DNA of 44,959 nucleotides, from contig JACPQU010000121.1 in the NCBI GenBank assembly GCA_016190305.1, forward strand, positions 1 to 44,959, given 5' to 3'. Source of the stretch: Bacillota bacterium. GTDB lineage: Bacteria; Bacillota; JACPQU01. The translations under genes and the position numbers were made by a program. A model generated the notes under the pieces. The model worked only from the letters and a program-made list of their open reading frames with translations. It had not been told where the DNA came from and ran no database searches. Of this stretch, positions 1 through 44,959 are shown piece by piece; within the stretch, counting starts at the first letter, position 1, and each line of letters opens with the position of its first letter.

Positions 1-1435
1 CCCTGAAGGTAGGGTTCTTCGGGCTGCAAAGCAGGATCCGCACCTCTTCCTTTCTTCCGTTCACCACCTGCCAGGCCTCCGCCCTGACCTGATCCAGGTC
101 CCCGTCAGGGTCGTTTACCAGGGCCTCCAGCAGGTAGGGACCGCGGCCTTCTACCCCACGCGAGACCACCCTGAGTTCCCGGATGGAAGGCGGCACCTTG
201 CTCCCTCCCCGCTCCGGCCGCAATTCCTCCAGGTAACGGACCACCTGCGGGTTGATCTGTTTTTCCCTGGCCTCCCGGTACAGCGCGTCCAACTCCGCAA
301 GACGCCCCTCGGATGCCAGTTTGCCGCCCAAGTGGAAGTATGCGCCCCCAAAGGCCGGATCCGGGTAGAAGGAGTCCACGGGAACGGGACCTTCAGCCTG
401 CTGCCGAAGGCGCTCCCAGAAGGACACGGCCTCGCCGCTCCTGCCCGTCAGTTCCAGGAGCCGGGCCATTGAGTAGTCAATCACCTTTGTTTCCGCTGAG
501 GCCCGTTCACCGCCGGCCGGCACGCCGTTTGCGTTCGCCGAAGCTTCCTTCAGCAGTTCGAGGGCTTCGGAATATCGCCCCTCGTTCAGGAAGGTCCACC
601 AGTCCTCTCCCACCTGCAGCAGTCCCTCAACCCCGACGAATTCGCGCTCCACGTTGAAGGTGATCCTGATATTCCGCTCGGGCTCCAGGTCCTTCCACAG
701 CCATACCAGATCCTCACCCTCGAAGCGGTAGCTGGTGGGTCCCGCCGAGAGGAGGTGGTACGGCCGGATCCCCCCGGCCAGCTTCAATCTTACCTCGGCC
801 TCCCCGATGCTTCCCTTCCAGGAGGCTCCCGTGACGAGGATATAGCCGCTGGCTTCCTCACCGTTGGACCACAAGTTGTTCTTGACCCAGTAGGTGTTGA
901 TCACTTTTCGCACCCGGCCCGCCGGAAACTGTACGTTAAAGGTATGCCAGAGGGGGTAGTCCATGGGCCCCGCTCCCTCGCCTGCGGTAAGACCGGGCTC
1001 CGGCGTTACGGGCGCCGTCTCGCCGTCCACCAGGGCCCGAAAGTCATGAAGGCGGAAGTCATCGCGGAACTCCTCCCGTTCCGGATCCGGGCTTGGTTCC
1101 GGGAAACCCATCAGCACTTCGGTTTTCGGGCCGTCGTTCCAGAAGATGAACTCGGCCTCGACCTCGGTCCGCCGTGGGGATACGGTGAGAAGCACCCGCT
1201 CGCCGACCATCATGACCTGCCCGTCGGAAACCGGCCGGACGGTCTCACCCACACGGCCCAGGCTGGCGTCGTCCGCTCGGGCCGGGCCGGCCGGGTTCAG
1301 AAGCACCAGCAGCAGTGCCAGCAGAAGAACCAAGAGCGGCAGGCCTGGAAACGGCAGGCCTGGAAACGGCAGGCCCGAAACACGACCCCGCCGCTTTTTC
1401 CACTCGTTGATCCGGTCAACCGCCCTCACGCGCAC
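1..1435 (-). CDS. Secreted or membrane-anchored hypothetical protein; the 3' end runs off the window (at least 478 codons)
   Basis: Absent from the ORF track because there is no stop codon inside the window. My reverse-strand translation from GTG (1435-1433) stays open down to base 2. The frame was checked at four internal points (1213, 769, 469, 61). Sequence begins VRVRAVDRINEWKKRRG..GLPFPGLPFPGLPLLVLLLALLLVLLNPAGPARADD..., then EAEFIFWNDGPKTEVLMGFPEP, then TPR-like helices (GRYSEALELLKEA). GGAGG at 1445-1449 lies 9 nt upstream of the GTG. The + strand ORF 755..1501 is its antisense shadow. Confidence 0.75.
   Translation of the reverse strand, partial: MRVRAVDRINEWKKRRGRVSGLPFPGLPFPGLPLLVLLLALLLVLLNPAGPARADDASLGRVGETVRPVSDGQVMMVGERVLLTVSPRRTEVEAEFIFWNDGPKTEVLMGFPEPSPDPEREEFRDDFRLHDFRALVDGETAPVTPEPGLTAGEGAGPMDYPLWHTFNVQFPAGRVRKVINTYWVKNNLWSNGEEASGYILVTGASWKGSIGEAEVRLKLAGGIRPYHLLSAGPTSYRFEGEDLVWLWKDLEPERNIRITFNVEREFVGVEGLLQVGEDWWTFLNEGRYSEALELLKEASANANGVPAGGERASAETKVIDYSMARLLELTGRSGEAVSFWERLRQQAEGPVPVDSFYPDPAFGGAYFHLGGKLASEGRLAELDALYREAREKQINPQVVRYLEELRPERGGSKVPPSIRELRVVSRGVEGRGPYLLEALVNDPDGDLDQVRAEAWQVVNGRKEEVRILLCSPKNPTFR
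1341..1375 (-). repeat. 15-bp in-frame tandem duplication (aggcctggaaacggc, two copies plus a partial third) encoding GLPFPGLPFPGLP
   Basis: Direct reading: perfect copies at 1341-1355 and 1356-1370, then a partial copy. Confidence 0.9.
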
Positions 1436-1748
1436 CTTTTCTTTCCTCCTATAAATCAACGGGTAAGTGAACGGGCAGGCCCTTCTAACAGAAATAGCTA
1501 GAAACAGCTTCCCAGTATATAACTCGATTTCCTCCACAATTGTTGGACTCTAAAAGACCCTGGAAAGTTTCTAAAGAACCATGGGAGGGGGAAACCTTTT
1601 TCCCCGGATTCCGAAGGCGATCAACCGGGGAACTTGTTTGCACCGGGCCCCGTCTAACCTGTGGAAAGGTTCCGGATGGATTGTCACCGCCTGGGTTTGT
1701 TTCCTGGTCGGCGTGGTCTTAACGTTGTTCAGCTTGGAGTGAAGTGAA

Positions 1749-3917
1749 ATGCGGAGGAAAACCGTCATCGGGCTATTGATCTCAGCGGCGATCACGACCG
1801 CCTTGATCATCACGATGAACACGACCGATCCGGGTCGTGCGGATCCTACCGAAAGATCCCCTGCCCTCCAACCGGCCGGCGGATACCCGGCAGGCGCAGG
1901 CGAGATCCCATCCGCTCCCCCCGCCGGCGAACACCTTGCCGGAGATATGCTCTCCTCCCCACCCGGCGGCGAATACGCCGGGATCGTCTACCAAGGCTAC
2001 CTCTTGAAGACCCTGTGGGAGAACGAGTGGGGCTGGAACATCCCCCTGCTGGCCAAGGAACTGGACATGACCTTCAACGTTCTGGAACCGGAAGAGGACC
2101 CCAGGTTCATCGATTCCCTGGTTCCTGTTGACTTCGCCTTGGAAAGGGGTGGAGTCAAGCTCACCTTCAAGGGTGATGTCGAGCGCCTGAGTGATCCCAG
2201 GTACCTGAGCATCCCGGAGACCGCCGGTCTTTCATATTCGGCGTTCAAAGATTCGCGCGTAGTGGAGATGAAAAAAGATCCCCTGACCTACCGCACCGCC
2301 GGGCCCTACGGGGATTTGAACGAACTGCTCGATATGCTTGAGGTGTCCTATTTTCAAGATGGTCCGACCATCTACCTGGACGCCCGAGGCAAGACCCCGA
2401 TCCTGGGCAAGAAACTGGCTCAAGCAAGTGTCGGGATCGGGGAAGGTCTCCATCAGCTCTCCTTGGAGCTTCTGTACGATTACAAGGGTGAAAACAACCC
2501 GGGATACAAGAGGATCCGGCTCCTGGTCAGCGGAGCCGGCGGGGACCGGGAGCTGACGGTGTTCGACGAGCGGAACCCGGGAAGTTCGATGTATTATCGG
2601 GACGGGAGCATTGAGCGAATCAGCTACCAGGGGGATGAGTTGGTCCAGCTCAACCTCGGTATGGATACCGTCGTGTTTCTCCATCGCGCCGGCGAGTTGA
2701 TCAAGATCTTTTCACCAGAAGATTACCGGCGGTTCCTCGGTGGTAACCTCGTGCTGGAAACGGATCAAGTAGGGAACGCTGTTTTCGTGGACCGGTTCAA
2801 CGGGTTCCAAAAGGCGCTGGGACCGGTAGGGTCGCCCCCCAACTCCAGCTACGACTTGCACGTCATCAGCTTCGGAAGAATCACGGAAGACATCCCGAGC
2901 CGAAAGTTGAAGTTGATCGCCGATGCCGGCGCGGTCCACGAGGGACGGCATCTTTTCCTTGTTCAGATCGAGTTCGTCTATGAACAAGACCGGCAAGGAA
3001 GCCCTGGATTCACCCCCGTCAGGATCCATGCCACCGACTGGGCAAAGTTTGATCAGGACAAACGGGACGGGAAGCCCATCCGTTCTATGGAAGAGTACCG
3101 GCTGTTCGATTATGAAATCTCCGATGAGGCGAAAGTCAGAAGCCTGGTCGAAGCTTTCGGCCGGAAGCTCCAGGCGGTCCCGCTTCTGGCCCCTAAAGGC
3201 ATCCTCGACAGGAGCATGCAGGAGAACTACGGAAACCTCGTCTCTCCCGAACTTCTCGGGCAATGGCAGGACGACCCTTTGAACGCCCCCGGGAAAACGA
3301 CTTCCAGCCCATGGCCGGATCGGATTGAAATCCTTCAAATAAAAAAATCCTCAGGGGACGCGTATGAAGTCAGCGGCGAGATTATTGAAATAACCAGCAC
3401 GGAACAGGCAAGCGGCGGGGTGGCAGCCAGGCGGCCGATCACGCTCCTGGTGGATAAAATCGAAACCCGCCGGCTCATCGTCGCCGCCACCCTCGGCGCG
3501 TACGCGGAAAGCGGCTCCGTTGTGTACAGGAACACCCGGTATGGTTTCAGTTTTTCCTTACCGGGCAAGTGGAAAGACCATTCGATCATCACCAGCGGGT
3601 GGGAGGGCATCGCTCTCACAGGTTCAAAAACCGGTGAGGCCGTGGAGACCGGCCCGACTATCTCCATCAGGCATCCTGATTGGACTTCCCGGAACCCGCG
3701 ACAGGATATCCCGATCATGGTCTTCACGCTCACCCAGTGGAATTCGCTTCAGCGGGGAGAGGTCAGCGTCGGAGCGGCGCCGATCGGGCCAAGTGAACTG
3801 GCCCGCAACGCCAGGTATGTTTTCGCGCTTCCGGCACGATACAACTATGCCTTCCCGACCGGATACGAAGAGGTGGAAATAATTTTACAGGGCAATCCGC
3901 TCCGGCCAATCGATTAA
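1749..3917 (+). CDS. Hypothetical N-terminally anchored or secreted protein, 722 aa; I recognise no domain
   Basis: Long ORF with GC3-rich codon usage. GGAG lies 9 nt upstream of the ATG. The N-terminal hydrophobic segment is VIGLLISAAITTALIITM. The protein is globular-looking and non-repetitive (C-terminal YRNTRYGFSFSLPGKWKDHSII...). The overlapping minus-strand ORFs are Arg/Pro-rich shadows. Confidence 0.8.
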   Translation: MRRKTVIGLLISAAITTALIITMNTTDPGRADPTERSPALQPAGGYPAGAGEIPSAPPAGEHLAGDMLSSPPGGEYAGIVYQGYLLKTLWENEWGWNIPLLAKELDMTFNVLEPEEDPRFIDSLVPVDFALERGGVKLTFKGDVERLSDPRYLSIPETAGLSYSAFKDSRVVEMKKDPLTYRTAGPYGDLNELLDMLEVSYFQDGPTIYLDARGKTPILGKKLAQASVGIGEGLHQLSLELLYDYKGENNPGYKRIRLLVSGAGGDRELTVFDERNPGSSMYYRDGSIERISYQGDELVQLNLGMDTVVFLHRAGELIKIFSPEDYRRFLGGNLVLETDQVGNAVFVDRFNGFQKALGPVGSPPNSSYDLHVISFGRITEDIPSRKLKLIADAGAVHEGRHLFLVQIEFVYEQDRQGSPGFTPVRIHATDWAKFDQDKRDGKPIRSMEEYRLFDYEISDEAKVRSLVEAFGRKLQAVPLLAPKGILDRSMQENYGNLVSPELLGQWQDDPLNAPGKTTSSPWPDRIEILQIKKSSGDAYEVSGEIIEITSTEQASGGVAARRPITLLVDKIETRRLIVAATLGAYAESGSVVYRNTRYGFSFSLPGKWKDHSIITSGWEGIALTGSKTGEAVETGPTISIRHPDWTSRNPRQDIPIMVFTLTQWNSLQRGEVSVGAAPIGPSELARNARYVFALPARYNYAFPTGYEEVEIILQGNPLRPID

Positions 3918-3985
3918 GGATTCAGCAGTATTCGCACCGTTTGCACGAAGAACATGTCCCCGATCCGCACTGGTCCTTTCAACTT

Positions 3986-4375
3986 TCACCCGTAATGGAT
4001 CAAACCTGTTTCCCTTTGAAGACGGTCAGGTGATTCGTGCAGCAGGCGCCTGTCCGCACTCACCGCCGCCAGGGACTTCCGGACGGCGGAAAGGCTCTCC
4101 TCCAGATGCCGCCGGGCTTCCGCATCGTACTTCACCAGGGCTTCCACCTGTTCGGGAATCATTCCGCCAGGCGGCCCGCCCATCTTTTCCCGCAACCGGA
4201 GAATCCTTTCCACCCGCGCCAGACTCCCCGCCGCTGCGGCGGCAGCCAGTTCCCTTGACAGAAACAGGTATCTTCTCCCACACCCGACCCTGCCGATCGA
4301 CTGCATTTCCATCACTCCCGCTCGGCTCTGGAGCCCGTCTTGTCCTTCACGTCCACCCATCAGTCCATGCATCAA
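3986..4375 (-). CDS. Small helical protein in the fliT position (putative flagellar export chaperone FliT-like)
   Basis: Third gene after fliD-fliS, as in the Bacillus fliD-fliS-fliT order. The protein is helical and charged (LARVERILRLREKM...EQVEALVKYDAEARRHLEESLSAVRKSL). The start is uncertain: the internal ATG (MQSIGRV) has GGGAG 8 nt upstream. The functional call rests on synteny only. Confidence 0.45.
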   Translation of the reverse strand: MMHGLMGGREGQDGLQSRAGVMEMQSIGRVGCGRRYLFLSRELAAAAAAGSLARVERILRLREKMGGPPGGMIPEQVEALVKYDAEARRHLEESLSAVRKSLAAVSADRRLLHESPDRLQRETGLIHYG

Positions 4376-4438
4376 ACCTGCACATCAGACCTGTGCATCA
4401 TACCTGTACACCACGCGGGGCTCATCACGCCGGGATCT

Positions 4439-4816
4439 TCACGCGGGGATCTTCCCCTCGATCTCCTGCCAGGCTCCCCGCAGTTCTTCGAGGATGTTCC
4501 GCACCTCCGCCAGAGGCGAGGCTTCCTTTTTCATATTGGCCTCGACCAGCTTCTGCTGGACATACTCGTAGATCGCCGCCATCTTAGCGGCGACCTCACC
4601 GGCGGATGAGTCGAGGTTTTCCTGAAGAACCTGAACGGCTTCCTGCACCGCCAGGATCGCCCGGTGGGCCCCCTCACGATGCTCTGAATCCGTCAGGCCG
4701 CTGGCCACGGCGGCCCGACGCAAGGCTTCCTGGTAGACAAGGAGCACCAAACGGACCGGGCTTGCGGTAAAAACCTGCGTTTGAAGATATTGTGCTTGAA
4801 GGGATCCCATCATCAA
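4439..4816 (-). CDS. fliS: Flagellar export chaperone FliS
   Basis: 125 aa. FliS signature N-terminus: YLQTQVFTASPVRLVLLVYQEALRR. Sits immediately downstream of fliD. Confidence 0.93.
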   Translation of the reverse strand: MMMGSLQAQYLQTQVFTASPVRLVLLVYQEALRRAAVASGLTDSEHREGAHRAILAVQEAVQVLQENLDSSAGEVAAKMAAIYEYVQQKLVEANMKKEASPLAEVRNILEELRGAWQEIEGKIPA

Positions 4817-4889
4817 GCCCTCCTCGTATCCTGGTGATCAGCATTCGAGCTCCACTCCCCACCGCCAATCCAGCGCCCCCGGGCTACTT

Positions 4890-6236
4890 CTACTGTCCTT
4901 TGTTCGAGCCGGTTCCCCACCCGAGTTCCACGCTCTGGCCCTGCAGGATCGCCAGTGAGCGTTCCAGGGCCACGAACTGCCTGGTCAGGTTCTGCTCCCG
5001 TAACTGGAGCCGGTAATCCAGATCTCGGATCCTGGTCTGGACGTTCTTGATCCGGGCCGTCAAGCCGTCCTCCTTGGCCGGGATCAAGGCGTTCTCGGCG
5101 TCGATGAGCAGGTCCAGGTAGGATTCCAGCTTCTCGCCCACCCCGTCGATCCCGGCGTCCTCGTGAAACAGGAGATCCTCCACCGTGGCGGGGGCATTCT
5201 TGAGGGCCTGCTCCAGCTTGGCCGTATCGATGGCGAGAGTATGGCCGCGCCCGGTGGTCCCGATCCCCGCATCGATTAGGGCCTGGTATGTCCCGCTCAT
5301 CCCGGTGACCTTTCCGGATACGAACTGGCGCAGGTTCATTCGGATCCGCATCAGCGTCACGTCCCCGGCCAGCTTCCCCTTTTCCCCGAGGGCGGTGTCG
5401 ATCAAGTCCATGGCGGAATTATACTGGTCGGTGAATTGGCGGATGGCTTCCGTGGCCGTTCCGGGATCATCCTCGACCTTGAGGACGACGGGCGCGGCGG
5501 AGCCCGCCAGCAGGTGCAGGGTTACCCCGGGGATCACGTCGTCGGGATCGTTGTTGGCGCGGGTCACGCTCAGCCCGTCCACCGTGAAGGCGGCGTCCCG
5601 GGCCGCAGCCATCTCGTTCTTGAGCACCTTGCTCCCGCCTTGGTCCACCAGAACTCCCAGAGATTCCAGGATCAGGGTCGACGGGTCGTCCAGGACGGCC
5701 ATCGTCCCGGCAGCTCCCACGGTATCGCTGGTGAGAACCAGGCGGTTGTCGATGATCGAGGCGGTCACCCCGATGCCCGCAATCCCATTGATCTCATCGC
5801 GGATGTCCGTCAGGGAATCGGCGGCGCCGACCGTAATGTCCGCGCCGTTGAGCGAAAAGGTACCGGCCAGATTCAGGGCCGCGGCGCGATCGGCCTGCCG
5901 GTCCGAGGCCGCCCTGTGGGCCTCGGCCAGGTTCGTCACAGTGACGAAATACGAGGCCTTGGCCGCCGTCGAGCCGGCCTCCGCCTTCAGGACGGTCTCG
6001 TCGGCGCTGGACGTCTTCCGGGCCCCGAATACACCCTGATCCTTCAGGTCATCAAGGCGGGACTGGAGCGTTTCCAGCCGGGAGCGAATGTCCTTCCAGG
6101 CATTCCGGCGTTCGTCCAGCCGGGTCTCCTGTGACCTGGCCTTTTCAACCGGCCGGCGCTCGAGCTTGACGATCTCCTGGATCAACGCCTTCCAGTCCAG
6201 ACCAGAACCGATCCCGCTGATGTTCAACATGGCCAC
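4890..6236 (-). CDS. fliD: Flagellar filament cap protein FliD (hook-associated protein 2)
   Basis: N-terminus ISGIGSGLDWKALIQEIVKLERRPV and C-terminal coiled coil (RIRDLDYRLQLREQNLTRQFVALERSLAILQ), both typical of FliD. The ATG at 6230 has better SD spacing (GAGGAG plus 8 nt) than the GTG at 6236. Confidence 0.95.
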   Translation of the reverse strand: MAMLNISGIGSGLDWKALIQEIVKLERRPVEKARSQETRLDERRNAWKDIRSRLETLQSRLDDLKDQGVFGARKTSSADETVLKAEAGSTAAKASYFVTVTNLAEAHRAASDRQADRAAALNLAGTFSLNGADITVGAADSLTDIRDEINGIAGIGVTASIIDNRLVLTSDTVGAAGTMAVLDDPSTLILESLGVLVDQGGSKVLKNEMAAARDAAFTVDGLSVTRANNDPDDVIPGVTLHLLAGSAAPVVLKVEDDPGTATEAIRQFTDQYNSAMDLIDTALGEKGKLAGDVTLMRIRMNLRQFVSGKVTGMSGTYQALIDAGIGTTGRGHTLAIDTAKLEQALKNAPATVEDLLFHEDAGIDGVGEKLESYLDLLIDAENALIPAKEDGLTARIKNVQTRIRDLDYRLQLREQNLTRQFVALERSLAILQGQSVELGWGTGSNKGQ

Positions 6237-6242
6237 CGCTCC

Positions 6243-9200
6243 TCACCCCTTTCCGCCGATGCCGGCCTCGAGGGCCTCGTGCGCCCCGACCAGCAGATCG
6301 GCGTGCGGCGCCCTGCGGATCCCTTCCTTCAGCACCTCCAGCGCCTCTATCCGCCGCTCCGCCTCTGTCAGGCAGGCCGCTAGGGAAGCGTAATAGGGGG
6401 CGTGATCGGGCTGCAGTTCAAGGGCCCTCCGCCAGAAGTCGGCCGCCTCCTCGTGGAAGCCCCGTTCCGCGGCAATCTCTGCCAGGAGGGCGCAGGCCTC
6501 GCCGTCGTAAGACCCTGATTCCAGGGCTTTCAGCAGTTCCTCCGCCGCCGACTCCCGGTAGCCATGCCGGCCGTAGATCTTGCCGAGACGGAGATTGCGC
6601 TCTTCGTCAGGAACACCGAATACGGTCAGAAGACGGAGCGCACATCCGAAAACATCGAACTCTTTAAGGATCAGCAGCCTCTCCAGGACTCCCCAGACCG
6701 CCTCCCGGATCCCCGGTTCGGCCGTCTCCCGGATCTGCGATCCGCCCACCTTTCCCTTGGTAACGCCCTGCCTGGCTCCGTTGAGACTCTCCTTGGAACC
6801 GGACAGATCCTCCCCACCGATCTGACCTTCTCCATTTGATGCGCTTGCAACCTGGAAGTCGCCGCGCTCGAGGATTTCAACCAAAACGAGGTAGGCCTCC
6901 GCTTCCGGCCCGTTCCCCTCTTCCTCGGCCATGAGCAAGGAACGTCTGGCAAGGTCCCGGCGGCCGGAGAGCATCTCGCACAGCCCTTTCCCCACCAGGG
7001 CCTCCGCAAACCCCGGGCTGGAAGAAGGCACTGACGTGAACTCGGCGGATCCCTCTGCATATCTTCCCATCAGCGTATAGACGTGTCCCCTGACCAGCCT
7101 GAGCCGAGACCCGGAGGCTCCCTCCGCCCAGCGGCCGGCTGCCGAGCAATCTCTCCGGGCCCGCTCGGTACAATCCAGGGCCTCCTCGGCGTAACCCTCC
7201 CCGGCCAGGACCAGCGCCAGCTCAGTAAAGAACGCCGGGTTGGGCCCGGGCACCAGGCGTTCCAGGAAGGCCAGCACCTCTTCCACCCGGCTTCCCGCCA
7301 GCAACAGGCGGGTAAGCCTGATCAAGGCCCAGGTCCAGTTGGGTTCCGCACGCAGGGCCTGGGTGTATGCCCGGCAGGCATAGGGTGCGTCCCCCAGGGC
7401 CTCGCAGCACTCCCCGAGCCCGTGCCAGGCACGGAAGGTGCCCACCCCCCTCTGGGTAACGTAGTTCAAGGGGGCTTCGCCGAGGGATAAACACTCCCGG
7501 AAGGTTTTCTCCGCCTCGGTATAGCTGTTGAGGTTTTGGAAAACCAGGGCCCGAAGGTAATAAAGATCCGTATACGCGGGATAAGCCTTCACACCATCGG
7601 CGAGCACCGACAGGGCTTCCTGGTAACGTCCCAGGGAGCGCAGGCAAAGGGCGATGTTCCGCACCAGGAGCGAGGCGTAGGCCATGTCGAGGGATCCCAG
7701 GTACTTGAAGGACTGCTGGTAGTGCCGGAGCGCGACCTCCGCCTCCCCGAGCCTGGTGTACTCCACGCCCAGGTTGAAGTGGAGAAAGCTGTCCCGCGGC
7801 TGGCGTTTCTCCTGGGCCTTGAGAATCTCCAGGTTCCGCTGGATCTTGGCCTTCTCCCGGGTGGGCCGGTTGAGATACCCGTAGTGATTGATCCGGACGG
7901 TGGAAAACCCGATCCTGCCCCCGTTCTGCTGGACGCTGGGCACGATCTGCTCGTGGAGGGTCCCGCGGAACCTGTACTCCAGCCGGTTGCGAAAGAGGCG
8001 GAAGGTGGCGTTGATCACAGCCTCCGCGCCGGGGGTTTCCCCGATGAAGTTGATCTCGTTCAGGTAGTGGCCCTCAAGCCCTTCGTCGTAGAGGAGGTCC
8101 CGGAGCCGGAAATGATCCTCGCCGACCAGTTCCTCGTCGGCATCCAGGAAGAGGATCCAGTCCCCCGACGCCTTTGACAGGGAGGCGTTCCGGGCGGAAC
8201 TGAAGTCCCCATGCCAAGGGATCCGGTAGACCTTGGCCCCGTAGCGCTCCGCCGTCTCGACCGTCCGGTCGGCGGAACCCGTATCCACCACGATGATCTC
8301 GTCCACCACCCCCATCACGCGGTCCAGGCAGCGCGGCAGGTTGTCCTCTTCGTCCCTGACGATCATGCAAAGACTCAAGGCGGGACGAGCCGGGTCGCTC
8401 TTCGTACGGGGGACCCCGGTGGCAGCAAGGGGCCTCCCGCCATCCGTCCCGCTCGTTCCCGCACCGGCGGCGGGCATCCTGATGCCTGCCGGAGACATCC
8501 CGGTTCGGACGGGAGGCATCGCGCTCAGAGCGAGAGACGCCCCCGCATCGGCTGAAACCCGAGGATCTTCGCGATAAGCCCCGGGGCGCTGCGTCCAGCA
8601 CCACGGCCGCGGCCCCATGACCTCTTCCCAGAGGGCCCGCTCCAGGCGATCAACCACCCTGTCCCATCGATAAGCCGCCACCGAACCGGGGGCCGCCTGG
8701 GCCAGCCGGTTCCGGAGAGCTCCGTTGCTAAGAAGCCGGCGCAGGGCCTCCGACATGGCCGGCACATCCCTGACCGGAACCACGAGGCCGTTCACGCCGT
8801 CGCGCACATACTCGCTCACCCCCGGGGTCGCGGTGGTGATCACGGCGGTACCGCAGGCCATGGCCTCGGCGACGGGGAGGCAGAAAGACTCGTAGTAGGA
8901 AGCGCTGACAAGGATATCGGCGGAACGGTAAAGCCCTCCCAGTTCCCCGGGATCGGGATTGACCGCCACCCGGAGCGGAAAGGGCAGGGCCGGAAGACGA
9001 TCCGGCCGGGACGGAGTCACCCAGACCACTTCAAATTGCTCACCGGATGCCGCCGCCGTCTCCAGGGCCTGAAAGGCCTCCTGAACCCCCTTGAAGGGGA
9101 ACTCCGCCCTGGCCACGAGGAGCACCCGCGGACGGCTCCGCCGGACCTTCGGACGTGGATAGAAGTGATCGTGGTCGATGGCGCTGCCCAGGTTGACGGC

Positions 9201-11810
9201 GGCCCGCCCGTAGCGCCCGCCGATGATCTCCTCCAAGGCCCTGGAGATCACGTGGATGGACACCGGGGCCTCGTGTACCCGGTCGGCCACATGTTGCACC
9301 CGGTGGCTGTAACCCCTCGTCCGGAGACCGGCTTCGTTCTCAAACAGGTATCGATCACCCTGGGCCAGGTAAACCGGGACTGCCCCGGGAACCAGGGCCA
9401 GCTCGTGAAGCTGGGTCCAAAAGGAGGCCACGAGGACGTCGCATAAACCGCAAAACTCGGCCAAGCCGGTGGAAAGGGGCACCTGGAAGAACTCCCCCTT
9501 CAAGGGAAACCACCGGGGGCTACCGAAATGGGAGAGCACCCTGACCGAATGCCCTTTCTCCTGAAGGCGGTTGACGTGCTCGAAGAGGACCCTGGCCCCG
9601 CCGGTGAGACCGGTCCCTCCGACCAGGCAGGCCACCTGGAGGGAAAGACCCAGCCGGAGAGCCGTTTCTACCTTGCGGGCCCGCCAGATTTCCAGCGAAA
9701 ACGGGTTAAAGAGGCGCCGGTCGGCTTCACTCGCGCATCCGGCCGCTTCTTCCGAAACCAGTCTTATACTGACCATGGCGGCCTTGTCGTCCGGGTTCCA
9801 GGCCAGGGCCCTCCGGTAGAACACCTCCGCGTCTTGGAGTTCACCCAGGATCACCCTGGCATCCCCCAGGGCCACCAGGACCCGGGCCAGGCCCCATCCC
9901 CCTCCGAAGGATACCCGGAAGCCAGGGCCGCCGGCGCTATGTGACCTGCAGTTCTCCTCGATCATCCCGGCCGCTTTCTCCAGCGCTCCGGCCGCTTCCC
10001 GCGTTCTTCCGCAGGCCAGGAGAGCCAGCCCCAGGTTATAGTGGAAGCCTGGTTCCTTTTCGGTATCTTCATGCCCGGCCAGGCTGGTCAAGCTCTCCAG
10101 GGCATCCCCAGCCCGGCCGTCCAGAAGCCCGGCTGCCGCCTTCTCAATTTCTTGATCCGCCGGGCTCATGGCCGACCACCGTTCTTCCTGAGCGAGGATT
10201 TCCCGGGAAAGGAGGATGTCCCCCAGCCTGGAGGCCACCTCGTTGATCTCCTCCCCGGCCATTCCCTGATCTCCGCTTACCCGCGAGTGGCCGCCTGCTT
10301 CCGCTTCACCGCCGCTTGTAACCGGACCGCCGGCCTCTTCCACGTTGCAGGCGGCACCGGCCCCGGCGATTTCGGCAAATTCAACGACCTCTGCAACCTC
10401 AACAGCCTCAGCAAATTCAGGGACCTCGGCGACCTCTCCGCTCTCCTTCTTGGTTGGAACCTCTCCGGGATCGCCGGCTTCCCCGAACTTTTCGGTTCCT
10501 CCAGCCAATTCGGTTTCTCCGGCCTCTCCAGCCTCCCCGGTCTCTCCGGCCGCTCCGCTCTCTTTCTCCTTGTCTGCCTTCCCCGCTTCGCCGGCTTGCC
10601 CGGAACTCCGGAGCGCTTCCCCGATCAATCCATCCATCGCCTCCCATCGTGCCTGCCAGGAATTTCGCTCCGCGAAGGCCCTCCGCTTGCCGCAGGCATC
10701 TTCTCCATCTTCCCGGATGGCCCTCTCCGCAGCTTCAATGAAACCTTCAACCCCCTCAGCGGAGTACCACAACGGTGTCCTCACACCCAGGTCCGGGATC
10801 CCGGAGATGATCACCGGCTTCCCGCAAGCCAGATACTCGTACAGCTTGATGGGGTCCGCCGCCCCGCTCAGGCGACCGCCCTTGAAAGGGATGGTCGCCA
10901 CGTCGAAGGCTCCGATATATGAAGGGAGTTCCTCGTGGGGTTTGCGGCCCAGCCAGGCAACGTTCCCCGGGAAATGCCCCTGGGGAAGAGGGACCAACAG
11001 GGGACCGACGACAGCGATGCTCCAGTCCGGCCGGGCGAGGGCGACCTGCCGGATCATGTCCAGATCCACCCAAGAGGCGACAGCTCCTGCGAAACCGATT
11101 ACCGGCGGCTTGAGGGACCTCATGTCGGCGGGGGCTAAGGCCCCTGGAACAAACTGGGCCGGGTCCACGCCGTTGGCGACCAGGTGCACATGCGGGTTAA
11201 AAGGGGCCTTCTCCAGCCGCAATCTCTCCGAGGTGGTGATCACCAGGTCCGACTCGCGCAGAATGATCTGCTCCGTGCGCTCCGCCGCCTCCTGGTACTC
11301 CGGAGGGAAGAATTGGGCCAGGTCGTCCACGCAGTCGAAAACCGTCGCCCGGCTGCCCAGCTTTCCTATGCAGTTCCACCATCCCAGCCAGTAGATCACG
11401 GTGACGTGATTCCGCCAGCCCAGACGGGCCAGGACCTCGCGGAGGAAAGAAATGGTCAAATCGTAGATCCCCGTGGAGAGATCGGGCAGTTCCATCTTCA
11501 CCTGCCGCACCGGGTCCAGGACGCGAAGGTTCGGCCCAACCCGGAGGAGGAACCGATCCAGACCTTCTCCCGCCAGGGCCGACTTCAACTTGTCCCAGGC
11601 CCGGTCCGCCCCGATCATGCCGGCGCGCTCCCGCCCGGCGTCTTCCACGTTAAAGGGCGCAGGCGTGGAGTTCACGTACAGCACAGGGTGGCCCGAGGCG
11701 GCGAAAAGGGACATCAACTGCTGGGGGCGCTGCCACAGGTCATTCCAGTCGATCGAGCCCAGGCAGATCACCTCGTAGGGGTATTCGACCCGCTGCTTCT
11801 TTCTTGCCAC
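6243..11810 (-). CDS. 1855-aa multidomain protein: GT-B glycosyltransferase, acidic repeat linker, TPR, GT1/GT4 glycosyltransferase, GT2 (GT-A) glycosyltransferase, long TPR array. Putative flagellin glycosylation enzyme.
   Basis: One uninterrupted ORF. GTG start with AAAGGGGTG upstream; the stop is 6 nt before fliD. Approximate domains by motif: aa 13-400 (nt 11774-10610) VICLGSIDWNDLWQRPQQL...FDCVDDL; aa 735-1085 (nt 9605-8555) ...SYYESFCLPVAEAMACGTAVITT..EYVRDGVNGLVV (GT1 EX7E region); from about aa 1142 (nt 8385 downward) LSLCMIVRDEEDNLPRCLD..IIVVDTGSADRT..LFLDADEEL (GT2 DxD). The GT2 domain is followed by many TPR-like repeats. Confidence 0.9.
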   Translation of the reverse strand: MARKKQRVEYPYEVICLGSIDWNDLWQRPQQLMSLFAASGHPVLYVNSTPAPFNVEDAGRERAGMIGADRAWDKLKSALAGEGLDRFLLRVGPNLRVLDPVRQVKMELPDLSTGIYDLTISFLREVLARLGWRNHVTVIYWLGWWNCIGKLGSRATVFDCVDDLAQFFPPEYQEAAERTEQIILRESDLVITTSERLRLEKAPFNPHVHLVANGVDPAQFVPGALAPADMRSLKPPVIGFAGAVASWVDLDMIRQVALARPDWSIAVVGPLLVPLPQGHFPGNVAWLGRKPHEELPSYIGAFDVATIPFKGGRLSGAADPIKLYEYLACGKPVIISGIPDLGVRTPLWYSAEGVEGFIEAAERAIREDGEDACGKRRAFAERNSWQARWEAMDGLIGEALRSSGQAGEAGKADKEKESGAAGETGEAGEAGETELAGGTEKFGEAGDPGEVPTKKESGEVAEVPEFAEAVEVAEVVEFAEIAGAGAACNVEEAGGPVTSGGEAEAGGHSRVSGDQGMAGEEINEVASRLGDILLSREILAQEERWSAMSPADQEIEKAAAGLLDGRAGDALESLTSLAGHEDTEKEPGFHYNLGLALLACGRTREAAGALEKAAGMIEENCRSHSAGGPGFRVSFGGGWGLARVLVALGDARVILGELQDAEVFYRRALAWNPDDKAAMVSIRLVSEEAAGCASEADRRLFNPFSLEIWRARKVETALRLGLSLQVACLVGGTGLTGGARVLFEHVNRLQEKGHSVRVLSHFGSPRWFPLKGEFFQVPLSTGLAEFCGLCDVLVASFWTQLHELALVPGAVPVYLAQGDRYLFENEAGLRTRGYSHRVQHVADRVHEAPVSIHVISRALEEIIGGRYGRAAVNLGSAIDHDHFYPRPKVRRSRPRVLLVARAEFPFKGVQEAFQALETAAASGEQFEVVWVTPSRPDRLPALPFPLRVAVNPDPGELGGLYRSADILVSASYYESFCLPVAEAMACGTAVITTATPGVSEYVRDGVNGLVVPVRDVPAMSEALRRLLSNGALRNRLAQAAPGSVAAYRWDRVVDRLERALWEEVMGPRPWCWTQRPGAYREDPRVSADAGASLALSAMPPVRTGMSPAGIRMPAAGAGTSGTDGGRPLAATGVPRTKSDPARPALSLCMIVRDEEDNLPRCLDRVMGVVDEIIVVDTGSADRTVETAERYGAKVYRIPWHGDFSSARNASLSKASGDWILFLDADEELVGEDHFRLRDLLYDEGLEGHYLNEINFIGETPGAEAVINATFRLFRNRLEYRFRGTLHEQIVPSVQQNGGRIGFSTVRINHYGYLNRPTREKAKIQRNLEILKAQEKRQPRDSFLHFNLGVEYTRLGEAEVALRHYQQSFKYLGSLDMAYASLLVRNIALCLRSLGRYQEALSVLADGVKAYPAYTDLYYLRALVFQNLNSYTEAEKTFRECLSLGEAPLNYVTQRGVGTFRAWHGLGECCEALGDAPYACRAYTQALRAEPNWTWALIRLTRLLLAGSRVEEVLAFLERLVPGPNPAFFTELALVLAGEGYAEEALDCTERARRDCSAAGRWAEGASGSRLRLVRGHVYTLMGRYAEGSAEFTSVPSSSPGFAEALVGKGLCEMLSGRRDLARRSLLMAEEEGNGPEAEAYLVLVEILERGDFQVASASNGEGQIGGEDLSGSKESLNGARQGVTKGKVGGSQIRETAEPGIREAVWGVLERLLILKEFDVFGCALRLLTVFGVPDEERNLRLGKIYGRHGYRESAAEELLKALESGSYDGEACALLAEIAAERGFHEEAADFWRRALELQPDHAPYYASLAACLTEAERRIEALEVLKEGIRRAPHADLLVGAHEALEAGIGGKG
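10340..10620 (-). repeat. Low-complexity acidic Glu/Ala/Gly/Val repeat linker inside the glycosyltransferase megaprotein (approximate bounds)
   Basis: Encodes GEAGKADKEKESGAAGETGEAGEAGETELAGGTEKFGEAGDPGEV..EVAEVPEFAEAVEVAEVVEFAEIAG. Imperfect nucleotide repeats are visible. Confidence 0.7.
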
Positions 11811-11898
11811 CTGGAACCACCCCTTTCCGGTTTTAACTTCAGAAATTCATCCGGCTTCCGGCTTCTTCCAGCTTCGATATTATTGATTCTGATAAGGA

Positions 11899-11937
11899 GG
11901 GCCGATCCCGGGAACCTAGCTCTCCCGAGACCGGCCC
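11899..11937 (-). terminator. Stem-loop downstream of flagellin (candidate intrinsic terminator)
   Basis: Minus strand reads GGGCCGGTCTCGGGA-GAGCTAGGT-TCCCGGGATCGGCCC: a 15-bp stem with two G-U pairs and a 9-nt loop. It lies about 80 nt after the fliC stop. The following tract (TCCTTATCAGAATC) is only weakly U-rich. Confidence 0.5.
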
Positions 11938-12016
11938 GTGGCTGGGGACTAACCCTATAATTGACTCTGGAGTGCTCGCTTCACCTATCCCTGAACTTCG
12001 GGCCGAACCATCCGTT

Positions 12017-12841
12017 TTAGCTCAAGAGCTTGAGGACGGATTGGGGCGTTACGTTGGCCTGCGCGAGAACCGAGGTGCCGGCCTGCTGCAGGATCTGCAG
12101 TTTGGTGAAGTTGACCATCTCCATCGCCATATCCACGTCGCGGATCCGCGATTCGGACGCCTGGAGGTTCTCCGACGCCGTGCCCAGATTGGCGATGGTA
12201 TGCTCGAGGCGGTTCTGAATGGCTCCCAGGCCTGCCCGGATATTGGAGACCTCGGTGATGGCGGAATCGAGGCTGGCCACCGCGTCGTTGGCCAGACTGG
12301 TGCTGCCGACGCTGATCCCGGTGATGGTCAGAGCCGCCGCCGTGGCGGTGGCGATGGTGACCGCGATGGTCTGGCCGGTATTGGCCCCGACCTGGAAGTT
12401 GAGCGCGGTCGTGGCCGCGGAACCGTCGAGCAGGTTTCTGCTGTTGAACTGGGTGCTGCTGGCGATCCGATTGACCTCCGATAGAAGGCTGTCAATCTCC
12501 TTTTGGATGGAGGACCGGTCGCCCGCCGTAAGGGTATCGTTGGCGGCCTGCACCGCCAGTTCGCGCATCCTCTGGAGGATGTTGTTCGTCTCGTAGAGGG
12601 CGCCTTCCGCCGTCTGAAGCAGCGAGATCCCGTCCTGAGCGTTGCGCACCGCCTGTCCGATCCCGCGCACCTGGCTCCTCAGCTTTTCCGAGATGGCCAG
12701 GCCCGCGGCGTCATCCGAAGCCTTGTTGATCCGGAGGCCCGAGGAGAGCCTCTCCATCGATTTGCTCAGCCGGCTGCTGTTGACCAAGAGGCTTCGATGG
12801 GCGTTAACCGCTTCGATGTTGCTGTTGATCCGGAAACCCAT
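12017..12841 (-). CDS. fliC: Flagellin (short, 274 aa)
   Basis: MGFRINSNIEAVNAHRSL..LSSGLRINKASDDAAGLAISEKLRSQVRGIGQAVRNAQDGISLLQTAEGAL at the N-terminus. SRIRDVDMAMEMVNFTKLQILQQAGTSVLAQAN at the C-terminus. Strong SD (AGGAGAGGAGGAG). Confidence 0.97.
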   Translation of the reverse strand: MGFRINSNIEAVNAHRSLLVNSSRLSKSMERLSSGLRINKASDDAAGLAISEKLRSQVRGIGQAVRNAQDGISLLQTAEGALYETNNILQRMRELAVQAANDTLTAGDRSSIQKEIDSLLSEVNRIASSTQFNSRNLLDGSAATTALNFQVGANTGQTIAVTIATATAAALTITGISVGSTSLANDAVASLDSAITEVSNIRAGLGAIQNRLEHTIANLGTASENLQASESRIRDVDMAMEMVNFTKLQILQQAGTSVLAQANVTPQSVLKLLS

Positions 12842-13083
12842 TTCCTTCTCCTCCTCTCCTTGAACTTCGCCCGGTCTCTCCGGGCCGGATTTTCCTGTGG
12901 TGGACGGCCGGCCGAACCGTCCATCCGTAACGGCCGTGTTCCACGGTACCGCCGTCTAATCAGATCATCGACAATCGGGGGGTGATTGTTTAGGGACGGA
13001 TTCGCTGAGCCACCCCCTCCCGGATCGAAGCAGCCAGACCCTTGATCCTGTAAAGTTCCTATACGTATTATTAGATTTACATT

Positions 13084-13111
13084 AGATCGGATCATTAACA
13101 CTTGACATTTA
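13084..13111 (-). promoter_or_regulatory. Candidate sigma-28 (FliA/SigD) promoter for flagellin
   Basis: Minus strand TAAA (13111-13108), 16-nt spacer, TCCGATCT (13091-13084). Same architecture as the flgM candidate at 16811-16838. Consensus remembered as TAAA-N15-GCCGATAA. Confidence 0.5.
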
Positions 13112-13153
13112 TGCTTGATATTTTGTAGGCTTGGCACATATTGGCGAATAAAT

Positions 13154-13176
13154 CCATCCGGCCGAAGGCGGGCTGG
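13154..13176 (-). terminator. Possible intrinsic terminator ending the flgM-flgL transcript
   Basis: Minus strand CCAGCCCGCC-TTCG-GCCGGATGG (10-bp stem with two mismatches, UUCG loop) followed by ATTTATTCG. It lies just upstream of the flagellin promoter candidate. Confidence 0.35.
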
Positions 13177-13506
13177 AGATTTCGGGAGGTAATACGGGGA
13201 TAACCAAGGGGAGAGGTTGACCCTTATGAGAATGTGATAGCGAGGTAGAGGGTTCAGGTTATACCAACTCTAAGGATGCTGTTCCATTTTGGGCACATTT
13301 ACACTGACTTTAATAACCAGTGGGAAAATCGAAACGTAAGACTTAGATTGAGCCCTTGACCTCGAACAAGAAAACAAAGAGGGGAGAAGGTAGTCTTGAT
13401 GGAGCGTTGCAAAACCAGAAGTTTCAATAGAAATTGAATCAAACCGAGACCTGAATACAACACCTATCAATCAATAATGATAAATTGGAATGGACGCTGC
13501 CACAGT

Positions 13507-14391
13507 TCAAGCAAGAAAATCAAGAAGACTCATGTCCATGATCCTGGATGCGGCACCCAGGGCGGCTCGGTAGGAGTTTTGCTCGGCCTGGAACTCAACC
13601 AGGACCTCCGCCAGGTCCACATCTTGAATCTTGCTCAGGAGCATCTTGTAACCGGCCTGGAGATCCTCAAGCCGATCACCCGTTCTCTCCAGCCGGTTCA
13701 ACCGGGCGCCCAGTTCGATCCTTGATTCCACCACCCTGTCCAGGGCGGCGTCGAGATCCCCCAGGGCGCCCTGGATCTCTCCCAAGCCGTCATTCCGCAG
13801 GGCCGCCTCCAGCCTGGAGACGGCTTCTAAGGCAGGCGAGAGGGCCCGGTCCCCGGTGACGTTCACCATGATAGTTCGGCCGCTCCCGATGGGCCTGGCG
13901 ATCCCGTCGCCGTCCCCTTCGTAGCTCGCCTCCCGCGGGTCGGTACCGGTCTGGACGAAGGGCGGAGCGGTGGTGCGGCGGCCCCCGAAGAGATAACGTC
14001 CCAGCAATTCCTGGTTACCCGTCTCCAGCAGCCCTGAGAAGATCTCTCGGGCTTCCGCCGCCATATTCCGGCGGTCGCCCGCCGCGATCGTATCGTTGGC
14101 ACCCTGAACGGCCAGCTCCCGCGCCCTCTGAAGAAGGTCCGCCGCTCCCGACAAGGCCTGCTCGGTGCTTTCCATCCAGTTCCGGGCCTCGGCGATCAAG
14201 ACCAGGTGCCTCTCGCCGGCCGCGATGTTCGAGGACAGGCGCATCCCCTCCGCCACCGCCATCGGATCGTCGGAGGGCTTGGTCAGCCGGCTGCCGGAGG
14301 CCAGGCGGTCCTGGAGCTCGGCCAGGCGTTGCCGCCCCCGCGACAGGTCCCCGATCAACCGGTCATTGATCATCCCCTGGGTGATCCGCAT
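13507..14391 (-). CDS. flgL: Flagellar hook-associated protein 3, FlgL
   Basis: MRITQGMINDRLIGDLSRGRQRLAELQDRLASGSRLTKPSDDP, a flagellin-like N-terminus. C-terminus DVDLAEVLVEFQAEQNSYRAAL. Follows flgK. Confidence 0.93.
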   Translation of the reverse strand: MRITQGMINDRLIGDLSRGRQRLAELQDRLASGSRLTKPSDDPMAVAEGMRLSSNIAAGERHLVLIAEARNWMESTEQALSGAADLLQRARELAVQGANDTIAAGDRRNMAAEAREIFSGLLETGNQELLGRYLFGGRRTTAPPFVQTGTDPREASYEGDGDGIARPIGSGRTIMVNVTGDRALSPALEAVSRLEAALRNDGLGEIQGALGDLDAALDRVVESRIELGARLNRLERTGDRLEDLQAGYKMLLSKIQDVDLAEVLVEFQAEQNSYRAALGAASRIMDMSLLDFLA

Positions 14392-14428
14392 CAGGTAACC
14401 CCCCCTTCGCTGGAAAAACCGGCCGCGT

Positions 14429-15814
14429 CTACCGTCCGGCCACGCCCAGCCTGTTGATCACCGTCTCCAGCATCTCGTCGATGACCGTGACCACTCGCGC
14501 CGCCGCCTCGTAGGCCCGCTGGTAACGGATAATCAAGGCCATCTCCTCGTCGATGTTCACTTCGGAGACGCTCCGCCTTTGCCCGTCGATCTGCCGGACG
14601 AGGAGCCTCCTGGTCTCGGAAAGCTCCCTGGCCTCCTGGGACTGGAGGCCGATCCCGCCCACCATCTTGCGGAGGTGCTCCTCAGGGGAGACTCCACCGA
14701 CCACGGGCGCACCCCGCAGCTCAGCCAGGACGACGGCATTGGAACCGTCCCCGGCCGCCGGAGCTGAAGCGGCGGCGATCCTTCTCCCGGCCCCCCGGAC
14801 CCCCGGGTCGAGGCTGAAGAGGGGGCTGCCGGCGGCAGGATCAAAGAAATCCCCGCCCGGCAACCCATCCTGGTCATAACCCGACCGGTGCCGGCCGTTG
14901 AAGGAGGCGGCGGTTTCCCGGGCCAGGGATTCCATGTCTTGAATGGCTGCCGGGATCAGGGCGTCACGGAGATCAAGCAGCGCGGCAAGCCGCCCGCCGC
15001 GGGCATCCAGGGCCGGCCCATCCACCCAGGATAAAACGGCCATCCCCTCGTCGTCAGGGTCTGAATCGACCTCCAACAGCTTCAAACCATAGGGAGACAG
15101 GAACATATTGTTCCCCACCCAGACCGAGACGGTATCGTCCGGCCCCTGGCGGACTTCCACGGTGGCGAGGGACGAAAGCTCGTCCAGCAAGCGGTCCCGC
15201 AGATCAAGAAGGTCGTTCACCTCGCCGCCGGCAGCGGAGAGGATCCGGATCTGCTGTTGAAGATCATTCACCTTTTTCCCAATACCGTTCAACCTGGAGG
15301 CCTGGCCCCGGACCTCAAGATCCAGATCCTGCCGGAGTTCCACCAGTTGCCCGCGAACCATGCCCATGATTTCTCCCACCGCCTCCGCCCGTTCGAGGAC
15401 CAGCGCGCGGTGGGCTTCGCTCTCGGGGTTGGCGGCCAACTCCAGGAGCGAGGACCAGAAGGCGTCCATGGCGCTCCGCAACCCGGACTCGGACGGCTCA
15501 CCGAAGATGATCTCCGCCTTCTGGAGAATCCCCTCCCTGGCCTCCCACTCGGCCAGCCGGGTGTTTTCCTTCCGGTACTGGGCGTCAAGGAACTGGTCCC
15601 GCACCCTCCGGATGGCATCGATCTCCACCCCGGCGCCCACCGGCTCCAGCACGCTCGTGCTCCCCGCCAGGGAAATCGGGGACATCGTCACCGTACGCCT
15701 GGAGTAGCCCGGTGTGGTCGCATTGGCCAGGTTGTGGGCCGCAACTTCGATCGCTTTGCGCTGAGCGTCCAGGCCCCTTCTTGCGATCTCCAGGCCGAAA
15801 AATCCACCGCCCAA
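14429..15814 (-). CDS. flgK: Flagellar hook-associated protein 1, FlgK
   Basis: FGLEIARRGLDAQRKAIEVAAHNLANATTPGYSRR (rod/hook N-terminal motif). C-terminus EEMALIIRYQRAYEAAARVVTVIDEMLETVI. TTG start with AGGAG 10 nt upstream. Confidence 0.95.
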   Translation of the reverse strand: MGGGFFGLEIARRGLDAQRKAIEVAAHNLANATTPGYSRRTVTMSPISLAGSTSVLEPVGAGVEIDAIRRVRDQFLDAQYRKENTRLAEWEAREGILQKAEIIFGEPSESGLRSAMDAFWSSLLELAANPESEAHRALVLERAEAVGEIMGMVRGQLVELRQDLDLEVRGQASRLNGIGKKVNDLQQQIRILSAAGGEVNDLLDLRDRLLDELSSLATVEVRQGPDDTVSVWVGNNMFLSPYGLKLLEVDSDPDDEGMAVLSWVDGPALDARGGRLAALLDLRDALIPAAIQDMESLARETAASFNGRHRSGYDQDGLPGGDFFDPAAGSPLFSLDPGVRGAGRRIAAASAPAAGDGSNAVVLAELRGAPVVGGVSPEEHLRKMVGGIGLQSQEARELSETRRLLVRQIDGQRRSVSEVNIDEEMALIIRYQRAYEAAARVVTVIDEMLETVINRLGVAGR

Positions 15815-15973
15815 GGAATCTTCACTCCTAAAACACGCTGATCACGTATCCAAAATTGCCGGATCAACGTGGTGTCAAGTTGGTTAATCGATTAAGGTGG
15901 ATCTTAAGATCTTAACGCGGCGGGACATGTCCAACTCCAGGCTCCCCGTCACCCGCCGCGCCGCACCACTGAA

Positions 15974-16420
15974 CTAGGCCAGACGGTTCACCCGGGCCGC
16001 CCCAACCGCCGAAAACCGGTTTCGGACGGGCCCGAAGTCCGAAGCACTCTCCGCAACCCCCGGGTGCGAGTAGCCTGGCGACATGAACGGAGCCAGGAAA
16101 CTGCGGAGGGTCCTGGAACGGGACAGCCCCCGGGAAACCAGCCAGTGGTTGGCGGCGTTGGCCGCGGTCAAGGTATCGATGATCCCGTCGTCCTCCGTCT
16201 CCCGGTCGCTGTCCTCCGCTTCCCCGCTTTCCGGAAGCGTTCCCCATCCAGTCCCGATCGCGGTCATCTTCAGATCTTCGAGGCGGACGGCCAGGGTCTC
16301 GATCTCCCTTTCCATGATCAAAGGGTCCTCCCCGGCCAGGATCCGCCGGAGTTCCCCGGCGACGGCGGCCAGGCGAGCCAGAACCTCAACCCCTGCGCCC
16401 GGTTGGGGACCGGCCATCAT
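15974..16420 (-). CDS. FlgN-like flagellar chaperone (by position and helical N-terminus)
   Basis: ATGA start/stop overlap with flgM, and it lies between flgM and flgK as in Bacillus flgM-yvyG-flgK. Sequence similarity to FlgN is not verifiable by eye. Confidence 0.5.
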   Translation of the reverse strand: MMAGPQPGAGVEVLARLAAVAGELRRILAGEDPLIMEREIETLAVRLEDLKMTAIGTGWGTLPESGEAEDSDRETEDDGIIDTLTAANAANHWLVSRGLSRSRTLRSFLAPFMSPGYSHPGVAESASDFGPVRNRFSAVGAARVNRLA

Positions 16421-16761
16421 TCGGTCACCCGGTCGGCCAGGGTGCGCCCCATGATTTTTTCCGCCACCTCCGCGGGGTCCACATTGTACCGCCCCTCGGC
16501 GATGGCCCGCTTGAGGGATTCGACCTTTTCCGCCCGGACCTCCGGAAGATGTTCCAGGACCTCATGGAGCCGGTCCACCTCGCGGGCCTGCGCGGAAACC
16601 TCGAGGATATCCATATCCAGTCTCCCGCCCTGAGGGGCCCCCACCCGGGAGCCGGCCCCACGTTCCTTGTTTACCTCCCCGGTCCTTCCGGCGCCGGCCT
16701 GTCCCGGCCTGGCCCCAGGGTTCTGGAGGAGGTTCAAGATCTGTTGCTTTGAGATGATCAC
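16417..16761 (-). CDS. flgM: Anti-sigma-28 factor FlgM
   Basis: C-terminal VRAEKVESLKRAIAEGRYNVDPAEVAEKI is the FlgM signature. GTG start with GGAGG 9 nt upstream. Confidence 0.9.
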   Translation of the reverse strand: MIISKQQILNLLQNPGARPGQAGAGRTGEVNKERGAGSRVGAPQGGRLDMDILEVSAQAREVDRLHEVLEHLPEVRAEKVESLKRAIAEGRYNVDPAEVAEKIMGRTLADRVTE

Positions 16762-16810
16762 GAGACTTCGCCTCCACGAAGGCCGCCGTGACTTTTTCCC
16801 TACATATTTA

Positions 16811-16838
16811 ATATCGGTCAGGCGGCTTCCAGTCTTTA
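16811..16838 (-). promoter_or_regulatory. Candidate sigma-28 promoter for flgM-flgN-flgK-flgL
   Basis: Minus strand TAAA (16838-16835), 16-nt spacer, ACCGATAT (16818-16811). Lies in the 99-bp gap between the rod gene stop and the flgM start. Confidence 0.6.
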
Positions 16839-16860
16839 GTTCCTATGTCCTTTCCAGCCT

Positions 16861-17631
16861 CTATACCCTCGGGATCTCGGCGATGGCCTTTCCCAACAGT
16901 TCGTCATGGGTGCGCAGGGCCCGTTGCACCGCCTGGTAGGCCCGTTGACCGGCCATCAGGGAAACCATCTCTCGGAGCAGGTCGACATTGGACAGCTCCA
17001 CCGCTCCCTGAACCATCCCGGCTTCGGCCGGGAAGGGATTCCCCGCCCGTCCACGGCCGTACAAGCCCTCGCCTTCCGGCGACAATCCCTCGGGGGCCGG
17101 GAAATCCACGACCAGGATCCGATCCACCGCCGCACCCCCGGCGGTAACCGTTCCATCCGGTTCCACCTCGAAGGGGCCGCCCGGGATAATGGGGCCCTTT
17201 TCCCCCATCAGGAGATAACCGCCGGGGGTGACCAGCCTCCCCTGGCCGTCCAGTTGAAAGTCCCCGCGCCTGGTGTAAAGGCTTCCCCGGGGACCCGCCT
17301 CCACCACGAAAAACCCTGCACCGTCCAGGGCCAGGTCCTCCGGCCGCCCGGTATGATCGATCCCCCCCTGGGAGTTGCTGAGCTCCGGCTCCTCCAGGAT
17401 GGCCCCCAGGCCGGGAGCGCGCAGGAAAACTGTTTCACCCCAGCCCAACCGGCTTGACCATTCCGAGCGGCCCGCCCCCCCAGCATTGAGAATCGCGTCC
17501 GCGAAAGACCGCTGGGGAACCTCCGCTCGCCGGAAACCGGCGGTTCCCCAGTTAGCCACGTTTCCGGCCGCCGCGTCAATCCTGGAGAAATGAACCAGAA
17601 TCCCCGAAGCCGCCGTATAGAACCCCCGCAT
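16861..17631 (-). CDS. Flagellar basal-body rod protein, FlgF/FlgG family
   Basis: N-terminus MRGFYTAASGIL...AAGNVANWGTAGFRR. C-terminus LSNVDLLREMVSLMAGQRAYQAVQRALRTHDELL. It is the only FlgF/G-type gene in the window. Confidence 0.9.
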   Translation of the reverse strand: MRGFYTAASGILVHFSRIDAAAGNVANWGTAGFRRAEVPQRSFADAILNAGGAGRSEWSSRLGWGETVFLRAPGLGAILEEPELSNSQGGIDHTGRPEDLALDGAGFFVVEAGPRGSLYTRRGDFQLDGQGRLVTPGGYLLMGEKGPIIPGGPFEVEPDGTVTAGGAAVDRILVVDFPAPEGLSPEGEGLYGRGRAGNPFPAEAGMVQGAVELSNVDLLREMVSLMAGQRAYQAVQRALRTHDELLGKAIAEIPRV

Positions 17632-17740
17632 CGTGTCACCATCCTCTCCTGGCCTCGGGACTCAGGATGCTTTGATCCCGGCCCCAGCCCCCGCCCCTTC
17701 GATGATCCCGCCCGCCGCGCAGCCCGCTTCCCGCCGGCGC

Positions 17741-18193
17741 CTAGCCCGTCACATCCAGATGCTTTCCCTTGCCTGCGCCGGGATCGTCCTCCCTGGGGGA
17801 GTTGTCATGCTCCATCTGCTGTTGTATCGCGTCCGCCGGGACCGGTCCGGTTCCGCCGTCCCGGCCGGGATCCGATCCTTCCGGATATGGGCGCTCCATC
17901 CCGGGACGCCGGCGGAATCCATGGCCCGGGCTGGAACCCTCCTTCCGCCTGGAGCCTTTCTTCCGCTTCGAGCCGTCCCTCCGCTGGGGGCTTTCCCCAT
18001 CCTTTCGGGAAGGCTCCCTGGGGGTGGATGTCCCCCCGGGACCGGGAACCCTGGCCCGCTGCTGCAGAGAGTCCTGCCGGAACTCCGCCGCCGCCTGCTG
18101 CTGGACGACCCGGGCCGCCTGGTTCTGGTTTTCCTGGATCTTTCCGACCTCCGGCGCCCCTCTGAACAGCGTCTGCCAGTCGATGGATTTCAT
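17741..18193 (-). CDS. Hypothetical basic, largely disordered 150-aa protein
   Basis: ATGA start/stop overlap with the upstream FapA gene argues that this frame is the translated one among three overlapping ORFs. N-terminus MKSIDWQTLFRGAPEVGKIQENQNQAARVVQQQAAAEF, followed by an R/K/G/P/S-rich tail. Confidence 0.5.
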   Translation of the reverse strand: MKSIDWQTLFRGAPEVGKIQENQNQAARVVQQQAAAEFRQDSLQQRARVPGPGGTSTPREPSRKDGESPQRRDGSKRKKGSRRKEGSSPGHGFRRRPGMERPYPEGSDPGRDGGTGPVPADAIQQQMEHDNSPREDDPGAGKGKHLDVTG

Positions 18194-19125
18194 CGGGAAG
18201 AACCGTCCTCACCGAGACCGCCTGCGTCAGCGCCGTCCCGGCCACGCCGCCAGCCGCCGACGGGCGTCATCGCCACCTCACCGCTTTCCTCCAAGAAGGT
18301 CAGCCTGATGTCCCTGAGTTCATCCTGGACAAAGAGATAACCCCATCCCACCGTGGCCCTCACCCCCGGGTGGATGCGGGCCCCATCGATCCAGCCCCTC
18401 GCACCCCTGGCGAGGCGATCCCGGATCTCATGTTCCCTCGCTTCCAGCCCCCCGAGGGCGGCAAGGAGGGTCAGCCGCTCCTTGACCTGTTCCAGCAAGC
18501 CTCCCCTCTGGTCGGGACCGAGGGTCCCCGCCCTCTCCCTCTCCTTGAGCACTGCGATTGCCTCTCCGACAAACTTCAATTTTGCCTTGGATCGTTGCGC
18601 CTCGTCCCGGAGAGCATACAGCTCTTCCCGAAACTCCGGCAGGACGCCGACCTCCAGGATCGTGGCCGTAGCGAGGGCCGACCCGATCTCCCGGGCCGCG
18701 AGGTGGAGTCCCGACCTCACGCTCCCCCCGACCAGGAGCCCTTTCCCGGAGGTGACCCGGATCCACCCGTTCACCGAAAGCTCACAGTGCATCACCGATT
18801 CCGCCTCCAGGTTTCCCCCCACCGATACCCTCACGTTCTCAAGGAACCTGGCACGGAGCGAACCGGCGGCCTTGATCTTTCCGGTCGAGCCTCCCCTGAT
18901 GCCTCCCCCCACCGTTACCCGCCCGCCGGATTCAAGGGCGCTGTCCTCCACCATCCCCGCCACATTGACATCACCGGCGGCAACCAGGACACTCCCCATC
19001 CGCAGGGAGCCTCCGATCCGGACCGGCCCGTCGTGCCGGCAGGGGGATTCGCGGGGACCCAGGTCTCCGGCCAGTTCCATCAAGCCATCCTCGCACCATC
19101 CGGATGCCCGCTCGACCGTCACCAC
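18190..19125 (-). CDS. FapA / DUF342 family protein (short form, 311 aa)
   Basis: Beta-helix-like repeats (VAAGDVNVAGMVEDSALESGGRVTVGGGIRGG..IKAAGSLRARFLENVRVSVGGNLEAES) followed by a coiled coil (LRDEAQRSKAKLKFVGEAIAVLKERE). Overlaps the sigD stop by 7 nt. A DUF342 gene after sigD is common in Firmicutes. Confidence 0.8.
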   Translation of the reverse strand: MVTVERASGWCEDGLMELAGDLGPRESPCRHDGPVRIGGSLRMGSVLVAAGDVNVAGMVEDSALESGGRVTVGGGIRGGSTGKIKAAGSLRARFLENVRVSVGGNLEAESVMHCELSVNGWIRVTSGKGLLVGGSVRSGLHLAAREIGSALATATILEVGVLPEFREELYALRDEAQRSKAKLKFVGEAIAVLKERERAGTLGPDQRGGLLEQVKERLTLLAALGGLEAREHEIRDRLARGARGWIDGARIHPGVRATVGWGYLFVQDELRDIRLTFLEESGEVAMTPVGGWRRGRDGADAGGLGEDGSSR

Positions 19126-19916
19126 AGGACATCCTCCAGCGCCCCAAGACGGCCCCTCAGCCTGAGCACCGCCTGGCTGTGCAACTGGGAGATCCGCGAC
19201 TGGGACACCTCGAGGACGGCGGCCACCTCTTTGGCCGTCAACCCCTCGTAGTAGTAGAGGGTGAGCACCAGGCGCTCACGTTCCGGAAGGGCCGCGATCG
19301 CCTCCGCCAGGAGCCTTTTTCGATCCTCGAACTCAGCAATGGCTTCAGGAGCGGGAGAGTTCGTATCGGGGATCCCGTCGATCACCCGGACCGGCTCGCC
19401 GTCTCCCCCTTCCGATTCCGGCCAGAGCTCGTCCAGTGAAATGAGGGCGCAGGCACTCAGCTTGCCTAGGATTTCCCTCAGCTTCTCGACGGTGACCCCC
19501 AGTTCCGCGGCCACCTCTTCCTCCGATGCCGGCCGCCCCAGGTGCTGCTCCAGCCCGGCGTAGACTTTTTCCAGTTGCCGTGCACGGTACCGCACGCTGG
19601 ACGGGATCCAATCCAGGGAACGCAGGCCGTCCAGCATTGCCCCCCGGATCCGGGCCAGCGCATAAGTCTCGAAACGCGCTCCCCGCTCCCATTCGTAGCG
19701 TTCGATGGCCTCCATCAGGCCGAAAATCCCCCAACTGAAAAGGTCCTGCGTCTCGATGTGAGGCGGCAGACCCATGGCCAGGCGCCCGGCCACGTGCTTC
19801 ACCAGCGGCACGTGTTGGAGGATGAGCTTTTCACGCAGGTCCGGATCGCGGTTGCGCTGGTACTCCGCCCACTTGTCTTTGCTTCTGCTGACCACTTCTT
19901 CCAGGATCTTGACCAA
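19119..19916 (-). CDS. fliA: Flagellar sigma factor sigma-28 (FliA/SigD/WhiG family)
   Basis: Region 2: LILQHVPLVKHVAGRL..DLFSWGIFGLMEAIERYE..FETYALARIRGAMLDGLR. Region 4: LPERERLVLTLYYYEGLTAKEVAAVLEVSQSRISQLHSQAVLRLR. Confidence 0.96.
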   Translation of the reverse strand: MVKILEEVVSRSKDKWAEYQRNRDPDLREKLILQHVPLVKHVAGRLAMGLPPHIETQDLFSWGIFGLMEAIERYEWERGARFETYALARIRGAMLDGLRSLDWIPSSVRYRARQLEKVYAGLEQHLGRPASEEEVAAELGVTVEKLREILGKLSACALISLDELWPESEGGDGEPVRVIDGIPDTNSPAPEAIAEFEDRKRLLAEAIAALPERERLVLTLYYYEGLTAKEVAAVLEVSQSRISQLHSQAVLRLRGRLGALEDVLW

Positions 19917-19943
19917 GGGCTTTCCCTCCTCTTCCCCCGCTGC

Positions 19944-20771
19944 TCAGCGTAGTCCCATCCGTTTCTGCCTCACCTCCTCGTGGAAAACGAAGTGCACCAA
20001 GCGGTCCTCCAGCCGCGGCGGCACATCCTGAAAGGATAGGGCGAAGGCGGTGACCCCGCCCGACCCCGCTGGATCCCCGACAGCCCGGAGGACCAGGGCT
20101 GCGAGTTCAACCGGTTCCGGCTGGAACTCGAGCCGGAGGCGCAGACGCGCGCCCGGTGCCAGAATTGCCCCGGTCAGGATGCATGCCCCGCCGGCGCTGA
20201 GGTCCCTGGTGGTCCCGCGCTCCAGCAGAAGCGCCCCGGGCAGGTCGGCGCCGAAGCGCACCGGAATCGATACGTCCACCCGAACGTGCTGTCTCCGCTG
20301 GATGCGGATGTGAAATTCCGGCCGGCTCATGGCCACCGCGGGGATCGGTTCCCGAACCTGTTCCACCAACCGGGTCTCAAAATTGTACCTGGCAACCCGA
20401 TCCGCATAATCCACCTTCACCGGGGACCCCGCCGGCCCCAGATCCACGACCTTACCCCTGTTCAGAGGAGCGCTGAAGAGGATCACGTCTTTCTCCAGAT
20501 TCTCCACCCGGCACAGGAAGCGAATCCCTTCCAGCGCCTCCTGTTCCAGAAAAACAGCCTGTCCGATATCCATGGGAGGACTCCCCTCCACGGCTTCCGG
20601 GGATGGCAGCGACGGTCCCGCATGCTCGAGGGCCTCCTCGATCTGTTCGTGCTCCCCGTTTTGGCTTGCGTGTTCAATGATCCGGCCTTCGTCCTCCCCG
20701 GTGCCCGGTTCATCTCCGCGCCGATCCGGTCGGGGAGATGCTTTCCTCAGCAACCCCAGCCCCTTGAGCAT
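19944..20771 (-). CDS. PilZ-domain c-di-GMP receptor, YcgR/MotI(DgrA)-like (PilZN plus PilZ)
   Basis: Canonical RxxxR (QRRQHVRV, about nt 20283-20303) and D/NxSxxG (TRDLSAGGACI, about nt 20186-20210) motifs. The track ORF extends to 20816. The ATG at 20771 has GGGAGGGGG 7 nt upstream; the ATG at 20573 is an alternative start. Overlaps the flhF 3' end. Confidence 0.85.
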   Translation of the reverse strand: MLKGLGLLRKASPRPDRRGDEPGTGEDEGRIIEHASQNGEHEQIEEALEHAGPSLPSPEAVEGSPPMDIGQAVFLEQEALEGIRFLCRVENLEKDVILFSAPLNRGKVVDLGPAGSPVKVDYADRVARYNFETRLVEQVREPIPAVAMSRPEFHIRIQRRQHVRVDVSIPVRFGADLPGALLLERGTTRDLSAGGACILTGAILAPGARLRLRLEFQPEPVELAALVLRAVGDPAGSGGVTAFALSFQDVPPRLEDRLVHFVFHEEVRQKRMGLR

Positions 20772-22098
20772 CCCCGTACCCCCTCCCGTCATTGAACATT
20801 GAACTCTCGAACGCACTGATGCCGTCTTGGAAGGCCTGGGGCCCGGCCGGACCTTTCAACCGGGTTTCCAGGCCGCAGATCCTCTCCCCCAACCGTCCCA
20901 GGATGATCCCAGTGTCGGCCGGCTGGAGATCCTCACCGATTCTCCTGCCGGAGGACAGGTAGTAAACCGGGCAACCCAGGGCTCCGGTGAGATCGAAGAG
21001 CAGGTCCGCCCACCTCAAGGTCTCATCCAAACGGGTGAGGACGATCCCCTGGACCCCGGCCGGCTTGACGAACGAGGACCAGGCCTCTGCGCCGGCCTCG
21101 AAGGCAATCGTGCCGGGCAACACGAGGAGGGAAAGATCCGTGGGGAGCTTCTCCAGGAAAGCCCCCAAGCGGCCCAGTTCGTGGGGGTTGAGGGGGGAAC
21201 ATCCGGGTGTGTCCACGATCACGGCATCCACCCCCTCCCACCTCTCCAGCAGCGCGGGGATTTGACCCGGGTGAAAAACCTTCCGGGCCGGGATCCCCCT
21301 GAGCCCCGCTTCTCGAACCACGAGGGAGGAGCCGCGGCGTCCCGCCGGATCGAGTTCCATCAGGGCGACCCGGAGACCCAGTTCGTTTCGGAAGTGGGCG
21401 GCCAGGCCGAGGGCCGCCGTGGTCTTTCCGGTGCCGGCGGGCCCGACCAGGGTAAGAATAAAGCGGCGGCCCCGCTCGGGTCTGGGAGGGTCGCCGACAA
21501 GCAGTCCCCGGCACTCGTCCGGTTCCGCCGTTTTTGTACCCGTTTCCGCGGGCTTTCTGTCCGATGCCATATGCTTCACATGCCCTCCGGATGGCTTCAG
21601 TCGCGTTTCGGCGGATTCCATATCCGCGGATTCCATGTCCGATCCGGCGGATTTCGCACCGATCTCGTGGCGTACCCCTTCGTGCCCGCGACCAACCGAG
21701 ATGAGCAGGTCTTCGAACGGAAAGGGTTGGACCCCGCTGCCGGGAGACGAGCCGTTGCCGGGCAGATGCCTTTCGCCGCTTGAACAGCCCTCATCGGGCA
21801 AGTCCCCGCCCGGCGGCGACCCCTCCACCAGGACGTTCAGCCCACCGTGGGAATATCCGCCGGACTGTTCACCGGATTTCCCAGCGGACTTGCCACCGGG
21901 CTCCGCATCCGGCTTGCCTCCTGGCCCTTCCTCATCCACCCCGGCGACCACCTCGACCAGGTTCCGGCCGAGCAGCCCATCCACGCCGCCGGACCGGGCG
22001 CTCCTGGCGTGCAGGATCACCGCCTCCGGGCCCATCTCCAGCCTGACCATCCGCACCGCGTCTTCCAGGGCGGAAGCCCTGAACTTCTTGACCCTCAA
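20710..22098 (-). CDS. flhF: Flagellar biosynthesis GTPase FlhF (divergent)
   Basis: N-terminus MRVKKFRASALEDAVRMVRLEMGPEAVILH (FlhF B-domain start). SRP-type G motifs GPAGTGKTT, DTPG and TRLDET. TTGA start/stop overlap with flhA. Confidence 0.88.
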   Translation of the reverse strand: MRVKKFRASALEDAVRMVRLEMGPEAVILHARSARSGGVDGLLGRNLVEVVAGVDEEGPGGKPDAEPGGKSAGKSGEQSGGYSHGGLNVLVEGSPPGGDLPDEGCSSGERHLPGNGSSPGSGVQPFPFEDLLISVGRGHEGVRHEIGAKSAGSDMESADMESAETRLKPSGGHVKHMASDRKPAETGTKTAEPDECRGLLVGDPPRPERGRRFILTLVGPAGTGKTTAALGLAAHFRNELGLRVALMELDPAGRRGSSLVVREAGLRGIPARKVFHPGQIPALLERWEGVDAVIVDTPGCSPLNPHELGRLGAFLEKLPTDLSLLVLPGTIAFEAGAEAWSSFVKPAGVQGIVLTRLDETLRWADLLFDLTGALGCPVYYLSSGRRIGEDLQPADTGIILGRLGERICGLETRLKGPAGPQAFQDGISAFESSMFNDGRGYGDAQGAGVAEESISPTGSARR

Positions 22099-24317
22099 AC
22101 CCGGCTCACCTCCTCCCTCGTTGACCGAGCCCGGTCGTACCCAGGCACATTGGGGGCAGCTCCCGCGGCAACTCCCACGCCAGCTCCCGCGGCACCCACG
22201 CCCACAACCCCCGTCGCGCCGGTTGCCGTAGCCCCTCCAACCCTGGCCCCCTGTTCTTCAATCTTGATCATCCCGGCGGTCCGGATCTCCATCTCCGGGA
22301 CCAGCTCCCCGTAGGACAGCACCGGCAGCCTGGGGGCCGCCCGCTCGGTCAGCTTCCTCAAATAGGGCCTGATCCGCGGTGAGCAGAGCACCAGGGGCTG
22401 TTTCCCCTCCCCGATGAACCGCCCGGTCTCCCGGGCCACCGCCCGTCCCAGCCGCTGAACCAGATCGGGATCCAGGGTGATCCGGGTCCCGGACTCATCC
22501 TGCTGGATCCCGGCGGAGATCCGCTCCTCCAGGGCGGGGTCGAGGATCAGGACGGCGGCGGAGTCGTCCCCCAGACCAACCCGCTCGGCGATCTGCCGCC
22601 GCAATGCTCTTCGGACATGCTCGGTCAGGATCTCGGGATCTTTCACCGCCGGGGCGTGGTCGGCCAGGGTCTCCAGGATCAGGGCTACGTTCCGGATGGG
22701 GATCCCCTCCCGGAGCAGGTTCCGGATCACCTTCTGCACGTCTCCCAGCCCCAGCTTGGCGGGCAGCAACTCTTCGACCACCGCCGGGTGCCGCTCCCGG
22801 ACCGAGTCCACCAGGGTCTGGACCTCCTGCCTGCCGACCAGCTCGTCGGCGTGACCCCGCACGATCTCGGTCAGGTGGGTGGCCAGGACCGTGGAGGGAT
22901 CCACCACGGTGCACCCGGCCAGTTCGGCCTCCTCCTTTTGCTCCCCGCTGACCCACAGGGCCGGCAGCCCGAACGCCGGATCCCGGGTCGTGACACCGTC
23001 GAGCCCCCTCTCCTCGATCTCCCCCATGGCCAAGTGATGTCCGGGGAGCAGCTCCCCCCCGGCCACCCGCACTCCGTGCAGCCGCACGGCGTACTCGTGG
23101 GGACGGAGCTGGACGTTGTCCCGGACCCGGATGGGCGGGACGACGATCCCCAGTTCCAGGGCCATCTGCTTCCGGAGCATGGCCACCCGCCGCAGGAAAT
23201 CGCCGCTGCTGCTGCCGTCGGCCAGGGAGAGGAGGCCGAAACCCAGCTCCACCTCCAGGGGATCCACCGGGATCAGGGGAAGGACACTCTCCGGACGGTG
23301 CCCGGAACCATCGGCCGCCGCCTGCTCTTCCTCGCGCGCCTCCTCCCGCTTCCGGCTCCTCCCCACGGTCATGGAGACGTACCCCAGCAGACCGGCGAGA
23401 GCCAGGAACGGCAGGCGGGGCAGGCCGGGGATCAGCCCCAGGAAGAGGAGCATCACGGCAGCGATCCCCAGCACCTTCGGACTGGCCCCCAGTTGCCGGA
23501 CCAGTTCCTGCCCCAGGTCGGCGTCGGAAGCCGCCCTGGTCACGATGATCCCGGTGGCGGTGGCGATCAGGAGGGCCGGGATCTGGCTGACCAGGCCGTC
23601 CCCCACCGTGAGGAGGGAGAAGGTGGCGAGGGCCTCGGAGATGCTCATTCCTTTCTGGAGCGTCCCCACCACCACGCCCCCGACGAGGTCGATGGCCAGG
23701 ATCAGCAAGCCGGCCACCGCGTCCCCCTTGATGAACTTGGCGGCCCCGTCCATGGCCCCGTAGAAGTCCGCCTCCCGCTCGATCTCCCTGCGCCGCCGGC
23801 GGGCCTCCTGGTCGTCGATCAGCCCAGCGTTGAGGTCGGCGTCGATGCTCATCTGCTTGCCGGGCATGGCATCCAGGGTGAACCGGGCGGCCACCTCCGC
23901 CACCCGCTCGGCGCCCCTGGTGATCACCACGAACTGGATGGTGACCAGGATCAGGAAGACGACGAAACCCACCACCGGATTGCCCCCGACCACGAATTCG
24001 CCGAACTGCCGGATCACCTCCCCGGCGTAGCCGTTCAGGAGGATCAGGCGGGTGCTTGAAACGTTGAGGGAAAGCCGGAGCAGGGTGGCCAAGAGCAGGA
24101 TCGTGGGGAAGATGGAAAGGTTGAGAGGCTCGCCGGTGTAGAAGGTGAGGAGAATGAGCACCAGGGCGAAGGCGAAGTTGAAGGCCAGGAAGAAGTCGAG
24201 CACCTGCGCCGGGAGGGGCAACACCATCATCACCACGATCAGGATCAGGGCCACCCCGATCAGGATGTCGGTATGGATCACCGAATGCGATGAAGAAGCC
24301 TTGCGATTCCCGCTCAA
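22095..24317 (-). CDS. flhA: Flagellar type III export gate protein FlhA
   Basis: FPTILLLATLLRLSLNVSSTRLIL, RFTLDAMPGKQMSIDADLNAG, FYGAMDGAAKFIKGDAVAG. 740 aa with a Gly/Ala/Val-rich C-terminal tail. Confidence 0.97.
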   Translation of the reverse strand: MSGNRKASSSHSVIHTDILIGVALILIVVMMVLPLPAQVLDFFLAFNFAFALVLILLTFYTGEPLNLSIFPTILLLATLLRLSLNVSSTRLILLNGYAGEVIRQFGEFVVGGNPVVGFVVFLILVTIQFVVITRGAERVAEVAARFTLDAMPGKQMSIDADLNAGLIDDQEARRRRREIEREADFYGAMDGAAKFIKGDAVAGLLILAIDLVGGVVVGTLQKGMSISEALATFSLLTVGDGLVSQIPALLIATATGIIVTRAASDADLGQELVRQLGASPKVLGIAAVMLLFLGLIPGLPRLPFLALAGLLGYVSMTVGRSRKREEAREEEQAAADGSGHRPESVLPLIPVDPLEVELGFGLLSLADGSSSGDFLRRVAMLRKQMALELGIVVPPIRVRDNVQLRPHEYAVRLHGVRVAGGELLPGHHLAMGEIEERGLDGVTTRDPAFGLPALWVSGEQKEEAELAGCTVVDPSTVLATHLTEIVRGHADELVGRQEVQTLVDSVRERHPAVVEELLPAKLGLGDVQKVIRNLLREGIPIRNVALILETLADHAPAVKDPEILTEHVRRALRRQIAERVGLGDDSAAVLILDPALEERISAGIQQDESGTRITLDPDLVQRLGRAVARETGRFIGEGKQPLVLCSPRIRPYLRKLTERAAPRLPVLSYGELVPEMEIRTAGMIKIEEQGARVGGATATGATGVVGVGAAGAGVGVAAGAAPNVPGYDRARSTREEVSRV

Positions 24318-25492
24318 CTATCACGCCTCCTTTCCGTTCCGGCGCGCATACTTGTGCGCAGGTCGGCACGTCCGCCGGTGGGTCTTGCGATATGCCCGCC
24401 GGTGAGTTTGGCGATACGCCCGCCGCGGGCGCGCATACCGGCGCGCTGCCCGATCTTATAGATGAAGGCCAGCACCTCGGCCACGGCCTGGTAGAGATCG
24501 ACGGGGATGGCGGTTCCGACTTCGGTTGAGGCGTAGAGCGCCCGGGCCAGGGCCTGCTCCGCCACCACCGGTACCCGGTGGATGCCGGCGAGGCGCCGGA
24601 TCAGGACGGCCAGGTAGCCTTTCCCCTTGGCCAGCACCAGCGGGGCGTCCATGGTGCTCTCGTCGTACCGCAGAGCCACCGCGTAGTGGACCGGGTTGAC
24701 GACCACCACGTCCGCGTCCCGCACCGCCGCCAGGTGACGGACCCGGGCCATCTCACGCTGCCTCCGCCGGACCCGGCTCCGGACCTGGGGCTGGCCCTCG
24801 GTCTCCTTGTACTCCTCCTTGACCTCTTCCCGGGTCATCCTCAAACCCTGCTCCATTTCCCACCGCCGGAAGAGGTAATCCAGGGCGCCGATGCCGAGGA
24901 GGACGAAACCTACCCGGAAGACAAGCTGCTTGGTGACCGCCCAGGCCCACGCTGCCGACACGGCCGGGGAGGTCTGGGCGAGATGAAGCGCTTCTTCCTG
25001 CCGGTTTCGGAGCAGCCCGTAGGCGGCCGTGCCCACCAGGACGATCTTCAGCAGGGCCTTGGCCGTCTCGACAAGGCTGCGCCGAGAAAACAGGCGCCGG
25101 GCCCCCGACAGCGGGTTCAGGCGGTCCCACACGGGCGCCAGGGGCCTGGCGCTGAAAAGGAACCCGCCCTGGACAAGCTGGGAGGCCGCCCCGATCCCCA
25201 CCCCCGCCGCAAGGAAGGGGAACGCGGCCGGGATCCAGACCTCCACGGCGTCCCGGAGCATCCCGGGCAGTTCGCCGATCCCCCAGTCCCGCCAGGGACC
25301 GGCCCAGGTACGCGCCGCGAACCGGGCTAAGGTCTCCGCCGCCCGGCCCCCGGCGAGGGACAGAAGGCCGGCGATCCCGAGGATCAGGACGGCCGACGAC
25401 AGCTCGCCGCTTCTGGCGACCTGGCCCCTTTGCCTGGCCTGCTCCCGCCTGCGCTGGGTGGCGGGCTCCCTCCGTTCGCCTTCCGAGTTCAA
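24314..25492 (-). CDS. flhB: Flagellar export switch protein FlhB
   Basis: EKREPATQRRREQARQRGQVARSGEL-type N-terminus. Autocleavage-site region VVVVNPVHYAVALRY (the NPTH motif reads NPVH here). TTGA-type overlap with flhA. Confidence 0.95.
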   Translation of the reverse strand: MNSEGERREPATQRRREQARQRGQVARSGELSSAVLILGIAGLLSLAGGRAAETLARFAARTWAGPWRDWGIGELPGMLRDAVEVWIPAAFPFLAAGVGIGAASQLVQGGFLFSARPLAPVWDRLNPLSGARRLFSRRSLVETAKALLKIVLVGTAAYGLLRNRQEEALHLAQTSPAVSAAWAWAVTKQLVFRVGFVLLGIGALDYLFRRWEMEQGLRMTREEVKEEYKETEGQPQVRSRVRRRQREMARVRHLAAVRDADVVVVNPVHYAVALRYDESTMDAPLVLAKGKGYLAVLIRRLAGIHRVPVVAEQALARALYASTEVGTAIPVDLYQAVAEVLAFIYKIGQRAGMRARGGRIAKLTGGHIARPTGGRADLRTSMRAGTERRRDS

Positions 25493-25495
25493 GAC

Positions 25496-26350
25496 CTATC
25501 CCCTCCCCATCAGGACGCCCAGGTGTCTCAGGAGATCCCTGGAGAGATCGCTCATCGCCTTCCAGTAGATCGGCAGGGTGAAGACCAGGAGGAGGATCCC
25601 CAGCCCCGCCTTGAGCGGAAGACCCACGAAGAAAACGTTCATCTGCGGCACCGTCCGGGCCAGCAGCCCCAAAGCCACCGTGGTGAGAAACATGGTGGCC
25701 AGCACCGGGGCGGCCAACTGGAGCGCCAGGCTGAACATCGCCGCGGTGAGCAGCAGGACCCCGGCCGCGGACTGTTCCGGCAGGATCGCCGTCCCCGGCG
25801 GGAAGAGACGGAAGCTCTCCCAGAGGGCCCGCAGGAGCAGGTGGTGTCCGTCAACGAGCAGGAAGATGATCAGGGCGAGCAGGTGCTGGAAGTTGCCCAC
25901 CAGGGGAGCCTGGGTCTCGAGCGTCGGATCCACCACGTTGACCATCCCGAAGCCCATCTCCACGTCCAGAAGGCTCCCGGCCATCTGGGCCGTGGAGATG
26001 ACCAGGGCTGCTCCGAAACCGATCAGGGCTCCCTTGAGCACCTCCCGCGCCGACTCCATCAGCGCCGGCAGGGCTGAGATCGTTCCCACGGCTCCCTCGG
26101 CCCCCCCTGGTCCTCCGGCTGCCCCGGTTCCCGGTCCCTGATCCGGGAACGACAGCGCGGGGTCGGGGCCGTTTACGAGCGGCGCGAAGAGAACGGTCAG
26201 GGCCAGGGCGAACAGCGCCCGCACCTGCCAGGGGACCAGCCTGGCTCCGAGGAAAGGCGCGGTGGCCGCCAGCCCCCCGGACCTGGCAAGGACCAGGAGG
26301 AAACCCCACCACCGCTCATCCAGGTACTCCAGCCAGGCCATTCCGCTCAC
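25496..26350 (-). CDS. fliR: Flagellar export apparatus protein FliR
   Basis: Polytopic membrane protein (FLLVLARSGGLAATAPFLG...) in the canonical position between fliQ and flhB. Confidence 0.9.
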   Translation of the reverse strand: MSGMAWLEYLDERWWGFLLVLARSGGLAATAPFLGARLVPWQVRALFALALTVLFAPLVNGPDPALSFPDQGPGTGAAGGPGGAEGAVGTISALPALMESAREVLKGALIGFGAALVISTAQMAGSLLDVEMGFGMVNVVDPTLETQAPLVGNFQHLLALIIFLLVDGHHLLLRALWESFRLFPPGTAILPEQSAAGVLLLTAAMFSLALQLAAPVLATMFLTTVALGLLARTVPQMNVFFVGLPLKAGLGILLLVFTLPIYWKAMSDLSRDLLRHLGVLMGRG

Positions 26351-26401
26351 CTCCGTCCCACGCCGGCAGCCGGCGTAACCGTCTTACCAATCCGGGCGCC
26401 C

Positions 26402-26671
26402 CTATCCGATCAACCCGGGGATCCCCTGCCAAAGACGGACCGTGAAGGTCACCAGGGTGGTGATCATCCACGGCCCGAAGAAGACCACCGCCAGGAGCAC
26501 GGCGATGATCTTGGGCACGAACACCAGGGTCTGCTCGTTGATCTGGGTGGTGGCCTGAAAAACGCTGACCGCCAGGCCGGCCAGGAGGCTCAAGGCCAGC
26601 ACCGGGCCTCCCACCATCAGCACGGTGATCAGGGCTTCCCTGGCCAGACCGAGAACGTACTCCTGGTTCAC
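26402..26671 (-). CDS. fliQ: Flagellar export apparatus protein FliQ
   Basis: 89 aa. LITVLMVGGPVLALSLLAGLAVSVFQATTQINEQTLVFVPKI is the FliQ signature. Confidence 0.95.
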   Translation of the reverse strand: MNQEYVLGLAREALITVLMVGGPVLALSLLAGLAVSVFQATTQINEQTLVFVPKIIAVLLAVVFFGPWMITTLVTFTVRLWQGIPGLIG

Positions 26672-26729
26672 GAACCTTCACCTCTCAAGGGTTGTCGATT
26701 GTGAAACCCCGCTGCACCGCCGGTCTCCG

Positions 26730-27917
26730 CTAACTGAAACTGCCCACCAGGGATTGCACCACCAGGTGCCACCCGTCCACCAGGACGAACAGGAGAACTT
26801 TAAACGGGAGGGAGATCATCACCGGGGGCAGCATCAGCATTCCCATCGACATGAGGGTGCTGGCCACGATCATGTCGATCATGATGAAGGGAACGTAGAT
26901 CATGAATCCGATCTGGAAGGCGGTCTTCAACTCGCTGATCACGAAGGCCGGCACCACCAGGTGGGTGGGTACCTGGTCGGGTCCGTCAGCCTCCTCGATC
27001 CCGCCCATGCCCATGAAGAGGGCCAGGTCCTTCTCCCTGGTCTGGCGCAGCATGAAACCCCGCACCGGCTCCGACGCCGCCGCCAGGGCGGCCTCGGAGC
27101 TCATCCCCCCTTGCAGGTAAGGCTGCAGGGCGTTCTCGTTGACCTGCCCCCAGACGGGCGCCATGACCCCAAGGCTGACGAACAGGGCCAGACCCACCAG
27201 CACCTGGTTGGGCGGCACCTGCTGGGTTCCCAGGGCGTTCCGGACGAAGGAGAGGACCACCACGATCCGGGTGAAGGAGGTCATCAGGATCAGGATGGCA
27301 GGGGCAAGGGAAAGAACCGTCAGAGCCAGCAGGATCTGGACGGCCCCCGCAACTTCGCGTGGCTCCTCGGTCGGGGTGATCCCCAGTTCCAGCCGCGGCA
27401 GGGGCAGGGGGGCGGCGTGAGCGGTTGAGACATCAATGAGTCCCAGAAGGGCCCCCGCCAGGAGGATCCCGATCAGGAATCCCAGGCAGCCCGGCCCCTT
27501 TTTCTTCACTTCCCGGCGCAACAGACTCCCCGCCTTCGCCAGGGCCTCCCGGAAGGGGGCGGACAGGGAATCGGGGATGCCGGCGCCGGCAGGGTTGGCG
27601 GCGAGGTCATCGCCGGGACCATGGCCGATTTCCGTGCCGGGACCCTCATCTGGGTCCATCCCCTCCAACTCCTCCGGAGTCAGGGTCGCAAGCAGGTTCA
27701 CCCTCCGGTCCGATACCCCCAGGAGCAGGAGCCGCCGGGCCCCCACCTGCGCCAGGCACAGGCTCTTACCCGGGCCGAGGGGAGTGACCTCGCGGATCCT
27801 GATATGGCGGCCGCCGGACAACCGGCGCAACCGGTGCCCGAGGCCCCGGGCGGTGAAGTAGGCCAGGCCGATGATCAAGACGGAAAACAGCAGGAACTTT
27901 GCCAGATCCCAGGCCAA
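26730..27917 (-). CDS. fliP: FliO-like N-terminal module fused in frame to FliP
   Basis: aa 1-95: one TM helix plus IREVTPLGPGKSLCLAQVGARRLLLLGVSDRRVNLLATL (FliO/FliZ-like). Then a linker, a second hydrophobic signal-like helix, and FliP core motifs (LTVLSLAPAILILMTSFTRIVVVLSFVRNALGTQQVPPNQVLVGLALF ... FKTAFQIGFMIYVPFIMIDMIVAS). Confidence 0.9.
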   Translation of the reverse strand: MAWDLAKFLLFSVLIIGLAYFTARGLGHRLRRLSGGRHIRIREVTPLGPGKSLCLAQVGARRLLLLGVSDRRVNLLATLTPEELEGMDPDEGPGTEIGHGPGDDLAANPAGAGIPDSLSAPFREALAKAGSLLRREVKKKGPGCLGFLIGILLAGALLGLIDVSTAHAAPLPLPRLELGITPTEEPREVAGAVQILLALTVLSLAPAILILMTSFTRIVVVLSFVRNALGTQQVPPNQVLVGLALFVSLGVMAPVWGQVNENALQPYLQGGMSSEAALAAASEPVRGFMLRQTREKDLALFMGMGGIEEADGPDQVPTHLVVPAFVISELKTAFQIGFMIYVPFIMIDMIVASTLMSMGMLMLPPVMISLPFKVLLFVLVDGWHLVVQSLVGSFS

Positions 27918-27988
27918 AAGTTAGGCTCCTCCTCTCCAAAGAACCGGTCGTTTAAGGTGACTTGTTCCGGCTTCCAACCGGCCCCAGC

Positions 27989-29173
27989 CTAGAGAACCTG
28001 CTCCAGTTGCCGTTTCGAGCTCAGGATCTCCGTGATCCGGACCCCGAAGTTCTCATCGATCACCACGACCTCGCCCCGCGCCACGATCTTGCCGTTCACC
28101 AGCACGTCCACCGCCTCTCCCGCCAGCCGGTCCAGTTCCACGATGGAACCGGGGCCGAGGCCCATGACCTCCCTCAACTGCTTCCGGGTGCGTCCCAGTT
28201 CGACCGTGACCTGGAGCGGAACATCCCACAGGAGATCGATGTTTCCGGCAGGCGCAGCTTGCTCGGCCTGCTCCCCCAGGGGCCGGTACTCCACCGGAAA
28301 AACCTGAATGCGGGACTCTTTTCCGGCTTCATCCGGGTCCCCGTCAACTCCCCCGGCGGCCCACGAGGGAAGGATGAGCTGCAGGGCGGCGGAGGCTCCC
28401 CCCGGGAACTGGAGCCGGATCCACAGGGAGCAGCGATTTTTGGCGGAATCAGAAAACGGTTCAATGGGGGAATCGAAGACGGAACCGGCCGGGGCAGAAC
28501 CACCGATGGGACCGCCAGGGGAGTCGCCGTTCGCATCACTGTTGGAATCATCGTTGGAATCCCAGTCGGCACCGGATGAATCATCGGAGAAACGATCCGG
28601 CGGCCCGATCTCCGCCAGGGCGCCGGTGCCGGCGACCGTGATCCGCATGCCTGTTTCAAGGCCCAGGGTCCTGATCCCCTCGATGATCAGCCTTTCCACG
28701 GCCTCGCCAAGGGCGGTCTTCCCGGCCTCCCCGAGCCCGCTCCCATCATTTCCCCGCCTCCCGTCTTTACCCAGGAGGGCCCGAACCAGCTTTTCCGCCT
28801 CCGGCACCGGCAAGAGCCACGGGATGTCCCCTTCCCACTCGCCCCTTACCGAAACGGCGCCCTGGAAATGCGGCATATCCCGCAAAGCCGCTGGATGCTC
28901 AGCCGAATGTTCCGCCTGATGCCCCGCCTGATGCCCCGCCTGATGCCCCGCCTGATGCCCCGCCTGATGCCCCGCCTGATGCCCCGCCTGATGCCCCGCC
29001 TGATGCCCCGCTGGATGCCCAGGCTGATGCCCTGCCGGAAGCTCTGCCGGCGCCAACCCCTCCACCCGGGCCGTGACGCCTTTCCCCAGAACGGCAGCCA
29101 GGTCCCGCAAAGCCCTGTTGAAGGCTGCCTCAAGCAGCCGGGCCGGATTCTTCAACTGTCTGTCCAAGCCCAT
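27989..29173 (-). CDS. fliY: Flagellar switch protein FliY/FliN (degenerate CheC-like N-terminal part plus C-terminal FliN/SpoA domain)
   Basis: C-terminus NIDLLWDVPLQVTVELGRTRKQLREVMGLGPGSIVELDRLAGEAVDVLVNGKIVARGEVVVIDENFGVRITEI, which is FliN. The track ORF (to 29479) overlaps fliM by 328 nt in an R/G/P-rich shadow frame. The realistic start is ATG 29173 or TTG 29167, with GGGAGGG upstream. Confidence 0.9.
   Translation of the reverse strand: MGLDRQLKNPARLLEAAFNRALRDLAAVLGKGVTARVEGLAPAELPAGHQPGHPAGHQAGHQAGHQAGHQAGHQAGHQAGHQAGHQAEHSAEHPAALRDMPHFQGAVSVRGEWEGDIPWLLPVPEAEKLVRALLGKDGRRGNDGSGLGEAGKTALGEAVERLIIEGIRTLGLETGMRITVAGTGALAEIGPPDRFSDDSSGADWDSNDDSNSDANGDSPGGPIGGSAPAGSVFDSPIEPFSDSAKNRCSLWIRLQFPGGASAALQLILPSWAAGGVDGDPDEAGKESRIQVFPVEYRPLGEQAEQAAPAGNIDLLWDVPLQVTVELGRTRKQLREVMGLGPGSIVELDRLAGEAVDVLVNGKIVARGEVVVIDENFGVRITEILSSKRQLEQVL
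28897..29028 (-). repeat. 12-bp in-frame tandem repeat: 7 perfect copies of gccccgcctgat plus degenerate flanking copies, encoding (AGHQ)8 and variants
   Basis: Perfect copies span 28921-29004. Variants lie at 28897-28920 and 29005-29028. Protein reads PAGHQPGHPAGHQ(x8)AEHSAEHPA. Confidence 0.97.
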
Positions 29174-30126
29174 CCCTCCCTTGCTTGATCCTCTTCGTCG
29201 ACCGCCTGGGTTGCCCCGGTGATCCGGAACCCAAGCCTCCTCCCCAGGTGACCCGGGCGGGCCGTGAACTTGCTTCTTCCGGCCACCAGGACTTCCAGGT
29301 CGCGGTCCCACCGGTTGTCCAGCCTGAGCACGTCGCCCAGCCTGAGCTCGGAAAACTCCCTCATGGAGAGCTGGGTCTTGCCGAGAAGAACGATCATCGG
29401 AACGTGGACCCCGGAGACCCTGTCGGAGAGGGCCTGGGCGGCCTTTCCGGGAGACTCTCGAAAGTCCCCCGTGATCCACTCCTGGGCGGTGAGGCGCGGC
29501 AACACCGGCTCGGCCACCTTGAAGGGGAGGCAGAGGTGCATGGCCCCGCTGTAATCCCCCACCAGCACCGAGAAGGAGATCACCGCGACGATCTCGTTGG
29601 CCGGGATGAGCTGGGCCACCAGGGGCGATGTCTCCAGGGACTCCAGCCGGGGGGAGAGCCGGGCGATCCTCCGCCAGGCCTCCACGAAGGTATCCAGGCT
29701 GCCTTCCAGGAGCTTCTCCAGGACCGTTTTCTCGATGTCGGTGGCCGGCCGCAGCACCGGCGGGTACTGACCGGGCCCGCCCATCAGCCGGTCGATGATC
29801 GGAAAGGCGATCCCGGCGTCGAGCTGGAGCAGCACGTTTCCGGGGAGGGGCGGGAGGCTGATCACCGCCACGGCTGCCGCCTTATCGATGGTCTTGGCGA
29901 ACTCGTCGTAGCTCGCCTGGTTCACCCCCAGGACGTTGACCTGGCACAGGGCGCTCAAGCGACCCGAGAAATGGCTTGCCAGGAGGCGTCCCAGGTTCTC
30001 GTGGAGCATGTAGAGGGTGCGCACATGGTCCTTCCCGAACTTGTCCGGGCGGCGGAAGTCGTAGCCGCGGACCATCTTGCGGCGTGAAGTCTTGCCGGTG
30101 GCATGGACGGCCTCCAATGGTTGCAC
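29152..30126 (-). CDS. fliM: Flagellar motor switch protein FliM (short N-terminus)
   Basis: VRGYDFRRPDKFGKDHVRTLYMLHENLGRLLASHFSGRL and downstream FliM/SpoA features. GTG start. There is no in-frame upstream start before fliL. Confidence 0.93.
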   Translation of the reverse strand: MQPLEAVHATGKTSRRKMVRGYDFRRPDKFGKDHVRTLYMLHENLGRLLASHFSGRLSALCQVNVLGVNQASYDEFAKTIDKAAAVAVISLPPLPGNVLLQLDAGIAFPIIDRLMGGPGQYPPVLRPATDIEKTVLEKLLEGSLDTFVEAWRRIARLSPRLESLETSPLVAQLIPANEIVAVISFSVLVGDYSGAMHLCLPFKVAEPVLPRLTAQEWITGDFRESPGKAAQALSDRVSGVHVPMIVLLGKTQLSMREFSELRLGDVLRLDNRWDRDLEVLVAGRSKFTARPGHLGRRLGFRITGATQAVDEEDQAREGWAWTDS

Positions 30127-30197
30127 CCCCTGTCCCTTCTCGACTCTTACCCGACTCTTGCCCGACCCTTGCCCGGGGCGGGCCCTCGCGCCCCGCC

Positions 30198-30632
30198 CTA
30201 CTGCACGACCAGGTCGGTCAGGAACACCCGCAGGGCTCCTTCCGCCTCCATCAACTCTCCGATCCGCTCCCCGATACGGCGGCTCATACCCGACTCTCCG
30301 CCGGGAGCCTCCAGCTCCGAACTGAACATCTCGCGGAGAGTTCCTAGGATCACATGGCGGATCTTGGGCTTGATCCCCTCCAACTTCGAGGCCTCGGCGG
30401 CTCCGCCCGGAATCTCAACCACCACCGAAACCTTGATCAGGCGCCGCCCCCCCGGATCGGCCAGGTTCGTAACGAAACTTCCCAGATCGACCATCACCGG
30501 CTCCGGAGGCGGACCCGCCTCGGCCAGGGACGGATCGGCCTCCTTGTTCATCAACCAGTAGGCGCCGGCCCCCCCGCCGAGGATCCCCAGCGCCAGGACG
30601 GTCACCAGGGCCCGCTTCAGAAATCGCTTCAA
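30198..30632 (-). CDS. fliL: Flagellar basal body-associated protein FliL
   Basis: One N-terminal TM helix, then VDLGSFVTNLADPGGRRLIKVSVVVEI...IRHVILGTLRE...FLTDLVVQ, the typical FliL pattern. Confidence 0.9.
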   Translation of the reverse strand: MKRFLKRALVTVLALGILGGGAGAYWLMNKEADPSLAEAGPPPEPVMVDLGSFVTNLADPGGRRLIKVSVVVEIPGGAAEASKLEGIKPKIRHVILGTLREMFSSELEAPGGESGMSRRIGERIGELMEAEGALRVFLTDLVVQ

Positions 30633-30695
30633 CTCGTCCCTTCACCACCGTTCCATCCGTCTAAGACCTTAAACGCCTGGATCCCTTCGCCAACG

Positions 30696-31493
30696 TCATC
30701 GGTTCAAACCGCCTTTGAGCTCGGCGCTGTCAGGCTCCTGATCCTTCCAACTCAGCCTCATCAGCACCACGTCCACGCGGCGGTTGAGCTGTCTTCCCGC
30801 TTCGTCTCCATTGCCGGTCAGCGGCCGGTATTCCCCGTAGCCCGCCGCGGAGAGGCGCCGGGGATCCAGCCCGTGGATCTCCACGAAGCGTCTGATCACC
30901 GTGGTAGCCCGGGCCGTGGACAGCTCCCAGTTGGTGGGGAACTGGATGGTCTGGATCGGCACGTTGTCCGTGTGCCCCTCGACCCGCACCTCGTTCGGGA
31001 TCCCGGCCAGCAGGGGGATGACGGAATCGACGATTCTTAGGGCTTCCGGCTTCAGTTCCGCCTTGCCGCTTTCGAACAGGACGTTGGCGGCGAAGCGGAG
31101 GACCAGGCCGCGCTGGTGACGTTCCACCGCCACCTCGCTGGAGATCCCGGCCTGCTTGAGGAGCGCTAGAGCCGTCTGCTCCAGTTGCTCGAGCTGCTCC
31201 CGATCCCGCCGGTCCCGCTCCTCCTCCGGGGAGAGGGGTTCCTCCGGGGAGGGCGCCGGAACCAGGGCGTCCGGGGGCCGGGTCTCCAGGAGGGACGGCC
31301 CTCCCGGCAAGACCCCCAGGGCGCCCCGCAGCGACTCGGCGGCCTTCTGGAACTTGGTTGCATCCAGGGAGGCCAGGCTGAAAAGGAGCACGAAGAAGGT
31401 CAAGATCAGGGTGACCATATCCCCGTAGGTGACCATCCACAACGGCGCTCCTTTTCCTGCCGGCTGGCGGCCCCGCCTGGCCCTGGAAACCAC
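30696..31493 (-). CDS. motB: Flagellar stator protein MotB (OmpA-like C-terminus)
   Basis: APLWMVTYGDMVTLILTFFVLLFS carries the conserved Asp-containing TM helix. C-terminus GHTDNVPI...NWELSTARATTVIRRF...GYGEYRPL...NRRVDVV. Confidence 0.95.
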   Translation of the reverse strand: MVSRARRGRQPAGKGAPLWMVTYGDMVTLILTFFVLLFSLASLDATKFQKAAESLRGALGVLPGGPSLLETRPPDALVPAPSPEEPLSPEEERDRRDREQLEQLEQTALALLKQAGISSEVAVERHQRGLVLRFAANVLFESGKAELKPEALRIVDSVIPLLAGIPNEVRVEGHTDNVPIQTIQFPTNWELSTARATTVIRRFVEIHGLDPRRLSAAGYGEYRPLTGNGDEAGRQLNRRVDVVLMRLSWKDQEPDSAELKGGLNR

Positions 31494-32447
31494 CTAAGCC
31501 GCGCCCCCTTTTTCGGCGGCCGCCGGGCCGGAAGCCCGCCGCCCTTCGGCGGAGGGGGCCACCACAACCGCAGCACCCGCGGCACCCGCAGCCGCCGGAC
31601 CCCTTTTCGATTCCCGCCCCTTCTTTGCTCCCTGCTCCTTGCCTGCTCCCCGCTCCTTGCCTGCTCCCCGGCCGCCTGCACGCGCGGCCACCGAGTTCCG
31701 CAGTTTAGGCGCCAGGAACGCCTTCAGCTTCTCCTCCACGATCCTGGGGTTATCCCCGGCCTGGATGGACAGGATCCCCTCAATGACCACCTGTTTGATC
31801 AGGATCTCCTCGGAGCTCCGCACTCTCAGCTTCCCGGCCATGGGGATGAACACCAGGTTGGCCAGGAGCGCGCCGTAGAGGGTGGTGATCAGGGCCAGGG
31901 CCATCCCCGGACCGATCTGGTCGGGGCGGTCAAGGTTCTGCAGCATCTGGATCAGGCCGATCAGGGTGCCGATCATTCCGAACGCGGGGGCGAGGGCCCC
32001 CATGGTCTCGAACATCCCCTGCCCCTCGCGGTGCCGCTCCTCCAGAAAGGCCAGTTCGGTATCCATGATGTTCCGCACCATCCCGGAGTCCGCACCGTCC
32101 ACCACCAGTTGGACCCCCTTGGCGAGGAAGGGATCGACCGCCCCCTGGGACACCTCGTGCTCCAAGGCCAGCAGGCCTTCCCGCCTGGCGCGGTCGGCCA
32201 GCCGGACCAGGGTGGCGATCAACTCGAGGGGATGGACCTCCCGCTTCAGGAAGACCTGTTTCAGAACCTTGAGCACGCCCACCAGCTTCCCCAGGGGATA
32301 GCTGAGGAGGGTGCCCGCGAAGGTGCCCCCCATAGTGATGGCCAGGGAGGGCAGATTCAGGAAGATCCCCCAGGATCCACCGGAGACCACCGCCCACGCC
32401 AGGAGGGCGACCCCCGATACGATCCCCGCTACTGAAGCCAGATCCAT
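31494..32447 (-). CDS. motA: Flagellar stator protein MotA (with low-complexity C-terminal tail)
   Basis: MDLASVAGIVSGVALLAWAV... and FGMIGTLIGLIQML..ALITTLYGALLANLVFIPMAGKL. Its stop abuts the motB GTG. Confidence 0.95.
   Translation of the reverse strand: MDLASVAGIVSGVALLAWAVVSGGSWGIFLNLPSLAITMGGTFAGTLLSYPLGKLVGVLKVLKQVFLKREVHPLELIATLVRLADRARREGLLALEHEVSQGAVDPFLAKGVQLVVDGADSGMVRNIMDTELAFLEERHREGQGMFETMGALAPAFGMIGTLIGLIQMLQNLDRPDQIGPGMALALITTLYGALLANLVFIPMAGKLRVRSSEEILIKQVVIEGILSIQAGDNPRIVEEKLKAFLAPKLRNSVAARAGGRGAGKERGAGKEQGAKKGRESKRGPAAAGAAGAAVVVAPSAEGRRASGPAAAEKGGAA
31634..31669 (-). repeat. 18-bp perfect tandem duplication (gctccttgcctgctcccc, two copies) in the motA tail
   Basis: Direct reading; encodes GAGKERGAGKEQ. 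Confidence 0.9.
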
Positions 32448-32644
32448 CCTTGTTCACCCCGCCCCTCGTGCATAATCACCCGCCGGCAGCCCCCACCGGC
32501 GACGGGCGGCGGAGCGGCGCGGCGGCGGCTCACCCGTTCTCAATCCGCCGCGCCGTTACCGCCTGACCAAAACCGCCGTACCTTTACACTTTTGCCTCTT
32601 CAGCACTGCCGTCCACCGTTCGGATACGGCGGTGCGGTTGAAAC

Positions 32645-32702
32645 CTTACCGTTCCGTCACCCCTTACCGCTTACCCCTTACCCTTACCGCGTACCGCTTA
32701 AC
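32645..32702 (-). repeat. Array of CTTACC (+ strand) / GGTAAG (minus strand) motifs with 6-7 nt period in the flgE-motA spacer
   Basis: Copies at 32645, 32663, 32670, 32677 and 32683, plus degenerate copies at 32691 and 32697. All three minus-strand frames contain stops here. Confidence 0.85.
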
Positions 32703-32750
32703 GTCTAAACATTCTTTAAGTTGCTCTGAAGTGTGAAGCCACCGGCAACA

Positions 32751-33971
32751 CTAACGTTTTATGTTAACAAGCTCCTGGAGCATCTCGTCCGAGGTGGTGA
32801 TGATCCGGGAGTTGGCCTGGAAACCCCGCTGGGTGATGATCATCTCGATGAACTCCTTGGAGATGTCGACGTTGGACATCTCCAAGGTTCCCGGTGCGAT
32901 CGTCCCCCGGCTGGCCTTTCCGGCTTCCCCCACCTGGGGCAGGCCCGAGTTGTTGGAGGCCACGTAGAGGTTCTCACCGCGCTTGAGAAGGCCGCCCGGG
33001 TTCGTGAAGCCCGTGATCGCCACCTGCCCGAGCACATTGGTCAACCCGTTGGAGAAGACCCCGGTGATCACCCCGGTGTCGTCGATGGTGAAAGTCTCCA
33101 GGGTTCCCATCGGGAAACCGTTGCGCTCGGAGACCGTCACGGTGCTCTGCCCCCCAAGCTGGGTGACGGTGGAGAAATCGGGGGTGATCGTCACCGGGTT
33201 GGCCCCGCTGGGGGTGAAGGTCAGCGGCCCGCCTGTGGACGCCTGGTACTGGCCCAGGGAATTGAAGGTCAAGGTGCCGGAGTTCCCGGCCAGCCCGGCC
33301 GGTCCGGAGGCCGACCAATTCCAAGTGTTGGGCGCCGCCGCCTTTTCGAAGGTGAGGGTCAGGGTGCTGGTGGCGCCCAAGGAATCGAAGACGTCGACGA
33401 CGGCGACATAGGTCTCCCCGGTGGCAGCGCCCGGGTTCAGGTTATTGGCGAAGGCGATCCGGTCGGTGGGGCTGGCGTTGATGCTCTCCCCCAGGCGAAC
33501 CCGGATGTCGGCCAGGTTTTCCTGGTCCCGGATGGGCAGGACCCCTGACTCCGCCACCCAGCCCTGGACCCGCAAGCCATTGCTCGTATCGGACAGGAAG
33601 CCGGCGGAATCGACCTCGAAGGCCCCGCTCCGCGAATAAACGATCCGTTGGCCGTCCGCCATGGTGAAGAACCCGTTCCCCTGGATGGACAGGTCGGTCA
33701 TCTTGCCGGTGTTCTGCAGGTTGCCCTGGCCGTGGATCACGTCGATCCCGGAGATGGCCATCCCCAGGCCGATCTGCTGCGGGTTGGTGCCCCCGCGGTC
33801 AGCCATCGGGGCCGAGGCCCCCCTGGTGGTTTGGTAGAAGAGCTCCCGGAAGGTGACCCGTCCGGCCTTGAAGCCGATGGTGTTCACGTTGGCGATGTTG
33901 TTTCCGATCACATCCATCCGGGTCTGGTGGTTCCGCAACCCGGTCACCCCTGCGAACAGCGAACGCATCAT
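32751..33971 (-). CDS. flgE: Flagellar hook protein FlgE
   Basis: MMRSLFAGVTGLRNHQTRMDVIGNNIANVNTIGFK at the N-terminus. C-terminus LEMSNVDISKEFIEMIITQRGFQANSRIITTSDEMLQELVNIKR. Confidence 0.96.
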   Translation of the reverse strand: MMRSLFAGVTGLRNHQTRMDVIGNNIANVNTIGFKAGRVTFRELFYQTTRGASAPMADRGGTNPQQIGLGMAISGIDVIHGQGNLQNTGKMTDLSIQGNGFFTMADGQRIVYSRSGAFEVDSAGFLSDTSNGLRVQGWVAESGVLPIRDQENLADIRVRLGESINASPTDRIAFANNLNPGAATGETYVAVVDVFDSLGATSTLTLTFEKAAAPNTWNWSASGPAGLAGNSGTLTFNSLGQYQASTGGPLTFTPSGANPVTITPDFSTVTQLGGQSTVTVSERNGFPMGTLETFTIDDTGVITGVFSNGLTNVLGQVAITGFTNPGGLLKRGENLYVASNNSGLPQVGEAGKASRGTIAPGTLEMSNVDISKEFIEMIITQRGFQANSRIITTSDEMLQELVNIKR

Positions 33972-34155
33972 CCGTTGATCATCCTCCGCGGCGGGCGGCG
34001 CCTTTCAGTCCTTCTCAGCGCCTCGGCCTCCTTCGAGAGGTCCTGCCGGTTTAAACCCGCCAAGATATTGGGTCAAGCTTGGAAAACGCTCGTTCCGTCG
34101 GTATTGCTTATACAATGCTGTACCCGTAGAGTGGCGATGAGTTTTACGGCGATGC

Positions 34156-34596
34156 TCAAGCGATGACGGTGCTGTCGATGTTGCTGAACACGCCGCTTCT
34201 GCTGCGCGGTTGGGGCACCGCCGTGATCACGGTCCGGTTCTGCACGCTCACCACCAGCGCCAGGTCCTCAAGCAGGATCAGGGACTCCCGGCTCCCTCGC
34301 TCCGCGGCCTTCGACACCGCCCTGGCGAGACGATCCCCAGCCTCAGCTTCAAGGCGCACCTGCCCCTGCTCCAGCCGTTTACGGGCGTGGGCGGAGAAGA
34401 CTACGCCCTTTTCCGCCGCCGCCGAGAGGGCGTCGGCGAAGGTGCCTGGGCCAGTTCGCCGGGCAGGCGCCTGCCCGGCGGCCGCGGTTATTGCCTCGAT
34501 CCCTCCGGAGACGGTCTTCCCGACGGCCATCCGCCCCAGATCCATCTGCCCCGCGCCCAAGCCGGCCGGCTGGTTGATCCCCGAAGCGGCGCTCAT
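34156..34596 (-). CDS. Flagellar operon protein of the TIGR02530-like family (between flgD and flgE)
   Basis: VVFSAHARKRLEQGQVRL....SLILLEDLALVVSVQNRTVITAV......VFSNIDSTVI matches my memory of this family. 4-nt overlap with the flgD stop. Confidence 0.7.
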   Translation of the reverse strand: MSAASGINQPAGLGAGQMDLGRMAVGKTVSGGIEAITAAAGQAPARRTGPGTFADALSAAAEKGVVFSAHARKRLEQGQVRLEAEAGDRLARAVSKAAERGSRESLILLEDLALVVSVQNRTVITAVPQPRSRSGVFSNIDSTVIA

Positions 34597-35117
34597 TCCT
34601 GCCCGCCTCCCCCGTAACCCACCGTGATGATCCGGGCCGGGTCCACCGCTCGTTCGTCGACCAGAACCAGGGCTTGGCCCTGCTCCAGCTTCAGACCGGT
34701 GACCGTCCCCGAAAACGGGATCCCGGTTTCCGGATCTTCCACGGTAACCGCACGCCCGACCAGACCGACCAGACCGCTCAGGGTTCCCCCCGGCGAGGCC
34801 CAGAACTCTTCCATCTTCCGAAGGGCTCCGTTCAACTCCCCCAGTTGCTGGAGGAGGGTGAAGGTGGCCAGTTGCTCCAGGAACCCCTGGTTATCGGTGG
34901 GTTCCATGGGGTTTTGATACCTGAGCTGGGCGGACAACAGCTTGAGAAAGGATACCTGGTCAAGCGCCCCCGGAGTCGCCGCGCGCTGGGTTCCCCCGGT
35001 TGACCCGGAGCCCTGCCCGGTTGCGGCTGCAACTGTTCCGGTTCCCCTAAGCGGAAACCACGCCGGTGAAAGGCCGATCCCCGTATCACCCATCCCCTGC
35101 CACTCCTTTCCGGTCAA
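34593..35117 (-). CDS. flgD: Flagellar hook capping/assembly protein FlgD
   Basis: DQVSFLKLLSAQLRYQNPMEPTDNQGFLEQLATFTLLQQL is the FlgD signature. Confidence 0.93.
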   Translation of the reverse strand: MTGKEWQGMGDTGIGLSPAWFPLRGTGTVAAATGQGSGSTGGTQRAATPGALDQVSFLKLLSAQLRYQNPMEPTDNQGFLEQLATFTLLQQLGELNGALRKMEEFWASPGGTLSGLVGLVGRAVTVEDPETGIPFSGTVTGLKLEQGQALVLVDERAVDPARIITVGYGGGGQE

Positions 35118-35120
35118 TCG

Positions 35121-36815
35121 TCAAGCGAGTAAGTCGAGTACCCGGGCGAGGCCGCCCGGCGCCAGGATCCCGCCGACCGCGGACCCGGGGAGTTCCTCCC
35201 CGCTTCGGACATCTTTCGGCCGCCCATGGACGCCGTTTGCTCCACTTCCTTCCAGAGACCACGGAAACGGCTTTCCGGCTGGATCACCACCCTGATCACC
35301 GCCCGGGGCGCCCGCTGTTTCCCCACCGGCGGCACCGCCGCCCGGCTCCAGGCCCGGTGCCCATCCGGGCCCTCCGCCCGGTTTAGCGTTTAGTTCAACC
35401 CCGGCGACCAAGACCCGGAAGTCGCCCACCTTCAACCCATCCCGGCCCAGGTGTTCCCTCAGTTCCGGCAATACCTGTTCCAGAAATTTTCCCGCCGTGG
35501 TATCGGCGGTCGTGAACCTGGCCGCGAGGGTTCCCTCGGACATCCTGAGCTTGATCCCCAGGGTGCCCAGCTCCTCGGAGTCCACCGCAAGGTGGACCTC
35601 CGGATTCGAATCCAGCTGGGACCACCGGGCGCGGTAGCCTGCGGCGGGCGAATCCTCCGGAGCGAAGACCCCGGTTTCTCCCGCCGACCCGGTGGCCGTG
35701 CCTTCTCTGGTTGCCTGGCCTCCCTGCGCACCGGTTGGGCCTTGTCCGGCCAGCGCCGAGGCCGGCGCGATCGCGCTTTCTTCCCCGGAGGGTGCTGCCG
35801 GTGCCCATGCTGGTGTCCAGGCCGGCCCCCCGGTCCTGCCTTTCCCGGCGGTGGTCCCGGCCGGTGGGCCTTCAACGGCGGTGAGCGCGGCCGGATCCGC
35901 ACCCTTGCCGCCCGGCTCCGGAGACCTTTCATTCTTCCGATTTCCCCTAGGCTCCCAAGTGCTGGAGGGCTCCTGGGTTACGGAGGGTTCCCGGATGGCG
36001 GAGGGCGCATGGTTCAAGGAAGTCTCCCGGATACCGGAATTTGTCCCTGGGTATACCCTGGTTACCTGTTTTGCAGCATCTTCGCCGGTTTGAACCGGGG
36101 ACCATGACCCGGCTCCGGCGCCGTTGCCGGTACCGGAGTGTCTTCGGGATTCCCCGGAGGCGCCCGGCTCGGATGCAGCCAGCTCCTTGGATCCGGCCGG
36201 ACCATCGGCGGCGATAGCACTTTCGGACACGCCCGGATGGCCGGGATCCTCCGGTGCGCCATGGGCGAGTAGACTGCCCGGGGCTCCCGGCTTGCTGGTA
36301 TCGGCCGCTCCTTCAGAAGCGGTGACTGAACCGTGGATCGACCTCCCGTCAACCGGAATTCCGCCGGTGAACTTCCCGTCAGCGGCCTCCCGGTGATCCG
36401 CGGCCCGGAAGACGTTTACCCAGGCAGCCCCGGCCTGGGATGGATCGAGCGCGTCGAGGGGTCTTTCCCGTTCCTCAGCCAAAGTTGCCGGTTCCGGTTT
36501 GATGTCTTGATCGGAATCATTGGAGCCGCGGGTTCCGGTGAACGACCCTCCGGTCCTGGCATCCATCCATTCCTTGAAGGATCCCGCCGCGGCTCCCTCG
36601 TCCCCCCCATTCCCAGCCCTGCTTCCCGGGCCGGCGGCGGCCTTACACCGGGGAACTTCCGCCTTGGGCACCCGCTGAGGGCGGACGGAGGTTTGCGGGG
36701 CGGTTTGGACAGCCGCCCGGACGGTGACTTGTTGATTGGACATCACCTTTGGTTCAATGACGATTTGCATCATTTCACCTCCCCTCTCCAGCCGGTGGAT
36801 TGTCGGGCTAATCAT
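35121..36815 (-). CDS. fliK: Flagellar hook-length control protein FliK
   Basis: Long Pro/Gly/Ala-rich region followed by a C-terminal Flg_hook-type domain (LAVDSEELGTLGIKLRMSEGTLAARFTTADTTAGKFLEQVLPELREHLGRDGLKVGDFRV). The alternative start at 36773 (MMQIV) has a strong GGAGG. Confidence 0.85.
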   Translation of the reverse strand: MISPTIHRLERGGEMMQIVIEPKVMSNQQVTVRAAVQTAPQTSVRPQRVPKAEVPRCKAAAGPGSRAGNGGDEGAAAGSFKEWMDARTGGSFTGTRGSNDSDQDIKPEPATLAEERERPLDALDPSQAGAAWVNVFRAADHREAADGKFTGGIPVDGRSIHGSVTASEGAADTSKPGAPGSLLAHGAPEDPGHPGVSESAIAADGPAGSKELAASEPGASGESRRHSGTGNGAGAGSWSPVQTGEDAAKQVTRVYPGTNSGIRETSLNHAPSAIREPSVTQEPSSTWEPRGNRKNERSPEPGGKGADPAALTAVEGPPAGTTAGKGRTGGPAWTPAWAPAAPSGEESAIAPASALAGQGPTGAQGGQATREGTATGSAGETGVFAPEDSPAAGYRARWSQLDSNPEVHLAVDSEELGTLGIKLRMSEGTLAARFTTADTTAGKFLEQVLPELREHLGRDGLKVGDFRVLVAGVELNAKPGGGPGWAPGLEPGGGAAGGETAGAPGGDQGGDPAGKPFPWSLEGSGANGVHGRPKDVRSGEELPGSAVGGILAPGGLARVLDLLA

Positions 36816-37371
36816 GGTTCAGGTTGTTGCTGTCCTGGCGCGAGAGGAAAGCCGCGTCAAGCTCTTTTTGGAGACGCCGTCCCTCCGCGGCCTGGAAAAT
36901 GGCACGCCTCCGTTCATCCAGTCGCCTCAAGCCGCGAATACCCCTGCGGGCCGCTTCGGCTGCCCCGGCCAGCCGCCGCTCCTCCTCCCTGACCCTGGAC
37001 AGGTGACCGCGGCTTTCCGCGACCCGCCTCTCCAGGGCCAGGCACCAGCGGCTCCAGCTTTCCAGTTCATCCCCGGTGGCCCAGCGGGCCGGGCCGGGTA
37101 CAGCGGGGGAATCCGTTCCGGTTGCGGCGTTGATCCCTGTACCGACGGTCCCGGCACCGTTGATTACCGTCGGCCCCCCCATCCCCGCCGGCCGGCCGAT
37201 CCCCCCGGGCATGCATCCCCGCCAGGACTCCAGTTCAAGTTCCCGGCCCTCTACGTCGGCGGCGGCCTCCCGGCTTCTTCGAACGGAACTCTCCAGATCC
37301 AGCCGGGCCATCTTTTCGAGGAGTTCCTTCACCCTGAGGACCTGGGCCAATCGAAACCTGTAGCCGCTCAC
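36808..37371 (-). CDS. fliJ: Flagellar export protein FliJ (with Gly/Thr/Pro-rich insert)
   Basis: GTG at 37371 overlaps the fliI TGA (GTGA). YRFRLAQVLRVKELLEKMARLDLESS is a FliJ-type coiled-coil start. The track ORF to 37590 is an upstream extension through the fliI 3' end. Confidence 0.8.
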   Translation of the reverse strand: MSGYRFRLAQVLRVKELLEKMARLDLESSVRRSREAAADVEGRELELESWRGCMPGGIGRPAGMGGPTVINGAGTVGTGINAATGTDSPAVPGPARWATGDELESWSRWCLALERRVAESRGHLSRVREEERRLAGAAEAARRGIRGLRRLDERRRAIFQAAEGRRLQKELDAAFLSRQDSNNLNHD

Positions 37372-38726
37372 GGTTGAGCCTCTCCTTTCCGGCCCTTGGA
37401 CAGGAGCCCGAGGAGGTGCAGCGTGTCCTCGAAGGTGGCGCCATCCTCGGGCGGCTGCCGCAGGAGGTCCATCACGGCGCCATGGTTGGCCCGCGCCAGG
37501 TCGATCTCGGGATTGGCGCCTTCGACATAGGCCCCAATGTTGATGAGATCCTCGGCTTCCCTGTAGGTCGCCAGGATCCGGCGCACCCACCCCGCCCGCT
37601 CCCGGTGCTCAGGCGTCACGAGGTCCCGCATGAGCCTGCTCACGCTGCCGAGGACGTCCACCGCCGGGTAGTGGTTGCGGGAGGCCAGATCCCTCGAGAG
37701 AAAGATGTGACCGTCGAGGAGCCCCCTCACCGCGTCACTGATCGGCTCGCCGGGGTCGTCCCCCTCGACGAGGACGGTGTAGAATCCCGTGATGCTCCCC
37801 TCGCCGGTCCGCCCCGCCCGTTCCAGGAGCCTGGGAAGCTGTCCGAAGACCGAGGGCGTGTAGCCGCGGGCCGTGGGCGGTTCCCCGGCGGCCAGGCCCA
37901 CTTCCCGGAGGGCCATGGCGAAGCGGGTCAGGGAATCCATCAGGAGGAGCACGTCCAAGCCTCGATCCCGGTAGAACTCGGCAAGGGCCGTGGCCACCTG
38001 GGCCGCTTTGACCCGCTCCATCGCGGGCCGGTCGGAGGTAGCCGCGACCACCACGCTCCGGGCCAGGCCTTCCGGGCCCAGATCCCGCTCCAGAAAGTCC
38101 TTGACCTCGCGCCCCCGCTCACCCACCAGGGCGATCACGGCCACGTCGGCTTCGGTGTGGCGCGCGATCATCCCGAGCAGGGTGCTCTTGCCGACCCCGC
38201 TCCCCGAAAAGATCCCGATCCTCTGCCCTCGGCCACAGGTGAGCAGGGCATCCACCGCCCGGACTCCCACTCCCAGCCGCTGGGTGATCCGGACCCTGTC
38301 CAGGGGGGATGGGCCGGAGGCCTCCACCGGGCGCCGCTCCTCGACCGCCGTCGATCCCTGCCCATCGATGGGTCGCCCGAGCCCGTCCAGGACCCGGCCC
38401 AGCATGTCCGGGCCCACCGGCACGGTGAAGGACTCGCCCGAAGCCAGAACCTCGGCGCCCGGGGAAATGGAGCGCATCTCCCCCAGGGGGAGGAGCAGAA
38501 CGGAGTTCCCCCGAAATCCGACCACCTCGGCCTTGATCTCCCTGCCGTTTTCCGCGAGCACCGTGCACAGTTCGCCCAACCTGGCCTTCGGCCCCAGGGA
38601 CTCGATGGTCAGACCGACCACCTTGCTCACCCGCCCCCGGTAGGCGTACGGGTCGCACGCGGCCACCGCCTGGAACCATCCGTCCCAGGAGAGCCCTCCC
38701 TCCCGGGTCAACCCGTGAAACATCAA
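37368..38726 (-). CDS. fliI: Flagellum-specific ATPase FliI
   Basis: Walker A GSGVGKSTLLGMIARH, Walker B VLLLMDSLTRFAMALRE, and an F1-ATPase-like fold pattern. Confidence 0.97.
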   Translation of the reverse strand: MMFHGLTREGGLSWDGWFQAVAACDPYAYRGRVSKVVGLTIESLGPKARLGELCTVLAENGREIKAEVVGFRGNSVLLLPLGEMRSISPGAEVLASGESFTVPVGPDMLGRVLDGLGRPIDGQGSTAVEERRPVEASGPSPLDRVRITQRLGVGVRAVDALLTCGRGQRIGIFSGSGVGKSTLLGMIARHTEADVAVIALVGERGREVKDFLERDLGPEGLARSVVVAATSDRPAMERVKAAQVATALAEFYRDRGLDVLLLMDSLTRFAMALREVGLAAGEPPTARGYTPSVFGQLPRLLERAGRTGEGSITGFYTVLVEGDDPGEPISDAVRGLLDGHIFLSRDLASRNHYPAVDVLGSVSRLMRDLVTPEHRERAGWVRRILATYREAEDLINIGAYVEGANPEIDLARANHGAVMDLLRQPPEDGATFEDTLHLLGLLSKGRKGEAQP

Positions 38727-39961
38727 GCCCCTCGCCTCCCGCCGCCCGCCCGCCGGGATCCGCCGGCTTTCGATTCCGCCGCATCCTTTGCCGCCGTTCC
38801 AGCCGCCGCCCTCGCGGGCGCATCCCCTGCGGCAGCGCCCCCGGGCAGGCCCCCGGCAGCGCCGTCCACCGCTCTTTCCGCCGCGTCCCCGCCAGCGTCC
38901 CAGGTATCACCGTGCGTAACGCGCTCCGCGGCACCGTACGCAGGGCCGTAAGTAACGCCGTCCTCCCCGCGGCTTTCACCCTCGGGCTCTCCCTCCGTCT
39001 CCAGCCCGGCTTCCCGGCGGAGCCGCCGCTCGATGTTTTTCAACTGGATCCCAATCCGGGCGTCCACCTCTCCCATCGGTGTCTCCACCACGCACCCACC
39101 CTGCTCCACCCGGTTGTCCGGAACGATCCGCAGGCCGGGGTTCGCCCCTCCCTCCCCGCGGCCGGGCAATTCCTTTTCCCTGGCGCGCAAGGTGGGCACG
39201 TCCACCGGATTGGCGCGCAGGGTGATCCCGTCCAAGTCCCGCAGGGGGGCCAGGACATGGGAAGCCAGGTGCAGCACACCCTGGGGCGATAGGGAGATCT
39301 CGCGCAGGAGAATCTTCTGGGCGATGGCCACCGCCAGTCGGACGATCTCCATCTGGCCGGCCTGGATGACCCCTCTTGTCCCTTGGATGGCCTTTTCCCG
39401 GATCGCCTCGGCTTCCGCCATGACCCGCCCGGCTTCCGCCCGGGCCGCCTCCAGGATTGGCTTCATCTCCGCCTCCATCTCGGCCCGCCCCATGGCCAGG
39501 CCGGCGGCGTAGCCGTCCAGGTATCCCCTGTCGACGCTCGCTCTGGTCCCGTCTGCCAGGTCTTCCACCTCCCCCTGATCGCCCGCCTCTCCCGGCGGCC
39601 GGGAATCATAGCCCTCTTCCCTTTCCTTCACCAGCACCGCCGCGCCGTGTGGACCATGCTTGCCGTTGAAACGTTGTGCCCCGACTGGACGAAGCGCACC
39701 GCTCCCGCTCCCCGCGTCCTCCCCTCCTGCTGCGCCCGCAACGCCACCCACACCAGCAACTCCACCCGTACCCACGACGGCGCCTACGCCCGCAACGCCG
39801 CCTACACGGGCCACAAGGTCGGAGAACGGTTCCATGTTCCACGGTCCGGCACTGCCGTCGTCCAGGGACACCCGCCGGCGCCCCCGGTCGAAAGCCCACG
39901 GTTTGATAACCTTGCTCCACCCGCGCCGGTCGAAGTCAGGCAATGATCTCATCTCCCTCAC
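38723..39961 (-). CDS. fliH: Flagellar assembly protein FliH (long low-complexity N- and C-terminal regions)
   Basis: Core GYLDGYAAGLAMGRAEMEAE...VRLAVAIAQKILLREISLSPQGVLHLASHVL...LRANPVDV...IVPDNRVEQGGCVVETPMGEVDARIGIQL. The start is uncertain (GTG 39961, ATG 39952 or TTG 39943). Confidence 0.85.
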   Translation of the reverse strand: MREMRSLPDFDRRGWSKVIKPWAFDRGRRRVSLDDGSAGPWNMEPFSDLVARVGGVAGVGAVVGTGGVAGVGGVAGAAGGEDAGSGSGALRPVGAQRFNGKHGPHGAAVLVKEREEGYDSRPPGEAGDQGEVEDLADGTRASVDRGYLDGYAAGLAMGRAEMEAEMKPILEAARAEAGRVMAEAEAIREKAIQGTRGVIQAGQMEIVRLAVAIAQKILLREISLSPQGVLHLASHVLAPLRDLDGITLRANPVDVPTLRAREKELPGRGEGGANPGLRIVPDNRVEQGGCVVETPMGEVDARIGIQLKNIERRLRREAGLETEGEPEGESRGEDGVTYGPAYGAAERVTHGDTWDAGGDAAERAVDGAAGGLPGGAAAGDAPARAAAGTAAKDAAESKAGGSRRAGGGRRGA

Positions 39962-40979
39962 CCCTGGCGATGAGGATCTCCCCTTCTTCTTCGAGGCGCC
40001 GGATGACGCTCACGACCTTCTGCTGGGCCTCCTCCACCTCGCGCAGGCGGACCGGCCCGAGGTACTCCATGTCGTCCCGCAGGTTCTCCCCGGCGCGCTG
40101 GGAGAGGTTCTTGAAGATCTTTGCCTTGACGTCGTCGCTGGCCACCTTGAGGGCGACCGGGAGGTCCTTGGTGAGATCGATCTCCCTCAGGGCCTGCTGC
40201 AGCGAGCGATCGTCGAGGAGCACGAGGTCCTCGAAGACGAAGAGCTTTTTCTTGATCTCCTCGGTCAGGGCGGGATCCTCGCGCTCCAGGTTTTCCAGAA
40301 TGCCCTTCTCGGTGGAGCGGTCGACGTGGTTCAGCACCTGAACTACCGCGTCAATCCCCCCGGCGCTCGAGTAGTCCTGGATGAGCAGGGAGGAGATCTT
40401 GCGTTCGAGCACCCCTTCCACGCTCTGGATCACCTCCGGGGAGGTCTTCTTCATGGTGGCGATCCGGCGGACGACGTCGGTCTGCACCTGGAGGCTGAGC
40501 GAGGCGAGGATCGACGAGGCCTGGTTGGGGTTGAGGTGGGAGATGATCAGGGCGATGGTCTGGGGGTGCTCGTTCTGGAGGAAGTTGGCCAGTTGTCCGG
40601 GATCGGCCTTGCGCGCCAGGTCGAACGGGCGAAGCTGAAGAGACGAGTTCATCTTGCGGATGATGTCTTGGGCCCGCGGGTGCCCGAGGGCCTTCTCCAG
40701 CATGTCCCGCGCGTATTCCACCCCGCCTTTGGCCATGTACTCACCGGCCAGAAGGGATTCCATGAACTCGTCCAGCACCGAGGCCGTCACTTCCGGCTTG
40801 ACCTGGCCCACGCCGGAGATCTCCTGGCCGATCCGCTCGATAGCCGCCTCGGGAAGCTCCTTGATCACCCGGGCCGCCAGTTCCGTTCCCAGGGAGATCA
40901 GGGTGATCGCCGCCTTCTGGGCGCCGGTAAGATCTACTTTGCTTCTGGCCTTCAACGCCGCCTCCGCCACTGGCCACAC
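39936..40979 (-). CDS. fliG: Flagellar motor switch protein FliG
   Basis: LTGAQKAAITLISLGTELAARVIKELPEAAIERIGQEI and the C-terminal torque helix region (LSQRAGENLRDDMEYLGPVRLREVEEAQQKVVSVIRRLEEEGEI). The GTG at 40970 has better SD spacing than 40979. Confidence 0.96.
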   Translation of the reverse strand: MWPVAEAALKARSKVDLTGAQKAAITLISLGTELAARVIKELPEAAIERIGQEISGVGQVKPEVTASVLDEFMESLLAGEYMAKGGVEYARDMLEKALGHPRAQDIIRKMNSSLQLRPFDLARKADPGQLANFLQNEHPQTIALIISHLNPNQASSILASLSLQVQTDVVRRIATMKKTSPEVIQSVEGVLERKISSLLIQDYSSAGGIDAVVQVLNHVDRSTEKGILENLEREDPALTEEIKKKLFVFEDLVLLDDRSLQQALREIDLTKDLPVALKVASDDVKAKIFKNLSQRAGENLRDDMEYLGPVRLREVEEAQQKVVSVIRRLEEEGEILIARGEGDEIIA

Positions 40980-41031
40980 TCCTAGCCTGAAAGTTTATCC
41001 CTGGTCCCGAAAACCTTGGTTGCTTCCGGGT

Positions 41032-41069
41032 TTCCCTAAACTGATCCGGCCTTCCCTAAACTGATCCGG
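41032..41069. repeat. 18-bp perfect direct repeat (ttccctaaactgatccgg, two copies, 2-nt spacer) in the fliF-fliG spacer
   Basis: Copies at 41032-41049 and 41052-41069, read directly. Confidence 0.9.
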
Positions 41070-41144
41070 AAAATCCGGCATCGCGTCAGGTGATTCCAGA
41101 AATGCTGGCGGTTTGCCGAATGCCCGCCGGCCAATCCCCGAACG

Positions 41145-42776
41145 CTACCGATCCTCGGCGAGCCAGGTCTTGATCAGGTTGGCGACCTGGCCCGGCTTCT
41201 CCCGGGCCACCTCCTGGAGATTCTGCCGGAGGCGAAGGCGGCCGGCCTCGCCGGATGCCGCGGTCAGCGGGAAGGGGATCAACTCGCCCCCGCCGCCCTT
41301 CATCCCGCCCGCATCCCCGGCGGCCCCCGCCGCGGCGCGGCGGCCGCGCCGCCGGAGCAGCAGCACAATCGCCGCAACGGCGGCGAGCAGGGCGCCCGAA
41401 CCAGCAGCGCCCCAGGCCAGGATGCGCCGGCGTGCATCCGCCGCTTCACGACGGGCGAGGTCATCCTTCATGACCTCGGCAAGATCGGAGTTGAAGGGGA
41501 GGGAGGTCACCGTCACCACGTCGTCCCGCTTCGGGTCGAATCCGATCGCCGCCGAAACCAATGCCATCAAGGAGCTCTCTTCCTCCGGGGAGAGGGGCTT
41601 GTTCACCGCCACGGCCACCGTCAGACGCCTGGTGCTTCCGGGGGCGACCAGGATCTTCTCCCGAACCTGGTTGACCTCGTAGTTGTTAACCTTCTCCACT
41701 TTTTCCCAGTTGGACGGCTCGCCGCCGTTCAGCATCCCGGCCCCGCCCGCAGCCCCAGGCTCGGCATCGGTTCCGGCATTGGCCCAGGTTCCAGGGATCC
41801 CGCCGACGCTGCCCCCGGGCAGGCCGCGGTAGGCCTCCTTATACTCGCGGGTGCTCCTGAGGATCCCCTCTGTTCCGCCGTCGCCTGGCTCGTAGGTGAC
41901 CCGTTCGATCTCCTTCAGCTCCGGGTCGAGCTCGGCGCTGACCCGGGTGGAGACGTTACCCGGTCCCACCACCTGCTCCAGCAGCGTCTGGAGCCTGGAC
42001 TCGAGCCGGTTTTCGAATTCCAGGTTGAGCGCCAGCCAGGCCTGGGATCCCCTCGCCCCTCCGGCCCCGATACCGGCGGAAGCGGTGCCGGTGTCGACCC
42101 CCGCGAACAGATCCGAATCCCCCGCCAGGACCCGGCCCCGGGAGTCGACCACCGTCACACCATCCGCCGACAGCCCCTCCACGCTCCCCGAAACCAGGTG
42201 GACGATCCCCTGGACCTGGTCCGGCTGCAGGAACCCGAAGCCCTTCATCCGCACAAAGACGGACGCCGTCGATGGTTTCCGCTCCCGGACGAATACGGTT
42301 TCTTCCGGCAGGACGATGTGGACCCTGGCCGAATCGACACCGTTGATCTGACCGATGGTGCGCTCCAGTTCACCCTGGAGCGCCCGGACCCGATTCACCC
42401 GACGGTCGAAATCGGTGAGACCGAAGCCGCTCCGATCCAGCAGTTCGTAGCCAGGCCCCCCGTCACGGGGCAGCCCTTCGGCCGCCAGGTTCAGCCGCAC
42501 CTGGTGCACGCGCGCGGAAGCCACCTTGATGCTCCTCCCATCGTCGGCGACGGTGTAGGGGATCCCCGCTCCTTCCAGCCAGACCGCCACCTCTGAGGCA
42601 TCACGCATGTCCAGGTTGGCATAGAGGGTGGCGAGGTCCGGCTCGGCCGCAGCCCGCAGACCCCATACGGCCGCGAACGGAAGGAGCAGGAGGGCGGCGG
42701 CGGCAACCGCGAAGCGCCTTCCGCCATGCCGCTTGATGGACTCCCTGATCCTTTCCAGCACCAGTTCCCAGCTCAA
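41145..42776 (-). CDS. fliF: Flagellar MS-ring protein FliF
   Basis: N-terminal TM helix, then LYANLDMRDASEVAVWLEGAGIPYTVADDGRSIKV...RLNLAAEGLP. A C-terminal TM helix and cytoplasmic tail (VANLIKTWLAED). TTG start. Confidence 0.95.
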   Translation of the reverse strand: MSWELVLERIRESIKRHGGRRFAVAAAALLLLPFAAVWGLRAAAEPDLATLYANLDMRDASEVAVWLEGAGIPYTVADDGRSIKVASARVHQVRLNLAAEGLPRDGGPGYELLDRSGFGLTDFDRRVNRVRALQGELERTIGQINGVDSARVHIVLPEETVFVRERKPSTASVFVRMKGFGFLQPDQVQGIVHLVSGSVEGLSADGVTVVDSRGRVLAGDSDLFAGVDTGTASAGIGAGGARGSQAWLALNLEFENRLESRLQTLLEQVVGPGNVSTRVSAELDPELKEIERVTYEPGDGGTEGILRSTREYKEAYRGLPGGSVGGIPGTWANAGTDAEPGAAGGAGMLNGGEPSNWEKVEKVNNYEVNQVREKILVAPGSTRRLTVAVAVNKPLSPEEESSLMALVSAAIGFDPKRDDVVTVTSLPFNSDLAEVMKDDLARREAADARRRILAWGAAGSGALLAAVAAIVLLLRRRGRRAAAGAAGDAGGMKGGGGELIPFPLTAASGEAGRLRLRQNLQEVAREKPGQVANLIKTWLAEDR

Positions 42777-42914
42777 CCGTCCTCACCCCCGGGCTCCAAA
42801 CCCTGATCCTGCTGCCGTCGCCTCTCCCGGCGCTGCTCACTTATGCGTACGTCTATTTACCCCGTTTCCCATTCCGCCGTGCGCCTTCCCTCGAACTCCC
42901 AGCCCTCACGTCCC

Positions 42915-43292
42915 CTACAGGGGCATCCGCATGATCTCCTGGTAGGCTTCGAGGATCTTGTTCCGGATCTGGAGGGCGAGCTGGAGGGAGAGGTCCGCTT
43001 TCTCAGCCGTCAACACGACCTCGTGCAGATCCTCCACCCTTCCGGAAGCCACCTCCATGGCGCCCTGATCGGCCTTCAACTGCCAATCGTTGACCTCGGC
43101 CAGGGCGTTCTTCAGCACCTCTCCAAAGGATTCCGAACCCCCTTCGATCCTTCCCGAGGGGCGGGTTCCCAGTAAGGGGCTCCCCGTGCCCCACCAGGTG
43201 GAACCGTTCACGCCTGAAACCGCCAAGGTTCGATCGCTCCCCGCGTATGGCCGGATAATGTAAAATCTTAAAAAGTTCAATAAATACCTCAT
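42915..43292 (-). CDS. fliE: Flagellar hook-basal body protein FliE
   Basis: C-terminal FGEVLKNALAEVNDWQLKADQGAMEVASGRVEDLHEVVLTAEKADLSLQLALQIRNKILEAYQEIMRMPL. The first ~22 codons of the track ORF lie in AT-rich sequence with no SD. The TTG at 43226 (GGGGAG 10 nt upstream) is the more likely start. Confidence 0.88.
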   Translation of the reverse strand: MRYLLNFLRFYIIRPYAGSDRTLAVSGVNGSTWWGTGSPLLGTRPSGRIEGGSESFGEVLKNALAEVNDWQLKADQGAMEVASGRVEDLHEVVLTAEKADLSLQLALQIRNKILEAYQEIMRMPL

Positions 43293-43410
43293 TTATCGGC
43301 TCTATCTTTACGATATAATTAGTGAACAGTGGTCACCGGGACGGTGCGGCAAAGCTGGCGAGCTTTGACGCTCGCAACTCCACCGGCACCGTCCACAGAC
43401 CAGACCGAAC

Positions 43411-43860
43411 TCAGGCGCGTCCCATCTCCAGGGTTCGGAGCGCCGTCTCCTTGGCAGTGTTGAAGACGGCGAGGTTGGCCTCGTAGGCCCGGGTCGCGGC
43501 AAGCAGGTCGATCATCTCGGCAACCAGGTCGACGTTGGGCAGAAGGACGTTTCCGTCCGCGCCCGCTTGTGGGTGGCCAGGATCGTAGAGGATTCTAGGG
43601 GGCGATGGATCCCGAACGATGGCGGCGACTTGAACTCCGCCTTCAAAAACAGGCAGAGCCTCCTGTCCACCCGACAGGAGTCTGGCAAAGAGGGAGGTCT
43701 CCTTCCGCGGGGCTAAAATGGGCAGCTGCCGTTGGTAGGGACCTCCTTCTACCGTCCTGGTAGAATCGAGGTTTGCCATGTTATTGGCGACCAGATCCAG
43801 CCTCAGTCTTTGGGCCGCGAGGCCGGAGGCGCTCACGTCCAGAAGTCCGAAGAGGCTCAT
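43411..43860 (-). CDS. flgC: Flagellar basal-body rod protein FlgC
   Basis: SASGLAAQRLRLDLVANNMANLDSTRT..GGPYQRQ and C-terminal NVDLVAEMIDLLAATRAYEANLAVFNTAKE. Confidence 0.96.
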   Translation of the reverse strand: MSLFGLLDVSASGLAAQRLRLDLVANNMANLDSTRTVEGGPYQRQLPILAPRKETSLFARLLSGGQEALPVFEGGVQVAAIVRDPSPPRILYDPGHPQAGADGNVLLPNVDLVAEMIDLLAATRAYEANLAVFNTAKETALRTLEMGRA

Positions 43861-43926
43861 CGATCAGGCCTCCTTTATTTTTGGGAGTCCGGAGCCCGCC
43901 GCGGGGCGGGGCGCGACCCTTGCCCG

Positions 43927-44403
43927 TTAGCGCTTTCCCTCGCTGGCGGCGAGGCGAAGCGCCCCGAGCCGATCTCTCACCTGCCTTGTCAGGGCCTGGT
44001 ACCAGATCAAATCCCTGGCCAGCGCCGTCATTTCCCTTTCCAGGTTCACGTCGTTGCCGTCCCGCCTGGTGCTTGCATCATTTCCGGAGCCCTGCCGGAG
44101 AACCAAGGGCCTGGTTTGGGACCGGGGCTCCTCGCCCCCCATATGGAGAGGATGGGTACCTTCCAGAGAGAGCGCGGCGAACCTTAGATCACCAACCCCA
44201 GCTCGTGTGGAGCGATGGGAAACGGCTTCCGGAGACCGACCGGCTTGTTCAAGACGCTGCCGGAAAGAAACCGTTCGGCTTTTGTACCCCGGGGTCTCAG
44301 CGTTGGCCACGTTGTCGGCGATGGCCTGTCTTTGCAGGGAAGAAACCTTGAGCGAATCCTCCAGGGCTTGCAGGGCCCGGCCCCCCAGAACCTTGTTCAG
44401 CAA
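43927..44403 (-). CDS. flgB: Flagellar basal-body rod protein FlgB
   Basis: LQRQAIADNVANAETPGYKSRTVSF and C-terminal NDVNLEREMTALARDLIWYQALTRQV. TTG start with AGGAGG 7 nt upstream. Confidence 0.93.
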   Translation of the reverse strand: MLNKVLGGRALQALEDSLKVSSLQRQAIADNVANAETPGYKSRTVSFRQRLEQAGRSPEAVSHRSTRAGVGDLRFAALSLEGTHPLHMGGEEPRSQTRPLVLRQGSGNDASTRRDGNDVNLEREMTALARDLIWYQALTRQVRDRLGALRLAASEGKR

Positions 44404-44435
44404 TGGGATCCCTCCTTTCGGTCAAGAATGATGGT

Positions 44436-44478
44436 GGAAACAAATAGGGCCTACCTCATAGTCCCGCCGAGGTAGGCC
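44436..44478 (-). terminator. Intrinsic terminator acting as the riboswitch expression platform in the flgB leader
   Basis: Minus strand GGCCTACCTC-(11 nt loop)-GAGGTAGGCC (arms at 44469-44478 and 44448-44457) followed by CTATTTGTTTCC. It ends about 35 nt before the flgB start, leaving no room for a promoter between them. Confidence 0.7.
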
Positions 44479-44489
44479 TAAAAACCGGC

Positions 44490-44590
44490 TCTTCCGTCGG
44501 TAGCCCGGCCATCCTTACGGATCCGTGGCTTTGCGCCCCCGCCTTTCGACGGGTTTGCCTTTTCGGGAAGCTCCCACAACGTGCTTCAGT
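44490..44590 (-). promoter_or_regulatory. c-di-GMP-I (GEMM-I) riboswitch aptamer
   Basis: Minus strand AAAAGGCAAACC-CGUC-GAAA-GGCG-GGGGCGCAAAGCC-ACGGAUCCGUAAGGAUGGCCG-GGCUACCGACGG. Hallmark GEMM-I blocks are present: GCAAACC, a GNRA-capped hairpin, GGxCGCAAAGCC, and 3' GGGYUACCGAYGG. Compare V. cholerae Vc2 as I recall it: GGGCAAACCAUUCGAAAGAGUGGGACGCAAAGCC...GGGGUUACCGAUGG. Confidence 0.8.
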
Positions 44591-44640
44591 TGGCGTCCGC
44601 TAAAACCGACTCTGCGTCATAGAACAGAGAAGTTAACGTC

Positions 44641-44669
44641 ACTGTAGACTATGTTTTGACAGTTGTCAA
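44641..44669 (-). promoter_or_regulatory. SigmaA-type promoter of the flgB operon
   Basis: Minus strand TTGACA (44669-44664), 17-nt spacer, TACAGT (44646-44641). An A/T-rich tract (AATTTTTTAGAGGAAA) lies upstream. The implied leader is about 230 nt and contains the riboswitch. Confidence 0.6.
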
Positions 44670-44694
44670 CAGTTTCCTCTAAAAAATTCGTCCT

Positions 44695-44723
44695 GGGTTA
44701 CAAAATAGTTCCCGAAGGGAACC
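44695..44723 (-). terminator. Possible intrinsic terminator of the upstream minus-strand gene
   Basis: Minus strand GTTCCC-TTCG-GGGAAC (44723-44708) followed by CTATTTTGTAA. The stem is short (6 bp). Confidence 0.4.
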
Positions 44724-44829
44724 AAGAAATAGTAGTTACTAAACGTGCCGATCCCCCGGATCAAAAATCAAAAAGCAGGTATGAGCAACTTCATTGCAGC
44801 AATCATATCTACTATTTGTTGATCTGAAA

Positions 44830-44959
44830 TTACGCCACGTCAGCGGGCAAAATGGGTTGTAGAACGTCCCAGATCTCGCCCCTACGAATCTTCTGCATCA
44901 AGGTCATCCAAATCAATATTAAGAAAAGCAGTGAGTTCAGGATTATATTCATATTCCCG
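44830..44959 (-). CDS. Possible 3' end, or complete 40-aa small membrane ORF, of an AT-rich gene at the window edge
   Basis: Two minus-strand frames are open from the window edge. One reads (G)NMNIILNSLLFLILIWMTLMQKIRRGEIWDVLQPILPADVA* (stop at 44830-44832), a TM helix followed by basic residues. The other reads REYEYNPELTAFLNIDLDDLDAEDS* (stop at 44882-44884). I cannot decide between them. Confidence 0.3.
   Translation of the reverse strand, partial: GNMNIILNSLLFLILIWMTLMQKIRRGEIWDVLQPILPADVA

Follow-up and report, generated by a model that had tools for sequence, protein, structure and literature searches.

A three-glycosyltransferase fusion protein with a GmaR-like unit, encoded between flagellin and fliD, is a candidate flagellin O-glycosylation enzyme

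Organization of the flagellin–fliD locus

The analysed window, a stretch of DNA of 44,959 nucleotides, carries a complete fla cluster of the Bacillota type, as defined by a Pfam scan of its ORFs. Within this cluster lies a giant glycosyltransferase (GT) gene (positions 6243..11810, minus strand; stop codon at 6243-6245), which encodes a protein of 1855 amino acids (202 kDa, pI 5.3). The gene adjoins flagellin on one side and fliD on the other, with all three on the same strand. The flagellin gene (12017..12841, minus strand), identified by matches to Flagellin_N (E 3e-49) and Flagellin_C (E 9e-32), encodes the 274-residue presumed acceptor of glycosylation, and the filament cap protein FliD (4890..6236, minus strand) was assigned by family scan and position. 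A 125-residue ORF (4439..4816, minus strand) is the probable flagellin chaperone FliS, judged by its sequence and by its position, which matches that of FliS in the loci of two relatives (L006 and L007, see below).

The earliest possible start of FliD is a GTG lying 6 nt beyond the TGA stop codon of the giant gene, and the next ATG lies 12 nt beyond it; FliD is therefore probably translationally coupled to the GT gene. On the opposite side, a spacer of 206 nt separates the GT gene from flagellin. It contains a GC-rich 16-bp hairpin (11899..11937, minus strand), found by folding, which is followed by UCCUUAUC and lacks a clear U-tract. A consensus terminator scan of the minus strand called no terminator in this spacer, and folding of the complete spacer is no better than that of shuffled sequence (z = -0.59); the hairpin may act as a leaky terminator or stabilise the mRNA.

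Several of these features had been anticipated in the original prediction, which placed the stop codon 6 nt upstream of fliD, described the upstream flagellin as short and Ser/Thr-rich, and found the window to be devoid of sugar-nucleotide biosynthesis genes. The distance holds for the GTG start. The flagellin is indeed adjacent and short but just moderately rich in these residues, Ser and Thr making up 19.3% of the chain overall and 28.6% of a 56-residue central segment (approximately residues 140-195) that is enriched in Thr/Ser/Ala. The statement on sugar-nucleotide genes agrees with our scan, in which the 29 larger ORFs of the 45-kb window, searched against Pfam, include no sugar-nucleotide pathway family, a result that applies to the window and not to the genome. 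The common UDP-sugars suggested in the original prediction as donors are putative. Likewise, no Pse/Leg pathway family was found among the window ORFs scanned.

A single continuous reading frame

The giant ORF starts with a GTG codon, 7 nt upstream of which lies the ribosome-binding site AAAGGGGTG. From the N terminus, the protein is made up of a TuaH-like GT-B domain, an acidic linker, a TPR block, a GT4 domain, an A/G/P-rich linker and a GmaR-like unit. The proposal that one uninterrupted 1855-residue ORF combines three GT domains with TPR blocks lying between and after them is borne out by the ORF itself and by matches to PF13692, PF00534, PF00535 and TPR models, the latter at residues ~545-705, 1346-1700 and 1735-1855. 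No membrane segment is predicted anywhere in the chain, which fits glycosylation in the cytoplasm before export.

It is extremely improbable that the long ORF results from an error of assembly or sequencing, or that it is a pseudo-fusion of recent origin joining two or three genes that are in reality separate. The frame is open throughout, both linkers included, and in 29 of 36 sliding windows GC content is highest at the third codon position. In the remaining seven, located around both linkers and at residues 1651-1750, the first position is highest; the low-complexity character of the linkers, where position 3 is not the most GC-rich, is thus a point in favour of an artefact. The window is matched at 100% identity by two Logan contigs, each assembled from a different read set: the first spans 9525-13082, covering residues 1-762 and the flagellin and crossing the first linker, and the second spans 5425-6800, covering residues ~1671-1855 and the fliD junction. 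Confirmation by a second assembly extends over these two segments, the middle of the ORF (6801-9524) being represented by a single assembly, which leaves some room for the artefact reading. Three relatives (P0050, P0051 and P0059) are, however, likewise continuous over GT4, GT2 and TPR regions. Exact database look-ups found no entry for the giant protein or for FliD, and returned only the flagellin and a C-terminal fragment, on short Logan contigs.

Two GT-B domains in the N-terminal half

The N-terminal GT-B domain, of the TuaH-like 'WQRPQQ' type (residues 1-400; 10611..11810, minus strand), was delineated by PF13692, NF047676 and an AlphaFold2 (AF2) model searched with Foldseek. The PF13692 match (E 6e-7) passes narrowly, with 30.2 bits against a cut-off of 27, and catalytic competence of the domain is for that reason putative. 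The TuaH model NF047676 gives E 4e-22 at 78.6 bits, far short of its equivalog cut-off of 550 bits, and the domain is accordingly classed as a homologue within the TuaH GT-B subfamily and not as a TuaH equivalog. TuaH is a teichuronic-acid enzyme. The AF2 model (pLDDT 87.9) matches the retaining GT4 enzymes MshA, SPS, PimB' and BshA in Foldseek, and a GT-B, retaining GT4-like fold is confidently predicted. Residues that are invariant in the family of this domain, among them W22, D162, K322 and E325, are present. Stand-alone homologues of approximately 400 residues are 30-33% identical to it, and P0016, which is among its nearest relatives, sits in an ABC-transporter polysaccharide locus, suggesting that the domain may be a glycan-extending enzyme.

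An acidic, E/A/G-rich low-complexity linker with short imperfect tandem repeats (residues 401-544; 10179..10610, minus strand) connects this domain to the first TPR block, TPRa (residues 545-705; 9696..10178, minus strand; TPR_2, E 1.8e-9), which aligns with the TPR region preceding GT4 in P0050 and P0051. The GT4 domain, a retaining GT-B (residues 715-1065; 8616..9668, minus strand), is recognized by PF00534 (E 8e-25; 87.8 bits against a cut-off of 26.4) and PF13692 (E 7e-23). Its EX7E motif is intact (E974...E982), and its sequence matches in the PDB are SPS, MshA, PimA and BshA. A 'GT4-conflict' match, PF20706, was dismissed because it overlaps the generic GT4 match. Between GT4 and the C-terminal unit lies the A/G/P-rich linker (residues 1066-1137; 8400..8615, minus strand), defined by composition and by alignment to relatives, which have a SAM-methyltransferase domain in its place. 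No separate TPR block stands between GT4 and the GT2 domain.

The C-terminal GmaR-like unit

Residues 1138-1855 (718 residues) form a full-length homologue of GmaR, matched in both sequence and structure. The unit opens with a GmaR-type GT2 (GT-A) domain (residues 1138-1345; 7776..8399, minus strand), which matches the GT domain of GmaR (22ao_A) with E 4e-37 over residues 1138-1335 and PF00535 with E 1e-20. Its catalytic motifs are intact (DAD, 1223-1225; HEQ, 1286-1288; HYGY), and DADEE, HEQ and HYGY are retained without variation in 42 orthologues. It is followed by TPRb, composed of TPR and helical repeats homologous to the TPR and linker domains of GmaR (residues 1346-1700; 6711..7775, minus strand; 7x9r, AF2), and by a C-terminal TPR block, TPRc (residues 1735-1855; 6246..6608, minus strand; TPR_2 and TPR_12). 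TPRc belongs to the conserved unit of approximately 670 residues and is also found in stand-alone 674-residue orthologues, in P0050 and in P0051. The structure 7x9r (GmaR residues 141-637) matches residues 1282-1541 in sequence with E 7e-17, and the AF2 model of the unit (pLDDT 90.2) aligns with it in Foldseek with a TMt of 0.71 over 533 alignment columns. The likeness of the C-terminal GT2 and TPR region to GmaR, put forward in the original prediction, thus extends from sequence to fold.

Other transferase families were considered. The score for TIGR04195, the model of the SunS family of peptide S-glycosyltransferases, is 57.1 bits, below its cut-off of 350, and the structural resemblance to SunS and ThuS is limited to the GT2 domain and first repeats. 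Of the nonulosonic-acid flagellin transferases, neither Maf (MAF_flag10) nor an FlmG-type GT-B is present among the 23 Pfam matches of the giant protein at E <= 0.01.

The structural match takes in the entire helical region of GmaR, including the part that acts as antirepressor in Listeria, and GmaR is a known moonlighting protein (PMC9638930), functioning as a temperature-sensitive antirepressor of MogR. An additional or even principal regulatory role of the same kind is nevertheless distinctly unlikely; on that reading, a flagellar regulator or a chaperone would be bound by the helical domain at the C terminus, and glycosylation would thereby be tied to the expression of flagellar genes. Sequence similarity ends at about GmaR residue 400, and the antirepressor domain, matched in fold, is therefore not detectably conserved. 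MogR is reported in Listeria and the B. cereus group only (PMC7793685), and the window ORFs scanned include no match to the MogR family. The helical region is, moreover, shared by stand-alone orthologues that number in the hundreds and are spread over unrelated taxa, a distribution that fits substrate binding better.

Relatives of the fusion protein

GmaR-like matches are widespread, with 5388 representatives at E <= 1e-30. Relatives were ranked by an exhaustive HMMER search and the 150 best representatives were parsed; in this set, the ranking of which is biased towards multi-domain proteins, 103 of 150 have at least two GT catalytic domains and 30 of 150 at least three. Tandem (GT2-TPR)x2 and x3 proteins dominate, many of them with a separate TPR block for each GT2.

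The closest relatives, at 39-46% identity, are GT2–TPR–GT4–methyltransferase–GmaR-like fusions, namely the uncharacterised metagenomic proteins P0050 (1686 residues), P0051 (1725 residues) and P0068/P0207 (1561/1565 residues). They share with the window protein a TPR-GT4-[linker]-GmaR-like GT2-TPR-TPR backbone, which is colinear to the C terminus at 33-46% identity (BLASTP). The genes of P0050 and P0051 sit between flagellin and flaG/fliD (loci L006 and L007), and that of P0207, which has the same architecture, lies elsewhere within a flagellar cluster (locus L008). With its backbone, extra N-terminal transferase and flagellar locus, the window protein belongs with these giant multi-GT fusions. 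Two features set it apart by sequence: its N-terminal transferase is a TuaH-like GT-B, whereas that of P0050, P0051 and P0068/P0207 is a GT2, and it is missing the SAM-methyltransferase that these proteins carry between GT4 and GT2. The loci of P0050, P0051 and P0207 also contain FliW, CsrA and FlaG, which were not found at the corresponding positions of the window. The N terminus of P0050 aligns with the N-terminal GT2 of P0051. A separate 226-residue GT2 in L006 was considered as an unfused counterpart of the latter and rejected, as it resembles the GmaR-like GT2 (32% identity over 100 residues). Where giant relatives are named in the sources, the names are generic, such as 'glycosyltransferase' or 'tetratricopeptide repeat protein'.

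Stand-alone 'TPR-containing GT2' orthologues of approximately 670 residues, from Ammonifex, Thermodesulfitimonas, Thermanaeromonas, Moorella and others, are 43-47% identical across the 718-residue unit but have one catalytic domain, compared with three in the window protein. The nearest named orthologues, at approximately 45% identity, come from thermophilic Bacillota. A word-indexed search with the full-length protein gave, among the matches listed, partial ones only (<= 21% coverage), and a scan of GTDB species representatives with the full protein yielded two weak single-domain matches (L001 and L002) and no close relative. In the literature, mainly that on flagellin glycosyltransferases, we found no characterisation of any multi-GT fusion built on a GmaR-like unit. 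The initial view of the fusion as undescribed therefore stands for experimental work but not for databases, where multi-GT fusions are common.

A predicted role in flagellin O-glycosylation is well founded, because GmaR homology is combined with a flagellin-to-fliD slot that is conserved in the two closest relatives. It is correspondingly very unlikely that the protein makes a glycoconjugate unrelated to flagella, for instance a glycan of the cell wall or S-layer, and that its gene is located in the flagellar cluster by accident. That reading would draw on the resemblance of the N-terminal domain to TuaH, on the polysaccharide locus of P0016 and on the giant multi-GT relatives P0001, P0002 and P0149, whose examined flanks include no flagellar gene and which for this reason provide no evidence for a flagellar role. 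Against it stand the conserved slot, the flagellar cluster of P0207 and the GmaR-like core unit, together with the lack of a membrane anchor and of any flippase or transporter gene near the giant gene among the window ORFs scanned.

Proposed mechanism

We consider it reasonably likely that the protein is a soluble, cytoplasmic, multi-site flagellin O-glycosylation enzyme, in which an O-glycan is initiated by the GmaR-like unit and lengthened by the two GT-B domains of retaining type. The identities of the domains, their intact catalytic motifs, the flagellar setting and the conservation of gene order were observed; we infer the acceptor, the order of steps, the sugars and the processivity as follows. 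The giant gene would be expressed with the late flagellar genes for flagellin, FliD and FliS. Unexported flagellin would be bound by the repeats of the GmaR-type unit, whose inverting GT-A would place the first sugar onto Ser/Thr in the short central segment of the flagellin; this sugar is presumably a HexNAc, as for GmaR and C. difficile GT1. The TuaH-like GT-B and GT4, both of retaining type, would then add the second and third sugars to this primer. Since initiation and both extensions would be carried out by one protein, a short O-linked oligosaccharide could be made without release of the substrate. In this modular class accessory domains are swapped between lineages, with an N-terminal GT2 or GT-B and with the methyltransferase present or absent, while the flagellin stays 65-77% identical (77% to the flagellin beside P0050 and 65% to that beside P0051).

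The order of a GT-B followed by TPRa fits independent protein-directed transferases as well as elongation. Each catalytic domain might thus act in parallel, adding a different single sugar at different flagellin sites or to other flagellar proteins (FliD, hook-associated), with the TPR blocks providing site selection. The dominance of tandem GT2-TPR proteins, in which each catalytic unit has its own TPR, points the same way, as does the different site specificity of the Maf-1 and Maf-2 paralogues, known to us from its citation in PMC13317340. Parallel action is rather doubtful all the same: GT4 and GT2 have no TPR block between them, the polysaccharide locus of P0016 suggests sugar acceptors for the N-terminal domain, and the characterised Gram-positive multi-GT flagellin system, that of C. 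difficile, extends a chain (PMC5207246).

Chain extension on flagellin, the preferred reading, can be taken further to a 'glycan assembly line', a possible but tentative model. Here the GmaR-like repeats would clamp flagellin while three sites build a defined trisaccharide, and swapping of accessory modules on the conserved initiating unit (GT2 for GT-B, with or without methyltransferase, up to at least three GT domains) would reprogram the glycan across lineages. If true, such an assembly line would be a protein-glycosylation counterpart to modular NRPS/PKS logic, making the glycan predictable from domain content and the system engineerable.

What is new here is this combination of domains; its parts and logic are already known, and no current idea is overturned. 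Multi-sugar flagellar glycan assembly on protein is a process for which the genetics are known in very few cases. An initiating GmaR-type enzyme and its putative extenders on a single soluble polypeptide, encoded beside the substrate gene, would make a compact system transferable to E. coli, one that could be used to probe TPR selection of flagellin, the processivity of extension and the relation of domain content to glycan structure. The multi-domain relatives counted above, subject to the stated bias of the ranking, represent a large and uncharacterised enzyme class.

Comparison with known systems

Flagellin O-glycosylation has been described in seven Gram-positive genera only, according to a 2026 survey (PMC13317340). 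The closest single counterpart of the core unit is GmaR of Listeria monocytogenes (PDB 22ao, 7x9r), the flagellin beta-O-GlcNAc transferase whose TPR domain is proposed to recognise flagellin (PMC9638930). GmaR and residues 1138-1855 have the same order of GT-A (with DxD kept), TPR, linker and C-terminal helical repeats, and both genes lie among flagellar genes. GmaR, however, has 637 residues and one catalytic domain, whereas the window protein has 1137 extra residues that comprise another TPR block and its two GT-B domains; it also differs in its antirepressor region, unconserved by sequence, and in the lack of MogR among the window ORFs scanned.

Eukaryotic OGT and SPINDLY recognise their protein substrates by means of a TPR superhelix, and the TPR blocks of both match those of the window protein by sequence and structure. 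The likeness is confined to the repeats, as these enzymes have a single-site GT41 catalytic domain.

Several glycan-building domains are likewise carried on one chain by the capsule multienzyme of Actinobacillus pleuropneumoniae serotype 3 (PDB 8qoy), which Foldseek returned at rank 27 for the model of the N-terminal GT-B domain. Fused capsule-type synthases such as the A. pleuropneumoniae enzyme make polymers on lipid or glycan acceptors and not a short protein glycan, and, unlike the window protein, these multi-enzyme synthases are not known to carry a GmaR-like unit or to have a flagellar context.

A flagellin trisaccharide of Paenibacillus alvei has reportedly been linked to glycosyltransferase genes downstream of hag (Janesch et al. 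2016). The best functional analogue is the CD0240/GT1-GT2-GT3 system of C. difficile, with an initiating HexNAc transferase followed by chain extenders. In type B strains, the genes downstream of fliC are separate and act one after another: GlcNAc is added by GT1, two rhamnoses by GT2, which has a methyltransferase domain, and the terminal moiety by GT3 (PMC5207246). These genes directly follow the flagellin gene, are co-transcribed with it and all encode PF00535 enzymes (PMC5207246), whereas in the window protein the activities are fused and the accessory domains are GT-B. The likeness is one of function and pairs an initiating transferase with successive extenders, which in the window protein are putative.

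Fused open reading frame and domain layout

The giant open reading frame (ORF) extends over 6243–11810 on the minus strand and encodes, as originally predicted, a single polypeptide of 1855 residues, read from a GTG start with a ribosome-binding site (AAAGGGGTG) 7 nt 5′ of it. The frame is open from end to end, with GC highest at codon position 3 in 29 of 36 sliding windows and at codon position 1 in the remaining 7, which lie around the two linkers and residues 1651–1750. Logan contigs are 100% identical to the window where they overlap it: one from read set SRR12113390 (9525–13082) takes in the flagellin gene and residues 1–762, thus crossing the first linker, and one from SRR12113401 (5425–6800) takes in residues ~1671–1855 and the fliD junction, leaving 6801–9524 in the present assembly alone. 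Relatives carry uninterrupted ORFs through the equivalent GT4–GT2–TPR region, and an artefactual fusion is the less likely reading. The protein (202 kDa, pI 5.3) is predicted to be soluble; no 19-residue window attains membrane-helix hydrophobicity.

Pfam profiles located all of the proposed GT-B, GT4 and GT2 domains and TPR arrays, and the three transferase folds have intact motifs. Residues 1–400 form a GT-B transferase of the TuaH-like ‘WQRPQQ’ subfamily (PF13692, 30.2 bits; cut-off 27). They match the TuaH model NF047676 with an E-value of 4e-22, far under the equivalog cut-off, and assignment as a TuaH equivalog was rejected (78.6 against 550 bits needed). An acidic E/A/G linker of short imperfect repeats (residues 401–544) and a TPR block, TPRa (545–705), lead to the GT4 domain (715–1065; PF00534, E 8e-25), which has the EX7E motif E974..E982 and PDB matches to SPS, MshA, PimA and BshA. 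Beyond an A/G/P-rich linker (1066–1137), the GT2 domain (1138–1345; PF00535, E 1e-20; DAD at 1223–1225) is followed by TPR and helical repeats (TPRb, 1346–1700) and a terminal TPR block (TPRc, 1735–1855).

The N-terminal domain, having the weakest sequence evidence of the domains, was modelled from an alignment of 24 homologues (pLDDT 87.9, pTM 0.87). Structurally, it comes closest to the retaining GT4-type GT-B enzymes MshA, sucrose-phosphate synthase, PimB′ and BshA, and its nearest relatives are mostly stand-alone transferases of ~400 aa with 30–33% identity. A fusion partner among these relatives, P0016, sits in a Wzm/Wzt-type polysaccharide locus, which suggests that the domain is a glycan-extending enzyme recruited to a flagellar protein.

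The C-terminal GmaR-like unit

The last 718 residues constitute a complete homologue of GmaR, the flagellin O-GlcNAc transferase of Listeria monocytogenes, the likeness originally proposed. In PDB sequence searches, residues 1138–1335 matched the GmaR glycosyltransferase domain (22ao_A, E 4e-37) and residues 1282–1541 matched L. monocytogenes GmaR 141–637 (7x9r, E 7e-17). An AlphaFold2 model of residues 1138–1855, with 42 orthologues in the alignment, reached a pLDDT of 90.2 and a TM-score to 7x9r of 0.71 (normalised to target) across 533 alignment columns, a match indicating that the helical region of GmaR is reproduced whole, beyond the TPRs alone. The LDADEE, HEQ and HYGY motifs are invariant in 42 of 42 orthologues. 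Ammonifex, Thermodesulfitimonas, Thermanaeromonas and Moorella, among others, have stand-alone 674-aa orthologues with 43–47% identity; taken with gene order and the ribosome-binding site, these put the source organism (~65% GC) within Bacillota. SunS gave a weaker PDB sequence match (E 2.5e-15); SunS-family membership was rejected (57 against 350 bits needed), as were Maf and FlmG identities in profile searches.

GmaR comprises four domains (glycosyltransferase, TPR, linker and antirepressor); it attaches O-GlcNAc to flagellin, for which its TPR domain has been suggested as the recognition element (PMC9638930). Of the defining features tested, the giant protein shares GmaR's catalytic domain, its helical region and its flagellar context. 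A GmaR-like regulatory role is less likely.

Fused relatives

An exhaustive HMMER search of 1.84 billion representatives with residues 656–1855 returned 5388 proteins at E ≤ 1e-30. Among the best 150, a ranking that favours multi-domain proteins and so does not give population frequencies, at least two GT catalytic domains were mapped in 103 and at least three in 30, GT4 and GT2 were combined in 17, and the TuaH-like GT-B domain was found in none. Relatives reach 3735 aa. Many relatives of the GmaR-like unit (P0052–P0199) are tandem (GT2–TPR)x2 or x3 proteins or giants of up to that length, such as P0149 (locus L009), which adjoins dTDP-sugar and other sugar-nucleotide genes; the source labels of these proteins include Armatimonadota, Actinomycetota, cyanobacteria (Oscillatoriaceae) and a Thermoplasmata archaeon.

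The closest relatives, P0050 (1686 aa; 46% identity across the GmaR-like unit, 33% across TPRa and GT4), P0051 (1725 aa) and P0068/P0207 (1561/1565 aa), share the layout GT2–TPR–GT4–SAM-methyltransferase–GmaR-like GT2–TPR–TPR and are colinear with the giant protein to the C terminus. The window protein differs in having the TuaH-like GT-B domain instead of the N-terminal GT2, and a plain linker in place of the methyltransferase.

Their genes also lie among flagellar genes. The P0050 locus (L006) reads FlgM-FlgN-FlgK-FlgL-FliW-CsrA-flagellin(274 aa)-GT2(226 aa)-P0050-FlaG-FliD-FliS-FliT; the P0051 locus (L007) includes FliW-CsrA-flagellin(276 aa)-P0051, two more GT genes on the opposite strand, then FlaG-FliD-FliS; and P0207 (L008) stands beside FliD, FliS, FlgB, FlgC, FliE and FliF. 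The window flagellin is 77% and 65% identical to those of L006 and L007, respectively, including the short central Thr/Ser/Ala-rich segment. Given the colinear relatives and shared neighbourhoods, the giant gene belongs to a syntenic class of fused flagellar-locus transferases. The separate 226-aa GT2 gene of L006 (7316–7996), between flagellin and P0050, lacks TPRs but is similar to the GmaR-like catalytic domain, with 32% identity over 100 aa, and could represent an initiating domain that has degenerated or been split off.

The fused multi-GT class is real and widespread, and uncharacterised: literature searches, most of them aimed at flagellin glycosyltransferases, turned up no experimental account of a flagellin transferase that fuses several GTs. 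The proposed novelty thus stands for experimental description and for the exact domain set, of which the searches run returned no second case, but not for multi-GT fusion or a three-GT architecture as such. The components and logic are already familiar, and in a 2026 survey the combination of GT2 and TPR serves as the hallmark of a candidate flagellin transferase (PMC13317340).

Flagellar neighbourhood

The 274-aa flagellin gene (12017..12841, minus; Flagellin_N E 3e-49, Flagellin_C E 9e-32) lies directly upstream of the giant gene; FliD (4890..6236, minus) lies directly downstream, followed by probable FliS (4439..4816). The predicted 6-nt gap between stop codon and fliD holds for the first possible FliD start (GTG), the next ATG being 12 nt away. 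This spacing, with a GGAG-rich ribosome-binding site overlapping the stop codon, suggests translational coupling. The 206-nt flagellin-to-giant-gene spacer contains a GC-rich 16-bp hairpin (11899–11937, minus) without a clear U-tract, which may act as a leaky terminator or flagellin mRNA stabiliser, reducing giant-gene expression.

A Bacillota-type flagellar cluster fills 16.8–42.8 kb: FliF, FliG, FliH, FliI, FliK, FlgD, FlgE, MotA, MotB, FliM, a FliN-type C-ring protein, FliO-P, FliR, FlhB, FlhA, FlhF, a PilZ protein, a sigma-70-family factor, FapA, a rod protein, FlgM, probable FlgN, FlgK and FlgL. The 395-aa ORF at 26730–27917 (minus) is an apparent FliO–FliP fusion (FliO domain, residues 20–89; FliP domain, 199–390). 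At the 5′ end of this minus-strand operon, upstream of FliF and of small ORFs at 42915–43502 that by position are possibly FlgB/FlgC/FliE, is a c-di-GMP-I-GGC riboswitch aptamer (44495–44568, minus; RF03167, 71.3 bits against a gathering score of 59, E 4.7e-15). It recalls Cd1, which precedes flgB in C. difficile, and points to regulation of flagellar gene expression by c-di-GMP.

The 665-bp FlgL-to-flagellin spacer (12842–13506) has no convincing ORF and lacks the FliW and CsrA genes that L006 and L007 carry there; GC in the composition window 13001–14000 is 0.54, against ~0.65 for the whole window. FlaG, which precedes FliD in L006 and L007, is absent before the window FliD. A 722-aa ORF with a hydrophobic N terminus (1749–3917, plus), directly past the late flagellar genes, has no Pfam or NCBIfam match. 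As predicted, sugar-nucleotide pathway families had no Pfam match among the 29 larger window ORFs scanned.

Proposed mechanism and comparison with known systems

The late flagellar gene setting is observed, as is its synteny in relatives; a non-flagellar substrate is less likely. The GmaR-like unit would grip flagellin through its repeats and place the first sugar on central Ser/Thr residues, which the two retaining GT-B domains would then lengthen to a short oligosaccharide. In the main rival model, the domains work in parallel, each modifying the protein directly; the presence of one TPR per GT2 in many relatives supports it. For initiation followed by extension, the best functional precedent is the C. 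difficile type B system, in which separate genes after fliC act in sequence: GT1 adds GlcNAc, GT2, which has a methyltransferase domain, two rhamnoses, and GT3 the terminal moiety (PMC5207246). That methyltransferase domain is paralleled by the methyltransferase in the window protein's relatives. The giant protein would work like GmaR or CD0240 plus downstream extending transferases.

Follow-up and report, generated by a model that had tools for sequence, protein, structure and literature searches.

The flagellar switch proteins FliM and FliY of an uncultured Bacillota lineage lack the EIDAL docking peptide, and its genome assembly has no identified chemotaxis genes

The window, that is the whole stretch of DNA analyzed here, is contig JACPQU010000121.1 (44,959 nt) of an uncultured Firmicute MAG (GCA_016190305.1; 1.89 Mb in 204 contigs, 78.8% complete). 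It carries flgB/C, fliE-K, flgD/E, motA/B, fliL/M/Y, fliOP/Q/R, flhB/A/F, sigD, flgM/K/L and the genes for flagellin, fliD and fliS, which amount to a complete flagellar gene set. The features used in this analysis are listed below.

44641-44669, minus strand: sigma-70-like promoter (TTGACA-17-TACAGT), upstream of the riboswitch
44495-44568, minus strand: c-di-GMP-I (GEMM-I) riboswitch aptamer in the flgB leader (RF03167, the GGC variant model)
30198-30632, minus strand: fliL
30127-30197, minus strand: fliL-fliM spacer of 71 nt, adjoining the fliL stop at 30198
29152-30126, minus strand: fliM, 324 amino acids
27989-29173, minus strand: fliY, 394 amino acids
28912-29036, minus strand: 12-nt tandem repeat inside fliY, 10.4 copies, in frame
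26730-27917, minus strand: fliO::fliP as a single open reading frame, beginning 71 nt past the fliY stop
20710-22098, minus strand: flhF (SRP54-type GTPase), with no flhG next to it
19944-20816, minus strand: gene for a predicted c-di-GMP receptor of PilZN-PilZ (YcgR/MotI-like) type, by domain matches
19119-19916, minus strand: sigD/fliA sigma factor gene, directly after the PilZ gene

In Bacillus-type operons, cheY lies between fliY and fliO, and cheA/W/B/C/D lie ahead of sigD. No che gene was found in the window. The 71-nt gap between fliY and fliO::fliP leaves the cheY slot empty, flhF is followed first by the PilZN-PilZ gene and next by sigD, cheB/A/W/C/D being missing between the last two, and no receiver domain was found on the contig. 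These results confirmed an earlier reading of the DNA (the sequence-only reading), which had described the cluster as lacking che genes at both positions.

The fliM open reading frame is already the longest possible one, its frame being closed by an upstream stop. Alignment to the Pfam models, which the sequence-only reading had suggested for both switch proteins, matched FliM residues 22-212 to model positions 1-192 of the FliM family (PF02154, E = 1.3e-49) and residues 236-304 to FliMN_C (PF01052, E = 1e-17). The protein bears the GGPG motif and scored 245 bits against NCBIfam fliM_switch (TIGR01397, cut-off 219.6), where the alignment began only at model position 26 and the N-terminal part of the model was left unmatched. 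With the GTG start at 30126, the protein begins 21 residues ahead of YDF and 17 ahead of MVRGYDF, which reproduces the earlier count of 17 residues before the conserved block; translation could alternatively begin at a TTG at 30117. The LSQxEIDxLL (EIDAL) peptide was absent from these 21 residues and from the upstream stop-to-stop frame. A longer FliM or one read in another frame was rejected, as neither an upstream start nor an EIDAL motif was present in the window or the genome. This agrees with the earlier statement that no upstream start exists before fliL and that the peptide is missing. The spacer to fliL leaves no space for a longer FliM; it contains a hairpin rich in GC, 3.2 copies of an 11-nt repeat and, 5′ of the GTG, a purine-rich stretch that resembles a Shine-Dalgarno sequence. 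A six-frame regex search for LSQxEIDxLL-like peptides over the whole 1.89-Mb genome gave 0 matches, and the same kind of regex recovered the motif in 26 of 28 FliM proteins parsed from relatives. The protein thus has the middle domain and the C-terminal SpoA domain of FliM, and lacks the N-terminal peptide of the chemotaxis-coupled form.

FliY, the other possible carrier of the peptide, starts at 29173 and reads MGLDRQLKNPARLLEAAFN at its N-terminus; further upstream its frame overlaps fliM. The source gene caller had placed the start at Met100 (295 amino acids), which is probably too short. No EIDAL peptide was found on FliY, as had been stated earlier, and in the AF2 model the N-terminus leads straight into helix 1 of a CheC-like fold. 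The C-terminal FliN (SpoA) domain was well matched (PF01052, E = 8.6e-26; TIGR02480, 106 bits, above cut-off; PDB 1o6a, Thermotoga maritima FliN, E = 1e-30), with 67-68% identity to T. maritima FliN in Foldseek alignments. By sequence, Pfam (CheC included), NCBIfam (its FliY model included) and the PDB search detected the FliN domain only, and a search with residues 1-290 returned low-complexity matches only. The AF2 model contains a helix at 10-29 and a strand at 34-42 (pLDDT ~70; folded parts 70-88), and Foldseek matched residues 10-270 to CheC (1xkr) and to T. maritima FliY (4hyn) with a TM-score of 0.65-0.66 on the target. A CheC-like middle domain is present in FliY as judged by predicted fold only.

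At the first catalytic site of this predicted domain the sequence is E15-x3-N19 instead of E-x2-N, with the N19-x22-P42 spacing kept, and at the second it is GEAVE, with Glu in place of Asn. The sequence-only reading had noticed that no clean ExxN motif is present, and from the sequence the putative phosphatase motifs are indeed lost or degenerate. FliY thus has the FliN domain and the CheC-like fold of the Bacillus/Thermotoga-type protein, and is without its E-x2-N sites and EIDAL peptide. The in-frame repeat encodes (AGHQ)n within a loop, residues 42-96, that the model shows as disordered and that leads from strand 1 to strand 2 of the CheC-like domain. MAFFT placed ARLLEAAFNRALR opposite the EIDAL peptides of homologues. 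We rejected the reading of this segment as a degenerate tether, since it forms helix 1 of the CheC-like fold in the AF2 model and the CheC N-x22-P spacing is kept; it could conceivably be a remnant of the peptide. The genome contains two SpoA-domain genes only, and therefore no spare FliN able to carry an EIDAL peptide.

CheY binds to the EIDAL peptide (PMC6946799); for the binding of FlhG, the peptide is required and by itself enough (bioRxiv 10.1101/2022.04.21.489128). Both partners were sought in the assembly. The whole-genome check for cheA, cheY and mcp that had been proposed earlier found none of them: MCPsignal, CheW, CheA dimerisation and CheC domains were all absent from the 78.8% complete assembly, as was a CheY-like gene. 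Matches to CheB and CheR were confined to one 1453-amino-acid hybrid kinase, in which both are fused, and were rejected as a chemotaxis operon. Three of the 20 receiver domains in the genome are small. The first has a KaiC-like ATPase as its neighbor; judged by eye from their sequences, the second looks Rcp1-like and the third, a fragment at a contig edge, looks NarL-type. All three were rejected as CheY on this genomic context or sequence type. The only deviant-Walker-A ATPases in the genome were MinD and Mrp, and FlhG was not found in the assembly (78.8% complete), in which flhF runs into the PilZ gene. Docking of FlhG by the EIDAL peptide and the absence of FlhG here had both been overlooked in the sequence-only reading.

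Loss of the chemotaxis genes from the genome is likely rather than proven, because the assembly is 79% complete and because, in the closest chemotactic relatives, which have a flagellar cluster of the same type, the che genes are gathered at just one or two loci. In one such relative (G007) a single MCP-CheW-CheA locus lies 1.3 Mb from fliM, and two others (G045 and G060) have two che loci each. The prior chance that a single che operon was left unassembled was roughly 0.05-0.2.

We compared the MAG with flagellated genomes of the same phylum (57 genomes). All 49 che-bearing genomes kept the EIDAL peptide on at least one protein, one copy being degenerate, and in four of them (G007, G045, G060 and G061) it was on FliY/FliN only. 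Four genomes had no peptide at all: the MAG under study, G041, G042 and G068. The latter three have the same short FliM and peptide-less FliY/FliN as the MAG, and all four are without CheA, CheW, MCP and a cluster FlhG. They occupy two or three places on the FliM tree. The association between peptide and che genes gave a Fisher p of ~2e-4 to 8e-4, which is overstated, as relatives are not independent. In a one-per-family sample of the phylum, CheW was present in 31/31 other FliM-bearing genomes. The link between the peptide and its partners is not absolute, because one genome (G043) has neither che genes nor a cluster FlhG and keeps both peptides. Complete absence of the peptide was confined to genomes in which no che genes were found, and the comparison favors a real loss over an artefact.

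The remaining control elements of the cluster concern c-di-GMP, and both the PilZ gene and the riboswitch named in the sequence-only reading were recovered. The riboswitch scored 71.3 bits with RF03167 (gathering score 59) and is followed by a hairpin (AGGCCTACCTC...GAGGTAGGCC) and a T-rich tract at ~44479-44430, between the aptamer and flgB. The flgB 5′ leader thus holds an aptamer above the gathering score together with a terminator-like hairpin, as in a Cd1-type riboswitch on a flgB operon. The PilZ protein matched PF12945 (PilZN, E = 9e-9) and PF07238 (PilZ, E = 4e-14) and carries RRQHVR and DLSAGG, which correspond to the RxxxR and D/NxSxxG motifs of YcgR/MotI-type proteins; it fell below the level of the NCBIfam YcgR equivalog. 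Its longest open reading frame overlaps the end of flhF, and the real start is probably further downstream. The genome encodes five GGDEF proteins. It had been suggested that this motor may be controlled mainly by c-di-GMP and by speed or braking in place of CheY-driven switching. The part of this suggestion that concerns CheY agrees with our results, since both switch proteins lack the docking peptide and no CheY-like gene was found in the assembly. The PilZ gene gave no evidence of a replacement role: a PilZ gene also lies between flhF/flhG and sigD in chemotactic relatives, and we dropped it as evidence for a substitute of che control. Control by c-di-GMP is, as far as the gene content indicates, an ordinary layer that remains.

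The cluster shares with the fla/che operon of Bacillus subtilis the order flgB ... fliL-fliM-fliY-(fliO)fliP ... flhA-flhF ... sigD and the CheC-like plus FliN architecture of FliY. In contrast to B. subtilis, the MAG has no EIDAL peptide on FliM or FliY, no cheY after fliY, no flhG and no cheB/A/W/C/D before sigD; its ExxN motifs are degenerate, and the PilZ gene fills the flhG/che position. The predicted fold of FliY 10-270 resembles the T. maritima FliY middle domain (4HYN) and CheC (1XKR) (TM ~0.65), whereas the domain was undetected by sequence HMMs, both E-x2-N sites are altered and a 44-residue (AGHQ)n loop is inserted. The switch of the Thermaerobacter type (G007, G045, G060 and G061; Thermaerobacter marianensis FliM, P0042) also has a short, peptide-less FliM, 33-47% identical to that of the MAG, and a PilZ gene before sigD in G007, G045 and G061. 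Unlike the MAG, these genomes have LSQEEIDALL-type peptides on FliY/FliN together with CheA, CheW and MCP, and FlhG was seen in G007, G045 and G061. The predicted riboswitch resembles Clostridioides difficile Cd1 in having a GEMM-I aptamer and a terminator-like hairpin in the flgB leader, but its best Rfam model is the GGC variant. Like the YcgR/MotI (DgrA) brakes and clutches, the PilZN-PilZ protein of this flagellar cluster bears RxxxR and DxSxxG.

Bacteria that have flagella but no chemosensory pathway are described as very rare; Aquifex aeolicus is of this type, as are 14 of the 69 flagellated Actinobacteria, and it is not settled how motility serves them (PMC10746217). The MAG resembles the Aquifex type in having a complete flagellar set and no MCP, CheA, CheW or CheY found in the (incomplete) MAG. 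It differs in its phylum, being a deep lineage of Bacillota that FliM similarity places near Thermaerobacter and Symbiobacteriia, and in that its probable che loss goes with loss of EIDAL from both FliM and FliY and with probable loss of FlhG. We found no statement in the literature that FliM of Aquifex or Thermaerobacter lacks the peptide.

Taken together, these results make it probable that the cluster represents an intact flagellar regulon of the Bacillota type, with a C-ring that has no EIDAL tether on FliM or FliY and a motor that has no chemotactic switching input. The tether, which docks both CheY-P and the MinD-like ATPase FlhG with high affinity, would have been lost from both possible carriers, and both partners are missing from the cluster and the assembly. 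With the tether and the phosphatase motifs gone, and with neither che genes nor FlhG found, the motor most likely rotates without chemotactic switching input. As the docking peptide is absent from both switch proteins and no che genes were found, the cell probably swims without steering. By homology, the GEMM-I riboswitch and the terminator-like hairpin in the flgB leader probably attenuate transcription at high c-di-GMP, and the co-encoded YcgR/MotI-type PilZN-PilZ protein, whose binding motifs are intact, probably acts as a brake or clutch on the motor.

Alternatively, the organism could be chemotactic, with a compact MCP-CheW-CheA-CheY operon in the 21% of the genome that was not assembled and with CheY-P acting through a lower-affinity site on the FliM middle domain, FliN or FliG. 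The completeness of 78.8% and the entire che system of G007 at one locus far from its flagellar cluster are consistent with this possibility. However, this requires that four domain families (MCPsignal, CheW, CheA dimerisation and CheC) and a CheY-like gene all escaped detection, and the 49 che-bearing genomes all keep the peptide (one degenerate) on FliM or FliY/FliN, whereas the MAG has it on neither protein nor in any frame of its genome. We therefore consider a hidden che operon unlikely.

It is still less probable that the cluster is a relic or serves a non-swimming function (secretion only, adhesion or a non-motile organism), with the peptide lost through general decay. Some relatives that carry full sets of flagellar and chemotaxis genes are not motile when cultured (Geochorda, PMC11456536), and a microsatellite has expanded within fliY. 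Against decay, the genes from flgB to fliS are all intact open reading frames with strong family matches, stators, flagellin, cap, sigD and flgM included; the FliN domain of FliY retains its 67-68% identity to T. maritima FliN (E = 1e-30), and the repeat stays in frame within a loop modelled as disordered. That the short N-termini are an artefact of a wrong start, a frameshift or misassembly is very improbable: the source caller did choose a shorter FliY start and repeats lie near the starts of both genes, but the FliM frame is closed by an upstream stop, the motif occurs in no other frame, and G041, G042 and G068 independently have the same short FliM and peptide-less FliY/FliN.

The joint absence of peptide, che genes and cluster FlhG is seen again in three other genomes of the phylum. 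We tentatively suggest, at somewhat less than an even chance, that the tether is kept only while CheY-P or FlhG exists, and that in several thermophile-related Bacillota lineages (the MAG, G041 with G042, and G068) the motor independently came to have c-di-GMP, through the riboswitch and PilZ, as its only visible input. If this is true, flagella blind to chemotaxis could be recognized from sequence alone by the complete loss of EIDAL from FliM and FliY/FliN.

A flagellar arrangement without chemotaxis is rare and of an already known kind, and no new mechanism is revealed here. The MAG adds a Bacillota lineage to the flagellated bacteria without a chemosensory pathway, and within one phylum the disappearance of the docking peptide from FliM as well as FliY/FliN accompanies that of its two known partners, CheY and FlhG. 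Peptide loss can be read from sequence, which offers a simple way to spot such motors in metagenomes, and the natural tether-less variants of FliM and FliY could be used to test the part of the tether in switching and in the control of flagellar number.

The window belongs to a MAG of 1.89 Mb in 204 contigs (78.8% complete, 1.4% contaminated), to which the 40 relatives compared here are kin at the phylum level only; the closest matches of its FliM were proteins of Symbiobacteriia and Thermaerobacter (~40-48% identity). A single flagellar regulon on the minus strand fills nearly the entire window, in this order:

Regulon head, minus strand: promoter-like site, c-di-GMP-I riboswitch
Then, minus strand: flgB/C, fliE-K, flgD/E, motA/B, fliL
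Then, minus strand: fliM, fliY, fused fliO::fliP, fliQ/R, flhB/A/F
Then, minus strand: PilZN-PilZ gene, sigD, FapA-family gene
Then, minus strand: rod protein, flgM, flgK/L, flagellin
Regulon end, minus strand: 1855-aa glycosyltransferase, fliD, fliS

FliO (residues 20-89) and FliP (199-390) share one ORF (26730-27917, minus strand); they are two genes in the relative G041, and G061 has a long FliP ORF (388 aa). The 1855-aa protein encoded between the flagellin and fliD genes (6243-11810, minus strand) combines glycosyltransferase domains (GT4 and GT2) with TPR arrays.

The sequence-only reading held that FliM lacks the N-terminal CheY-P docking peptide, LSQxEIDxLL, and has no upstream start, and the ORF, upstream frame and domain limits confirmed this. 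The fliM ORF (29152-30126, minus strand) is the longest reading possible, opening at the earliest start codon that follows a stop, and no peptide motif was present in the stop-to-stop frame upstream, which extends into fliL. Pfam FliM aligned to residues 22-212 from its model position 1 and FliMN_C to residues 236-304, while alignment to the NCBIfam FliM model began only at model position 26. The LSQxEIDxLL peptide was not found in the FliM N-terminus, MQPLEAVHATGKTSRRKMVRGYDFRRP. The 71-nt spacer between fliL (stop at 30198) and fliM contains a GC-rich hairpin immediately after the fliL stop (30176-30197, minus strand) and an 11-nt tandem repeat in 3.2 copies (30141-30175, minus strand).

FliY was read as 394 aa from the Met at 29173 because the frame upstream of this Met overlaps fliM; the source gene caller's protein (P0071, 295 aa) starts at a later Met (Met100) and skips an (AGHQ)n tract. 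Sequence models detected only the C-terminal FliN domain. An AlphaFold model with 120 homologues as input (mean pLDDT 58, folded parts 70-88) predicted a helix (10-29), a strand (34-42), a disordered stretch (42-96), the remainder of a two-lobed alpha/beta domain and then the FliN domain. The disordered stretch is the His-rich (AGHQ)n tract, which the model places in a CheC-like domain loop and which is coded in frame by a microsatellite of 12-nt units (10.4 copies, 92% matches, 28912-29036, minus strand). Foldseek matched the model to CheC (1xkr), T. maritima FliY (4hyn), CheX and whole FliM. Because of these predicted elements and matches, FliY would begin directly at helix 1 of the CheC-like domain, with no tether. 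Both catalytic sites are altered, site 1 to E15-x3-N19 with the N-x22-P spacing retained and site 2 to E-A-V-E. The earlier view that FliY has neither the peptide nor clean ExxN motifs was borne out.

A regex search of all six frames of the whole MAG found no EIDAL-like peptide, and fliM and fliY were its only two SpoA-domain genes. As had been proposed, the window contained no che genes: 71 nt separate fliY from fliO::fliP, the order is flhF, PilZ, sigD, and no receiver domain was found on the contig. When the search for che and mcp genes was extended genome-wide, the MCPsignal, CheW, CheA dimerisation and CheC domains were all missing from the assembly, within its 78.8% completeness. CheB and CheR domains were confined to one 1453-aa hybrid kinase open frame with a receiver domain (contig C188, 28566-32924, plus strand), and no receptor was found in the genome. 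Only three of the 20 receiver domains in the assembly are in small frames; one adjoins a KaiC-like ATPase and, judged by eye, another appears Rcp1-like and the third, a contig-edge fragment, NarL-type. On contig C90 (5202-7494, plus strand), a 141-aa ORF and then a KaiC-like ATPase lie downstream of a stand-alone receiver protein (~131-143 aa).

The EIDAL motif is bound by CheY (PMC6946799) and is necessary and sufficient for FlhG binding (bioRxiv 10.1101/2022.04.21.489128). flhG was not found after flhF, which is directly followed by the PilZ gene (the two together at 19944-22098, minus strand), nor was FlhG among the deviant-Walker-A ATPases of the MAG, which were MinD and Mrp only. FlhG was present in the relatives G007, G045, G061, G069 and G071 and missing from the cluster in G041, G042, G043, G057, G064 and G068; flhF was also missing in G064 and G068.

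CheW was found in all 31 other FliM-bearing genomes of a one-per-family phylum sample; roughly two in three of these carry CheA/CheW on the fliM contig, at a distance of 4-56 kb from that gene. G041, whose cluster layout is that of the window, was reached via its short FliM homologue (P0049), and its 30 relatives were then examined. We read the N-termini of FliM and the next SpoA gene across 57 flagellated genomes. At least one peptide was kept in 49 of 49 genomes with che genes, in G064 only as the degenerate VTAKEIGKLL; in G007 (Thermaerobacter-like), G045, G060 and G061, FliM is short and an LSQEEIDALL-type peptide is on FliY/FliN. The complete G007 genome has, at C1:1200629-1216629, a FliM without the peptide and a next gene that begins MLSQEEIDALL, with a low-complexity linker in place of the CheC-like domain and a degenerate receiver-like ORF downstream.

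The peptide was wholly missing in four genomes (the window's MAG, G041, G042 and G068), and none of the four had a detectable CheA, CheW or MCP, or FlhG after flhF or flhA. On a FliM FastTree, indicative only and with supports not shown, they fall at two or three places, G041 pairing with G042 and the window's MAG grouping with chemotactic G045 and with G068. Fisher's test gave p ~2e-4 to 8e-4, which overstates the evidence because the relatives are not independent. G043 (contig C56) is an exception to this co-loss: its FliM and FliY each keep an EIDAL peptide, and it has no CheA/CheW/MCP or cluster FlhG; recent loss, incomplete assembly or a third peptide partner could account for it.

A single che operon might have been missed in the 21% of the MAG not assembled, to which we gave a low to very low prior chance. 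Compact che systems do occur in relatives, as one MCP-CheW-CheA locus in G007, 1.3 Mb from fliM, and as two loci each in G045 and G060. However, because the peptide is missing here and no sampled genome with che genes lacked it entirely, the balance shifts toward real loss, and the che loss in this MAG is probably real.

The proposal that c-di-GMP controls the motor instead of CheY stood only in part. The riboswitch is real (71.3 bits; gathering score 59), and a hairpin and T-rich tract lie between it and flgB. In C. difficile, the flgB leader has the same riboswitch-hairpin arrangement. The PilZN-PilZ protein is also real, with RRQHVR and DLSAGG motifs, and the MAG encodes five GGDEF proteins. 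A role of PilZ as a substitute found no support: because the PilZ gene has the same position in chemotactic relatives, PilZ is an ordinary layer that persists and not a demonstrated stand-in for chemotaxis. For the motor itself, rotation bias, spontaneous switching and braking are inferences.

Bacteria that have flagella but no chemosensory genes are described as very rare; the first case was Aquifex aeolicus, and 14 of 69 flagellated Actinobacteria are of this kind (PMC10746217). The window's MAG is probably an additional case, from the Bacillota, and the observation it adds is that the tether vanishes along with both of its partners.

Follow-up and report, generated by a model that had tools for sequence, protein, structure and literature searches.

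In Clostridioides difficile, the Cd1 (Cdi-1-3) riboswitch upstream of the flgB operon is an OFF switch that acts by transcription termination and gates sigD (PMC6366702). All seven functional class I c-di-GMP riboswitches of this bacterium (7/7) are in fact OFF switches, although the class is not uniformly so, i.e., Bc2 of B. thuringiensis is an ON switch, while Vc1 and Vc2 act without a terminator mechanism (PMC6366702). The gene flgB was already reported in 2007 to be among the gene families regulated by GEMM RNAs (PMC1950547, Table 2). The first hairpin of such RNAs consists of a 2-bp and a 6-bp stem with a 3-nt internal loop and a GNRA loop, and is accompanied by an AAA linker, while a likely tetraloop receptor occurs in ~50% of the instances and is not strictly defining (PMC1950547). 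Ligand contacts are made by G20, A47, and C92, and the interhelical C44-G83 pair is universally conserved (PMC4744006, PMC5888326).

The DNA analyzed here (referred to as the window) is a contig of 44,959 nucleotides with a GC content of 64.7%, in which the region upstream of flgB resembles the Cd1 leader. The parallel with Cd1 drawn in the preliminary description holds up for the aptamer, the terminator, and the flgB/sigD context alike: a class I aptamer lies in the flgB leader and is followed by a putative intrinsic terminator and by an early flagellar operon that includes a sigD-type factor, with the late genes likely being reached indirectly (Table 1). We consider it likely that this flgB leader is a c-di-GMP-I transcriptional OFF switch, for which ligand binding, termination, the antiterminator, the direction of the response, and cotranscription of the genes behind it are all predicted. 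In contrast to Cd1, for which the OFF direction was demonstrated, the element in the window has a predicted direction. Moreover, its second hairpin is short, with a GNRA cap and no tetraloop receptor, and its host is a deep-branching Firmicutes MAG of 65% GC whose closest FlgC, from Thermaerobacter, is ~50% identical. Neither a flagellar phase-variation switch nor a toxin link is evident in the window. The arrangement as such is already well known, so that its presence and context are unsurprising to a specialist, and the locus would be one more case of c-di-GMP riboswitch control of an early flagellar operon, from a poorly sampled Thermaerobacter-related Firmicutes lineage.

Table 1. Positions of the leader elements and flagellar genes in the window (numbering of the forward strand).
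Feature	Position	Strand	Details or basis
Sigma-70-type promoter-like site	44669-44641	minus	TTGACA-17-TACAGT; 10/12 matches
-35 element	44669-44664	minus	TTGACA; 17-nt spacer to -10
-10 element	44646-44641	minus	TACAGT
5'-proximal stem-loop	44629-44610	minus	CUCUGUUCUAUGACGCAGAG; present in every predicted fold
c-di-GMP-I (GEMM-I) aptamer, including full P1	44570-44491	minus	Rfam match, own covariance model, fold
P1 stem	44570-44564 with 44499-44491	minus	
First hairpin	44553-44538	minus	CCCGUC-GAAA-GGCGGG, GAAA loop; AAA linker next
Second hairpin	44530-44502	minus	GUAA cap
Pocket nucleotides	G20=44559, C44=44535, A47=44532, G83=44509, C92=44500	minus	
Candidate antiterminator 5' strand	44500-44487	minus	CCGACGGAAGAGCC; overlaps P1 3' strand
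Putative terminator hairpin	44478-44448	minus	5' arm GGCCUACCUCG, loop GCGGGACUA, 3' arm UGAGGUAGGCC
U-rich tail	44447-44436	minus	CUAUUUGUUUCC; 7 U in 12 nt
RBS	44416-44410	minus	AGGAGGG
flgB start codon	44403-44401	minus	TTG
Early flagellar array, flgB to flgG-like gene	44403-16861	minus	Pfam
PilZN-PilZ protein	20816-19944	minus	Pfam; RxxxR and DxSxxG motifs intact
Sigma-70-family factor at sigD/fliA position	19916-19119	minus	Pfam
Sigma-28/SigD-type promoter-like site	16838-16812	minus	TAAA-N17-CCGATA; just upstream of flgM
flgM	16761-16417	minus	Pfam

The single Rfam match in the whole window (cmscan with gathering thresholds) was RF03167, i.e., c-di-GMP-I-GGC of clan CL00126, which aligned over its full length (model positions 1-80) with 44568-44495 of the minus strand at 71.3 bits (gathering threshold, GA, of 59; E-value of 4.7e-15). 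A second member of CL00126 also passed its own gathering score and was masked by clan competition. This member is almost certainly RF01051 (GA 35), whose passage of the threshold we infer since its bit score was masked; similar relatives score 52-72 bits with this model. The preliminary description had proposed RF01051 itself as the model to be matched, and this expectation stood as far as a clan match above threshold was obtained, but not with regard to the best-scoring model. A permissive Rfam scan of 44380-44720 yielded no further credible match. With a covariance model of our own, built from five aptamers, the window aptamer scored 86.3 bits, and when folded alone it adopted the family structure (dG of -37.6).

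The RNA sequence quoted in the preliminary description was found on the minus strand at 44563-44494, and its assignment to the GEMM-I (c-di-GMP-I) class is upheld by the above score and by the retention of all five pocket nucleotides. Specifically, the architecture of the family is present as GC-AAA-CCCGUC-GAAA-GGCGGG-GGC-GC followed by the AAA linker, the second hairpin, and a closing P1, and the aptamer is located between a promoter-like site and flgB, i.e., in the 5'UTR of a motility gene. G20, A47, C92, the C44-G83 pair, the GAAA loop, and the AAA linker are shared with Vc2 of V. cholerae, the structural reference for RF01051. In Vc2, however, the GAAA loop docks into an 11-nt tetraloop receptor, which is absent from the window, where the second hairpin (GGAUCC-GUAA-GGAU-GG-CC) lacks the CCUAAG...UAUGG motif; Vc2 furthermore differs in having no terminator mechanism (PMC6366702). 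Because the GAAA loop is present while its receptor is absent, the affinity for the ligand may differ from that of Vc2. By its conserved nucleotides, the window aptamer is a canonical c-di-GMP-I aptamer, predicted to bind c-di-GMP.

The top rank of RF03167, together with the existence of altered-specificity variants within GEMM-I (PMC7266159), could be taken to mean that the aptamer is a specificity variant of the c-di-GMP-I-GGC or c-AMP-GMP type with a ligand other than c-di-GMP, a reading that we regard as most improbable. The meaning of "GGC" was deduced by comparing the two Rfam consensus lines, i.e., those of RF01051 and RF03167, the conserved columns of which differ only at CGC[A]AAG vs. 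CGC[G]AAG, corresponding to A47 of Vc2. At this variant-defining column, the window carries an A (44532, within CGCAAAG), which is a mismatch in the RF03167 alignment, instead of the G that sets the variant apart. The window, which shares its P1 and short second hairpin with RF03167, is therefore no member of the variant. Moreover, RF03167 was also the top-scoring model for three aptamers of relatives that likewise bear the A (L025, L018, and L038b; L numbers denote the relatives and their loci), while RF01051 scored highest for L027 and L071 (72 and 67 bits, respectively; GA 35). Since these A-bearing relatives also rank RF03167 first, the ranking reflects the scaffold of this model (a modeled P1 stem and a short second hairpin) and not the pocket. 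The literal RF03167 label was dropped after this comparison of consensus lines and relatives, and, judging by the alignments, its top rank for the window is a model artifact and the pocket is canonical. With regard to c-AMP-GMP (GEMM-Ib) riboswitches, work by Kellenberger and by Nelson in 2015 is said to have identified an A in place of G20 as their mark, and the window has a G at this position (44559). RF03167 can therefore score higher than RF01051 even where the pocket is canonical, and for any aptamer automatically labeled "c-di-GMP-I-GGC", the A47 column should be inspected before a changed ligand is assumed.

Similar aptamers were found upstream of flgB in other Bacillota. The FlgC protein of the window is only 47-57% identical to its nearest proteins, of which the named ones belong to Thermaerobacter. 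When 80 FlgC-selected GTDB species genomes were searched with our covariance model, an aptamer just upstream of flgB was found in 10 of them (L008, i.e., Neomoorella sulfitireducens, L009, L010, L018, L025, L027, L071, L073, L075, and L082). Two tandem aptamers precede flgB in L082, and an eleventh genome (L038) has two aptamers ~1.7 kb upstream of this gene. Four of the five closest FlgC relatives carry the flgB aptamer, including Thermaerobacter marianensis DSM 12885. The loci L200 and L202-L204 and those of the ten genomes above share with the window the position of a GEMM-I aptamer upstream of flgB, and together with the window they show an arrangement of the Cd1 type to be common across Bacillota instead of being confined to C. 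difficile.

An alignment of 12 flgB-associated aptamers showed G20, C44, A47, G83, and C92 to be invariant, as they are in the window, with 97.7% of the pair cells being standard and compensatory changes occurring in 11 of the 18 pairs. None of 500 shuffles reached the observed values (0/500), and slid controls paired at no more than 41.6%. Most relatives also have a separate hairpin and U-run between the aptamer and flgB; in the Thermaerobacter leader, for example, a CCGCCCGUGGUGC...GCGGGCGG hairpin is followed by the tail UUUGCUUUU. Unlike the window, several of them possess a tetraloop receptor. Their expression platforms are not alignable with that of the window; only in L018 do parts of the promoter and 5' leader align. 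The closest FlgB homologs (L001-L003; 40-41% identity) gave no Rfam match, and a metagenome scan with the aptamer core pattern revealed 80 GEMM-I loci, none of which had flgB or flgC within 1.5 kb downstream. Among these FlgB homologs and in this metagenome scan, no close relative of the window leader, and hence no covariation in its expression platform, was found.

The lack of the element in the nearest FlgB relatives, and the fact that 5 of the 16 predicted c-di-GMP riboswitches of C. difficile are non-functional (PMC6366702), would be in line with the window containing a decaying, non-functional remnant of a riboswitch. Such decay is nevertheless highly improbable, as no conserved block or pocket nucleotide has been lost and the score clearly exceeds the threshold, while the order of promoter, aptamer, hairpin, and RBS has been kept in L018 and Thermaerobacter.

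The sigma-70-type promoter-like site upstream of the aptamer was the one site observed in the promoter scan, against 0.3 expected in shuffles, and a terminator-like hairpin of the upstream gene (44724-44706) separates it from the preceding gene. The transcriptional start site is predicted at ~44634, yielding a leader of ~230 nt up to flgB; the leader length given in the preliminary description was therefore borne out by the positions of the promoter-like site and the TTG start codon. The product of the downstream gene has a counterpart with 100% identity in a "Firmicutes bacterium" MAG, which is annotated as flagellar basal body rod protein FlgB and supports the identity of the gene. L018 aligns with the window in the -35 region and in part of the 5' leader, and the UGUUCUAU of the 5'-proximal stem-loop is common to both. 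This stem-loop may stabilize the 5' end of the mRNA. The minimum-energy fold of the whole leader had a z-score of only -1.05 and did not contain P1, the 5' strand of which (UCCC) paired with GGGA of the ribosome-binding region. As modeled, whole-leader folding is neither for nor against a switch.

The preliminary description had also placed a GC-rich hairpin with a U-rich tail between the aptamer and flgB, and a GC-rich hairpin followed by such a tail was indeed found at matching distances from both. Its stem comprises 11 bp, including one G-U pair, with a loop of 9 nt and a dG of -20.4 kcal/mol with flanks, and the hairpin coincides with a 10-nt inverted repeat (I3) of 100% complementarity. 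The stem begins 16 nt past the Rfam match and shares no nucleotide with the aptamer, and ~33 nt separate the end of the U-tail from the flgB start codon (TTG). A stringent scan for hairpins (no mismatches in a stem of 8 bp or more, 3-12 nt in the loop, and 6 or more T among the following 10 nt) across both strands of all 44,959 bases (~90 kb) returned this site only, with no second hairpin and U-run on either strand of the window. The loop is longer than the 8 nt allowed by a generic consensus terminator scan, which therefore missed the site. By its hairpin and tail, region 44478-44436 is a putative intrinsic terminator.

It is unlikely, in our estimation, that c-di-GMP is bound but that this hairpin is no efficient terminator, with control being exerted through translation initiation, RNA stability, or Rho instead. 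Such a mode of action would accommodate the interruption of the U-tail (CUAUUUGUUU), which does not start directly at the stem, and the missing call in the consensus scan, as well as the above pairing of the UCCC of P1 with the GGGA of the RBS region in the full-length minimum-energy fold. There are also precedents in Vc1 and Vc2, which act without terminators (PMC6366702), and in L071, where only ~33 nt separate the aptamer from the start codon and no terminator is found. However, the hairpin with its U-run is unique in the window, and like hairpins with interrupted U-tails occur at the same position in Thermaerobacter (UUUGCUUUU), L025 (UAUUUUGUUAUUU), L009, L008, L010, and L075. Moreover, most folds leave the RBS unpaired, and it lies 33 nt downstream of the tail.

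A candidate antiterminator was identified in which the 5' strand overlapping P1 pairs with the 5' arm of the terminator (GGCCUACCUCGG, 44478-44467), forming a hairpin with a dG of -14.7 kcal/mol. The 3' strand of P1 (CCGA-C-GG-A-AG-A-GCC) imperfectly repeats the 3' arm of the terminator (UGA-GG-U-AG-GCC). In a transcript ending before this 3' arm, the antiterminator was part of the minimum-energy fold, at -50.1 vs. -43.0 with the aptamer enforced (a difference of ~7 kcal/mol). In the full leader, the fold with aptamer and terminator (-58.0) and the antiterminator fold (-55.2) were less than 3 kcal/mol apart, and the energy of ligand binding could therefore tip the balance. According to these models, the energetics of the full leader correspond to the layout expected of a ligand-tipped OFF switch. 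The antiterminator pairing itself is not statistically exceptional, an equally good pairing being reached by 10-19% of the permuted terminator stems (p-value of ~0.1-0.19). A comparable antiterminator design is seen in L204, where CCGGGG occurs both at the 3' end of the aptamer and as the 3' arm of the terminator, and the same logic is found in L027 and L009.

In the proposed mechanism, transcription would start from the sigma-70-type promoter. With c-di-GMP bound, the aptamer would close P1 and leave GGCCUACCUCG free to pair with UGAGGUAGGCC, upon which the 11-bp hairpin and the U-rich tail would end transcription at ~44440, before flgB, and release a leader RNA of ~195 nt. At low c-di-GMP levels, P1 would be open and its 3' strand (CCGACGGAAGAGCC) would sequester the 5' arm of the terminator. 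The resulting antitermination would allow the polymerase to enter the early flagellar genes, including that of the operon-encoded sigma-28-type factor, which would in turn serve late genes such as flgM and flagellin.

The preliminary description had left the choice between an ON and an OFF switch undecided on sequence grounds, yet the architecture and the relatives tentatively favor OFF. OFF by termination is also favored by the Cd1 precedent and by the fact that c-di-GMP and motility are usually inversely related. An ON switch, in which c-di-GMP binding would prevent the terminator from forming and raise flagellar expression, is very unlikely at this locus, even though class I ON switches exist, as exemplified by Bc2 (PMC6366702), and the terminator overlaps the second hairpin in 78 of 322 GEMM instances (PMC1950547). 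Here, a complete 5' arm belonging to the terminator itself begins 16 nt past the aptamer, and the two elements have no nucleotide in common, so that folding of the aptamer leaves the terminator intact, and the fold at -58.0 in which the aptamer was enforced indeed contains it. Moreover, high c-di-GMP generally represses motility, and the precedent at flgB is an OFF switch (PMC6366702). The resemblance of the aptamer segment GGCUACC to the terminator 5' arm (GGCCUACC) also speaks for an ON switch, and it had led to the earlier suggestion that the two compete for the terminator 3' arm. This competition was rejected as the main mechanism and is not the best model, since the complete 5' arm, with its adjacent position and perfect complementarity, would win, and since the alternative helix would still abut the U-run.

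Behind the predicted OFF switch, the early flagellar array runs on the minus strand in the order flgB, flgC, fliE, fliF, fliG, fliH, fliI, an ORF at the fliJ position, fliK, flgD, a gene for a small flagellar protein, flgE, motA, motB, fliL, fliM, fliN/Y, fliO-P, an ORF at the fliQ position, fliR, flhB, flhA, flhF, the PilZN-PilZ gene, the gene for the sigma-70-family factor, FapA, an ORF, and the flgG-like gene. This array is presumably cotranscribed as one unit gated by the leader. Control of motility by c-di-GMP is plausible for this host, since one of the operon's products is a PilZN-PilZ protein in which the RxxxR and DxSxxG motifs are intact. By these domains and motifs, the protein is akin to flagellar brakes of the PilZ type such as YcgR and MotI, and would constitute a second, protein-level input of c-di-GMP; unlike the RNA switch, such a brake is a protein effector that acts on assembled motors.

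A 12-nt direct repeat (AGAGYCGGUUUU) flanks the aptamer at 44613-44602 and 44492-44481, and its copies can pair together, UCGGUUUU being complementary to AGAGCCGG. The resulting long-range helix takes the place of P1 in predicted folds and occupies the antiterminator strand. It is conceivable, albeit quite unlikely, that the leader is more than a one-input switch, with the modeled repeat helix providing a ligand-independent or factor-dependent threshold layer, or with the riboswitch controlling the PilZ brake of its own operon in a two-tier c-di-GMP circuit.

The claim of a contiguous run of about 30 genes including sigD, made in the preliminary description, is essentially right according to Pfam, with the early operon probably ending before flgM. 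The late genes that follow the array (flgM, flgK, flgL, flagellin, a gene for a 1,855-aa glycosyltransferase/TPR protein, fliD, and fliS, by Pfam) would then probably be controlled indirectly via the sigma factor, as they are in C. difficile (PMC6366702). The sigma-28/SigD-type promoter-like site just upstream of flgM was the single match of its kind, whereas 0.01 were expected by chance.

The early flagellar gene array that starts at flgB and is presumably gated by the predicted c-di-GMP-I riboswitch also encodes a PilZN-PilZ protein, in which both c-di-GMP-binding motifs are intact (i.e., RRQHVR for RxxxR and DLSAGG for DxSxxG). Given these motifs and the location of the gene within the operon, c-di-GMP may have two points of action on motility, i.e., the RNA switch and the PilZ protein as a brake. 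In such a dual-input arrangement, the RNA switch would govern synthesis of the PilZ brake itself.

Coordinates of features in the window and in loci from related genomes (L-numbers; positions local to each locus)
Feature	Position	Strand	Remark
12-nt direct repeat (AGAGUCGGUUUU / AGAGCCGGUUUU)	44602-44613 and 44481-44492	-	flanks the aptamer on both sides
5′-proximal stem-loop	44610-44629	-	starts a few nt past the predicted transcription start
PilZN-PilZ protein (YcgR/MotI-like)	19944-20816	-	within the operon; adjoins the sigma factor gene on its upstream side
Sigma-28/SigD-type promoter-like site, TAAA-N17-CCGATA	16812-16838	-	just 5′ of flgM; 0.01 matches expected by chance
1,855-aa protein	6243-11810	-	GT4 and GT2 glycosyltransferase domains, many TPR repeats
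Aptamer, window	44495-44568	-	canonical A; best on RF03167
Aptamer, L025	1941-2025		canonical A; best on RF03167
Aptamer, L018	366-448		canonical A; best on RF03167
Aptamer, L038	268-343		canonical A; best on RF03167

The flgB leader has UGUUCUAU and its -35 region in common with the leader of L018 (ca. 320-345), suggesting from the aligned sequences that promoter and 5′ leader are homologous beyond the aptamer. Several predicted folds contain a helix formed between the two copies of the direct repeat (UCGGUUUU pairing to AGAGCCGG), which encloses the aptamer and competes with both its closing stem P1 and the candidate antiterminator. The repeat may be a chance occurrence. Moreover, the ribosome-binding region CGAAAGGAGGG (44410-44420, minus strand) nearly duplicates the aptamer segment CGAAAGGCGGG (44538-44548, minus strand), and when the leader is folded at full length, the structure of minimum energy pairs UCCC of the P1 5′ strand with GGGA at the ribosome-binding site. 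Control by the flgB leader may include a translational component.

In L082 (1672-1765 and 1808-1901), tandem c-di-GMP-I aptamers immediately precede flgB, and in the Halanaerobiales MAG L038 (95-179 and 264-348) such a pair is located ca. 1.7 kb upstream of it. The riboswitch is not universal among relatives, since the 360-420-nt gaps upstream of flgB in L001, L002 and L003, which carry the closest FlgB homologues (40-41% identity), yielded no Rfam match. With regard to annotation, the c-di-GMP-I-GGC variant model RF03167 outscores RF01051 (c-di-GMP-I) on aptamers whose nucleotide in the variant-defining column is the canonical A, and subsequent clan competition causes these to be labelled as the "GGC" variant, which is a pitfall.

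Among the late flagellar genes, a weaker TAAA...TCGATGA than the site preceding flgM lies upstream of flagellin (near 12960-12990). The gene for the GT4/GT2/TPR protein is situated between flagellin (12017-12841) and fliD (4890-6236), and its product is presumably a flagellin glycosylation enzyme.
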